The notes: a model not told the origin generated them from the letters alone. Positions 1-64,000 are shown, counted from the stretch's first letter. The stretch is 64,000 bases of DNA from Cirrosporium novae-zelandiae (GCA_026023565.1 JAPETS010000004.1:124001-188000); one strand, 5' to 3'. Made by a program: numbers and translations.

Positions 1-2048
1 AGAAACTCGTGCGGCAGAGATCTTAAGCAAGAGAATTTCTAATTTACACGGTAGGGTACGAAAAATAATATCGGGTTATTGGGATGAACTTGTTTATTTC
101 GACCCTACCACAAAGACGGTTACTATCAACAAGGTTTTAACTGAATCTGGTTCTAAAACTCCCAGCATGAAGCTATCTGATGTTGTAACTACTCTATCGG
201 AACTTGATTTTTTGGACGAAAAACTTGACCTGTTCTGCAAAAGGCTTAAAGATATGGTACTATGGCCCCGAATGGTGGCTACTTCAAATGGTACTTTAGC
301 GGGCGTTCAAGTAGAGCGAGGATTTAAGATCACCGTATCTGGATTATCTGACAGACAAAGCCTTTTGGAACTCATCAAAGATCTAGAATCTATCATTGAA
401 TTGATTGGCAGCAATTTTCCGTTGACCGTAATTGGTCCTATCTCAGAGCGGTTGATGCCTGCAATCTTAGAGAAGCTCAAAGACCAATGGTTATTGCCAA
501 CAGTTCCAACGAAACTCTTTGAAATCCTTGAATTCGAGAAGGTTCTCAATGCTATAAAGAATTTCGCAGATTACTTGAATGTATCTCGTTGGCCGGGAAA
601 GATGGAGTTGGTGGACTGGGTTGAACAACTTCCTCGTATATGGCTCACCAAGAGGAGAGAAAATGCATTGGATCAGGTCCGCGGCCATCTGGCTGCTGGT
701 TTGAAGGACTTTAAGGTCGTCGAACGGACTGAAACCCAAACGGTAACTAGCGGGGGAAGTGACGATTGGGATGCTGGATGGTCTGATGAAGGAGATAATT
801 TGGAGAGGAAGTCTGTTCCTGATAACCAATCTCAGCCTGCCAGCGCTGGCGACGAAGACATTAGTGGTGCCTGGGGTTTTGATGCTGATTCGGAAGATGC
901 TGACCTCCATCCTGGATCAGATGATAAACCAGGGACTGATGAAGATATTGAAGATGCATGGGGATGGGGTGATGAGACTGATGTTCAGGATATTCTAGAA
1001 ACCGAGATATCTCCAAAGCCAGAGCAGACGGGTAAGAGCAATGGAGCCCCCGAAGTTCAGAAGCATACAGAACGTGAAGTTACCCTGAAAGAGACGTTCA
1101 GTATTTCTTCGCTTCCTGAAGAAATCTTTGAAGTAATAACCCAACAAATTAAAGATGCTGAAGCACTTGCTGGACCAGAGTATGCCCTCGAATGTCCCTC
1201 TACTTTTCTATCACTAACATAATTAAAGGTACTCTAGATACCGAGTAGCCTCGGCCTCCACAGGTCTCATCCCCTTACTCCCCCTTATTCTTGCAATGTT
1301 CAAAGCCGTTGCACCCCTCTTCTACGAAACCCACGAAAGTGGTAATATGTACCTGTACAATGATAGCCTGTGGCTCGCGGAGCAACTCCGGACAGCTAAT
1401 CAAACCCCTCATCCTGGCCGTCTAAAGCTCGATCCTGACATCGAAACCCTCGAGAGTTTTGGCAAACTCTCCTATAGCAGAGAAATGGAAACCCAACGGA
1501 TTATCCTCGGCGATTTACTTGATGGTGCTCAAGGTTTCGCTAACTGCACTGAGTCACCTTTCTCTGATGCGTGTGATACGGCGGTAAGTTCTGTAGTCGA
1601 TCGCATTAAACAAATCAACGCGCAATGGACGCCCGTACTTTCGCGTTCAGCGTTGCTGCAGGCAACTGGGTCGCTCCTATCGACAATCGTCAGTAAAATC
1701 CTAGTCGACATCGAGAGCATGGATGACATATCTGAACCGGAATCCCAACGCCTTACCGCCTTCTGCCACCAAATCTCTTTCCTCAACTCCCTTTTCCTCC
1801 GCGAAAAATCCGACATAGACACATCATCTGAGGCCGTGCCCCTTACAGCTGTATACACCCCAAACTGGCTTAAATTCGAGTACCTAGCTACCATTCTTGA
1901 AAGCTCTCTGGTCGATATCAAGGGCTTGTGGGCGGAAGGGTACCTGAAAAACGAGTTTACGGCTGATGAGCTGGTTGATTTGATCAAGGCTTTGTTTGCC
2001 GAGAGCGAACATCGGAAGAAAGCTATCAGGGAGATTAGGGGAAGTTAG
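1..2048 (+). CDS. ZW10: ZW10/Dsl1-family tethering/kinetochore protein, 5'-truncated by the window edge; intron 1180-1228
   Basis: ORFs 167-1222 and 1296-2048 are joined in frame by a GTATGC...CTAAC...AAG intron. The C-terminus WLKFEYLATILESSLVDI..W..G.L..EFTADELVDLIKALFAES matches the ZW10 C-terminal region, and there is an acidic Trp-rich loop (DDWDAGW, AWGFD, AWGWGD). Confidence 0.85.
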
Positions 2049-2687
2049 TGTTGATTGATTGATTGGGAAGGGTATTATGAGGGATGTCTTATATACTATA
2101 CCAGGCCAATAAAATAAATAAGTCATATTTAGTTTTCTGAAGTACATATACTTGCTATACTATGTATGTATTACGAGTATATGTATATCCTAACGATTCC
2201 ATGTGGTAATAGCAATAGAAAATTAATAAGATAAATAGGGGACTATTCTAAATAATCCCATCCATTCCTTATCCATCCAAATACGACATATTCTCAAAGC
2301 CATTAATCAATAGGTGCATGAATAAATCAGTGAATTAATCGAGATCCACTCCATCGTTTTGCTGATAGATAAGTTTAAATAATTAGTTATGCTCATGTTT
2401 TCCATTAATCTATCTATTCCACGGCTGATGTAACTAAGGTAGTTAGATATATAACATGAAAAAAATCTCTAATGCACAAAAGCTAGATCACATATTCCTG
2501 TCACCTTGACCGGGGTCCCTCGGTTTTTAAATGATCCTAGGCCTTTTCCTCCCTAGTCTTGCTTCCTCCTGAAGGCGTGGATAGATAATCCATCCTGAAA
2601 TCTCCTTGTTAACGCCATACGTTTAATGCTTCTCTTCTAGAGAACCCCCCCCCCCCAAAAAGATCTAAATAATAACTCCCACCGAAC

Positions 2688-3975
2688 TTATTTCTTCGCC
2701 ATTGCGCTAAAATCCAACCTCCTCGCAATCTTATCACTCCTTCCTCCGCGATCCTCCTCCACCTCACCCCCTCTCCTCTTCAAATCCTCCCCCATCTTCT
2801 TCTCCGCTCTTTTCCTTGGTAGATTCTCTTTCCTTGTTGGTTTCGGCTCGCTGGTCCACCATGAGTGCTGTAGGACCTGTGTGGCAGTGGCGCGCTTCCG
2901 CGGATCTAGTGTTAGCATTGACATGAGAACGTCAACGCCAAGGGGGCCCGCGGTCCCGAATGTGGCCATGTAGAAATCACGGCCGCGGATGGGGGTGTAG
3001 GTGGATTTGGAGGTGTCTGCTGCGAAGTCGATGAAGTCGGGGAGGGTGGAGACGCCGGGCCAGTTTTCTTCGGTCGGAGTGCCAATCGCCTGGCAGATGA
3101 GTTCGAGCTGGTGCATGTCGGAATTTCCGGCGATGAAGGGGGTTCGGAGGATAAGTTCTGCGAAGACGAGGCCCGTGGACCAGATATCGACTGCGCCGGA
3201 GTAGTAACGTGCGCCGAAAAGGAGTTCTGGGGGACGGTACCATCGTGTGATTACTTGGTGGGTCATTACGCGGTAAGGTTCCGAGAAACTGCGGGCGAGA
3301 CCGAAATCAGCGAGTTTGACTTCCCCGTCAGCCGCGATGAGGAGATTGTTTGGTTTGATGTCACGGTGGAGGACAAAGTTAGAGTGACAGAACCAGACGG
3401 CGCGGCAAAGCATGCCCATCCAGGCTTTTATGTCGGGGGTTCCGTAGCGGACGCCGTCGACATCTTTGATTAGCATCTCTAGGTCACCAAGAGGGAGGTA
3501 CTCAAGGACGAGGTTGAGATTCTGATTTTTCGAGCTATAGACAGCATGTAAAGCAATGATGTTGGGATGAGATAGTTCCTGGAGGAATTTCACTTCGCGA
3601 ATGGCGTCCATGGATAGGCCATCGCGATATTCAGTTTGGACTTTTATTTTCTTGATGGCGACGAGCTTCGAAGGATCGGAAATGACATGCCCGAGGTAGA
3701 CGATGGCGTAGGTACCTTCACCAAGTTTCTTACCTAGGCACTAGGGTTAACAAAAGCATAGAATGTTCTTTATAGATAGGACTACCTTTCTTGTATTTGC
3801 GCTTCGTCTCTTCATTAAGTTGTTCGGCCAAATCATTAACTGGCCGTCCTTCTGCATTGGGAGTCCCGTTTGCTGCCGCTTCTTGTTTGATAGCTGCGAC
3901 TTGTCCTTTCGCTTTCGGAGCTGTGGCTGCGGCTATAGTAGCTGGTGATCGGATAGGTAGTGGTGACACCGCCAT
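2688..3975 (-). CDS. KIN28: TFIIH CTD kinase CDK7/Kin28 (~411 aa); intron 3734-3785
   Basis: Spliced KKLGEGTYA, AIKK, DAIREVKFLQEL, HRDIKPNNLL, DFGLAR, THQVITRWYRPPELLFGA. Confidence 0.93.
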
Positions 3976-4302
3976 GTCGATGATGTTGAGAAGGGTACTG
4001 ACTTGGATGGTTCGTAGGATCTGAATTCACAGAATGCTGAGCTTCATGATTTGCGTTGTCACCCTTCCTTCTAACAAATAAGGCTTTTGGGGGGGGGAAG
4101 AAGGCTAGGTTAGTTGTAGAAAGGACCTAGCTAATGAGGTAGTGATATATTATAATAGTGATGCCTGAGGTGTTGGTACAGTACAAAGGATCCCTCAGAC
4201 AATTAGGTACCAAGGTACTGTACCAGACTGGAGCTAAGTGGAATGCCTAAATTCACTGCCTGAATTGAATGCCTGAATCGAAGACCTCGGGAGCTTCTAT
4301 TT

Positions 4303-4312
4303 ATGACGTCAT
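4303..4312. promoter_or_regulatory. Perfect ATF/CREB-type palindrome ATGACGTCAT in the divergent KIN28/CYP51 promoter
   Basis: Motif seen directly; function inferred from the bZIP consensus TGACGTCA. Confidence 0.4.
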
Positions 4313-4677
4313 CTATTCAAGGTGTCGAGGTGTCCAGGTTGCCAAGCACCCCAAAAATGCCAAGGCAGATGAATGGAAAATCATAATTCTTTCTCGTTCA
4401 ATTAGTGGAGTGGCCTGATTTGGTCTCCAGCTTAGCCGTGGTCGTCCCGCAAGGTTCAGGAACCGGAAACTGTCCTATCGCGAAAAGGCCATATCCAATT
4501 TGGTTTACCACGATATCAAAAAAATGCGCTGATCGGCTTCTTAACTTACCTGACACCAGTAAAGATACGACCTACCAGGTGATTTATACTTCCTCTTCTT
4601 CCCTATGCTCCTCTCCAGCCTTTTCTCACAACAAAAACCCCTCTCTATCATTCAGGAAAAATATTAATAACCAGGTT

Positions 4678-6363
4678 ATGGGACTCCTCTCTACTCTGGC
4701 CGGGCCTATTGCCCAGGCATGTGAAAACAAGCCAACGGCCCTCATTGTGTGTGGCGGACTCACTGCTCTTTTCGTGCTCTTAACTGTCTTGAATATTCTG
4801 AAGCAATTGCTATTCAAGAACAAGAGGGAGCCTCCAATTGTCTTCCATTGGGTACCCTTCATTGGTAGTACTGTTACTTATGGCATGGCCCCATATGACT
4901 TTTTTGATAACTGCAGAAAGAAGGTACTGGGAAAACCCTTTGACATCCTGAACAAGAATTGTGCTAACATATCCCTAGTATGGTGATGTATTTACCTTTA
5001 TTCTTCTCGGCAAGAAGACCACTGTATACCTAGGAACAGCTGGAAACAACTTCATTCTTAATGGAAAGCTCAAGGATGTCAATGCAGAGGATATATACGG
5101 TCCATTGACCACACCCGTTTTCGGACACGATGTAGTCTACGACTGCCCAAATTCCAAACTCATGGAACAGAAGAAATTTATCAAGTTTGGTCTCAGCGCT
5201 GACGCTCTCCGATCATATGTACCCCTCATCGCCGGTGAACTCCAAAGCTATATTGATGATGCAAAGCCGTTCCAGGGTCGCAAAGGTACCATAGATGTTG
5301 CTCATTCCATGGCTGAAATTACGATTTATACCGCTTCTCGTTCACTACAAGGCAAAGAAGTCCGTGAAAGATTCGATTCTACATTCGCCGATCTTTATGC
5401 AGATCTCGACAATGGCTTCCAGCCAATTAACTTTATGCTTCCATGGGCTCCCCTTCCAGTTAACAAGAGACGAGATCGTGCGCAACAGAAAATGACCCAA
5501 GTTTACATGGACATTATCAAGGAGCGACGTAAGCCAGGTGCCACAAAAGGCGACACCGATATGATCTGGAATTTGATGGGCTCAATTTACAAGAATGGAG
5601 TTGAAATCCCAGATGAGGAAATTGCCCACATGATGATTGCTCTTCTAATGGCTGGTCAACACTCGTCTGCTGCTACTGGTGCTTACATGATTCTCCGTAT
5701 CGCCAGTCGCCCGGACATTATTGAGGATCTCTACCAAGAACAGCTATCTGCCCTTGGCAATCCTCTACCACCACTCACGTTCGACCACCTCCAGAAGCTT
5801 CCTCTCCACAACCAAACCATCAAGGAAACACTTCGTCTTCATGCCCCAATCCACTCTATCATGCGTGCCGTCAAGTCCGACATGCCCGTTCCAGGAACTG
5901 CATACGTTGTACCAAAAGGCCATACTCTCCTTGCTGCCCCTGGTGTAAGCGCTCGTGATGCTATGCATTTTAAGGACCCCATGCGCTGGGAACCACATCG
6001 ATGGGATAACGGTGCTCAAGATCATCATCTCAGAGCCGACGATGAGGAGAAGGTTGACTACGGGTTCGGAGAAATTAGCAAAGGTGGACATTCTCCATAT
6101 CTACCTTTTGGAGCCGGCCGACATAGGTGTATCGGGGAGCAATTTGCCTACGTACAACTTGGGGCAATTTTGGCTACCTTTGTTAGGAATATGACGCTTA
6201 GGAATCTTGATGGCTCAGACAAGGTTGTAGACACTGATTTCTCGGTAAGTTATCATCGATATCATGAGCCCGTCCATTAAGATGTACTAACATCTTTTAG
6301 TCTCTTTTTGCCAAACCACTTACCCCTGCTATTGTGGAGTGGGAGAAGAGAGAAAAGAAATAA
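4678..6363 (+). CDS. cyp51B: Sterol 14-alpha-demethylase, CYP51B type (~524 aa); introns 4924-4978 and 6245-6300
   Basis: [41 protein letters not shown] (Ala in the I-helix = B type), ETLRLH, heme motif [10 protein letters not shown]. Confidence 0.97.
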
Positions 6364-8374
6364 ATACGATAATTCCAAGAACCGACTTTGGTTGTAGTAG
6401 CTCAACATTCCAGGATGGATACTGACGATGACACGAGCCCCTCGAGATAAAAATCAAAGCAACTACCAGATACAATGCAAGCAAGGTGGAACTCCTTAAT
6501 GCTTTCAAACTTGAACATGGTGGCTGCATTGATATGCATCGCTTGTACATAGAACAAGGGGGAAGTCTTTCTAGATTACTACCTTAGATACCTTACTAGA
6601 TGGATGAAACCCTAACTGATAAAAAGTTTCAATGATGTTGCGATATTCACTTTTCAAAAAGCTGCCAGTGTATCTAAAGTAGTCACTAGAGAAAGCTCAC
6701 ATGCATGATTCATATACTTTTTCTTTACGGACAAGGCTTGAGGCCAAATGTTAATTATTGTAAATTACCATTTTGCCTTTGGTATTTTTATATGTTTATT
6801 GTGCCAAAATATTTTTAGTTGTCTTGACCTAGATACCTAATCTTTAGACAACAAAGCCCCGGAGTTGGTACGGCGACCTAATAATGATGATTTTCAGTAA
6901 GTTTCACGAACTTTCATTCTTTGTGTGATCATGCTGCGAACATGCTCATAGGCAATGAAAGTTTAGACGCTACAAGAAGCAACACCCCTTTAAGTTGCAC
7001 TCCTTTTTGCAATGCCCTAAGGGCCTAGCCTATCAGGTGACTTCGCTTCTTTTATAATTAACTTCTATCCCCACAACCAGACTTCAGTTTCCAGACTTTA
7101 GTTTCCAGACTTCTGTGTTCCAACAGATAAGTACCGGCTTTGATTGAGAAGCGAATAATGACCACTGTGGTCTGCAGTCTCGAGAAAATTAGCGATGATA
7201 AATTCCATCCATATATTCTAGGAATCATCTCACAAACATATCTAACCCCCCTAAACGCTCGGTCTAAGCTATGCAACATGATGCTGATGGCATTACGTCT
7301 TGACGTCTTAGGTCCACACATGGTTCGGATTCCAAATTCCTGCTTTGGATAGCTTTAAAGATTCATACCCTAACCTGGATTTTCTGAGGCTTATGTGAAG
7401 ATATGGACCGCCGTCAATGTTAGTGAAATAGTCTATAAAATGGCTCCCCAACGCTGTTTCTCCCTTCCCTCGCCAAACTATTATATGAATTTCTTCATGG
7501 TGGGACAAATTATGATCGGAAATGATGAACTGGTTGCAATCCAACTCTGAAACATGAAGTTGAGAATAAATAACCTTCTCTGATCTGACCTTGTCTTTAA
7601 CTATGTCTAAATCATAGGATCGTCTGAAGGAGTCTTGCTAACCAGCGTTGAATTACTTACTCGCTTACACAATATGCAGAAAGAAACCCTATGAAGCCGT
7701 CATTTATAAAAAGTACATTGGTTTAGGAAGCGAAATAATCGTAGTTTTATGGGCTGTGTGGAGCAAAACTAAACTCCAAACTGGGGTACATACGATGGGT
7801 CCTAAGCCCTTTGTACTCCTAACTCTTAAGAGCTTTCGAATTTATATTAGAACTTAATCTTCACTAAAGATATCACCTGAGCGAGCTACGGTATAGAGAG
7901 TTAAAGACATGCACTCATCTTCAATCAAAACCGTTTTTTGAGAGCGAGTGGAATATCATATGGACACAAGCTTTACTGAGTATTTGGTACCTACAGACTT
8001 TTGTTTCATAATTACAAAATAGAATTTTGGGTTAGTACTATTTTTAAGTACGTGTGCGCGGATAGGAGAGCGATAGCGAGAGCAAGAGCAAAATAGAAAT
8101 GGCCTGGAAATATGGCCGTGCTGTGAATAAAGACTCCAAATCTACCACGATAACTAGTAACACAAGTCATGACGCAAACCCTTCAAAGGACCACTGGCAA
8201 CTAGACACAAAAAGAAAAGACCATTTATTCTTTTCCACCCGCCCTTGAATGCATGTAATAACACGCAATGCTCGCTTGCTCCAAGAACATCCGCCCAACC
8301 GCCCCATGTGTCACTCAATCAAGCAAAAGAACCTTCTTTGCTAACAGACTATTGTCTGATGCCATCACCATCAT

Positions 8375-11300
8375 CTAGAAAGCACTAAACCCTGTAGGTT
8401 GAGGTTTAATCCCATTTGTCTGTCCGAACCCCATTGGTGCAGGGCTGCCGGTGCTTGGTCCTTGTGTGAGCATGAGCCTACTGCCTCCTAGAATCGGTGT
8501 ATTGTCCTCTTCTTGCTTGCTGGAAGCTTCTCTTGCCTTACGCTCTTCGTTGTCCTTCTTCAAGACCTCAATAGCGGATGCTTGTTCCGACATGAAGTTG
8601 ATCATGAATGGCATAGTGAAGTCGGTGAGCTGATGACGCCACGAAAGTTCCATCACAACATGAAGAGGGATGAGGTCGTAACAAGTGTAGAGCATAGCCA
8701 CATAGCATTCACGACTACCAATGTCGACAAACTTGAGAAAAAGTTAGTTGGGATTTCTCACAAAATAGTGAAGATCACTTAAAGTAACTTACATATCGAA
8801 GGAGCTCTTCCACTACGTCTGGCTTACTGGAGATAGCTGCAGTCTCAATGGCATCTTTGAAGAGCTTATCTTGCTTCGACAAAGCAATAGATTTCTGCCA
8901 TCTCTTGTTCTTCCGATAGATGCTTGCAGCAATTTGTCGGAAGAAAACAAGGTCATGTTTCTCAAGCCTCGACGCAAGATCAGTGGGGTCGTAATTGTCA
9001 AAGTTCTCAACAGAGTCACGGAGAGTCTTGTAGTCTTCCTCTTCAATCAATAAGTCATTAATAGCGTCATTAACAGCTCTCTTGTTCTGCCCTTGCACAC
9101 TCAAGAGAAATGGCTTGATCAGTGGAATATTGTCAGACTTCCCGAACATTCTTACAACACGGTTGACATCGATTCTTGGGGTGAGAGCCTGGAGGAGATC
9201 AGGTAGTAAGGATGGCTGCTCTTGCAGGTAAAAATTGAGAGAACGGTAGTATATTTCCAGATTAGCCACCTTAACGACGATATCCTTGAACGAGTGATGC
9301 TCCCAAGCATCTGATGCTCTTTCCATCATTGCCAAAGCAGCATTATCCCATTCGTCGTAGTGGCAGTACAGGAAAATGAGTTCGGGCCAGAGATGGGCTT
9401 CTTCGCATGCGCGAATCATCTTCGGAATATTGATACGTGACCAGAAGATCTTCAAGTGCTCCATGACACGCTCGGGATGGTATTTAGATAAGGCAATACC
9501 TAGTTCCGTGAACATTCCCATGTGAGCACGCTCAAGACCCAGACCAGATTCCAAGACAGAGATAAGTTCATCAAAATATCCATTTCGCTCATACTGCTTG
9601 ACCAGTTCCTGAAGTTCCTCGGCATGAACGATAAGGTTGAGACCACAGATCTGAGCGAGTCGGAATTCCTTCTTGTCGATGCAAGCCTCGTTGACCTGCT
9701 TCCAGACCTTGACGCTGTTGGCTTTCCTAGCACATTCGACGGCTGCTTGATAGTCTTCGAGGTGCACAAGAGTAGTGGCAAGTTTAGCCCAGTTAGAGAT
9801 GCTGGTGAAGAAGATTTTGGCAGCTTGGTGATAGCCCTCTTCGTAGGCCTTGTCACCAGAGGCTTCTATGTCAGCAACATTAGTGCTTCGAAGGAAGTCT
9901 TCGAGTTCGGCCAGTTGATCTGTTCGGGCATAGCAAAAAGCGAGTCCTGTATCGATAGGAGGCTCTCGAAGAGTCTTGCGAGCCATCTTGAGGAATTTGA
10001 TGAGCTCCTCATCTTTCCCGGCATGAGTAGCAATCTCAATGACCTCTTCGTAGTTGCTTGGATCCTGAGCACGAATGTAAGACTCAATAGCATCGGAAAC
10101 CCGCAGACCATCTAATTGTGCTTTGGCAACCTTACTCCAAACCTCAGGTAGATCAACCTTATCAGCATATTCCTGTGCACGGTCGATGCTGACAATATTC
10201 TCCACAAGGACATTGGTAGCAGCAACATGGTTTGTGACCTTCTTGTAGATCTCAAAGGCCTCCTCGTATAAGCCAACCGAAATACACATGCCAGCAATCT
10301 CATCTGGATCAAAGGCAGACAAGTCGCTGATATAACCCATGACCTTTCCTTTGTCGGACTTAGCAGCTGTGAGCATGAGGAGATTTTGCAGACTTGGGTT
10401 ATCACTGAAAGGCGACGGTTCAAGCACAATCTTCTCTAAAAGCTCTATCAACTCGGACGGAAGGTCGGCTTGTAAGAAGGAGCTGACGGCTAGGGATACC
10501 TTATCAGGCTCAGTAGACTCAGGAACGGCTGTGGCAATTACTTGGTCGATGACACTGCGGCGATGAATGTTGTTTGGGTTTAGAACGAAAGCCCAAATTT
10601 CAGCATCAGCCCGCTCCAATAGATACCTAGCTTGGGCCCGGAACATGGCATTTTCATTGGTAACATTAATAAGCTCCAGGTCATTCTGGCCTTTGCGGTA
10701 GGCGATGAATGCGAGGTTGGGATCACGCTTCTCGCAGTATTTGCCGACCGTAAGGGTATCATAAAGGTCATTCTCTTTGAGAAACTTCTCGGGATCATTA
10801 TTGCTATCGATATAAATCTTGGCAAGCGCATTATAGACAGCCTGCTGTTGGTTCCCGCTCTGGAGTGTAGCTTCAAGGAATGGAAGAAGTATCTTGAGTC
10901 TATTTCGGGACTCTACCTCAGAGACAAGCTCATCAATCGGTATTGAGGCAGGGTTGACGGAACTAAGCAAGTTTTTAATGATAGATTCCTCACAATCGAC
11001 ATCGAGCAAGCCGCCAATTACTCCAGGAGTCCTTGATGGGTTGACCCTCTGAACATAAACCTCGATTGACTTGAACTGCTGGTTTTGGTAAAGATAGAGA
11101 ACAAGATCATGGACAAAGTTGTATCTGTCGCAGACAATAATCAAAGGCAACTGCTCAGCAAGATGTGCCTCTTTGAGAAAATTCTTGACCTTCTCAGGAT
11201 TGTAGTGATTGCTGTCTCGACAGATACGTTCCACTTCGTTGAATTGACTCATCTTGGTTGCGGCTTCAATATACTTGAAATGGACATCTGGATCTTCACT

Positions 11301-13748
11301 GAGATTCACAATGCTTCCTAGGTAGTAATATAGACCCTCAGCAGTGCGATACTTTTCAAACAGATCGATCAACCGGGTGGGGCCAAGCAAGTCAGAGAAC
11401 TTAGTGGCAATCTGAACCGCGGCCTGGAGGTTCTGTCGGATGTTTACTTTCAGCATCTCGTTAAGACAATCCAAGGTTTCCTCAACGCTCAGATTTGAGA
11501 CGAAAGTTGCGAGCCATTCCGCGTTCAATTTGTCAGTGTGGACAATGATACGTTTTCTGACTGCAGGATCTTCGGTATTCTCAAGCGCGCGCTGATACAA
11601 GCCGGCATTCTCGCAGAGTTGAGAAATGCGTGATTTGTCGTAGTAAGTAAACATATTGTTTCCAAGGATTGCATCGGCGACTTGAGGAGCGTTGAGAAGG
11701 TTCATTTCTAGTAATCTTGTTTGTAAATGGCCCTGTTCCTCTTTGTTGGGCGCTAGAACATCCAAGAGAAACGCCGTAGCTTGCTGGATCATATTTTGAG
11801 ATAAAAAGACATCAACGACACGGTCAATATCCACAAGTGCCCCATTATCTTCATTGGCCAGCTGGGAGGCAAACTCAGCACCCTTTTCAGGGTTAATCCG
11901 TACAATGCTTTGAAGAAGATTTGTGAAATCTGTTTGAAATCCAACTTGCTTAGCATATGGTAGAATCTTATCAGTTTGCCCGGTTTCTGCAAGGCCTGCA
12001 ATGACCTTTTGGGGAACCTCGGCACGCTGGAAAATAGTCAGGGCCAATGCCACATCATGTGGCCGCACGAGGTCACCAAGCTCTTCGCTGCACTCGATCT
12101 TGTTCTCGGTGAGCCACTTCTCTAGCAGGTGCTTCCGATTTTGTTGCATGACTGGACGAACAAGCTCAATACTTTCATACTTGTTCAGTTGTCCCTTGTC
12201 GAGAAGCATGCCAAAGTATTGCAGGATAACCGAGAGTTGTCCCGGCTGCTGAGGTATAGCTTTGAACCGCTCAATCGTCTGAGGGGTCCGGAGGAATCCT
12301 CGAGGCGAGTTTGCGGCTACCTTTGCAGCTTCTTGATAATTTTGAGAAGCTATGAGCTGGTCAAATTGTTGCTGATATAAATGATCTGCTCCAGGCAGTC
12401 CAGCTCGAGCGGCAAGCTTGATAGCAAGAGCGGCATTTGCGGTGTTGCTCATCAAGTAAGGAATTATAGTCTCTTCGTTAATGCTCACTGCCAATACCTG
12501 ACCCTTGCGATTAACACCCACAATACCAGTCCCGTCTGTTTCTGCTGCCGTTGTGAATATGGTGTCGCTTGATATCCTGTTGACGAAAATATTGGTTGCG
12601 GTCTCTATGTCGTAGATATGAATGAAACCATATTTTGTCACAAGGTAGATGACCCCATATTTCTTCGAAACCTGCATCGCAACTGGGAAATCATCTTTGG
12701 CTTCGGCAGGGAAGTAGATATCAACCTGTTTTTTTGGGAAAACTGGGTTTGGTTCTTGGTGATCTATTTCCACAATGTGAAGCCTCGACGCAGTTGCTGA
12801 CCGCACGGCGAATGTAAATAGTTTCGAATCTGCAGTGGCACCATCGAGTCTGTATGTTGCAAAGGCCGCAGCGTGTCCCTCGATTGACTGGCTGATACCT
12901 CGATCCTTAGAATAGAGTTGCATCGAACCAACAACGCGCCCCTGTTGCTGAGAAATTCCAACTATGACCATCCATTTCCCATCATCGCTGACCCGATAGT
13001 TGATAATTTGGCAACCCTATAGAATTAAAAAGTCAGTAGATCCTCGTGCTTGAATTTCTCGGCTTTCCCTTACACTCAAATTGGCGCTTCTATCAAACAT
13101 TTTTTGAGGCGCAATCGCTGTTGAGTCGTAGACGTTCCAATGATAGACAGATGTATCTGTTACAAGGCCTAAGCTCGTTTCACTGAACCATTTCCAGTAT
13201 ACCACATCTTCGTTCATCGTTGTAGACTTCAGTTTGACTTTCTGGCCCAGGTCGAAAATTTGAAGTGTCCTTTGCTGAGCTTTAAGGGCAATAACCTGCT
13301 TGTTCCAATGCATGATGGCACTGTCGGCCTTGATAGGCCGTTTCATGACTTCATCTGGATTTTGAAGGTTGATGATGATGACTTCCGGAGAGGCATCTTC
13401 GGAAAGCTTCTGCCGAACGCAGATATATTGATCGGATTCTAATGTCTGATGGAGAAGTTAGTAATGAGTCCTTGGGGGGTTCTGAGTTTTCCATGACTTA
13501 CACATGAGTTGAAGCCAATGGATTGTGGCTGTAGTTATTGATAGTCAGTAATTGCGGCTTGCATATTTCCCCGTCGGTTTCTGCCTGGGAGATTGGGGGA
13601 AGTGCATCTGATAGAACGTACAGCGACACCTTTGGCAGTTAACTAAAAGGTCAAGACATTAGTTACACGTTATACTAGACGGATTTGACCTGAATCTTAC
13701 CTGAAGGAGCTCAGTGAACTTGATCGGCAAGGGAGCATTAGCGGCCAT
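8375..13748 (-). CDS. CHC1: Clathrin heavy chain (~1682 aa); exons 13701-13748, 13622-13642, 13502-13528, 13074-13445, 8793-13016, 8375-8731
   Basis: N-terminus MAANAPLPIKFTELLQL..IGFNSCTLESD, RPIKADSAIMH, GSMQLYS, and CHC repeats. All introns are GT-AG and restore frame. Confidence 0.98.
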
Positions 13749-14662
13749 GTTGGCTCGTGTTTGTGGTCATTCACCAAACGGGTTGGAAAAGAAGGAAGGA
13801 AGCTCTTGATTTCGGGAAGGGAAGAAGGGAAATTAAATTAGTGAGTAAAGAGGTGAAGAGCTCCGGATTTGAAGGACTGAATAGATGTTGGTTTGGATGA
13901 ACGATGGGGATGGGATAAGGAGTGAAAGAGCAGTAAATTAAGCTACCTTCCACGGTTCCTCTTACCTTAGCTGAGCTTCTACTATTACTGACTACCGTAC
14001 GTACCGTACACTACACAGCAGAGGAAAGGACAACCTATCCATGTCAACCATTACGGCTAGACCCGTTTACCCTACAAACTTTCCAAGCCTTACAAACCCT
14101 ACCATGATAAAAAGCCCTATGAAAAAATCTCCTCCTCTTCTTCTTCTCTTCTTTTCTTTTCTTCTTTATGAACAACGCAAAACTCACATTTCACATAAAA
14201 GCATTCCTGCGAGGTCAATTATCGCCTATGAAACAAGGAAATCGTCAAGTGGAATGGAGAAAAATATTACGTCTATTGATCTTGGGTGAAGCGTCTTCCT
14301 GTCCTATTCTGAATGGGGCTGTGGAAGAGGTTTCAATGATCGATGGAACATCTTCTCAACATAAATCTCCTGTAGTGATTATCGTATATACTCTATCCGA
14401 GTCATCACCCTGCTTTGCGCTCCATTCTGTTTCCCACGTAAATGCTGAGATGATATTGACAACATCTACATAATACATATCAGCCTAGCAAGGCTGTCTT
14501 CCGAGTTTTTGCAGCACCCAAGCCATTATTAGAACTATCCTAAACTGATACAAATACAACATTGCAAGACCTCCCAAAATGCACTGGTCTGCCTCTCAAT
14601 GAATGCGTGCCTCAATAATACATAATCCTACTTTTAAGGGTAACGCCCGTAATCATGAAATA

Positions 14663-15856
14663 CTACATATATGGTCGGCCAACCACACCGGGCAATGCTA
14701 ACCGTCGCCCAACGTTACCAAAGCAAACAGCAGCGCAAAACAGCACACTGGAAATCCAAATCCAGACTGATAATTGTTCGACGGTTATTAAGCTGCCTGA
14801 AGGGGAGCCGGTATAAGAGGTGTTTCCTTCCGAAAGGTGAGAAGAAAATTGAGCAGGTGGGGGTACCAGGGCTGGATTAATTCCGAGCAGGATAGCGGTT
14901 CCGACAATTCCAAAAATTGTGGAGATGAAAAATCCAGGTTGAGATCTATCAATAATGTACCAAATAACCGGGTCGACAGCGAATATTGTCAACGTAGCCT
15001 GTATCGTAGATTCCCACGGTAGTTTTCGCTAGAGTCAATTAGATAAGAAAAAAATGTCAAGGGGCTTAATGGGTAGAACAGTACTTACAATAGCAAAGGA
15101 TACGCCGACAAAGACGCCTATCCCACGGACTGCACGACCCCATTCCGCACCAGTATCACCAAAAGGCCAATTCTGTTCTTCCTCTTCTTCTATTCCACTG
15201 CTTGAGCCGACTTGGGTCGTCTCGAATCTGGTGCGCTTTATAGGGGGTTTCTTCTCGTCCGCACCAAGCATACCTGCCCAAAGAATATCAATCATAGGAA
15301 GCAAATGGCCCAATCCAACACCTGCAGAGCCCCAAAGCACCAGATATGGCCATGAATTGCGATTGATCCCCCCGACTTTGACTGGGACTATATTGCGTTC
15401 ATCTTGTAGATGCGTAATAATAACACCGTAGACTACACCCAATGCAGACAGCACTATCGAGCGCAATAATAAAGGCACTAAATGTTTTCGAATATTGCGG
15501 CGCTGGCTCTGCGGACGTTTTAATCGGGGCCTCTCTGTCTTTCCACTGGATAACCTTCTCCTTATTTCATCGACGCTGTGTTGCTCGATAGGAGTTTGGG
15601 ACCCTGTTCCCCATGGTGTGGATGCCTCTACTGACTGCGGATCAAAGGCTGTAGGAGAGTATATTCCGGATAAGGTGGAAGAAGTGAGGTTGAGGATAGA
15701 TTTGGTTCGTGTACTTTCATCAAAGGATCGCACGTCAGGTTCTGTAGTGTCTATTACCGGGGTCGAAGAGTCGAGTTTAGGTGAAGTCTGGTAAGGGCGT
15801 CGAGGGATAGGATGAATTAATGGTAATTGATCTCTTATGGGCGAGTTGGAAGTCAT
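14663..15856 (-). CDS. INSIG/Nsg-family ER membrane protein (~377 aa); intron 15029-15088
   Basis: YGVIITHLQD, WG..GVGLG.LLP..D, VRGIGVFVGVSFAI|RKLPWES..Q...T...VDPVIWYIIDRS..GF, and C-terminal SVLFCAAVCFGNVGRRL typical of fungal INSIG proteins. Confidence 0.85.
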
Positions 15857-16358
15857 TTCAGCTATTGTTTATTGTTGCGTTGAAATTGTTGAGAAAAAAT
15901 AAAATCAAGCTGAGCACGGAATTATGATCAACTGAGTAGTACGATGAGGGGAGAGATGAAAGGATTCGCATGTGATTTTCCTCCGGAGCTTTTTAAAGAA
16001 TTTTTTGAACTTTCCTGACGGATGTACCTGGCAACTTCCTTCCATTCCACGCTTCAAGACAAGTCAAGGCACACACATTCTACAACTTTCATATAGATAT
16101 ATATTCAATGTAAATTAATATATTCATTCGCTTTATATCTCTGTTGGTGTTTCCACATAATCCCAGAGATCCATCCATTGAAAATACTTTTTGGTTTTTG
16201 CTATTGCGACTGAAAAAGATAAAGGGAACAATACTCTGAATTCTGAAGTAGATTTTCCCCCTGTTCCTAGAAGCCTGTTGCTTTTTTGTTATACGTCAAT
16301 GGTATCTAATAACGAAACCCTGTCCTTATGCAAAACTCCGTTTTATATTCCCATTCTA

Positions 16359-18143
16359 TCACCTCTTTATCCTGGGCACCTCAAATACTACGGCTCCATT
16401 CTTTCCATCCTTCATGGTTTTCCATCTCCCTAATCGGTGCTCCTTCCCCGTAGCTGCGACAATGCAAATACCATCTTTACCGCGTTCGCCGCGTTCGAAG
16501 ATAGAGATATCGTTGATGATGCCCCGAACATGTGGCTTTTCTTCTGCGTGACCCACAGTTTCCTGAACATCTGAATGTGGACTTGTAGAGCCAACATAGC
16601 CAATTGCTCCTAAAGGCTCCAATATTTTGCGCACACCCTTTTTGCCTTGGATTTCCGCGTCAATCACCTTCCATGCTCTTAGCCACCCATCCCAACTTCC
16701 ACTGATGACTAAGTCGGTTCCAGGGATCGCTGCTAACGCCGTAATCCACCTTGCCTGAGGCGGTGGGATATAAACATCCTTCTCCTCAGCGTTCTTCTCG
16801 GCGGACATTTCAGAGGCTGAAGGAGGGGGCTCGAGACCATGTGCGTAAGGAAGAACTGAAACGGGCTTCTTACGGGCGGTGCTCCAGAGGGAAAGGGTGC
16901 CAGCGCTGGAACCAGTTACAAATAAAGTGGGAGTTAGGAGGGCAAGGACATCAAGAGACTGTTCTGGAGGAGGGAGATCCTTTTCCTTGTAGGCATGTTT
17001 GCTAGCAAGCGAGGATATGGTATTTGAACCTCCGTTAAACACAAGCTGTGATTCCTCCACGATTTTCCAGAGGCGGGCGCTCCGATCTCGTGCCCCTACA
17101 CTAACACACTGGTTAAGGTGTAAGGCTTTAACTTGGACCACCTCATCTTGGTGTCCAAAAAGCGTTTCTCCTGTATAGGCGAGCTCATCACAGCTCCAGA
17201 CTTTGAGTGTACGGTCGCGGGAGGCAGAAAAGAGCTGGTTAGAGTTGAGACGGAAGGTAAGGGATAGAATCGCGTCTCGATGCTGTGCCTTGAAACCATT
17301 GAAAACCTTAAGAGGTGTAAGAGTTTCGGCATCCCAGATGATTACACGCTTATCTAGACCACCTGTTGCGACATATTTATTTGTGGAGGAGGCAGCAACG
17401 CATAAAATTGCCCGAGTATGGTTTTGGTAGTTTTCGGAGGTCTCGTGCGGATTTCCATGAACAGATAAGAGCTTCTTAGGCCGGGTACGACGAGGAGACT
17501 TCTTGCCATGCGTTTTCGTAGGTGGAGGAGGCGGGGGTGCGAGTTGCCATTTTATGAGGGTCATGTCTTTGGAAACAGTGTAGGCGTAAGGCGAACAAGT
17601 GGCTACTCCAGTAGTAGTTTGGGTATCGAGACGGAAGAAGGTGTGTGAGGCGGAAGAAAAATCGAGATCTGAAGCTATAGAACGGTATATCAGACCTCTC
17701 TCTTCGGCCTAAACAGGGAGCGATGGTTAACTTCTATAATTGAAGGACATAGAGATGAAGGCACATACTACATCCTCTTTTAACCGTTCGGCAATGAGGT
17801 CTTTATCTATTTGCTCCGCATCAAAGCCAACTTCATCCACCTCTTGTCGGATATTTTCAAGATATCGCTCTGCAAGCCTTAGACGTCGATCCCCAGCGGT
17901 TTCAGTTTCATCGTCCGAGTCTGATTCCTCCTCCTCCTCAGAACCTTGCTTCATAGGCACATTGGCGTCATCGTCGTCAGAATCACTTCCTGATATCGAA
18001 TCATCTCGGTCTCTTTTTGAGTCCTCTTTCGAAGCTCTAGAAAAACCGTTGGCGGATGGAGCTTTTTTTCTTGATGGACCTGCTGCATCTTCTGCTCGTT
18101 TTCGTTTCTTCTGCGAAGCAGGGACAGTGAAGAATGAGGACAT
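16359..18143 (-). CDS. RRP9: U3 snoRNP WD40 protein Rrp9 (~574 aa); intron 17709-17768
   Basis: MSSFFTVPASQKKRKR, ETAGDRRLRLAERYLENIR, GFDAEQIDKDLIAERLKEDV, WD repeats, C-terminal GKEHRLGRW. Confidence 0.93.
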
Positions 18144-18467
18144 GGTCGAAGCTGTGTATAATTTTAGTACTAAAGTACTGCTTGAGCTTTATAAGTTAGC
18201 TAGAAATCTTTCTTGAACTTTTTGGCGCGTGGGGGAAAATGATTTCTCGAAATCTTGGCATATCGGAATTTCTGTAGTTCCGTCGGCCCGATGATTCTGA
18301 GCTTAATTTCGTAGCTGCGACTGCTGCGGTGCTGTGTAAGGCAGTCAAGGCAATCAAGAGCTCACGCGTATTATTACCACCATCATTGCTTGTCTTCGAT
18401 TGTCGTAGTTTAAGAAACCTTGACCTTCCACTCCAGACATTCAATATCCCAATAGAAACATTGCAAT

Positions 18468-19358
18468 ATGTAAGCATTTTGGATATCTATCTTGGACTTT
18501 GTTTCATCACTAATTATTACTTAGGGAGATTTTACTAGGAATTACGGGCAAAGACTTCACCATCATAGCTGCTTCAAAGGCCGCTATGAGAGGTGCAACT
18601 ATCTTAAAAGCTTCTGATGACAAAACAAGACAACTAAACCAGCATACTCTTATGGCCTACTCTGGAGAAGCTGGGGATACGAGTTAGCTCCAACCTCATA
18701 GCTCACCTTTCATATCTCTTTCTAATGGGTGATGGTTGATAGTTCAATTCGCCGAATTTATCCAAGCGAACGTCCAGCTATATTCAATGAGAAACGATAC
18801 AGATCTATCTCCGGCCGCCGTTGCAAACTTTGTTAGAGGTGAATTAGCAAGGAGTTTACGGTCGAGGAGACCATATCAAGTAAATCTATTACTGGGTGGG
18901 ATGGACCCCATAACCCAGAAACCAAGCCTCTACTTCCTCGATTATCTTGCCGCTCTTGCGCCGGTCCCATATGCGGCACATGGCTATGCACAGTATGTTT
19001 ATATGCTTGGGCTCCGGGGCTAGCGATATGTCTTGCCTAATTGAAGAGGCGATTCTGACAATACATAGATATTACTGCCTTTCGATTCTTGACAAACATC
19101 ATCATCCAGATATTGACCTCGAGAAGGGTCTGAAAATCCTAACTATGTGTACTGACGAGTTGAAGCGAAGAATGCCCATCGATTTCAAAGGGGTGAGCAT
19201 TATTTGAATTCACGACTAATCTCGACACTATTCAATCCCCAATATAATGATACAGTACTAACTTGTATATGCTTTACTAGCTTACGGTGAAGATTGTGAC
19301 CAAAGATGGCATTAAAAATCAAGAATTCGATACCTCGAAGCCAGTGTATCCAGCATAG
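18468..19358 (+). CDS. PRE1: 20S proteasome subunit beta-4 (~203 aa); introns 18470-18524 (splits the ATG), 18683-18742, 18993-19068, 19193-19280
   Basis: Spliced [34 protein letters not shown]...[20 protein letters not shown]...[15 protein letters not shown]...[21 protein letters not shown]. Confidence 0.95.
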
Positions 19359-19800
19359 AAAGGGTTAGATTAGAGCTGGACTGTCGGTGGGAAAGGCGCC
19401 TGTTAGCTATGATCTAACATTGAAGCCTACCTCGGTAGATAGAATCAATGATTTCAAATGAACGGCATCGAAGCTTCTAATGCAATCAGGTCTAGGTCTT
19501 TTAGTATGTGGGTATGAAGGGTGGAAGGGTCCTCACTGACTATTTGCATTTATTAAATGACACTGAATAAAATTATCCAATTGTGTAAATTTAGTGTATA
19601 AAACGGCCTATGATGATAGAATACTTAATGATGTACTTTGTACGGTGTAATGCTTATTTATGCAACCAAAAAGACCATTTCTCTGATGTTTGTTCTGTTT
19701 GTAACTTGGTGCTCCATCTTCAGTGTCTCCAAAAACCACCCCAAAACGAGCCAACTCTTTCAACCACCACATCTAATTATCAACATAATCTAGTCGTCAA

Positions 19801-21621
19801 ATGTCCGAAATGGGCAAAAGACAAGCCCAGGATGACCTTCAGACCTTGAATCTTGCCGATTATCCTGCCTCCAAAAAAGTGCGCATTGCCATCCAACGAG
19901 TTAAACCGAATGAGAACGCAATCAATAGCCATCATGTCGAGACGATGAATAACGGCCGCAGTTCAGAACATGACAAACCACAAAATAAAGATACATTGGC
20001 CGCCCCTAATAATTTAGAGGGGGAGGTGGTTCAAGATTCATCACGAAATGGGATTTCAAAATCAATCTCGATATCGGCAGTGGGTGAAGAAGAGGATAAT
20101 GAGGACCAAACTTCAGCCTTAACTGCACCAACGCGTCAAAATGCGCCTGTGGAAGGATACTCTGATCTCTACCTTGATACTATTAACAGATCGGTCCTTG
20201 ACTTCGACTTTGAAAAGTTATGCTCGGTAACTCTCTCAAATATTAATGTCTACGCCTGCCTCGTCTGCGGAAAATACTACCAAGGAAGAGGGCCGAAATC
20301 GCATGCATATTTCCATGCACTGGATATCGGTCACCATGTTTTTGTAAACATGGAGACCAAGAAAGCCTACGTACTTCCTGAAGGATATGAAGTGAAGAGC
20401 AAGAGCTTAGATGACATCAAGTTTGTGGTAGATCCACGATTATCTAAAGAGGAGGTTATGAAACTTGATAAAGATGCGAAGGATGCCTGGGACCTTTCTG
20501 GCAAGAGATACAGACCTGGGTTTATCGGCATGAACAACATAAAAGAAAACGACTACTTAAACGTAATTGTTCAAGCTCTCTCCCATGCGTCTCCAATCAG
20601 AAACTTCTTCATGCTTGCGCCCCTTCCTCCCACAGCCGAACTCCCTCTCCGTTTCTCCACCCTCATTCGCAAACTCTGGAATCCACGCGCCTTCAAACCA
20701 CATGTCTCTCCGCACGAGCTCCTCCAAGAAATTGCGATCCGGTCTTCTAAGCGCTTCACGCTCACGCAGCAATCGGACCCCGTGGTGTTCCTCGCCTGGT
20801 TCCTCAACGCCTTGCACCTGTCAATCGGTGGATCAAAATCGAAACCTCACTCCTCAATCGTACAGAAAACGTTCCAAGGTCGTCTCCAAATCGAGTCCCA
20901 AGAACTGGCGGCCCAGCACACGTCAACAAGCACAGGCGGGGATCGTCTCTCCTTTGCCCCCACCTCGGCTGGCCCCTCGATCAGCACACCACACTTCTTA
21001 ATCCTAACGCTAGACCTCCCCCCACCACCTCTCTTCCAAGACGCGCTCGAAAAGAACATAATCCCTCAAATCCCTCTAACGACACTTCTCCAAAAATACA
21101 ACGGCGTGCAACCAACCAGCCACCTCAACACCCTACGACGGCACCGCCTCCTACACCCACTCCCCCCCTACCTCCTCATCCACATCAAGCGCTTCACAGC
21201 CAACAAATTCTTAGAAGCAGAGCGAAATCCCACGATCGTAACCTTCCAGCCCCGCAGCCTGGACATGAGCCCTTTTGTAGCGCCCTCGCCGTCCCACGCC
21301 TCCCCCTCGGACCCAATCCTCTATGACCTCGTCGCCAACGTCGTGCACGAGGCCGTACGCGCCGGAAAGTCCGATGACGCCAGTAGCGCCGCTGCGGGTG
21401 CTAGCTCAGGAGGCGGTGGCGGTGGTAGGGCTGGTGGTGCGGAGAAGAAGGTCTGGAAGGTCCAGGTCAAAGATCGCGCTAGGGGCGATGAATGGTTGGA
21501 GATTCAGGATCTATGGGTTGGGAAGGTCAGGGGTGAAACTCTATTCACGGGTGAGAGCTACCTCCAGGTTTGGGAGCGGAGGAGGACGCCTGTGAAGGGG
21601 AAGGAGAAGAGTAGTAGTTGA
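19801..21621 (+). CDS. SAD1: U4/U6.U5 tri-snRNP protein Sad1/USP39 (ZnF-UBP plus inactive USP domain)
   Basis: LYLDTINRSVLDFDFEKLCSVTLSNINVYACLVCGKYYQGRG; GMNNIKENDY (Asp in place of the catalytic Cys); KLWNPRAFKPHVSPHELLQ. Confidence 0.95.
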   Translation: MSEMGKRQAQDDLQTLNLADYPASKKVRIAIQRVKPNENAINSHHVETMNNGRSSEHDKPQNKDTLAAPNNLEGEVVQDSSRNGISKSISISAVGEEEDNEDQTSALTAPTRQNAPVEGYSDLYLDTINRSVLDFDFEKLCSVTLSNINVYACLVCGKYYQGRGPKSHAYFHALDIGHHVFVNMETKKAYVLPEGYEVKSKSLDDIKFVVDPRLSKEEVMKLDKDAKDAWDLSGKRYRPGFIGMNNIKENDYLNVIVQALSHASPIRNFFMLAPLPPTAELPLRFSTLIRKLWNPRAFKPHVSPHELLQEIAIRSSKRFTLTQQSDPVVFLAWFLNALHLSIGGSKSKPHSSIVQKTFQGRLQIESQELAAQHTSTSTGGDRLSFAPTSAGPSISTPHFLILTLDLPPPPLFQDALEKNIIPQIPLTTLLQKYNGVQPTSHLNTLRRHRLLHPLPPYLLIHIKRFTANKFLEAERNPTIVTFQPRSLDMSPFVAPSPSHASPSDPILYDLVANVVHEAVRAGKSDDASSAAAGASSGGGGGGRAGGAEKKVWKVQVKDRARGDEWLEIQDLWVGKVRGETLFTGESYLQVWERRRTPVKGKEKSSS

Positions 21622-22986
21622 ATAATTAGTTAATAGATAAGAAAGAGACTTTTTTTAAAATTTTTGGCCCAAGGGAGTTAGTTTACCTAGTCGGTTAGCT
21701 AGTTAGGTCGGTCGTCTAGGGTCGAGATAAAAGGGCGTAGGCCTGAAGGCAAAGGGACGGGAAATCCGAATTTATATTTTATTTTCTGTTATATATTCTA
21801 TAGTCTATATATCTTATATCAAATTACCCGTCATAACCCCAACAATCCAATAGAACAGGATTTCTCTCCCCTGATTTAAGAAGTATAGTCCGTTTAATGA
21901 ATTATGATAGATGGCACCATGGTACATGTACCATGGGAATTGGTGAGATGAGGAGATGGTTTTTATAATAGAGTTACATTTAATCTAGGCTTCTTTTTAT
22001 TGATTCCATTTTAGCTAGCATTCATGTATGGTAGATATGTACGTATTTATACAATGCTCATGATATGTTAATGCAAAATTGATCAACTAATCAAACCAAT
22101 TCCCAAAAAGGGGTCAGAACTGCCATCCAAACTGCTTAACCACACTACTCATATACTTCCAAACATCCAACCGATAATTAATAAAAGAGTTAAATGATCT
22201 TAATCCCCCCCCCTATCTCCAATCCTGTATACCCACTCTCCTATCCCTATACCCACTACTCCCATATACTTCCTAACAGTCACTCCAACAATAAAAGGAA
22301 CATATAACATATATCATTCCATCCTCGTTATTTCATTACATTACTTCATTTGTCTGTCACTCTTTCGTCTTTTGCTTCTATTCCGTATATTTGTGTCTCG
22401 GTTGTTGGATTTCTTAAACGCCCCAACCCCCCCCGTTTCATCATGAGATCGTGTTAGTGTTAGTATTTCTTATTCCTATTCTTGCCCGAGGGTGCTCGGG
22501 GCTGTGAAAAGGAAAGAGGAAGAAAAAAAAGAACGTTGATACTTGAGGGCGTTATCGTTGATAGTTCATCCTAAGATCTAAGGTCCAAAATGCAAAAGAA
22601 AAAAAGCACGAAATTTTTCAAGACATGATTATTAGATGAATAAATCGTTTAAGTGGTGAAAGGAAAAATAAAGAGAACGCTGGATTTTCTTTTCCATGAT
22701 ATAATTATATATTGCCCACTAGCTTCTTGAGTTAAGCTAAGCGAACTTGTGGGATCCTTAGGTTTCATTGTCCTACCCCTTGCCCTTTTTTTGGCTGAGG
22801 AATTAAGCTGGATTTTCTGTATGCCTTTATTTTTTTAACCATTGGGTTGCGCCTTTCTTTGTTGTTCTTGCTCGCTTCTTGGATTCCCGGGCTTAAAAGC
22901 CACGTCCCTTGTAGAGGATCCGAAAAAAAGAGAAGAGGGCGAGGCCTCTTAGGTAAATTATCAGGCCTATAGAGGAGTGACCGCAA

Positions 22987-25900
22987 CTAGCGTAGGAACT
23001 CAAGGCCTAGATAGATTGTGATAGTGAGGGAAATAGTATACAACAATAATACATTATACCTACAGTGAGGTATCTTAGCGGCATCGCCTTTCTTGGTGGT
23101 CGCGCTCGCTTTCACGGGCCCTGTTGCCACTCCAGTTGCAGTATTTGTCGTCTTTATTAAAGAAGATGTGATAGTGGTACTTTTGGTACTCTCACCAATG
23201 AGCGGCACTGTGGTCTTTGGAAACCCAATCCCCTTCGGCCCAATCGAAATGGTCTCGCGGTTAATGACTATAGTTATGGGGCTCGCCCCTGGTATTTCTG
23301 TATACGTGTGTCCATTGATAACGACGATGTCACCTGCGCCTTCGTAGACCGTAATGCCGTCAATTGTTTTTGCTGTAAGGGATGGGATTAAGCCAACGAT
23401 TGTTTCTGCGAAGCCAATGCCGTTAGGTCCGAGGGAGATGGTGTGGCCATTTATGACGGTGGTAGTTGGATGAGAGCCTAGGGTTTCCGTGAAGGTTTTC
23501 CCGTCGAGGACGATGCGGTTTCCGGATTCGAGGGTGAATACAATACCGTCGATTGTCGTCACTTTTTCCGTGGACAACGCTGCGGCTGATAAAGTGGTGG
23601 GGGTGGGGGAGATGAGTGCGATGATTGTATCTGCGAGACCAACCCCATGAGGGCCGATGGAAATAACATGTCCATTAATGGTTGTAGTTGTGGGAATGGC
23701 ACCAGGGGTTTCGGTGTAGGTTTTGCCATTAACTACGACCACGTCGCTGGGACCGAGGGAGAATGTGACACCATCAGTAGTAATGGCACTGAAAGTCGGC
23801 TGGGCTGTGGGTAGCTCTATTGTGGTAGACGGTAAACCGATTCCATTTGGTCCTAAGGAAATTGTATCGCCGTTCACGACTACGCTGGTTGGGTGTACGG
23901 GTGAGCCAACAGGAATAATATATGTCTTGCCTCCAACCTCCAAAGTGCTTCCGGCTATGGTTAAGGTCATGCCATTAGCTATGATTGTCTCTGGTCCTCC
24001 TGACCGTGATAGCTCCAATGCCGAAAGTGAAGCGGCAAAAGAAGCTGGAATGAGGATCGGGATTCCATCAATCGTTATGCCACCAGTAGAGGAGATTTGG
24101 ATAGTATGACCCAACATTGCGAGAGTTGTTGGTGTGGTTGCTGAGATGGTCGTTTGGCTTCCCGGGCTGCCTAAAACGATGGTCCCTGAAGGCGTGAGAG
24201 CGTAAGAAAGAGAGTTTACGACCCCATGGTATGGTGGCGCGGAAGAGGTACCGGAAGGCAGAGGCGAAATGATCTGGCCATTAATTTCCACGGCGCCAGA
24301 TGAGGTGACTGTGAAAGTTTGGCCAGATGAAAGACTCGTGGTTAGAGGATCTGAGAGTAGATACGTGGTTCCGTCTATCATGATAGATGTCCCTGAGGGG
24401 GAGAAGGTGTAGGATACTCCAGATGCAGTGCCAGAATATGACCCGGAAGATGTTTTATCATTAATTGATGGGACATATGAGTTCGGAAGTGGCACAGCCT
24501 GTCCACCAATCGTGACACCTCCGGTATTACTGATATCGAGCCTTTGTCCTGTTGACAGTGTTGTTGATAGAGCAACCGAGAGGGAGTACGTCACGCCCTC
24601 CACAGTAATCGAATTCGTCTCTGGGACAAATGTATACGAGACCCCGCTCACGCTCCCTAATGTATAGCTCCCATCACCTGACAATCCTGGAAGTGAAACT
24701 GGCTGGCTTCCAATAGTCACCGCTCCGTTACTGCTAATAGTAAGTAACTGTCCGTTCGACAGTATCGTGGTTGTGGGATTAGAAAGAGAATATTTTGATC
24801 CCTCAATAATGACTGAGTTCGATGAAATGGAATACGATACTCCGTTTACATTCCCAGAGGACTCTAAACTGAACGACCCTGACGTTGAAGGGGCAGGTAG
24901 AGGGACGGATTGATCCCCTATTAAGACCGAGCCGCTGCTTGTGATGGCAAGGCTTTGGCCGTTTGAAAGAGGGACATTCGTTGGTTGGGAGGTAGAATAC
25001 GTTTTTCCATCGACAGTGACGTAGGAAATTCCGTTTGAGTTACCAGTGGAGTACGATATTCCATTGATGTTTCCTGACGAGGAGGTTTGGGCCCCATCCG
25101 AGTTTCCTCCTGAAGTGGTTCCTGAAGTACTGCCGGAATTAGTTGAAGCACCGCTAGCAGGGACAGCAATGAACGTTCCACTAATAGTTATACCTTGAGG
25201 ACTGATAGAGACGGTTCCTCCACTAGATGTAATCACCGTCTGTGAGTTCTCCGTCGAGTAACTCTGCCCATTTATTACAACTGTTCCAGGGCTGACCGAA
25301 TATGAAATCCCATTAATCTGCCCTGACTGTGTCTTTACAGCAGAATTACTTCCAGATTGCCCACCGGTGGAAGAAGAAGAAGAAGAAGAACCCGAATTCG
25401 TCCCTCCACTCAGTCCAGCCATAATAATAGCGCTGATAGCTACTACATCTGGATTTGAATTTGTGGAACTCGAGCTTGAACTTGAAATTTCACCAGAGTT
25501 GCCGGAGCCACCTGAGTTCGACGAACTGGAAGAACTGCTTTGCGGGTTGGAATTCCCCCCTGGGTTGCTGTTCGAACCTCCTACCTTATTATTTGATGAA
25601 CTTCCCGGGTTGTTGTTAGATGAACTACCGGAGTTCCCATTTGATGAGCTGCTACCTGAGTTGCTACCAGATGAACTGGTACTCTTCCCTGCGGTGTTGG
25701 TTTTTTGGGGGGCCGAGGGGGTGTTAACGCTCCCAAAATTGAGAGATGTCTGCATCAGCACTTGGCCGCCTATGTCCACAGTTTGCTTGTGTGTTGCCAG
25801 CGGCACAACCTTTCAAAGTTAGTTCCAGATACACTTAATAAAAAGGAAGAAAAATCATACCGTATACAACGTGCCGAAGGCTGTTCCAACAAGACCGACT

Positions 25901-27555
25901 ATCTACAATTTATTAGATCTAATATTTCTAGCAAGATCGTTTATGGTACTTACCCGTGAGTTATATTCCGTTTCATAGACAGTGTTAGTTGTAACATAGG
26001 GAACACTTTTGCTCAGTCGGTGTGGAATGAACGGTGCTGGAGCGATACTACAGTACACGGGCTCTGCAGTAACCGCAAGCGTGATTGTTTCAACCTGGAT
26101 AACGGTGGCTTGCGCCGTCATATTGGTCCTGTTATTCATTGGGGGTGCGGGAGTGAAGACAGCACAGCTGGCAGTATTGTACGAGGTTCCATTGATGAAT
26201 GTGAAATTACTGTGTTTAGGGGCTGGAATTATTCCACTTGGCCCTTGAAAATAGTACGTTCCGTTGGGTGACATCTTTAAATAATTCCATGGAATATCAT
26301 CCCAGCTCAGAGGTTCCTCTTCTGCAAGTTCCACTATTGCATCGACAATCTCCGGATTAAGTATTGACAGGTCAAAATTCGGAATACCTATAATATCCGG
26401 CAAAGGCACTGTCATGGTTGCATTTAGACTGGGGAGCACGCCAACGAGGAGTGAGGGATTGAGGTCAAGGAGATTAAAGCCAGTTGCTGCTAATGACGGC
26501 ATAGCAACGGTTACCATAGTGAAATTCGTGAGATTTAGTGCGCCACTTCCAGTGGGCACGGCAGATAGATCAGCGGTAGTAGCAATATCATTCAGAGGCG
26601 CTGCTGGAACAACATAGGTTCCAACAGCGGTTCCATTGGGTAAAAAATATGTAACCAAGGTAGAACTGGGGGTTAGTAATGAATTCGTAGATACACTAGA
26701 ATAGGTTGAACGTGAGATGGCCAACGAATTAGAAGTCATCGGATTGATTCTCGTGATAGGCTTCGTAGTATCTGGAACTTGGATGTTACTTTCGAGGACT
26801 GAAGCCGAGGGTTGGATTTCGACCAGACTGGGCGAATAGTCGATGATTGAAATTATTGTCTCGTTTGTTAGAATTGCTGTAACAAGGCTGGAGGTAGTAG
26901 CAGAAGAAGGCCCAACTTCGTAAGATGTCGAGAAGGGTTCCGTTGAATAACGGGAGATTGTATCACTAGAATTGGCGCTACTCGATGTGGGCATTGGCGA
27001 TTCTTCCGTGGTTGAAAGGTATGTGTCTTTCTGCGAAGAGTCTGGTGTTTTAGCAGTTGATGAGAGGGGAGAGGTAGTCGTTCTCGCAGCTGAAGACACT
27101 GAACTGATTGAGTCATCGTTGCTGTAGCTATAGCTCGAGCTAGAAGATAGAGCTGTCACAGATTGCTGGGTGCTTGGTATCGACAAGCTCGGTAAGGATA
27201 TACTTGAAGTGGAGGTGCTCGATAAAAGCGAAGAAGCAGAGGTGATGGAGAAAACACTGCTCTTATTATCAAAGCTGCTGCTGATTCCTGTCGAAGATAG
27301 CGAGGATTCGACATCGTTGACTAAACTAGAAGTGATAGAAGAAGAAATGGTAGGACTGGCAGATATGGTGGTAGTATTGAAGTACGCAGGAACGCTACGA
27401 TAGGCTAGAAAGGCAAGTTAATTAGCTTGGTAAAAGCACGCGAATAGTTGACAAGCAAGCCTACCATGCCGGCCATCTACCAGTAGAAAACAATAACTAA
27501 ATGCAGTGAAAAGAAAAACGAAAGGACGGCCGAAATTGATCAAGCTCATAGCCAT
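22987..27555 (-). CDS. Very large secreted Ser/Thr/Gly-rich repeat protein, probable GPI-anchored wall protein/adhesin (~1468 aa); exons 27465-27555, 25954-27404, 25861-25902, 22987-25809
   Basis: N-terminal hydrophobic signal (MAMSLINFGRPFVFLFTAFSYCFLLVDG). Three GT-AG introns join the ORFs in frame. Internal ~50-aa repeats and a hydrophobic C-terminal tail after KKGDA. Confidence 0.75.
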
Positions 27556-30210
27556 GAAAAATCCAATGGTTTGGATAAGAAGAAGCAAAGAAATGGGAAG
27601 ATGAAAGAATGTCGTTCGTATCAAGTATTCATGTTTGGGTCCGAGTCAAGATGCTTGGCAACAGCCAGGACAATTACACAAAATTTCAGCTGAAAAGAGG
27701 TTTCATATTAACTCATTTCGAAGCTTTATTTGATGCTCAACCTGGCGGGGCTTTCAAGCTTGCATGGGTTGGGAGGATTATATTGGATCATATCCAACCA
27801 TATCTTCCATATCTTCCATGTCTTTCAACGTGGCTGATGTTTCTCGTATAGTTGTAGTAGATGAAGAGAGTGGCGCCGAACGGCAACCAACTTCATCTTG
27901 TTTCCACCACATAAGCAAGCCGTTTTGAAAATTAAAAAAGTCAATCAATCCAATTAATCATTAAATGGCACAAATAGTGAGTGAAGTGAATGAGGGGTGG
28001 GGAGCTTGGAGGATATTTAATAACTTTTACCACGTAACCTCGCTATTTTTGGCACTTCAAAGCCTAGCACTTGCGGGGTTCGCGATAGCTTAGAATATGA
28101 GAGACAGCGTCCGGGTAGATTTAAAGCTGTTGTAATGCTAAAGAGCAATTTGCACTGAACACCGCCGCTCGGGTTATTGGCTCTAACGTTATGTCGGGGT
28201 ATTCCAGAGCCCCCATGGACAAATATCGGGGTGCAAATGATTGCGAATTTAATGTTCAACGTCTGGAAGATTTCCGTGTAGTTTGCAGTTCTTTTCCGAT
28301 GGAATTTATTAGGTGAAAGAGAATGCTTCGTAGGTATATGGTGGCTAGTAACTTGTGGACTTAAGTGGGCGAAAAAGGTCATGGGATGAGAACCAAGGAT
28401 CTAGCATCAGAAGAGGTTGATGAGAAATTTCATACCAAAAGGTGTTATAGGGTTGAAGGCGATAAAGAATGATTGTCCTAGTAGAGAGATCAGATAAAGC
28501 CTCGATTCTAGTAATATATTATAGGTCCAGTGATGATCAAGGTTTCCTTAGCTGTCGGGTTTAAGTATGTCGATCTGTATATCTAGGTATCTGTCAAAAT
28601 CCAATTCAAAAATGGGGGGGCGTGCAAGTGACAGACACCAGACATAGAAAGGCCTCAATGGTGGATGAATGTTATCGCAAAATGAATCATTCAAGGGCTG
28701 GGAGTAAGTAAGCGGTAGCACGTGGTAGATAGTTAGGTTGTAACGAGAATAAACGAGAAAATAACCAAAATAACCAGAATCATGACCAGAATAACCATCC
28801 GGCGCTTACAGTTCCACTCCTCAACAACTGACTGAGCTACATCCTTTCATATGATAAACGATAACCCCAATAATTCCCCGTGAAGAATCTAGACTTTCTG
28901 CATGCATTATAGACAAACCATCAATACAGACTCGTGAGACCTAGTCACAAGCAAGCTGCTTGAATCAGGTATCGATTTCCATACCAAGAGAAATTTATAA
29001 CATCGGGAGGAGAGTTGTGTGTTAAGAAACTGGCAGAACAAATAAATTACAGAGTAAGAGAATGGCGGGATGCCCGAATGAATAGGATGATGGAAATGCC
29101 TCCTCTTTCTGCGCTGTTGTTGTTGATGATGATGATACATAGATAGCCTCGATCAAAGTTCTGGCACTTGGTGGGGCCAGGATGACAATACGACAGCAAA
29201 TCCTAGTCTGATGGGATCCCAAATCCGGTCAAAAAGTCCATTTGGCCATTTCACTCTCTAAATCGTTCCCCGGGCTCGCTCAAGATAGCCCCAAAGATAG
29301 TCTGCAAACCTGGACCTGAGTGTATATACACAGTACTTTCATTTAGCCCTCCACACCTTTTTTACATATTTCATATTATCTACGACGTGTCTCCACATCA
29401 TGTATACACCACTGCTTAACCAAGACCAGTCACCTCTTCTGCTCTCCAACTTGCTACTTCTGTGCATTGGGTTCTGTCATAACAATCAAGATTACCAAGT
29501 GTGGCGTCCTTCAATCTGTCAATCAAATGCCGCATTTTTCCATAACCCTGTAACAAAGCTTCATCTTCATCGTGCATTGACCTTCAAATTTCTCCTTCAA
29601 TCCATTATATACCAATCCAAACAAAGAAAAATTTTCCATATCAAGGGAAGATCAACTATTCTTCCCTTCATTCGATCCGTCCGGCGTTCCTAGTTTGCGA
29701 ATATGGAGGAATATCAGCCTGGATTATTTGCTGTATCGCCTTAACAGAAAGTGTAGATAGGGCGATAAGATAAGACTATACATGAACGGAGCCAAGGTGT
29801 GTAAACCTTCGACTTAGCCGTGGTATCCCCGAAACAATACCGTATCAATCCCATTGACGTGTTTCGTCCCGAGTCGGAAGGGCGGGGCCTTTGTGGGAAA
29901 GATCCCCAGACATTCCACTCAAAGCTGGAACCGTCGATACTCCTGAAAGGACCCTGATGGGGTTGTTACAGATATCACAACATCCCAAAGTGGAATATCA
30001 ACACCCAACGGGTATATAGTTGAGCCATATCAACCTAGCACCCATCAACATCATCACTTCGTCGCATTTCTCATGGTATCGACCCCAGACATCTTTCTTG
30101 TTTAGAGACCTGAAGTTGCTTTCTCAAGTGACATTCATTCCCCTGACATTCACCTTAACATTACCAAGAACAACCTTCCCATTGAGACAGGAGCAGAGTT
30201 GAGCATCGAT

Positions 30211-31454
30211 ATGGCCGCTGTAGCAGTCCTCCCAACACCGGCAGGTGGAAAACACAACTTTACCCCCATCATTATCCGTGATAAACACACAGAAAAGCTC
30301 ACACATAATTTTGATCCAAAGAAGCATGTTGCTTTTGAACCGCCAGAGAAGGTGTGGCAAATGATAGACATTGGATTTCCGCACTCCAAGGGCGTATCTC
30401 CCGTTGCTGTTTCTGAGCCATTTCGGCTTTTCTCTGCGGAAGCAATCCAAGAAATGAGAAACGAGGTTCTCAGCGACGAGATATGGAACAATCACAGGTA
30501 TAGTAGCAATCTAGCTAACTGTCAACTCAGAGGGTTTGGTCCAAAGTAAGTAGTTTCAGATGCTAGTCATGTTTACAATGCTAATCTAAGAAGGTTGGCA
30601 CCTTTCGTTTATGATGCCTGGAAGAGCCCGGAGGTTCTTGCCATTGTTTCAAAGATTGCCGGTGTTGAGCTGGTACCAGAAATGGACTTTGAAATTGGAC
30701 ATATTAATATCTCTGTCAAATCGGAGGAGCAAAGAGCCAAAGATATGGCTGTTGTAAAGGAGAAAGCGGCACGAGAAGCAGACGAAGGAGTTTCAGGTTG
30801 TCCATGGGAGGACGATGAGACGTCTGAAAAGTCCGTTGTTGGATGGCATACTGATAGCTATCCATTTGTGTGTGTCTTGATGTTGAGCGATTGCACGGCC
30901 ATGATTGGCGGGGAGACAGCGTTGAAGACTGGGACTGGAGAGATCAAGAAAGTCCGTGGTCCTCAAGTGGTATGTATGATCGATTGTATTCATTAACTAC
31001 ATGTGCTAATAAAATATAGGGATGTGCTGCCATTCTTCAGGGACGTTATATTGAGCACCAGGCATTACCAGCGTTCAACCAGTCAGAACGCATAACCATG
31101 GTTACTTCATTCCGCCCGCGCTCCCCCAGCCTTCCGGATGACACTGTTTTAACAACGGTGCGACCAATTTCTGACCTTTCTGAGCTTTACTACCAATTTA
31201 GTGAGTATCGGCTGGAGATTCTGGAAGAGCGGATTCGAACGCAGCTCAAGAACATGCGTGAAAAGAAGCAAGCTGGAAAGAAGTTGAATACTGTAGAACT
31301 GAAAGACTTTTTGAGAGCTCAGGAGGTCTTTCTGGCTCACATGAACAAGGAGATGGTTGAAGAAGGGAAAGTTACCAAAGGAATGGTTGACGATAGTCAC
31401 CTACTGGACAAAGGTGCGGAAAAGCGAGCCAAGAAGAGACAAAGGGCTCTTTAA
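30211..31454 (+). CDS. Fungal 2-oxoglutarate/Fe(II)-dioxygenase-like protein (~381 aa); introns 30546-30593 (or -30590) and 30970-31019
   Basis: WHTDSYPFVCVLMLSD (HxD), GGETAL, QGRYIEHQAL (distal His), ERITMVTSFR (2OG-binding Arg). Confidence 0.75.
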
Positions 31455-32230
31455 GGATGAGATGGGGATTTTTTCACGAATGATGTTTATATGAATGACT
31501 TTCTAGGGTATCAGAATTTGCAAAGGTTTTTTGGAGTTTCTTGTTAGCTGATATATTTGGTTCTGTTGATGCCCTTAGCGGCTGTACGGAGGGGGGAGTT
31601 GGATATAATTATCTGGATGAAGATAGTTGAAGAAGTAGTTTCATGCACAAGCACTGTTAAACAATATTATTTATTGATTGGCGAATGGATTGCAGCCAGG
31701 AGCTGGATCAGAAACCACAATAAAGACTGATGATGAACATGATATCTCTTAAGTCAACCCTCGTTCCTTTCCAAGTTAAAGGCTGAAACCTGGGGAACAT
31801 TAGTCAGAGAACTGGTATTCTATATGTAGTTTGATTTATACAGTGCGTCATGACTATGTTCCGACACATTGGTCTCTCAATTCGGGAGGGCTTCAACGCT
31901 GTTTTTGGTGGCATTTGTCCCCCTGGATTCACCTAAACGAAATAACAGCCCTCCAATACCACACTTATCTCTATTATGTTCAACGACCGGGGCTCAATGT
32001 TGGAATGATGTAGAGTCTCCAGCCCTATAGGTTCCAAAGAAGGCTTGAGGCTGGCGTTGCCTTCAAATTCATTCTATCGTCAACCACATCGATCCTAACA
32101 TTTCAAATCCTCGAGATTCAACATCAAGTCCTTACTACACCTTCTTCATGATCTCGGTGACTTGGACTCATCGTATTCGAAAACATTTCAAACAACTTTG
32201 TCGCACCATTCCTCCGCCTTTAGATTCACC

Positions 32231-32422
32231 ATGTGCGAAGATGCCTATGTGTTGGCTAGGGGGTGTGGCCACTATTATGACCTAGATATCAGAAGATGTG
32301 CGAATGCAATCCAAAACAACACTACTTGTCCACCACCTCGTGAGCGGGTCCGCTACCCTCAAGAGGATCATGATAGAAAATGCAAATCATGCCAAGGACA
32401 GTCTCCTCCAGACTCCGATTAG
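32231..32422 (+). CDS. Small 63-aa Cys/His-rich putative zinc-binding protein
   Basis: MC...GCGH...C...C...CKSC pattern; good Kozak-like context CACCATG. Confidence 0.55.
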   Translation: MCEDAYVLARGCGHYYDLDIRRCANAIQNNTTCPPPRERVRYPQEDHDRKCKSCQGQSPPDSD

Positions 32423-32893
32423 TATGTAGGCGTCAACTTCTTTCCTTTTACTCTGGCAGAAATTTACGTCATCTGGCAGATATGGTCTTAGAGAGGGAAT
32501 CCAAAACACTATTGGATCTTTGTAGACGATACCTGGGGGAAGGAAGTGTTAATTTGTTTCGTTTCAAATGTAGTAATTCCGTCGGGTAGGACAAGCTATC
32601 GACATACTGTCGGCCTCGGCAACTTATGTCTAGCCGTCTTTTTTGAGATCCAAATACAAAACATCTTCTCGTACAGTACTCCGTAGCTGCCTAATGCCCA
32701 GCTGGATTTGGCCTCCGCGCATGCGTAAAATAGCTGTTTATCTTGACTTTCTCCGCCAGATAATATGTTGTTGACCACTGCCGATTTTGGCATAGTCAAA
32801 TTCAGCCATTCGCAGGCGAGGAGGTATGCGGCCTTCGTTCTAGCAAGCAGCCTTTCTGCTCCACCATTCCAGCTTCCTTATCAATGTTAGAAT

Positions 32894-33403
32894 ATGGTGA
32901 GGGAAAATATGCCTGATCTGCAAAATGAGCTTCGTGTCGCTATCCGTTATAATACCGTGAGGGTCCCTAGCTTGTCAAGTAATAGGGCACAACGGATCGC
33001 CGAGGACTTTGCCTTCTTGAAGCTATCTAGGCATTTCGATTACGACCAGGACTTTATTCATTACCCCACAGATTTCGATAGCGACATTCCGAAATGGGTT
33101 TGGATTTTGTGCGATTTCAATGTCCGGGACCGTCTCCCCCAAGTCGAGAATGTCCCAGTACAATTCTGGAAGGTTGATTACGATGAAAAGCATTCAGCGT
33201 AAGTTGTAGTATCTTATAATTGTCGACTAGTCTCTAATACACCCAATAGGAACTTCAAACAGTATCGAGCGAATGCGAAGCACTTTGTCGACCATTTTCC
33301 GTGGGGAGGAAGAGATCATGAATGGGAATATCGATTACAACGAAGAGCTGTTCTGTCAAAAACTGCAAAAGCGGTGCCGTCCATGATAGATAGTAAAAGC
33401 TAA
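32894..33403 (+). CDS. Hypothetical protein (~152 aa); intron 33199-33249
   Basis: GTAAGT...CTAAT...TAG intron continues the frame (..EKHSANFKQYRANAKHFVDHFPWGGR..); protein-like composition. Confidence 0.55.
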
Positions 33404-33599
33404 GGGATTTTCCTGGGGGTATTAAGACAGAGTCGGGATGAAACCGGCAAAGGGAAGGCTATCAAAGAAATCCCTAGCGCAAATTAATGATAGTTTAATG
33501 GGAGGATTGGTGGCAGGTGCGCTGTGACCATTGATTAAGAGTTGGCTGCGAAATAACGAATATTATCTCACAGATCATAGATATATGATTAAAGCATTA

Positions 33600-33915
33600 T
33601 TCCGCTTTTTTGCAGGTTGTGGGTTTCATCGTAGATCTCGGTACTCATCTCCTATCTCCTCCTGGTACTCCCGCTTGGTCCCCCGCTGCTCCTACTCTCT
33701 ATCATTGTCACCGCTGTCCCCTCCGATTGCCTCTACTGCCTTCCGTTGCCCTTATTATTGCCACTGCAGAAGGCCTTCCTCTAACAGTTACCTTTCCTCT
33801 AGCTTTCACAATTAATAAGATGCTAAAGGATAACAGTCTTGTTCGATAGTCAAGCGTTTACGAAACAATGAGTAACACTACGAATATCTGCTCGGGTAAG
33901 ACTGGCATGTTAAGC
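33600..33915 (+). pseudogene. Degenerate fragment of a PMC1-like Ca2+ P-type ATPase (TM4 to phosphorylation motif)
   Basis: Reads IIATAEGLPLTVTFPLAFTINKMLKDNSLVR*SSVYETMSNTTNICSGKTGMLS versus consensus [51 protein letters not shown]; in-frame TAG at 33847. Confidence 0.85.
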
Positions 33916-34603
33916 GCGGCATAATCTATTATGAAGGAGAACGCTACCTAATTACCTAGATCAGTGTTCAACTTTGGTATCAAGCCAAGGGAACACTCCT
34001 AAGCTATCATCACTTATTGCCTCTGGCATTTAATTTTATGAGAATTATCCATCTATAGCGCCATCTATATAGTTGTTCCCATTATACTGCCTTGGATTTA
34101 AGCGCTGCCCTCACCCTATTTACAGCTGGTGGGTGTCTTCTATCAAAGAAGGCAGATTTTAGCGTAGATAGAATTCACTCCTTATAAATCTCTTCGCTCG
34201 GGCTAAACATCGTTTAAAAGCCCCGGGAATGTCGAACAGCAGGTACGTAAATGCTAGTTATTAGTTAAAATGAAGTTGAAATGGATGAAGGTGTATTAGT
34301 AATAAATTAGTAAATATATACTAAAAGTACCTAGGTACCTGGGATAGCGATTGGCTAGAGGATTGGAGGGGGTTGCAGGAATTGATTAAATCAAGCAACA
34401 CGGGCCATCATCACCAAACCCTGTCTCTACCTGTCATGCCTGTCTCACTTCTAACCTCCGCTCTTCATCCAAATATCAACATCTCCAACTCTCCGAAAAT
34501 AAAATTTATTAAATCACTATTTTTCTGAACCTTACCAAGACCATCACAGTCTGCTTGTTACTATAACTTTGCTCTCTTGGTAAAAATCCTTGGTAAAAAA
34601 AAA

Positions 34604-36866
34604 ATGAAACCCTGTGACTCTCCTCGTTCTTCCCAGACCAAAAAGTCGGTTTTAAGGAGAGAGTTGGGATCACCTGGTATTTCGAAGGCTAGAAAGAGAA
34701 AGATACCCAGGAAAAATGAAGAATTCGAAGATGGTGCTGAGACCAGTACAGCTGCAATTTCCCAAGTAAGCTGAGATTAGAACATCCAAACAACTACTAC
34801 CCATAGAATCCAAGCTAATAACCTTTTTCTTAGCTACTCGCCACGATCCAGTCACATCTGGCACACATGAGAAACATCACATCGTGTCGCATCTGTACGA
34901 AACCTCTCTATGAACCTTACACATTAAGTTGTGGACATACCTTCTGCTACAGTGTAAGGAATGAATGCTTGTGGTTGTGTTTGATTCGCTAATGTACTGT
35001 AGTGCCTGGTGCAGTGGTTTGGATCCGAGAACGGGAAACCAACGTGTCCTGATTGCAGATGTGATATTAAACAGCAGCCTGCCTCAGCCTATTTGGTACG
35101 CACCACCGTTATATTCTACGTGTGCATTGGCTAACTTGCAACAACTACACAGCTTCGGGAACTCACGCAAGTACTTACTGGACAAGCGGAACTTCTTCCT
35201 GTCGATGAAACCACCGAAGAACACAAGAAATTCCATGCAGAGGAAAAGGCCATCGTTGACCGAGATAAAACAGACACAAGCATTTCTGGAGGCCTTTTTA
35301 AAGGGTTGTTTAAACGACCACATCTCCTCGATGTTCTTCACGAGGATGATGGTACTGAGCGGTGTCCATCATGTTTCTGGGAGCTCGAGGGAGGATACTG
35401 CGAACGTTGTGATATCCAGTTTGACGAGGATGGACATTATATGTCAGATATGTTAGAACACTCTTCTGGTGAAGAAGAGGAGGAGGAGGAGGAAGATGAG
35501 GAAGAGGAAGACGAGGAAGAAATAGAGGCGGATGAGGAAGCGGAAGAGGAAGATAGTGATGATGGTGAGACCAGCTCTCTAGAACTTGATGGTTTCCATT
35601 TCCAATTAAGAAAAGAGGATACTAGTTCGGAGGAGGACGATGATGATGATGACGAGAACTTTCATAACGAGGAGGGCCGCCACCTACCCCTCGGTGTTTA
35701 CCCTGATTTTCCCGAATGGATTGCAGACCGTCTACGCCCAACGGATGTAGTTGTTGACAGTTCCACTGATGGGAGAGACAAAGATGCTGAGGAAGACAAT
35801 TCCGACGATGAAGACAATTCTATGATTGACTTTATTAATGATGAGGCTGAAGAGGTTGACTATAGTGGAGTTGAAGATGATGATGACGAGGGCGATAGTA
35901 GGTCCGAACTAGCTGCATTTTCACCCATGCACACTCAACCATCTCCTAGTGAGTCAGACCGAACCATAGCGAATCTAGACTCGGAAGAAGAAGGGGAACA
36001 AGAAGAAGAAGAAGAAGATGATGATGATGATGAAGAGGGACCTATATCTAATGGACGACGCGGCCGACGTATGCCTCATACTCGATCGATTGAGAAGTCT
36101 TCAGATTTCTCACGATCCCCAACTATCGAGGATGCTTCTGAAGAAGAGTTTGGGAGTGACTCCGATGATATGAGTGTTGATCGCACTGATATAATAGATG
36201 CAAATGGGTTTAGCCCTCTTATCAAACATGAAGATTCTGATGTGGTTAGCCAACAAACCCAGCAAAACCACTCACCTGATCATGGAAGCAACTCTAGTGA
36301 ACAAAATAGCGACGAAGGGATCGCACGGTCAGTACGTAGCACCTTCGGCCTAATTCTTCCTTTATAACTTTAGCAGGGGCATGATAAACCCGTCAGATCT
36401 AGATTCTTCAATCGTTGATCAATATGGCAACCTTCTATCTTCACTTTTGCAGGCATTTCCAAGCATTGAATCATGTTTCTTGGCCTCTTTAGTTGCCCCA
36501 TCTTCGACGGCTCCAAAAACACCCCCATTAGGAAATTCTCTATCAGTCACTACAACAGCAGATGCACCAACCCTATCAACCGATCATAGTACTTCCCCAA
36601 ACCAAACATTAACTTTTCAGTCCCCACATCACCGTCATCATGCCAATTCAACCGCACAATCACAGCTTCACTCCACACTACCTCCAAATTTCTCCGGGAT
36701 ATCTCGCCCTCGCACTACACGTCCTGGTGTGCGCATTTACTTTGGCGAATATCCCACCCAAGTCACCTCTATTCGAGGAGACCGACTCGGAACTTTCTTC
36801 GGGAATCTTCAGGACTTAGCTATTAGACATGGGATGGGCGATAGGCATATTAGCGTGATGTGGTAA
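34604..36866 (+). CDS. C3HC4 RING-finger E3 ligase with acidic tracts, Psh1-like; introns 34766-34833, 34954-35002, 35096-35152, probably 36328-36373 (3' end uncertain)
   Basis: Spliced CRIC.KPLYEPYTLSCGHTFCYSCLVQWF...TCPDCR; second motif DGTERCPSCFWELEGGYCERC; long D/E tracts. Confidence 0.8.
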
Positions 36867-37730
36867 TTTACGTGCGGCCTGCATGCATAATTTTGTCCTT
36901 ATCGCTGACATGATGATGAACACACGAATGAGGACTCTTATGAGACAAGGAAATTGGCTAAGCTGGCTTTTCATGCTTTTCTTTTCAGATAGCAATCATC
37001 TTCTTCCCCCTTGCGCTGCTGCGGCGTTTGTTCTAACCCATCTCCTTGGATTATTAGATTTATTTCATGTGCCCTCACGGGTACGACCACTATCATGGTA
37101 ACCCACCAGAGAAAAGAATTTATATACCTACCTAGCCCAAATTACATACCTGTAAATAATGCGACTCTGATGACTAGATGCTAATCGTTATTAATATTAT
37201 AAAATCCTTAATAGCTTTATAATATTGTAAAAGAATTAGTAATTAGAGCAATATAAAATTGAAATATCAACAAGAATTGCAATCTTTTCAGCGTACTTAC
37301 TTACTACAGCAGTACAAATGACGCAAGAATACTATCCCGAAAAATCAAGCCGGTATCATCTCCCACTGCCCCCCCTTCTTCCTTTGAGTACAATATTCAA
37401 ACCTTAATCTCAATTATCTAAGTCACTTGTCCCTGTGCCAGCAAAAGCAGTATTCATCACTCACAGGTATGTTAATACATACCCTAACCCTCCCCTAAAA
37501 ACAAAGCGTATAGTCTAAAATATTACTTTATTACTCTATAACCAATAATGGTACATAAACTTCAATCTTCATTAATATTTATATACAGCTTAACCCCCCC
37601 CCCCCCGGCTGGGCCTTGCTTTGCCCTCAATTCATTAACATCTATCCTTTTTTCCTAGTCTTGTTAGCTCTTTACTCCTATCTTTTCCTTCCTCTCCAAC
37701 GACGGGGAAAAACTCAACCAAAGCCCTTTT

Positions 37731-39365
37731 TCAAACAGACATCGTCTGCAGCCACTTTGCCCCGAGCAAGTCGGTGGCGCTCGGTCTCTCCTCCGGGGCT
37801 AATCTTAGCATTGAAGTAATAAATTCCACGAAATCCTTCTCCTCCTCCTCCTCCTCCTCCTCCTCGATCACGAGACTAGACTTATCAATGAAGCCCTCAA
37901 ACGAGGATGACAGGGAGGGGGATTTCGACGACAGGGTTCCTGGAGTTTCGTTGGTAGGGCGTGGCATAGGTGTGTGCGTGCGGGAAAGGGAATTTGCCAT
38001 CTGAATTATAATACATAGCGGCAGTCCACGAGCTCGCCAACAGGGCCTTCGGCATGGGACCTAATAGCGCCTGTATCTGAGCTAGGTGAGACTTGAAGTC
38101 ATATAGGGATGATAGAGTTGCGCGGCTGTCGAAAAGAATTTTTCCTGTTGCGAACTCCCAGATCTAGCGGCAGCGTTTTTTTTGTCAAGCCATTGTAGAT
38201 AAAGCGGGATACGGCTTAGAAGAGACGAGGAGTGACTCACAATAGCACCCAGGTTCCAGATATCAGCGCTCGAATCCCATTTAGCGCCGAGGATTACCTC
38301 TGGTGCCCGTAACATCTTGGGCTGGATATTTTCGAGGAAGTGCTTGTCGAACCAGCTCGCTAGAAAGTTTTAGTGGGAATCAAAGCTAAAGTAGTGTGTT
38401 GTCATTTTTCATTCAAAGATATGGAAAACTTACAGGTTCCGAAGTCATTTAGCCTCACCGAAAAGTCCTCTGGGGGAGCAGATAGATCCTCAGTCGCCGA
38501 CGCTACCACCTCAGACTGCATGTAGAAGTCATTAGGAGGGTCTAAAGGCGGAGAAGGTTGGCGAAAAGCACTCGAGGGGAGACTCTCGAAAATCTCGTTG
38601 ATTTCTGTAGTTTCAATGAGAATATTCTGCGGTTTTATGTCTAAGGAATGCATTGGGAATTGAGTTAGCCGATGGGGTTCTGCGATCTTCCATTCGTTCA
38701 AAAGGGGAGGGGGGGGTCCAAACTTGCCCATATGTATGACCCTACACGATTGGTGCAGGTATGCCAATGCGAGTAGCAGTTGCTTTGAGATCTTCTTTAA
38801 TAGTGGCATCGGTATTATACGTTCTGGGAAAAGCCACAAGTACGTCCTCAAGTCTGGTCCCATGGCCTTGAAGACTAAACACAGGTGTTCTCCATGGGGA
38901 CCTTGATGCTGAAAGTGGTCGAGAAGACCTAGGATGTGCTTGGCTCCCGGGTTAGATGGGTTTGTAGTTTTTATATGTTCTAAGATGCTGAGCTCGAAGG
39001 TATCATTTTGTCCTCCGTAAGTGTAGGCTCTTAAGATCTTGAGTGCTAGGTGGCGATTGGTCCTGATGGATCTATTAGCCGAATGGACCCTCTTGTGAAA
39101 ATTGGTTTAATCTGCTATGAGTATACAGGCTCTAGGAAGTATGTATTGAGAATGCACGCGACGATGACTTGAGGTTACCCATATTCACAATTACTCACTC
39201 CAGATCGCGAACGAGCCAAACGGTAGAGTAACCCCCATATCCGAGCTTACGCACCACCTCGTACTTTCCATTGCTGAAGCTGTTACCAATTCGCATAGGA
39301 TGGTATCCACCTTGGCGATAGTCTGCAAAGGTCTCTTCCAATAGATTATCATTAGCGAATATTAT
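37731..39365 (-). CDS. SRPK-like (CMGC) serine/threonine kinase; start not resolved; two introns with GC donors (38641-38727, 37940-37997)
   Basis: YRQGGYHPMRIG, KLGYGGYSTVWL, ALKI, GPHGEHLCLV, IHMDIKPQNIL, DFG, IQPKMLRAPEVILG, DIWNLG, MLRLAPEERPSATDLL. Confidence 0.8.
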
Positions 39366-39507
39366 CTATCAACTCATAAACTAAGCTCTGATCTCCTCCA
39401 TGAATCAAATACAATGCCGAAACTATGCTGATACTATACTAGTTAATCTTACGTTTAAGGAGGGGGGTTAGGGGAGAAGTCTATATTACCGAGTATAAAA
39501 GTGTTCT

Positions 39508-39951
39508 TTATACGAGGCCTAAAACAGTCATCGCCTCTTTAGCATGAATCATGCCCCCATCGAGGTAAACCGCACCAAGAACGGCTTCAATAGTATCGGC
39601 CATGGTTCGAGGAGCCACGACTCTTCCTTGAGAAGGATTACCCTGGACGAAACTATCGAGGCCCTTGTTTCGGCCAACAAGATTGAGGTTTATATTGCTT
39701 GCTATTTGTTGTAACTTTCGATCGGCTTCTACTTTTGCTCCACCATTAATGTACCAAGTTTCGATGAGCGCAGATCTCAATATTGCATCGCCTACGATAG
39801 CGAGCCGCTTATTCCCCTCGGCGAGGCAGTGATTCCCGATAACAGGGAATAGAGAACCGGGAGCGTGAAGTGCTTCCCATAAAATAGAGCGATCCATGAA
39901 CCGATAGCCGATGATGACTTCGACGCTGCTGATGATAGAGTTTTGATCCAT
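39508..39951 (-). CDS. Stand-alone single-domain RNase III protein (147 aa, no dsRBD)
   Basis: IGYRF.DRSILWEALH, GNKRLAIVGDAIL, ASNINL, MADTIEAVLGAVYLDGG; intronless; TATATAAA-like element ~170 bp upstream. Confidence 0.85.
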   Translation of the reverse strand: MDQNSIISSVEVIIGYRFMDRSILWEALHAPGSLFPVIGNHCLAEGNKRLAIVGDAILRSALIETWYINGGAKVEADRKLQQIASNINLNLVGRNKGLDSFVQGNPSQGRVVAPRTMADTIEAVLGAVYLDGGMIHAKEAMTVLGLV

Positions 39952-40450
39952 GCCGGGTTCTCGATAACGTCGAGTGGTTGGTTGTGCTAGGAAAGAGTTG
40001 GGGCGATGAGTTCTGGAAGTAGGTAATGGGGTTAAAGATGAATCAATAGGTGTTAAAACCAGGCGAGTGAACAATGAGAAGATTGTGGTGCTGCAACTGG
40101 GGGAGCAGTGTCCGAATATATAAATATGGAGATGACGGACATAGGACCGTTTAACCGCCAGAATTCACGACGAAGGTGGCTGTGTAGCTAGTCACGGCTC
40201 AGCTATGATCAACCCTAGTGAAGGGAGGCAGGACAAACAGGGTCGAGGGGGTATAGAGACTAGGTAGAGTTTTTGGCTGAATGATGCTTATATTACCCTT
40301 TAAATAAGCTGTATATTTGGCTATTCTAGTTATTTGCCTTGAAACATTGTTTATTCTATTCTCACAGCTCCTGTCTAGATGTTCAAAACCTACAATCTTT
40401 TCACAATGTTTTTTAATAACGATCTTATTTCATCAGGGTAGCCAGCCTAT

Positions 40451-43400
40451 CTACATTGGCTGAAGTCGGACTTCAAGAGCGGATACTGTCTCTTGGGCGT
40501 TGCCTGGCTTACCCCATCCACCACCACCTAAGCAATCAAAGATCGCATGTCAGTATATTCTCTGATTGGTTCAACATAAAGACGGGAGCTAATTTTCGCT
40601 TACCAGGAGTGTTAATCTGCATTATTTCCCCCACCTGGAGATTTACTACAGCCTTTCCGCCTAGGCTGATCTTCTCCAGTGCCCCCTTCGCATTCTTCTT
40701 GAACATGTAGTTCTTCCCAAGCCCTCCGGGGTATCCCCCGTGCATGCCGTACGGGTTATACACTCTACGTTCAGAGAGGATGCTAAATTTCAGAGGTACC
40801 CGTGCCTCGATCTCTCTCACGATTCCATCTCCCCCGTTGAACTTTCCCTTACCCCCAGAGCCTCTTCGGATTTCGTATTTCCGAACCAGCACCGGTGTGC
40901 GTTTCTCGATAATCTCGGCGTCAGTATTCTTGGTGTTTGTGGCGTGGACATTAACACCATGCGCACCATGCCAGGTTGGCCCTGCACCACTGCCACCACC
41001 TAAGGCTTCGCCGTAATTCCAGCCTGGCCTGACAATGCCGGTTCTGGGATCTTTGCCACCCATGCCCCAACCAAAGCTGTTGGCACAGCCTTGCGCCGCT
41101 GCACACGAGTCAAATGCTTTGAATATCACATCTGTGATGCGCTGGCTGGCAATAGTGGAGCCACAGATGGCCACTGTTGGAGAGGGGTTGAGAATGGTGC
41201 CTTTGGGGATACGGATATGAACTGGATTTAGGCAGCCTTGGTTGAGGGGAATTTCTAGGTCTATTAGACACCGCAATGCATAAATGACAGCAGAGTGGGT
41301 TATCGAAATTGGAGAATTCATATTTCCATATGTTTGAGGGCCAGTGCCTTTGAAATCAAAGACCGCAGTTCCATCTTTACCGTTGATTGTAATTTCTAAA
41401 GCAACCGGCGTTCCATCGTCATAGAAATCGACCGCTTTTAGAGACTTTCCTTTTGTTTTCTTATAGGTCTCTCGGAGGAAATTTTTAATAGCCACCTCAG
41501 CATTCGCTTGGATGCCTCGCATGTATTTATGGACAACCGGGAGGCTATATTCCTCACATAAGCGACCAATGAGGTTGATTCCTCTCTGGTTTGCAGACAC
41601 CTGGGCTTTGAGATCGGAAATGTTGTCATTGATCCGCCGTGAAGCACTGCAGCCCGGATTTTGTGCTACTGATTCAAAGGCGTCCCTGATTTCGTTTTCC
41701 AAGAACTTGCCACCGCTAACAATCTTTAAAGACTTGATGGAAACGCCTTCCTCCCATAGTTCCTTAGAATCGGGGACCATAGAAGTTATACCACTAAAAA
41801 TAGACGATGAGAATTTATAAAACTATTAACTAAAGCGAAAGAAGACTTACATTCCGCCAATATCGGTGTGATGGCCTCGGGATGCGACATAAAAAATCAA
41901 CTTATCTTCGTAAAAGGCTGGTGTAATCACCGTCAGATCTGGCAAGTGTGTACCACCAGCCTCCGGATGATTCGTTAGTAGCACATCTCCAGGTCTTAAT
42001 TTATCACCCCACATCCGGTGCTGATATTGAATTGCATACTGCATGCTTCCTAGATGAACAGGGATATGCGGAGCATTGGCGACAAGAGCACCATCGTCTG
42101 AAAAGATCGCGCATGAGAAGTCAAGCCTTTCTTTAATGCTTGTACTAATTGATGTTCGCTGTAGGGTATTACCCATCTGTTCAGCAATTGACATGAAGCG
42201 ATTCGCAAAGACCGAAAGTTGCACAGGGTTGGTTCGCTCCTCAGAGATGACATCTCTTGGCTTTTCCTCTTGCACTTTTTCGATAATAACATGGCTAGAA
42301 GTGATAAAGGAGTTGAATCCCGATTCTACCAAGATTGTCTGCGTTTTATCCGTGATTAGTGCAGGACCCTGATATCAAAGTTAGATCAAGCTTCCTTAAT
42401 TCTTATTCAGAAGATATCACCTTAATATGGGAACGGCTCTGAAGGCCGTCCAGTTCGAAAATAGGAACTTCTTGCCAACCATCGTTCAAAAACACTTGCT
42501 GTGCTGAAGATTGCAGGGGAACAACTCTATCTCTTTTCGCGAGTTCAAGTTCTTTGAAAAGTGAGTTCACTCCACGCTCATAGCCTTGCTTCCCTATTCC
42601 CCGAACTTTGATACTGTCAACAAGAATATCTTTGTTTGAAGAGAAGGCGAATTCACGGAGGTGTTCCCTGGTGAACACAGCACCGTAATCCTCATCGGGT
42701 GGCTGAACAATTGGAATATTCGTATTCATGCCTTTATACCGAAGACTTAGATAAGTTTTGAACTCGATGAAACCCTCCTTGACTCCTTGAGAACAGAGGT
42801 CATTTTCAACTCTGGCCTGTAATATTTGGGCACGTTCGCTAATCCTAGGAAGTGCATCCATAGAAAATACCAATGCTGATGGTTCACTCGCTTCCGATTC
42901 AATTTCAGCCAAAGATATACCATGTGCCGAAAGGACAGAAGAATACTTGTGAATTAGGATGCGTTGAATACCAAGATTGGATGCAATTGCACAAGCGTGT
43001 TGTCCTCCAGCTCCCCCAAAACTAACTAAATTATGGTCATAGGTAGCAAATCCTCGAGCTTCAGTGATATTCCTAATGGGCCGGCTCATACTTTCATTGG
43101 CGACTTTGATAAATCCCAGTGCCACCTGTTCTAGTGTATATAGGGTATTAGACTGTTCATTAACACTATCCGTTATCTCTTGGAATTTCTTAGTCACAAC
43201 TGAAACATCTAGTGGTTGATCTGCATCATCTCCAAATATGGATGGGAACGAAGATAGGACCAATCGCCCAAGAAACAAGTTCGCATCAGTAATTGTCAAT
43301 GGGCCACCTTTTCGGTAGCAAGCTGGGCCTGGATGAGCACCAGCACTCTCTGGTCCGACAACCAGAAGACCATTCCTGGCAAAAAGTATAGAGCCACCAC

Positions 43401-44917
43401 CAGCAGCAACTGTAGATATATTAAGCATCGGAGTAGAGATTGCGCGACCGGCGATTGTTGTATCTAAGATATGTTCGAAATTACCGGAGTATCGTGAGAC
43501 ATCGGTACTCGTACCTAAGCCACCATTAATATTCTCACTTTTTTCAAGCGTTGAATAATGATGAGGGGATCTCACCCCCCATGTCAAAGCCAATTATTGC
43601 AGTACCCTCCTCAGGGTCATAACAAGAACGGGCGATACCAACTACTCCACCAGCTGGGCCACTCAGAAGCGCAGGGTTTCCAGAAAATGTCTGGGAATTT
43701 TTCAGGCCCCCATCAGAGCACATGAAGTCAACCCTTTGAGGAGGATCCTTGAATCTCGAGAGAAATCCATCAACGTATCTCCGTACTATCGGGGATAAAT
43801 AGGCATCCACACAGGCAGCGGTTGTTCTCCGTAATATCTTGATGTTGGGACTCAACTGGGAAGAACTCGAGATAAATTCAAAGCCCATATCTCTAGCAAG
43901 AGATGCTACAATCATTTCATGGTCGGGAAAGATATGAGAATGCATGAGGCAAATTGCAATGGAAGAGAAGCCATCTTGCCGTAGGCGTCGAAGTTGGTCT
44001 TTTGTCGTCTCGATATCCAACTCTTGAATAATTCGAATAACTTCGCCGCTAGCTGTCTTAACCAACTTTTTATCATTTTCATCAAATTCGGTTTTGGGAT
44101 ATGGATTCAGATCATAGTCTTCGATTGTGACTCGCTCATCTAACTCAACTACACGGGAGAATAATACTTCTGGTTTTCGGATGTTGAGGTCGAACAGACG
44201 GGGCCTTGATTGATCACCAAGTTCAGCGACATCCTTCATGCCTTCTCACGTTAGCAGGCTCTTCTATTTGTGCTGTTTTTAGCATGATCACAGTGGTTGC
44301 AACTAGCCAAGCCAAGTCAAGGCTATGCTGCTTATGCTTGAAAGTGCTCTTAACGTCGTGCGTGCAAGGATATTCGTAATTAGAATATTCACCACTTCCT
44401 AGTTCATAGCTTGTGCTGGAATCAGCCATGACTTGGATTGGCTTATTGCGAACATTGGTTGAGAATAGTACCTTTAGTTGTCAATAGCGCAAAGCGTTCC
44501 CCCTTTTGTTCCAGAAGCGCATTCGTCGCAACGGTTGTTCCAATCCGACATGATTCTATTATATTTCTTTTATTAGGGCACATTCTTTATTTCCAGCCAG
44601 TACGGCTATTTCCTCATAGCTACAAACCAATTCTGGAGCCATCCAACTTTTCTCCTACGGGTATAGATCGTCCTTCCACGGCCTCAAGTATTCGCCTTAT
44701 AGTCTCATATGGGGCATCAGGGTAATTTCGAGGATCTTCTGAAAGTAACTTGAGTATGATATCTTCTCGTCCTGGGATTTGCGCAATTCCATCACAAAAT
44801 GTGCCTCCTCGATCTATTATTCAGCCTCTAATCAGCCCTTCATCCTTCAATCACAAGACCAGAGTCAAATAGTTGCATACCAATTGAGATTCTGATACCA
44901 GGTGATATATTTGCCAT
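40451..44917 (-). CDS. 5-oxoprolinase / ATP-dependent hydantoinase A+B fusion, divergent paralogue (~1283 aa); exons 44881-44917, 44628-44813, 44472-44555, 43576-44241, 42421-43514, 41851-42368, 40604-41793, 40451-40527
   Basis: [103 protein letters not shown]. Confidence 0.93.
44305..44443. repeat. Inverted repeat (20-bp arms, 18/20 match) inside the 230-nt third intron of the oxoprolinase gene
   Basis: AGCCAAGCCAAGTCAAGGCT (44305-44324) versus AGCCATGACTTGGATTGGCT (44424-44443). Confidence 0.75.
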
Positions 44918-45465
44918 CTTGATAGATAGCAACCAAATTTTGGCGCCATCTTGCAGTCGCTGGTTTATTTCATATATACTATGATGAATCCGCTATCGAT
45001 AAAATGATAGGCACAGAACGAACTCTGTCGGATCCTTGTCTTAACCTTAACACGCATAGCTCAGCGAGGTCGGAGAATTGCGATATCATTGAACAAAAAG
45101 GTGAGGAGGATAGTTTTTACTAAATGCGGTAATTTATGTCGGCCCAGTCCCGCTATCACTCGATAAAAGAGGCGAAAAAAAAAGGTGTATCTAATATCAT
45201 AAATGCACTTGATAATCAAGTCATTTTAGGACAGATATCGCCATTGCACCCAAACCCATATTTGAAGGTGAAATTATGGAGGAATTGTAATGATGAGATT
45301 ACTTCTTCCCGAGGTCGGAATAATGCCAAGATTCAGATTAATGAAGCTCCGTCTCCCACGCCTTCACTTCAACGGTGTAACGGGTACTTACACAATAATC
45401 AAGACAATTCATTGTCACCATGCCTCTCACATACTCTCCACAGCGTCTCCCAATGAGATCCTACC

Positions 45466-47514
45466 ATGGAAAGCTCCTTTCATCGCTTTCGTGTCTCTCG
45501 CCCATCTGATCCTCCACAGTCCTTACCTTCTAGTCCTTCGGCTTTAGCACGCACACGCCAGGAAATAGCATTTGACAAAGCACCATCAGCCTGTCATCGT
45601 TGTCGGCGATTGAAGAAGAAATGTAGTAGGACAACTCCGGAGTGTACGCTATGTGTTGCTGCTGGAGTGCGATGTTCCTTTCCCGACAATTTCATATCAC
45701 CAAAACGTGCCAAACAGCTCGAGGAAAGGATAGCATGGCTCTCTAAATGCGTTAACGATGCCCTACCCGTTGATTGCCCTTCTGTTGAATCAATTGATAC
45801 AGGCACAAATATCAATTTGTCGTCGAGTACTTCTATTGGATATCCTGAAAGAAATCTAGATACGACTCCATCAGGATCAAGCTATAGGCATAATTCCACA
45901 GGCGAGCAGATTAGCACTAGTGGGTCATGCCTAAATTTTGACGACGACCAATCTTTACAACATCAGGAAGGTTCGGGTCCTGCGCATCACACCCCAAGGC
46001 CACCTATTCATCGAATGGCCCCAGAGTCGGCTGGACGCCAGTTTGTTAATGTTTACTTCAAACACGTCCATAGGGCCTACCCGTTTATCAATCGGGCTAA
46101 AGTCTTAGAGGACATCGAGGCCGTGGGAGACTTGACGGAAGACGGGATTGGTACAATATCAACGAAGCTATATATGATAATGGCCATTGGATGTACGACC
46201 CTTCAGCGTGCTGGGCGATTACCAGATGGCATTTTTGCCAAATTCAGGATATCATACGCGGATATAGTCCAAGAGTGCTTACACAAAAATAATATTGAAT
46301 CTATGGAAACACTCGTCCTTCTCGGACTATACTCTCTGTTCGATCCATCGGGATTATCCCCGTGGACAATTACTGGTATACTCTCACGTCAGGTGATTGC
46401 CCTTGGTCTAAGTCGAAAGTCACTACAAAGCAACAGGTCATCTCCTCACGAACTTGAGTTACAAAATCGATTATTTTGGAGCATCTACGTTTTCGATCGA
46501 ATGATCTCCGTATCTCTGGGGTTACCGGTTGGGATGAATGACGAAAAAGCAAATATACCCTTACCCAGTATCACCATGGAAGAATATACGTCTCCAGAAA
46601 GGACCACCCTTGCTGTTACTCTTCAAGTTAATCGACATATTATTTCTCTTCGGCAGATCGAAGAAAATATTCTAAAGAAAGTTCATCTACCCAATCAGAA
46701 TATGATCAGCTCTCTCAGCCAAGCAGATAAGTTTTCAATTATTCAAGATCTACGGTCTCAGGTTGAAGATTGGTACAGTCATGGATGTCTCCTTGTACCA
46801 CTGGAAATAGACCGAGATCGCATCCCATTTCACAACACAGTCCCTTGGTTAAATGTCCGTTACCACAATCTTCTTATCCTTCTTTATAGTCCGTCACATT
46901 TCCACTCCGACATATCCCTAGCACAACTCATGGATCTTCAACGATCGGCGCAAAGTTATGTTCAATCTAGTGCAGTACTGTTACAAAAGCACCAACTACC
47001 TCTGAACTGGATTACCCTTTATCGGCTAATTCCTATTTGTGCCGTCCTACTGTATTGTTTCGTGAGGCTGAAAGGAGTCCGAAGGCCATTTGACTCAAAA
47101 GAAGAAGTAGAAATATGTGCAGATATCCTTGACGCTTTTCCAGAACGATGGCAAATTGCTAAACGGAGCGCTCAAGTCTTTCGTCTCCTAGCTGTAGCCA
47201 CGAGCCCTGAGAATGTTGTAGCTTCCATTGACTCAATCATTAACCATGGAAACCTCGTCTCCGATTCTACCGCAGGAGTTGGGGACTCGGGTAGGGTTTC
47301 CCTTTCCTCGGTAGAAACTGAAGTCATGAGCCTGATCCGCGAGGTGCTTGGGGAAGCTAGTATATACAACTCGATTGATGGAACTGCAGATATTCTCGGC
47401 GAAGGAACTGATCTCCAACTTTTTGATAGATGTCGTTCAGCACTTCAAGCTAGTAATGATACTGATGACAGGGCCTGGTTCGCTGATTCGACTTGGAGCA
47501 TGGAATTTCTCTAA
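45466..47514 (+). CDS. Zn(II)2Cys6 transcription factor with fungal-specific TF (middle homology) domain
   Basis: ACHRCRRLKKKCSRTTPECTLCVAAGVRC; YFKHVHRAYPFIN; RLFWSIYVFDRMISVSLGLP. Confidence 0.95.
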   Translation: MESSFHRFRVSRPSDPPQSLPSSPSALARTRQEIAFDKAPSACHRCRRLKKKCSRTTPECTLCVAAGVRCSFPDNFISPKRAKQLEERIAWLSKCVNDALPVDCPSVESIDTGTNINLSSSTSIGYPERNLDTTPSGSSYRHNSTGEQISTSGSCLNFDDDQSLQHQEGSGPAHHTPRPPIHRMAPESAGRQFVNVYFKHVHRAYPFINRAKVLEDIEAVGDLTEDGIGTISTKLYMIMAIGCTTLQRAGRLPDGIFAKFRISYADIVQECLHKNNIESMETLVLLGLYSLFDPSGLSPWTITGILSRQVIALGLSRKSLQSNRSSPHELELQNRLFWSIYVFDRMISVSLGLPVGMNDEKANIPLPSITMEEYTSPERTTLAVTLQVNRHIISLRQIEENILKKVHLPNQNMISSLSQADKFSIIQDLRSQVEDWYSHGCLLVPLEIDRDRIPFHNTVPWLNVRYHNLLILLYSPSHFHSDISLAQLMDLQRSAQSYVQSSAVLLQKHQLPLNWITLYRLIPICAVLLYCFVRLKGVRRPFDSKEEVEICADILDAFPERWQIAKRSAQVFRLLAVATSPENVVASIDSIINHGNLVSDSTAGVGDSGRVSLSSVETEVMSLIREVLGEASIYNSIDGTADILGEGTDLQLFDRCRSALQASNDTDDRAWFADSTWSMEFL

Positions 47515-47766
47515 TATTTGTTTTGATAGACAGCACGAACCTAAATCAACAGATTTTGAGTGAAACCGTTTGATACACCTTGCAGAACATTACCTCGAAC
47601 CAATACTACAAATAAATTTTACTACTGGAATAAACTAGGTTTTAGTGGTTTTATTCTCACCACCTATGTGTGACTAAGGGTGGAACTAGCTAGTGGCTTC
47701 AGATTTGTTTCTCATACAGCCCACACCAGTCGGTCATTTTTACCTAGTGGCTTTCTAACGTGGCTT

Positions 47767-48848
47767 TTATTTTTTCAGAAAAGTACGAATTGTTTCTAAA
47801 ACAAGACTGTTCTTTTCTAGATGAACGCTGTGGTTGGCGTTAGGAATCATAACCAAAATCGAACCCGCAATCCCATTTGCAATCAAACGTGATTGATCTG
47901 ATTATAAAATTAGATGTAGTAGGGGAAGGGAGACTTCAACGGACATTACCTGGAGGACAGATCCAATCCTTTTCACCAACTACTATGAGCGTTTGTGCTG
48001 TGACTTCCTTTAATCTTGGTCGATAGTCGAAATACTTTTCTTTTTCTGAGTAAAGATCATCTTCAATAGCAATTACTTATTAGCTAGCCGCGCAGAGAAA
48101 ACTCATGTTTGGAGCTTACTATGCGTCTTCGCATGAAATACAGTTTCTCTATTACGCTTCAAACTAGCATTGGCGTCATAACTCTCAGTGTAGAGCGGTC
48201 CGAGGGCGAACATGACCAGCTGGAATTCACAATCATCCTCAAATGCGCCAAAGACCCCATCTACTAACATATCCTTTGACGCACATGGGGCTCTTGGCAG
48301 CCTCATTTCTAAGGTTTTCAAGGCCTCAGCTTCGTCTTGACCTATTAGTGAGGATGAAGGAGTAGGAGTTTTGAGGGGCTTACGATGCCAAGAAGGTGCT
48401 GTCCCTCGGAGGACCAAATGCGAGACGCAAGAAGCATACTCAATAGCATACTGCTGTGCAAGGTAGCCTCCAAAGCTCCCCCCTATAATAATTACTGCTA
48501 TATCTTTCCCCGCAAAATGCTGCCTCATGCCATCAATATCGTCAACAAGTTGGCGAAAGGTGAACGGCTCGGTCATTGAACTTTGCCCATGGCCACGGAA
48601 ATCAAACGACAGGACACGATATACGTCACCTAGCGGCGAATAGGCCTTGAAATCTGAATGGTGATCGCCTAGATAGAGGCAGGCAATCGTTAATATTGAC
48701 ATTGACTCGTATTTGAACAAGAAAGGATCCTACCGAAGCCCCGACCTCCATGCAGGGTAATAATCAAGGGGGTATCTTGAGGTCCGACTATGCGGTAGTG
48801 AAGCTGTGCACCATTGATGGTAACAAAACCCGAATTAGCCATATCCAT
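47767..48848 (-). CDS. Alpha/beta-hydrolase, proline-iminopeptidase-like (~285 aa); introns 48669-48733, ~48336-48383, 48061-48119, 47898-47949
   Basis: LHGGRG, FDFRGHGQS, GGSFGG nucleophile elbow, VGEKDWICPP (acid), NANHSVHLE (His). Confidence 0.88.
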
Positions 48849-49284
48849 GATTGAGATTTGGATGTCAAATATCTAAAATGTGCATATAAAGAGGTACTTA
48901 CCGGGAGGGAATTACAGGTGATCGGTTAATTAACTGATCGGTTCGGCTACTTACGGGTAAAGATATCGATATCGCCGGATATGACTAACTCCATCTAGCA
49001 ATTTTGGTCGGGGCCTAGCGCGACTACGATATCGGACGAAACAAACCTTCAAGGAATCTTGTTTATATTATTCATAGCAAGAGATAGCTCATGATGCTAT
49101 GCATATCAACCAATAGCATGACTCACATCAAGGTCTACCCAGCATGTGGGGAGCTGGATAAGAAAAGACAAAAGCCATGAAATTTACTTATGATAGACCC
49201 AATGGTTGAGAAATATATATCTGTCTCGACTGCTCGCCTTCATTCATTCAGCAGGACGGCTTGGCATCTCTCAGATCTCCAGCA

Positions 49285-51197
49285 ATGGGTTCTTCAGCTT
49301 CACTCCATGAAGATACAGCAGTAACCAATCCATCGCAAAAGATACGTTGGTTTAGCTGGCATGAACCTGGTACTTCAAAGGAAGAAAAACGCCTCATCTT
49401 CAAGCTTGACTGGTTTATTCTAAGTTATAGCTGTCTGGCAAGTCTCCATCTAGAATTTCCCTTCACTAGATAAATCCCTCCTAACTATCCGACACAGTGC
49501 TTTTTCAACAAGTACCTTGACCAGCAAAATGTCACCAATGCCTACTCTTCTGGTATGAGCGACGACCTGGGTTTCGGCCCTGGGAATGAACTTAGCAAAA
49601 TGAACACATATTTCAACATTGGTATAATTCTAGGAGCCCCAATTTCTAACCTCCTAATCACTATAATCCGGCCTTCGCGATGGCTACCTCTGTGCATGAC
49701 CGCCTGGTCACTATTCGTCCTGTTTCTGTATAAATGCAACACGGCACCTCAGTTCTACGGGCTGAGATTTTGTATCGGGTTTTTTGAGTCAGCTGCATTT
49801 CCAGGCGTGCACTATGTACTTGGATGCTGGTATCGGAAATCTGAACTCGCGAGACGCAGCTCCCTCTTCGTCATTTCGGGAGTCCTAGGCCAGATGTTTT
49901 CGGGATACTTGCAGGCAGCCCTATTCACGGGCATGGACGGCAAGGGAGGCATGGCAGCGTGGAGATGGTTATTCATCTTTGATTTCTTGCTCGCTATCCC
50001 GATTGCCTTGTATGGCTTTGTGAGCCTGATTCCCCCTTTTTTTTGAAGCACAATGAGGAAGTCATTCTAACCAAATAAAGTTCTGCTTCCCTGATACACC
50101 TCACACGACTAGCGCATGGTACCTGAATGAATGGGAACGACGACGTGCTTGTGAACGGATAGACGAGGAGGGTCGAGCTCCTGTTGGGAAGATGGACCTG
50201 TCCGTCTTGAAACGGATCCTCACGTCCTGGCAATTTTATGTCTTCAGTTTAGCGTATGTAGCTTAGTCTTCCCTCCTCCTCCTCATCCCCCGTTCTCTCA
50301 AATACCCGTCACTAACATCAGTTACCTCTCACAAACAGCTGGAGCTTCTGGAGTCTAACCTGCGGCTCCTACGTGATGCAATGGATGACGCTCTGGTTAA
50401 AAGAAGAAAACTATTCGGTCGTGAACATAAACAATATCCCCACGGTCATCGGCGCCGTAAACTTCGTCTTCATGATAAGTACCGGATACGTTTCCGACAA
50501 AATCGGTATGTATACTTCTCTCTCTCTCTGTCTCTTGTCACCCCGCAACTAATCCCCCCAATCCACATAGGCACCCGCGCCCCCGTCACCCTCGCCGTCG
50601 GCACCCTCCTTACATTCTGCTACATAATCCTAACGATCTGGGACGTGCCCCGCGGCCTGAAAATGGCCGCCTTCTTTCTAACTGGCTGCTACGGCTGCTT
50701 CTCCCCACTGATTGCGGGCTGGTGCAACACCCTTTGCGGGGGCGACCAGCAACTTCGCGCCTTCACACTTGCTTGGATGGGGAGTTTGGGAAGGTATGTG
50801 TTCAAATATTTTTTTTCTTTCCATCACCATCCACCATCCACCATCCACCATCCACATCCATATAAATCAAAACTAACCGGGTCTTTTTTCTCTGCATAGT
50901 GGTCTCGTAACCCCCTTTCAGCAATACATGTTCCCTTCCTCAGATGGACCCGAATACCGAAGCACGCACGGCTATCCCGCCGGCCTCGCCTTCGTCATTG
51001 CCCTTACCGTTTGGCTTTCATTTGGAATTCCTTCCGTCGAAAGGTGGAAGAAGTCCGGCAGTGAAGGGAGGAATGGTGGAAATGGGACTGTGGAAGAAGA
51101 GGAAAGTGGGGCCGTGGTTGTGGATGTGGATGTGAGTTTAGATGGCGATAGTGATGGGAAGGGGGAGAGGCCAAAGGCGTTTGATCTGAAGGGATAA
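49285..51197 (+). CDS. MFS transporter, anion:cation symporter (allantoate/pantothenate permease, Fen2/Seo1-like) family (~511 aa); introns 49438-49497 (GC-AG), 50020-50080, 50254-50338, 50506-50570, 50794-50899
   Basis: EKRLIFKLDWFILSY, KYLDQQNVTNAY.SGM, RFCIGFFES, LGCWYRKSELARR, GQMFSGYLQ, G.AAWRWLFI, PDTP. Confidence 0.9.
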
Positions 51198-51634
51198 TTA
51201 GTCTAGCGGGAAAGACTGATGGGGTTATTTGACCGGAAAAGTAAAAAAGGTTGTCTTTTTTTATTTATGGGTTTAATCTTTATTACTATCACCACTATCA
51301 CCAATGACTCTCGGGCCTGAGAACCAAAAAAAACACCATATATATTCTTCATACAAGACCAGCCACAAATTTAGTCGCCACGTTACTGAAGGCCCTCCCC
51401 AAAATACATCTAACAAACCCAGTTATTAGATGCATTTACTTTACATATAGAAAGATGAAAGAGAAATAGCAGTTACAAATTAAAATGGGAGAAATGATTT
51501 ATGTTCATGTTTTTGTAAAGCTAGTAGGAGGGAATGTGCAGTTTCTCTCTCTCTCGATATATAGATAACAAAATTAACCAGCTCACCTAAATTCAATCCG
51601 TCTTCAACTACTTTTTATTTACGTTGGTTAAAAC

Positions 51635-52808
51635 CTAAAGCCTGTCGGATTCCTTTAGGGGTAGGATATCCGGTAGCGGACCTGCGGGAACTATGAGATC
51701 GCCGGGGCGGATATCGCGGCCTTTGCATAGGGCTTTTAAGTAGCCAAGCTTGTACTAGAATTAGTATATGTTAGTTTCGGAGGGTTGGATGTTCGTCTCA
51801 GCAAGCATGGGAGGGAAAGGAAAGGGAAGAGGGATGGTGATATATACCAGATCGAAATAGGTTGTCTTCTTGAAGGCTCCGAAGTTGGTTCTCTCGGATT
51901 CATCCCAATAGAGCCTCCAGAACCAGAGATGCAGATTTGGATAGTCGAGTCTAATCATCTTGATATTGCATTCTCAAAGCGTGTAATATGCGACATCGAA
52001 GCGGCCGATTGTGGCGTATAATCGGATGTCAGCCTCTGTGATACTCTCACCGAATAGGAAGGGGCCGTGGCCCGGCTGCCCTAGATGCTCTTCCAGGCGA
52101 TCTAGGGATTTGAAGAGACGATATACATTAGCATCATAACCCTCCTGCGTTTTAGCGAGGCCGGTCTTGTAGACGCCGATGTTGACGGTATCGTAGACCC
52201 ATTCGTTCATCTCGTCGATTTCTTTGCGCAGGTGCTCGGGGTAGAATCCCCCGCCAGGGCAGTTTTCACCCCGCATCTTCTCCGGCAGCAGGTCGTCAAA
52301 CTCGGAATAGAACATCCGGATGATTTCGCTGCTTTCGTTGTTCACGATCGTTTCTTTTTTCTTGTCCCATAGCACGAGGACGGAATATGCTCCCACGTAG
52401 TCTGGACTTGCCTTCTCGTATAGTTGCTTCATGTATTTGAACCCGTAGAGAGGATCTTTTTCATCCGTCCCCTTTCGTCCGGAGAAGGACCAACCATTGG
52501 GACCAAGTTCATAGTCGGTGATAGCGAGTTGAATAACATCCTCGAGGCCTTTGAGAGAGCGAACGATGTTTGCACGATGCGCGAAGGGGCATCCCCAGTT
52601 GAGGTAAAGGACGTAGCGATCACGCTCAGCAGGGAATTCGGCATTGGGAGAACGAGAGACAGAGGAACGGAAGGCGGAAGGTTTGAGTTTGAAATTGCCT
52701 TCATTCTATAGATATCGAGTAAGGGATTGAATACGAACACGAGCAAGAAGAAAATAAGCAAAGGTTTGGGGTAAAGAACTGGCTGAGGGATCTGACCTTG
52801 TCTGTCAT
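51635..52808 (-). pseudogene. Omega/xi-class GST (glutathionyl-hydroquinone reductase, ECM4/YqjG-like) with in-frame TGA at 51974-51976; introns 52706-52796 and 51755-51847
   Basis: FPAERDRYVLY...CPFAHR...LKGLEDVI, VLWDKKKETIVNNESSEIIR, VYDTVNIGVYKTG, TEADIRLY.TI.RFDVAYYTL*ECNIKMIR.DYP, IVPAGP. Confidence 0.85.
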
Positions 52809-53568
52809 GATTTCTTACTTGTTGGACCTCTATTGGGTTCGCTTTTTGTGGATTGATGATCTGTAGAGCAAAACAAATGACTGGCAGCTTTAAAATGTCT
52901 GAGCGTTTACTACTTAAACAGTAGATGGTCAATTAAGCTCAAGAACCCAAAGACATTATCTTGATGTATACATGCATGACTTCATTTTAGATTATTCAAA
53001 GGTCAAGCGTGGTTAGCAAATTCATGATTCTAGACTAAGCTGATCCTTCACAGTGGGTAAAGTCGGGGAATAAATAGGATAACTAACTAGGATAAAATGT
53101 TGAGGATGAAGGAAGGAACATGTATTATAGCTGGGATACCGTGGATGATTTGTAGGATAACTTGATGGACAAATACTAGAGTTGAATCATAATTTGCATT
53201 AAAATATGCATTGGCCTGCCTTAGGCGGACGGTCATCTGACTTCACTTTGTACGACCAAGCGGACTTCTCACAAAACTTGGCAGCGGGGAATCCAAGACA
53301 TATCAACCAAATATAGAAATATCTTACCTTTACTTATACTCGAATTCTAACCCAGCATGATCAACTACCTAACAGCTCAAGCTTATCCCCGCAATTTAAT
53401 AACAACGAGAGTTAATACTCTTCTTTGAATGTAACATAAAGCTTTCATTTTGTCCCTGGAATGATCACTGCTTCTCGCTGAGCCACCTGGGTAATATTAT
53501 GTTTTGGATCCATCTCGTATTTAGCCATGAGACCTTCGTGATTATGGAGCTTCATCATTCAGATGATG

Positions 53569-53595
53569 TGTTGTTGTTGTTGTTGTTGTTGTTGT
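53569..53595. repeat. (TGT)n microsatellite
   Basis: tgttgttgttgt... run upstream of the cerato-platanin gene. Confidence 0.85.
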
Positions 53596-53842
53596 CCATC
53601 GTTCAATTTCTGCCAAGGAGCTGCGGAGGAGATAGGAAGATGATCTATTCCTTCCTCACTTGAATAATGTATAAAGGACCTGTCTTCTCCGTCCAGAAAA
53701 AAAAATCATTGCATCCTCTCCACGCATTAGAAACTCAAGCATTCAGATAATATCTCCATAGCCACTTGCTATTTTACCTACATTCTCCAAGAACAGTCAC
53801 TCAATCCTTCCACAAACACCTAACTCATCATCCACCATCAAC

Positions 53843-54262
53843 ATGCAATTCAAGTTCCTCATCACTCTCTCCACCCTCTCCCTCCTATCCCTCACCACAG
53901 CCATTCGTGTCTCTTATGACAATGGCTATGATGATGGCAGCCGGTCCCTTTCGGCCGTCTCCTGCAGCGACGGCACCAATGGCCTCCTAACAAAGGGCTA
54001 CACGACGCAATCCTCACTCCCGAGCTTCCCTAACATTGGTGGTGCATCCACCATTGCTGGTTGGAACGATGCCAACTGCGGCAAGTGCTACAGCCTAACC
54101 TACAACGGCAGAACTATCAACGTCCTTGCCATTGACCATGCCGCCACCGGCTTCAATATCGCCCAGGAGGCTATGGATACCCTGACCAATGGTCAGGCCG
54201 TCATGTTGGGCTCTATCGATGCTACGTACGCCGAGGTCGCTGCTTCTGCTTGTGGCATGTAA
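53843..54262 (+). CDS. Cerato-platanin family secreted protein (SnodProt/Epl1/Sm1-like)
   Basis: Signal peptide, [65 protein letters not shown]. Confidence 0.96.
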
Positions 54263-54490
54263 TTGTCATGGCAGGGAATGTCTCTGTTAATAAAATATCG
54301 AGTTGACTGACTACCTGGGAACGATTCAACTGGGATGGTAAGCGATGCCTTCAGCTCCATCCATCCCAAACTTACGACGATGGAGCGAACGAAAAACGAA
54401 AGAATAGCATGGGAGCAAACATGGATATTTCGGGGTAGTTTAATTTTATCTACAATAATTACTATTTAGCATTTTATATATGACCATATC

Positions 54491-54639
54491 TGTTATGGTT
54501 CCCTATTAGGCTAGACCTTAGGGCACGCACCCTAGGCTCACCTTATAAGGTGAGCCTCCACCCTAGCTTAGCATCTTCAACCAATACATTATCCACATAG
54601 TCACACCCAGATATTCACCATATCCTAGGCGTCGTGACA
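54491..54639. mobile_element. Solo LTR (149 bp) with 5-bp target-site duplication ATATC
   Basis: Starts TGTTATG and ends CGTGACA (imperfect terminal inverted repeat). ATATC lies at both 54486-54490 and 54640-54644. Internal palindrome centred on TATA. Confidence 0.8.
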
Positions 54640-55484
54640 ATATCCCATAATCATCACATCATTCATACTCACACACGCCAAAGTAAATCAACTACAAAGC
54701 ACACATTCACCATTTGCCTCCAATGCCTTCACTTAAACTAAACTTTTCCATCTATTATAATAAGTAGGCCCGATTAATCTAACTCACTACAACTAACCTA
54801 GATAATTACTGTTGTTAACTGCTTAGGTAGATAGTCTAAACCAATTCTAGAGTTATATGAACAGAAATTTTACTTTTGTACTGTGTATCAATGTATCATT
54901 TAATTGAATTTCATCGATATCTAGTCCCTAGCTACCTAGGCACGTGCTAGGTAACCAAGCAAGGTTGGACAAGGGCCAAACCTAATAACGACTATTTACC
55001 TTTATATGGACGGACGGTAAGAAAGTAAAAACAAAACAAAAAACAATATAAAATGTGGCGGGTTTCAATTATTTCCTTTTTTTGCTTCTGTATTACATAC
55101 ACACATAATTAGATAGCCATGGTTACCACGGGATGGCAACAAATATGCTAAACATCGCCGAACAGTAGAACTTATAGGGGTATCGTAGCCAAAAGGAGTG
55201 TCATGAATCCTCCCCAGGTGTGAGTAGTTTGATTTCATGTAGCCGTCAATTCAATTCAATCAATTGATCCCGGTCCGCCGTGTCGATTTCGACACCCATC
55301 CCCTATCCCCTCCCTTTCTTTTTCCTCTCTTCCATTATGGATCCTGTTATTCCAAAAGAAAGCGCTATTTATGTACTTATGCACTGTAACCATCTCCATC
55401 AACGATGCCCATCAAAAACCTGCCTCCATCCCTCTCCAGATCTCTCCGATCTCAATCCCATTTGTCTATCCCCTAAGATAACGC

Positions 55485-58265
55485 TCAAGCCTCAGTACCA
55501 TTCCCATTCGTCTGTGCGGGCATAGCCTCGGCCGCATTAAGCTTACCGATGAGTTTGGCGTTCTGGTCTTTGAGCTGAAGCTCCGACTTTTCCGCACGGT
55601 CTTTGGCTTCAGTTACGGCCTTGAGTTCCTCGTCTACGCTTTCCTTGGCGTCGTTAGCAGCCGCAAGCTGGGATTCTGCCTCGGCCTTTGCGGATTCGGC
55701 AGCGCTAAGTTTAGCATCAAGATCAGATTTAGCGGCTTGGATAGCCTTAAGATCTTCCTCGGTGCTAGTGACTTTGCTTTCGATCTCTTTCAGTTGAGTT
55801 TCAGCGGATTCCTTGGCTGACGATGCGGCAGCAAGCTTCTCCTCCGCCTCCTGCTTAGCACTTTCTACAGCAGCAGCCTTCTCCTCTGCTTCTTGTTTAG
55901 CGCTCTCGGCGGTAGCAAGTTTCTCCTCTGCCTTTTTTTTAGAACTTTCTGCAGTAACAAGCTTCTCCTCTGCTTCTTGTTTAGCGCTTTCGGCGGTAGC
56001 AAGCTTCTCTTCTGCTTCTTTTTTAGAATTTTCGGTAGTAGTAAGCTTCTCTTTCGCTTCTTGTTTAGAACTCTCGGCTGTAGCGAGCTTCTCTTCTGCT
56101 TCTTGCTTGGCACTTTCTGCGGCAGCAAGCTTCTCTTCTGCTTCTTGCTTGGCACTTTCTACAGCAGCAGCCTTCTCCTCTGCTTCTTGTTTAGCGCTCT
56201 CGGCGGTAGCAAGCTTCTCCTCTGCTTCTTGTTTAGCGCTCTCGGCGGTAGCAAGTTTCTCCTCTGCCTTTTTTTTAGAACTTTCTGCAGTAGCAAGCTT
56301 CTCTTCTGCTTCTTGTTTAGCACTCTCCGCGGCAGCAACCTTGGTCTCCAGATCGGCCTTTGCTGCATTAGCGGCATCGACCTTTTGGCTGTTCTCCTGT
56401 TCACCATTCTTCGCTGCATCAAGCTCTTCTACGAGTTTGATCTTTTCAGTTTCAGCTGCGGCAGCCTTCTCTTCGGCCAGCTTGAGAGATGCTTCGGCGG
56501 ATCCCTTAGCCTCAGTTGCAGCCTCGAGTCTGGTGGAAAGCTTAGACTTTTCGGCTTCGAGATCCCGGACCGCCTTAGTAGCCTTTGCTACCTCTTCTTT
56601 ATCTACACTCAGATTGCCGGTAGCTGTCTCGAGATCGGCCTTAAGGTTTGCAACTTCCTCCTGAGCAGCGGTAAGCTCGGCTTCCTTTGTAGCCAGGACA
56701 TCTGCAGCCTTTTGCTTATCGGCTTCAGCAGTCTTCAAGGATTCCTCCAACGAAGAAATGCGGGATGAAGCGGTCTGTTGCTCAACTCGAACATCCTCAA
56801 GATGCTTAGTGAGTTCTGAAATCTTGCCCTTGGCCGTTTCTAGGTCGGACGTGCTAGAAGTGAGGTCAGCTTCTGCGTTAGCCTTAGCTTCTTCTGCAGC
56901 TTTCAGCGAGGCCTCGACAGCAGCAAGTTTGTCTTTATCAGTCCGGTCAGACTTGACCTCTTCTAACTCAGTAGTAAGATCTGAAACCTTCGACTCGGCA
57001 GTAGTAAGAGCTGACTTGGCGCTCTCGTAGTTCTTTGTGGTTTCCTTAACTTCAGTAGTAAGCTTGGTAACTTGGGCTTGGGTATCTTCATGGCTCTTAG
57101 TGCTAGCTGCAAGGGCATCCTTGGTTTCGCTGTGACTATCCTCAGCTACCTTGACAGCCTTCTCGAGTTCTTCCTTCTTTGCCTGAAGATCTGCAATCTC
57201 AGCCTCCTTGGACTTGACGGTGTTCTCGAGCTCCTCAACTGCCTTGGTCTTCTCTTCCAATAAAGCCTTCAGGTCCGAAATCTCAGAAGCGTCAGCACCC
57301 CTGGCATTTTCGAGTTCATTCTTTACCTCTTCCAATGAAGATTCGGCAGTTGCCAGAGAAGCCTTGAGTTGAGTCAGTTGGGTTTCAGAGTTGTTGTAAG
57401 CTTGTGTCTTCTCTTCCAATGCCTTGGCAGTCTCTTCCTTTTGAGAGGCATATTCCTTAGCTTGTTCTTCGGTGGTAGCCTTGGCGTTGTTGAGTTCTGA
57501 TTGCAGAGCGGTAAGTTGAGATTTGAGAGATTCGGTGGCTTGGAGTGCCTCTTCAAGAGCTTTAGTGGATGTAGATTTATCGGATTGTAGTTCTGACTTG
57601 AGCTTCTCAATCTGAGCTTCGAATTCAACCTTTGCGGCTTGGCTGGTTTTGGTTGCTTCTTCTAATGATTTAGCAGACTCTCCTTGAAGTTGAGTGACTC
57701 TGTCCGAATGTTCTTTGGCGGCAGCTTCTACGGCGGATGAAGCGGCTTGTAGCTCGGCATTCTTTCCTTCAAGCTCAGCTTTTATGGAGGCGATCTGAGC
57801 TTCCAGTTCAGATTTGAGTGACTCCTTAGCATTCCTTTCCTCCTCTAGAGCCTTTGCAGATTCCTCTTGGAGACTTGTGTACTTATCGGCGTTCTCGGAT
57901 GCATCCTTCTTCGCAGCTTCTAGGTCTGCAATGGCCTTGTCAAGCTTAGTCTTGAGCTCGTCAATGTCAGTGCCAGTTCTTAATCTCAAATCAGCCATCT
58001 CGGATTTGGAAGTAGCAGACTCATGTTCCAACTCCGAGAGCTTCTGTGCTGTCTCAGCAACTTTGGACTCTAGATCCTTGTTTGTGGCGGCGAGGGCATC
58101 GTTAGACTCCCCCTTTGTCCGTGCATCCTCCTGGGACTTTTCTAACTCTTCTTTAGTCTGCTTGAGCTGAGATTCAAGATCATCTACTCGCTCGTTAAGT
58201 GGCTTTCCCTTGGGAGGAGCCGGCAAAGACCGCCTGCCAAAGATGTACTGATAAAACCGAAGCAT
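55485..58265 (-). CDS. Long alpha-helical coiled-coil protein (E/K/A-rich, ~926 aa) with 14-aa tandem repeats
   Basis: Uninterrupted ORF from ATG 58265, heptad-rich, with repeats AESAKQEAEEKLAT. Confidence 0.8.
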   Translation of the reverse strand: MLRFYQYIFGRRSLPAPPKGKPLNERVDDLESQLKQTKEELEKSQEDARTKGESNDALAATNKDLESKVAETAQKLSELEHESATSKSEMADLRLRTGTDIDELKTKLDKAIADLEAAKKDASENADKYTSLQEESAKALEEERNAKESLKSELEAQIASIKAELEGKNAELQAASSAVEAAAKEHSDRVTQLQGESAKSLEEATKTSQAAKVEFEAQIEKLKSELQSDKSTSTKALEEALQATESLKSQLTALQSELNNAKATTEEQAKEYASQKEETAKALEEKTQAYNNSETQLTQLKASLATAESSLEEVKNELENARGADASEISDLKALLEEKTKAVEELENTVKSKEAEIADLQAKKEELEKAVKVAEDSHSETKDALAASTKSHEDTQAQVTKLTTEVKETTKNYESAKSALTTAESKVSDLTTELEEVKSDRTDKDKLAAVEASLKAAEEAKANAEADLTSSTSDLETAKGKISELTKHLEDVRVEQQTASSRISSLEESLKTAEADKQKAADVLATKEAELTAAQEEVANLKADLETATGNLSVDKEEVAKATKAVRDLEAEKSKLSTRLEAATEAKGSAEASLKLAEEKAAAAETEKIKLVEELDAAKNGEQENSQKVDAANAAKADLETKVAAAESAKQEAEEKLATAESSKKKAEEKLATAESAKQEAEEKLATAESAKQEAEEKAAAVESAKQEAEEKLAAAESAKQEAEEKLATAESSKQEAKEKLTTTENSKKEAEEKLATAESAKQEAEEKLVTAESSKKKAEEKLATAESAKQEAEEKAAAVESAKQEAEEKLAAASSAKESAETQLKEIESKVTSTEEDLKAIQAAKSDLDAKLSAAESAKAEAESQLAAANDAKESVDEELKAVTEAKDRAEKSELQLKDQNAKLIGKLNAAEAMPAQTNGNGTEA
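55813..56340 (-). repeat. Coding 42-bp minisatellite, about 12 copies
   Basis: Repeated unit resembling tctgcttcttgtttagcgctctcggcggtagcaagcttctcc on the + strand. Confidence 0.9.
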
Positions 58266-59933
58266 TCTGTGTGAATCCTCTAGCAAATATGAACGAGGTG
58301 GGCACAGGATGTCCACAGGATGTCCACCTGTGAAGGTAAGGGTTGTCAAGGGAGTAAATTAGGGTGGATGGTTTTTTGCTTTATCAGTGTGCTGAGGATT
58401 CCTATTTGCTTTTTTTGTGAGTAGGTGTTACAAGGAAGATTCAAGATTCTGGATATGGAGAACATACTCAGAGAAAGGTAAGACCTCTGAGAGAGTAGTG
58501 ATTTCTACCCGTAATCCTATCACAAGCAAAGAAAGCTGCAAATAGTAGGTCAATTGGAAAGATATGCGGTGAAGGGTTGGAGTGGAGGATATTTTGGGGA
58601 AAAAAAAAAAAAATAGGTTGATACTTGACAACGAAAAGCTATGGCCAACAAATCATGTTATTGCAGTCCCAATCACGGGCCGACACGCAAAGAGAAGGAG
58701 GGGTGGGTGGAAATAGTTTGGTAGTAATTTGATGTAAAGTTTCTCTTGTGCCATTTGTGTGTGTTAGTAGTAGTAGAGTTATCACTACTATCACTATCAC
58801 TTGATCTACTTAGACTTAGCTCGCATGCCCCCTCTATCTCTACACTAAATTAGGCTTGGGGCTCCCTCAATTTCAGACAATATCTGCATCATCATGAACA
58901 TGTGGGATGGGTTATCCAAGCCCTTTTGAAGTAGGAGGAAATCTAAATTGAATTGATACACAATTAATACCTGTAACCTGAGGGCAATTGAGCCATATCT
59001 ACACAGTATCAAAAATTACCAAGATAACCATGCTAATCGAACCAATCAATTGATACTGTCAATGTGCATAACCCTTAGGAATCCGGACACCCCCGTAGCC
59101 CCCTTTTGGATCTTTATCCATGTCATGAGAGAGAGTATGTGTGTTCCTGCCCCCCATGAAATCAAATATCCCGGAAGCAAAAGGAAATCGGTAATTGATA
59201 AATTGTTGCCCGAGAAACAAGTAGAAAATCCCCCCGAGTTCTTCTCATTCTTTACTCATAATTACCTTCAATAAATGAAGTGGTGGTAATTGTACATGTA
59301 CAGTACAGTACAAAAGTTCTGTGTATGTATGGCCCCTGGCATTGATCAACGGTGCCTTCCAATACACATGATAACCTACCCTCATTCGTACGATTAAATG
59401 TCTAACTTTGTCTTAGCCACGTATGAAAATAGGCACATCACTCTCGTAGGTTTATGATCCTTTCCAATTTTTATTATGTACTGTGTATCAATCCATATGA
59501 TATACCTAGTTGTATGATACATATCTCCATTACCCAATACCCAATATTCCAATATGATTAATCAGGTACCAAATCTAGTCACTGCATTTCAGATGTTGTG
59601 CATGAATGTGTAACGATGTATCTTCTAAACATCCCGAACAAACCACAAACCGTGGAGGAATGATTAGCCTATCGCTCCTCCAGCTTCCAAATGATCGGCC
59701 ACGATATGATTCCAATAAAGCAGCAAGCCTAGTGGTTGCCACTGAACCCGGAAATCTGATGAAAAATTAATTAAGAATAGATATTATAATTTTCTCTGGG
59801 GAGAGAGAGTATTTATAGAAAATAAATGTGTATCTTCTAATCTAATAAGCCTAAATAAGGAATAGCTCCGGAAAAACAGTAATGCCAGATACCAGTTTTA
59901 AACAGTTATATTTTTTCACCTTCCAGTGGCAGT

Positions 59934-60016
59934 GGTCTCGTGGCCTAATGGTTAAGGCGCTGGTTTTCGGTACAGAATCTCACCAGAGATTGAGCGTTCG
60001 AATCGCTCCGAGATCG
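59934..60016 (+). tRNA. tRNA-Arg (anticodon UCG) with ~10-nt intron at 59971-59980
   Basis: Acceptor stem GGTCTCG/CGAGATC, D arm GCCT..AGGC, anticodon stem CTGGT/ACCAG, T arm GAGCG-TTCGAAT-CGCTC; downstream T7 Pol III terminator. Confidence 0.93.
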
Positions 60017-62572
60017 TTACGTGATAGGATTCCAGAAGTAAATTTTTTTAACCTTTATAATTAATATTTAGACTTCTCCTATGTATCTGCTCAACAACCT
60101 AGGTAATCTGTATTCTATAGGATATCATTCTTTCAATACTTACCACCTACTTCCAACTAATTTCCCTCTGACTGTCATTCATTTCCCACAAGCTCGGTAA
60201 GCCACACTTCAGCCCATCGAGGTTGGAGACTTTCTCAATTCGTTGTTCTTTTTGCAAATTATATCACAATGTCAACTTTAGCTCAAGTTTAATTTTATAC
60301 CTCCAAACAACCACACCAAGATAGCTTACCTTACAAGTAAGGTAGCTGTGCATATGGCTAATCAAGCTACCCCGTCTGGAGCTTCCAACTAAGGATAACA
60401 ACTGACCTGCCTAATATTCATCTTATTCTCGGTCCTATTTTCTAAATGATCATAATGACCTTACCATCATCACTTTACTATCAAGCATCTAGCTCGCGAC
60501 CTTACGTCACATGAACCTGACCATCTGGCGCTGTTTCTTGGCCTTTACTTAGCAGTTATGCGTTAGTCGATGGAGAAGCAAATCTTATTTCCTTAACTTT
60601 TTATTTGGTTTCTTAAATCTGTGTGGTTTCAGCCAACGTCATATCAAACCTTGCAAAGCCCGTATATCTTCGGCCGACAGGATGTATGCCGCTCGCTATC
60701 AGACATCCAATGTCTTACCCTACTCTCTATGTTGAAATATGGAAGGGACTATTGTTCCAATACCGACTCTGTTTCAAGTCGGAATAGAATTTAAAGATAA
60801 CGCTTAATAATGTCTATTCCCAGGTTATAAATCCGGTAGCGGAGAAGCTGATACTCTCGCTGGAAGGCCAGCATTGGTTACTCTGAAACTTTTCATATTT
60901 ATTATCGGCAATACTTATGGCACACCTAGTCATTCTTGACGGGCCCATAAACCAACAAGCAACGCGATAGTCCCACATGTAGCACTTTCCAAATCACTAA
61001 TGTTTCTTACGAGTCCTAATTGTGCTTGTAAGATCAAGGCCATTACACTAGCTAGTAATCGTTAACAGACTATGTCCTTTTGCCTGCACGCTGCCCAAGA
61101 GGCCCAATCCGTTCCCATAACAAGTTCTACGGAGCTGGTTCTAAAATACGGACGACGCTAGATATTTATGTAGATTTTAACTAAATAATATCATATAGCG
61201 CTTGAGACTTTTGACTGTGTGAATGAGAGGGCCTATAAAATACTCCCCCAAAATGTAGTTTCTAATAGCAAACATGAAATCACCGTCGAGTAATTCAATT
61301 GTTTAGAAGTGTTGTGGAGTTTGGAAACTTTATAAATTTCGGGCTAAGTTATACATATACCGTCTATCTTAGGCCTCTTTACTAGACTAAGACGTATTCA
61401 TTAGCATAGGTAACCATCATTCATAGTCTTAATTTTATCCGACATGGCATCTTCAACTTTTAAGAACTCGAGGAAGCCGACGGGGGCTACATGAAATATG
61501 ATATCTATGGTGATCCAGAATCCGTGGTTCTCGGGAACAATGACGAGACTAGTCACAATATCTTCATGTGGGATTTATTCTATCCATTTAGTAATTCTAG
61601 GTAACTATAGAATTATGAACTCCTTACACAAGTTGATGTATTGAATGTTTGTTGGAAACGCTACAAGTGAGATTCTAGAGAGCGGATACCTCAGCCATAG
61701 CTATCCGTGATCAGCTACAATTGACTATTGACTCGCAAGGACAATAGATTCCAAAAAAGCCGTACTCAAGTTGAGCAATACTACTATTAGCGATGGCGAT
61801 AGCAACAGTGGGTAAAACTTAGAAAGTTTGGATACTAATGCTACTAACAAGCCGGATTACCCCTTTTGATAATGTCTGTAATGACAGCATCCAGGTTTTC
61901 GGATGGGGTCAAGGTTGGCACATATTGTATTCTTTCTCTAAAGCAAATACTCACATACACTGTTGTTCACTCTAAAAGTGTCGCAGGGTTTCCAAGACAT
62001 GGAGCACCATGGATGATGCAACTTAGCTATAATTGCAGAGCAAGTTTTTCGTAACCATCGACAGCCATGCACCGTCGGCAATCCCGTCAATCCCGTCCAG
62101 ATAGGTATTGCCACTATCGACGAAAACTAGGAGATATATAACATGTCGAGGACTCCCATCAAAATAATAGCCGGGAGTTGAATTTCCCATATGCTCTGTC
62201 AATAACTGTCGCCCTTGCCTCCAAAGCAGGGCTAGAAAGGACTATTCATAGTTCCTATGTGAAGGGTATTTTGGAAAGGGGAAGAAGGGAAAAGAATAAA
62301 GAAGGGTAAGTGGTATATATCCTCTGGGAGTTTCCCTGGTATGCAAATGTGTCAGATAGAGTAGTAAATATCTTGTCAAAGCAATATATCTGTATGACTG
62401 GCAATCAGCTTTTTGCAAATGCTAGTACAGGTGAAAATCCCTTGTTATCTCCATAGTGTCCAGAGAAATTCAACGAGTTGCAATGGACACTATATCATAC
62501 ACGGATATGACTTCTTCAACTTCAATAGTATAGGTACATGGGTCTTCCAGGTCCCTAGTTTCTAGTCATTTT

Positions 62573-63259
62573 TTACCTTTCCTTTCTCTCAGCAACCTTC
62601 CTCTTTGCTCGGACTTCGGCTTTTCTCCTCTCACCACCATCGATTTTTCTTTCTCTCCTTACTTCCCACAAGCCTTCTCTGACCCGTATTCTCCCAACTC
62701 TTCCATCTGTTCCTTTAACAAGCTCTAGGCCTTTACCTGACAGGTTGTGCGAGCCCTGGATGTGAATATCTTTGACATGGCGGGGTTCCTGGCCTTTTGG
62801 CAAAGGCCAAGGACCGTTGTATGGCATTTTTCTGGTTCCGGGACTTAGTGTCGCAGTCGCAATGATTCTTTTCCCCGATGCTATTCCCTTAGTGGGGACT
62901 TCCACAACTCTAACCTCCCCTACTCCATTCTCAACAACTTGCAAGTCTCCACCAATACCGTATTCACCATTCCTGAATTTTTCTCTCCATCCGAGAAGAT
63001 ATCTCCGGGTCCGAGCAGGCTCGATCCCCAGATCTCGAAGTTGGGGAGAAGTGAGGGTAAAGAGGGCGGACCAGGAGGGGATTTTGGAAGAGTGTTGGGA
63101 GAGTGAGCGGCCGATTAGAGTGAGAAAGGACGCGACGTCGGGGACGAATGGTGTAGGTTTAGGAGGAGGTGGTGGGGTGATATGTTTATGGAGGAAGCGG
63201 CAGGTGGGTTTTGTGAGTAGACGGGGGAATTGGGGGTTTAGTCGCGGAAGTGGTGGCAT
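62573..63259 (-). CDS. FYV4: Mitochondrial ribosomal protein mS41 / Fyv4 (IGR-motif protein)
   Basis: Presequence-like N-terminus; PFVPDVASFLTLIGR, WSALFTLTSPQLRDLGIEPARTRRYLL.WREKFR, KIDGGERRKAEV. Confidence 0.88.
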   Translation of the reverse strand: MPPLPRLNPQFPRLLTKPTCRFLHKHITPPPPPKPTPFVPDVASFLTLIGRSLSQHSSKIPSWSALFTLTSPQLRDLGIEPARTRRYLLGWREKFRNGEYGIGGDLQVVENGVGEVRVVEVPTKGIASGKRIIATATLSPGTRKMPYNGPWPLPKGQEPRHVKDIHIQGSHNLSGKGLELVKGTDGRVGRIRVREGLWEVRRERKIDGGERRKAEVRAKRKVAERKER

Positions 63260-63612
63260 GGTCGTGGTGAGTGGAGGGATGTCTTAGACAAGATGTTGCT
63301 GATATAACATTGGGACAGAAGAATCGCTTCTGTTCCTTCGACAGGTAGAAGGTGAAGCGTGAAGCTTGGAGTTTAAGAAAGCTGAAAATAAAAATGTCGC
63401 TTCCGGTTGTTGGTGTGTCCCCGATTGGATAGACCACTGCTAATTTAATTAATTACCTAGGTATGTATGTTTGCACCATCTGCACTTCAAAGCCCCCAAG
63501 GTACCCCCATCTATTCATCTCGATTTTCAAATTGGAGTGCATGGAGATCATTCAACTCACTAAGTCGTTCTTTTGTTCTTTTTGTATCTTATAGATGTGA
63601 TTTACTTACATC

Positions 63613-64000
63613 ATGGATGGAGACCCAGCTGTCGAGCCAGAGCTAGACTCGTTCAGTGTAGTCCTACCGCTTCCTTATCGAGTCGCTCTTATTTTGGTGC
63701 TGGGTAGGTCATATATATATTTTGCTAATGAACTCCCGCTAATGAGAGATAGGCATCTGGGCTTGGGGTGCTAATCTTCATTACCTCCACGCCGTTCGGA
63801 TTGTATGTTGAATTTTCTGCCCTTCCACCTAAAAAGCCCTAACAATAAATCAGGATGTCCCTTTCTTGATACGCTATCCATCTCGACCATCTTCAAGCCA
63901 TCTTTCGCACCATCAATCTGTCTATCGCCTCGCATCTCTCTTAAGCATATTGCTAGGCCTTTCGATTCTCATATTTTGGGCCTTAACCCACGGCTCTCCG
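63613..64000 (+). CDS. ERD1: EXS-family protein ERD1 (ER protein retention), 5' part; introns 63704-63752 and 63803-63853
   Basis: Spliced MDGDPAVEPELDSFSVVLPLPYRVALILVLGIWAWGANLHYLHAVRIDVPFLIRYP. Confidence 0.8.

Follow-up and report, generated by a model that had tools for sequence, protein, structure and literature searches.

A locus of the fungus Cirrosporium novae-zelandiae (GCA_026023565.1, JAPETS010000004.1:124001-188000; this stretch of 64,000 nt is referred to as the window) carries four real and intact core genes, encoding an oxoprolinase-like enzyme, a Zn2Cys6 factor, a serine alpha/beta hydrolase and an MFS permease, and their linkage exceeds chance. We tentatively favour a reading in which these genes form a conserved catabolic module that takes up a cyclic amino-acid amide of roughly dipeptide size, for instance a 2,5-diketopiperazine or a comparable lactam bearing an amino-acid substituent, opens it at the expense of ATP and cleaves the product. 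The permease would import the cyclic amide, the oxoprolinase-like enzyme would open one ring amide with ATP, as expected from the chemistry of its family, and the serine hydrolase would split the amide left in the linearized molecule, so that the liberated amino acids could serve as a nitrogen or carbon source; substrate identity and the order of the two steps are putative.

Exon models and Pfam matches bore out the gene content, order and orientation given for the cluster (positions 40,451-52,808) in the first-pass annotation. The enzyme (40451..44917, minus strand) is encoded by eight exons (44917-44881, 44813-44628, 44555-44472, 44241-43576, 43514-42421, 42368-41851, 41793-40604 and 40527-40451) that yield an intact frame of 1,283 aa with PF05378, PF01968 and PF02538. 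Across a GATA-rich divergent intergenic region (44918..45465) lies the factor (45466..47514, plus strand), a single exon of 682 aa with PF00172 (Zn_clus) and PF04082 (Fungal_trans). The hydrolase, a PfmaB-like member of an HGGRG family (47767..48848, minus strand), has five exons (48848-48734, 48668-48384, 48335-48120, 48060-47950 and 47897-47767; 285 aa) and is separated by a second divergent intergenic region (48849..49284) from the permease (49285..51197, plus strand), an MFS_1 protein of putative anion:cation symporter (Dal5/allantoate) type with six exons (49285-49437, 49498-50019, 50081-50253, 50339-50505, 50571-50793 and 50900-51197; 511 aa). The exon models consist of open frames with GT-AG introns, apart from one GC-AG intron in the permease.

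A synteny comparison revealed that orthologues are linked in other fungi as well. Of the 13 fungi matched, 11 carried enzyme and hydrolase on one contig, all five pairs that were looked up lay within one to three accession numbers of each other, and six assemblies placed enzyme, hydrolase and factor within five accession numbers. Complementarily, at least one partner accompanied the hydrolase in eight of ten fungal metagenome loci. The linked orthologues came from four classes of filamentous ascomycetes, one intronless yeast-like contig and intron-rich contigs. Carriers of the module include section Nigri species of Aspergillus such as A. uvarum. All four genes together were found in none of the fetched fungal loci, the accession-number comparisons covering enzyme, hydrolase and factor. 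The conserved uptake and two-hydrolase module proposed at first pass was thus supported by orthologue linkage across fungi, and also by bacterial hydrolase relatives tied to hydantoinase/oxoprolinase pairs (23/74 loci).

The five-gene composition suggested initially held for this four-gene core, linked beyond chance, but not for its fifth member, an omega/xi-type GST gene (51635..52808, minus strand; three exons; GST_N_2 and GST_C_2) that probably lies outside the module. Its frame contains a TGA at codon 248 of 329 (window position 51975), where two paralogues from the same genome carry a residue, indicating that the gene is broken or mis-assembled. Moreover, no such GST was linked to the hydrolase in the ten fungal metagenome loci, only five of which exceed 10 kb. 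Stop codon and absence from these loci together led us to reject the GST as a module member. A DSBA/kappa-GST-like gene, belonging to another family, adjoins two of the loci (L059 and L060); it also turned up in three of the 28 bacterial loci of the first round.

The enzyme is a putative ATP-dependent cyclic-amide hydrolase of the PfmaA clade. Hydant_A_N, Hydantoinase_A and Hydantoinase_B each scored above the Pfam cut-off within a single chain, which corresponds to the fused eukaryotic type, and the motifs DRGGT, DMGGTSTD, ERLDFS, HPxxGGTHLPD and HHTDIGG are retained as in the paralogues; we take these to represent the actin-like ATP-binding site and the Asp/His residues of the B domain. The protein thus shares fused A and B domains, ATP-binding motifs and a length of about 1,280 aa with eukaryotic 5-oxoprolinases (yeast Oxp1, animal OPLAH), but falls into a clade of its own with 14 clade-specific substitutions, several of them within the B domain, where a loop reads GSTIASQ instead of the GN-x-x-TSQ of the paralogues. 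With Pestalotiopsis fici PfmaA (PFICI_07097; 63% identity) it formed a joint clade with a support of 100 in a quick tree built with a single long-branched outgroup and 32 database rows picked as matches to the window enzyme, and five paralogues from the same genome fell outside this clade. One paralogue, on contig C45, is more canonical and closest to the insect oxoprolinase (46% identity, compared with about 42% for the window enzyme). The separate clade and the proximity of the C45 protein to the insect enzyme argue against a housekeeping 5-oxoprolinase (Oxp1/OPLAH orthologue). Superfamily and chemistry are also shared with bacterial ATP-dependent lactamases and N-methylhydantoinases (CapAB 6YRA, 7HK5; opine-lactam HyuAB); the N-methylhydantoinase 7HK5 was the nearest PDB sequence to a homologue of the enzyme (E 3e-106), whereas the window enzyme scored far under the CapA and CapB cut-offs.

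The hydrolase, which is present as a single copy in the genome, belongs to an HGGRG family that sequence comparison sets apart from proline iminopeptidase. Its catalytic triad (Ser103-Asp237-His265) is conserved in 73 of 74 rows of a mainly fungal alignment, and R36, E135, R145, D168, E170, Y182, H205, W238 and C240 are near-invariant; the 30 rows labelled bacterial in alignment and tree include one spurious row (L014_2066). A predicted model of a homologue (pLDDT 95.7) was closest to tricorn interacting factor F1 (TM 0.79, 23% identity), a proline iminopeptidase of family S33. Fold, triad and HGGxG oxyanion loop are common to both proteins, but the HGGPG of F1 is replaced by HGGRG, its Glu245 by an invariant Trp, and the position of Glu213 by Asp, Glu or Ala. 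A proline iminopeptidase identity (S33; TIGR01249/TIGR01250) found no support at the curated cut-off: three full-length homologues reached 75-99 bits and a bacterial homologue 96 bits for TIGR01250, against a cut-off of 167.65. In F1, the two glutamates hold the free amino group of the substrate; with Glu245 missing and the Glu213 position variable, recognition of such a group by the hydrolase is putative. Further near-invariant acids of the cap (E135, D168, E170) might take over from the F1 glutamates, and a carboxylate might be bound by the invariant Arg36.

For the permease, the best NCBIfam model was TIGR00893, a D-galactonate (ACS) transporter, at a score far below the cut-off and obtained on a single exon, and a search of solved structures with a permease exon gave no match; atlas matches bore generic names only. 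The protein presumably resembles the Seo1/Vht1/Fen2 subgroup. Homologues are encoded divergently from the hydrolase in five loci (L045, L059, L060, L061 and L065, with 69% identity in the last). Contig C71 of the same genome carries what appears to be a parallel module: the two permease paralogues most similar to the window protein (50% and 47%) lie there with a further oxoprolinase, an M19 dipeptidase and a factor.

In bacteria, 72 of 74 hydrolase loci contained a family-5 peptide-type binding protein of an ABC importer, which, together with the M19 dipeptidase on C71, points to a peptide-like cargo. The enzymatic partner, in turn, followed an either-or pattern: 22 loci carried only a hydantoinase/oxoprolinase pair, 50 only an atypical M24 protein, one both and one neither. 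Ketogulonicigenium vulgare (KVU_RS15855/15850/15880) exemplifies the pair type and Neorhizobium galegae the M24 type. On the tree, the partner type changed state at least eight times; allowing for kinship left only four independent pairs on well-supported branches, none of which was concordant (mean of 3.5 opposed, sign test p 0.125). Both locus types occurred side by side in two bacteria (L190 with L230, L195 with L220), suggesting related but different substrates. The pattern suggests a pathway of fixed two-enzyme layout in which different proteins can take the ring-opening step, while leaving the order of the two steps unfixed. Relative to prolidase, two of the five metal ligands are missing from the M24 partner, which also carries one Asp-to-Glu change. 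Its top PDB match was the ring-opening ectoine hydrolase, with Xaa-Pro dipeptidases scoring about equally, so that a ring-opening role of this partner is tentative.

The two steps could also run in reverse. Here, the hydrolase would split an imported pyroglutamyl or gamma-glutamyl amino acid, and the ATP-dependent enzyme would convert the freed 5-oxoproline, or a close analogue, into glutamate, a scheme we consider rather unlikely. A proline-peptidase-like fold devoid of the amine-binding Glu245 of F1 suits a blocked N-terminus, and the enzyme itself has the fused oxoprolinase layout found in eukaryotes. Furthermore, passages of PMC7617739 describe import of gamma-Glu-Met by yeast Seo1p of the Dal5 family and state that fungi have no gamma-glutamyl cyclotransferases acting on dipeptides of this kind. 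However, free 5-oxoproline would hardly call for a diverged, dedicated clade given the canonical paralogue, and the M24 partner in 50 of the 74 bacterial loci comes without an ATP-binding domain, whereas 5-oxoproline opening requires ATP according to a section of PMC6061476.

A plain cyclic dipeptide does not account for the redox neighbours of the bacterial hydrolases, which speak against the favoured pathway. AhpD-like proteins (50/74), BisC-like proteins (44/74), FAD oxidoreductases (34/74) and opine dehydrogenases (24/74) were frequent, the last occurring in 15 of 23 hydantoinase-type loci, and a PF03313 protein, which we assume to be cysteine-desulfidase-like, was found in 2 of 74. These neighbours, among which S/N-oxide reductases are common, would fit a non-peptide N/S heterocycle derived from an amino acid (cyclic amidine, thiazoline or opine lactam). 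Its opening would give an N-acyl or N-carboxyalkyl amino acid for the hydrolase to act on as deacylase or amidase, a course of steps like that of DoeA and DoeB with ectoine. The ectoine hydrolase at the top of the PDB matches of the exchangeable M24 partner points the same way, as would a carboxylate bound by Arg36, and opine lactam opening has been proposed for hydantoinase pairs in an excerpt of PMC6733357. We nevertheless regard a heterocyclic substrate as improbable: no redox enzyme accompanies the fungal module within the window, and peptide-type transporters and the C71 dipeptidase point to a peptide-like cargo.

Going by linkage only, the factor probably induces the module genes; the self-regulation proposed at first pass is thus putative. 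Factor homologues, which reach 45% identity across most of the protein, adjoin the enzyme or the hydrolase in several fungi, although their linkage is looser (9/19 and 7/12 in genome comparisons, about half). Within 44918..45465, HGATAR occurred eight times, as compared to 2.3 expected at the window rate. GATATCG was found twice in this region and five times in 48849..49284, counting both strands of overlapping palindromes, but is enriched across the whole window (23 occurrences against 6.8 expected) and missing from nine orthologous intergenic regions. The HGATAR/GATATCG pattern of 44918..45465 was likewise not kept in orthologous loci, and no k-mer common to the window and the nine orthologous intergenic regions stood out.

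The initial view that no known cluster is alike needed qualification: relatives have been named PfmaA and PfmaB, and a wine-yeast region B is similar, but no function for PfmaA-C and no pathway for region B are assigned in the literature searched. The enzyme falls into the PfmaA clade, while the link of the hydrolase to PfmaB rests on a transferred label, the homologue P0037 being termed 'Proline iminopeptidase PfmaB'. We take PfmaC to be a further counterpart of the module in the P. fici pfma region. These names would place the genes in melanin synthesis; otherwise, they might surround a spare housekeeping oxoprolinase by chance. The P. fici relative was indeed named 5-oxoprolinase PfmaA and cloned with the melanin cluster, and about half of the compared genomes lack linkage of the factor. 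Both ideas are nonetheless highly improbable, as enzyme-hydrolase linkage, kept across fungi and recurrent in bacteria, largely refutes them. In addition, PfmaE and PfmaG alone are needed for melanin intermediates according to part of a review (PMC8005728), PfmaA being reportedly dispensable, and a portion of a later paper counts seven melanin genes, excluding PfmaA-C (PMC11653720). The window, unlike the pfma region, has no visible melanin genes: ORF lists contained no polyketide synthase-like long ORF, and ORF lists and Pfam scans of the flanks showed RNase III-like, kinase, cerato-platanin and coiled-coil neighbours but no synthase, unlike a DHN-melanin cluster. Relatives of three module genes thus seem to be filed under a pigment cluster, apparently without a role there. 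As far as described in a part of PMC7212421, region B comprises a factor, an oxoprolinase, a TNA1-like permease, a flocculin and another factor, thus sharing with the window an oxoprolinase that adjoins an ACS-type permease, along with Zn-cluster factors, but lacking the hydrolase. Cryptococcus CNAG_06871-06876 was ruled out as the same module, carrying an aldolase-like gene instead of this hydrolase in the relevant section of PMC7067042. Literature on PfmaB/PfmaC, oxoprolinase, proline iminopeptidase and diketopiperazine, for the most part open-access papers, yielded no description of the module, PMC5484541 and PMC12732919 contributed nothing further, and the literature searched held no report of an HGGRG hydrolase coupled to CapAB/HyuAB-type enzymes.

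Overall, cyclic-amide uptake, opening and cleavage is favoured by the conserved linkage, the separate enzyme clade despite a canonical C45 paralogue, the either-or partners in bacteria, the nearest solved structure of the hydrolase being a dipeptide-cleaving peptidase, and the parallel module on C71. As outlined in a passage of PMC3852281, bacterial diketopiperazine breakdown proceeds by a ring hydrolase and then a dipeptidase, the first enzyme being unknown. Cyclic-dipeptide utilization might even be common to fungi and bacteria, with PfmaA-clade enzymes, HyuAB pairs and atypical M24 proteins as interchangeable openers and the HGGRG hydrolase as dedicated peptidase. We consider this wider proposal doubtful; if true, it would supply the first enzyme of diketopiperazine breakdown plus an ATP-free analogue.

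Together, these findings delineate an old and widespread orphan pathway whose core, two enzymes, is small and testable. They suggest that the names PfmaA, PfmaB, 'proline iminopeptidase' and '5-oxoprolinase' mislabel many fungal proteins, and the either-or pattern predicts one job for three different enzymes. Should the substrate be a diketopiperazine, ring-opening enzymes would be identified, answering a question left open in the literature and providing biocatalysts for a stable compound class of foods and microbial products.

The four core genes of the window were found intact and in the arrangement proposed by the first-pass annotation, within fungal DNA of about 45% G+C (source assembly, 31.4 Mb). 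Splice-site-based exon models, with domains confirmed by Pfam, yielded an oxoprolinase-like enzyme of 1283 aa (40451..44917, minus strand), a Zn2Cys6 factor of 682 aa (45466..47514, plus strand), a serine hydrolase of 285 aa (47767..48848, minus strand) and an ACS-type permease of 511 aa (49285..51197, plus strand). Public model P0241 (window 38402-44917; 1815 aa) joins the enzyme to the RNase III-like and kinase genes that lie downstream of it, and the public hydrolase model P0001 retains one intron and omits the final exon, which encodes the catalytic His. The flanking genes, taken from an ORF list and Pfam, encode the RNase III-like protein, the kinase, a cerato-platanin (53845-54262) and a long coiled-coil protein containing a 14-residue tandem repeat (55485-58358). 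Elsewhere in the assembly, contigs C35/C47 and C32/C94 gave the same hits at identical or matching positions, which suggests duplicated contigs.

Linkage of the orthologues is conserved in other fungi, and this holds above all for enzyme and hydrolase. Queries were the factor, the hydrolase and a single exon of the enzyme; matches were paired by eye on organism name, with equal length of the longest contig taken as the mark of a shared contig. On this basis the hydrolase shared a contig with the enzyme in 11 of 13 organisms and with the factor in 7 of 12, and 9 of 19 organisms had factor and enzyme together; paired representatives may stem from separate strains or from paralogues, and sharing a contig does not equal adjacency. 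Among pairs of these three genes preselected for a shared contig, accession numbers lay 1-3 apart for hydrolase and enzyme (5/5) and for factor and enzyme (4/5; the exception, Colletotrichum truncatum, at 66), and 2-3 apart for factor and hydrolase (3/3). All three genes fell inside five consecutive accession numbers in six assemblies (two each of Hyaloscypha variabilis and Biscogniauxia mediterranea, Biscogniauxia FL1348 and Camillea tinctor); in Hymenoscyphus fraxineus the enzyme adjoins the hydrolase (HYFRA_00002829/2830) and the best factor match is located elsewhere. One Aspergillus melleus model (P0301, 1521 aa) contains both oxoprolinase and alpha/beta hydrolase domains, representing either a true fusion or two merged adjacent genes.

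A hydrolase alignment further retrieved 23 metagenome loci, of which we inspected the 10 fungal-looking ones. The hydrolase was accompanied by factor and enzyme in L055, by the factor in L056, by a back-to-back enzyme in the intronless L044 (39% G+C), by permease and enzyme in L059 and L060, and by the permease in L045, L061 and L065 (permease identity 69% in L065); L059-L061 are close kin. None of the ten, only five of which exceed 10 kb (L043 and L054 are below 2 kb), held all four core genes or an omega GST. The GST gene of the window (51635..52808, minus strand) does lie beside the core as annotated, but probably does not belong to the module: its codon 248 of 329 (region of 51975) is an in-frame TGA, where two paralogues elsewhere in the genome have a residue, indicating either a pseudogene or an assembly error. 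In two fungal loci rich in introns, the enzyme is followed by a DSBA/kappa-GST-like gene (L059:16224-16718 and L060:10556-11116), and three of the bacterial hydrolase loci contain a homologue of it (E 5e-11; for example, L050:17495-18097).

The enzyme belongs to a separate clade. The genome carries six fused oxoprolinase-like genes and one distant one; in a quick tree of 42 rows, the window enzyme clustered at support 100 with 32 rows including Pestalotiopsis fici PfmaA (63% identity), a wider group of equal support added L044, L059 and L060, and five genome paralogues fell outside, that on C45 being nearest to insect oxoprolinase. As the outgroup sits on a long branch and most rows were picked for matching the window enzyme, the tree speaks for the distinctness of the clade, not for its age. 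Clade members retain the ATP motifs and differ from the paralogues at 14 positions, including the loop GSTIASQ (GN-x-x-TSQ in the paralogues), which may line the substrate site.

Record P0275 is labelled '5-oxoprolinase PfmaA' and an Exophiala hydrolase 'Proline iminopeptidase PfmaB'; PfmaC is presumably an ACS permease. According to the available part of a review, deletions in a heterologous host left PfmaE and PfmaG as the only genes required for the melanin intermediates (PMC8005728), and a later paper, in its accessible portion, gives a list of seven melanin genes from which PfmaA-C are absent (PMC11653720). We read PfmaA-C as the present module adjoining a melanin cluster in one fungus.

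Filing the hydrolase as a proline iminopeptidase was rejected, three full-length homologues scoring 75-99 bits, under the model cut-off of 167.65. It represents a separate family with a full catalytic triad, and 73 of 74 rows from a mainly fungal set carry Arg in the oxyanion loop (HGGRG); the motif's invariance in bacteria is partly built in, since HGGRG or related motifs served as search patterns there. The AlphaFold model of a homologue matched tricorn interacting factor F1 most closely (TM 0.79), but in the alignment F1 Glu245 is replaced by an invariant Trp and F1 Glu213 faces a variable position; other cap acids are nearly invariant and might hold a free amine instead. The hydrolase is predicted to act like an S33 amidase.

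Bacterial relatives of the hydrolase (44-51% identity) come chiefly from Alphaproteobacteria. Among 80 hydrolase-centred loci, the 74 of at least 15 kb were counted: a family-5 binding protein occurred in 72, and the partner slot held one of two enzyme types, visible also on annotated plasmids. The hydantoinase/oxoprolinase pair HyuA/HyuB was present without the linked-type M24 enzyme in 22 and the M24 enzyme without the pair in 50 (both, 1; neither, 1), a count that overstates the statistical weight, since the hydrolase tree shows at least eight changes of partner but just four independent pairs on well-supported branches (p 0.125). Conversely, 53 of 70 M24-centred loci had the hydrolase within 9 kb, and three HyuAB-type genomes searched whole contained no close match to the linked-type M24 enzyme (best 31%). 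Compared with prolidase, this M24 partner lacks two of the five metal ligands and has a third changed from Asp to Glu; its top PDB match is ectoine hydrolase (E 4e-22), with Xaa-Pro dipeptidases close behind (7e-20). L018:10621-11796 and its relatives form an M24-fold family, likewise short of two metal ligands, for which 101 stretches were confirmed across the genome collection; most of these adjoin an HGGRG hydrolase.

The partner swap is poorly accounted for if the hydrolase acts first, on pyroglutamyl or gamma-glutamyl amides, a route that draws on the available account of Seo1p (PMC7617739) and that we consider rather unlikely. Other common neighbours were AhpD-like (50/74), BisC-like (44/74), FAD oxidoreductase (34/74) and opine dehydrogenase genes (24/74, and 15 of 23 HyuAB loci). 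These redox neighbours are best accounted for by a heterocycle or opine-lactam route (PMC6733357, in the portion available), which we nonetheless regard as unlikely.

The enzyme-factor spacer is GATA-rich (HGATAR, 8 observed versus 2.3 expected). GATATCG occurs in both spacers, is also frequent across the whole window and was found in 0 of 9 orthologous regions. To judge from linkage, the factor may control its neighbours. Both the component families and this type of cluster, the regulated utilisation cluster of fungi, are already known. The first-pass annotation knew of no characterised fungal cluster of this composition, and our literature search, with most subscription papers outside its scope, likewise found no description of the module as a pathway; of the arrangements described, wine-yeast region B comes nearest, without the hydrolase in the part of the source available (PMC7212421).

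Oxoprolinase paralogues on C52, C80 and C71 of the same genome each have an ACS-like permease and a factor as neighbours. On C52 and C80 (L066-L069), the paralogue stands back to back with an MFS permease, with a Fungal_trans_2 factor nearby. A distant fused hydantoinase/oxoprolinase on C36 (L076-L077; 26% identity) has an amidase, a polysaccharide-deacetylase-like gene and a factor alongside, neighbours reminiscent of the Aspergillus nicotinate cluster with its cyclic-amide hydrolase and amidase. On C71 (L072-L073, about 23000-38200), two ACS-like permeases, which are the paralogues nearest to that of the window (50% and 47%), flank an oxoprolinase, a fungal-specific factor and an M19 membrane-dipeptidase-family gene. 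The plan is that of the window cluster, but with M19 in place of the HGGRG hydrolase, indicating that permease, ring opener, peptidase and factor were assembled twice with unrelated peptidases. M19 enzymes cleave linear dipeptides, and this gene's presence thus favours ring opening before cleavage.

Bacterial diketopiperazine breakdown, in the accessible account, is reported to take two steps, by an as yet unassigned ring hydrolase and then by a dipeptidase (PMC3852281), and the available part of another paper offers the speculation that many proteins annotated as oxoprolinases in fact hydrolyse cyclic dipeptides (PMC6061476). Diketopiperazines therefore fit, although we hold them doubtful as the specific substrate. 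Our tentative first choice is the broader class, a cyclic amide of dipeptide size, with ring opening as the first step: the compound would be imported, opened by the enzyme in an ATP-driven reaction modelled on caprolactamase and oxoprolinase (PMC6061476, same part), and the resulting linear amide would then be cleaved by the hydrolase.
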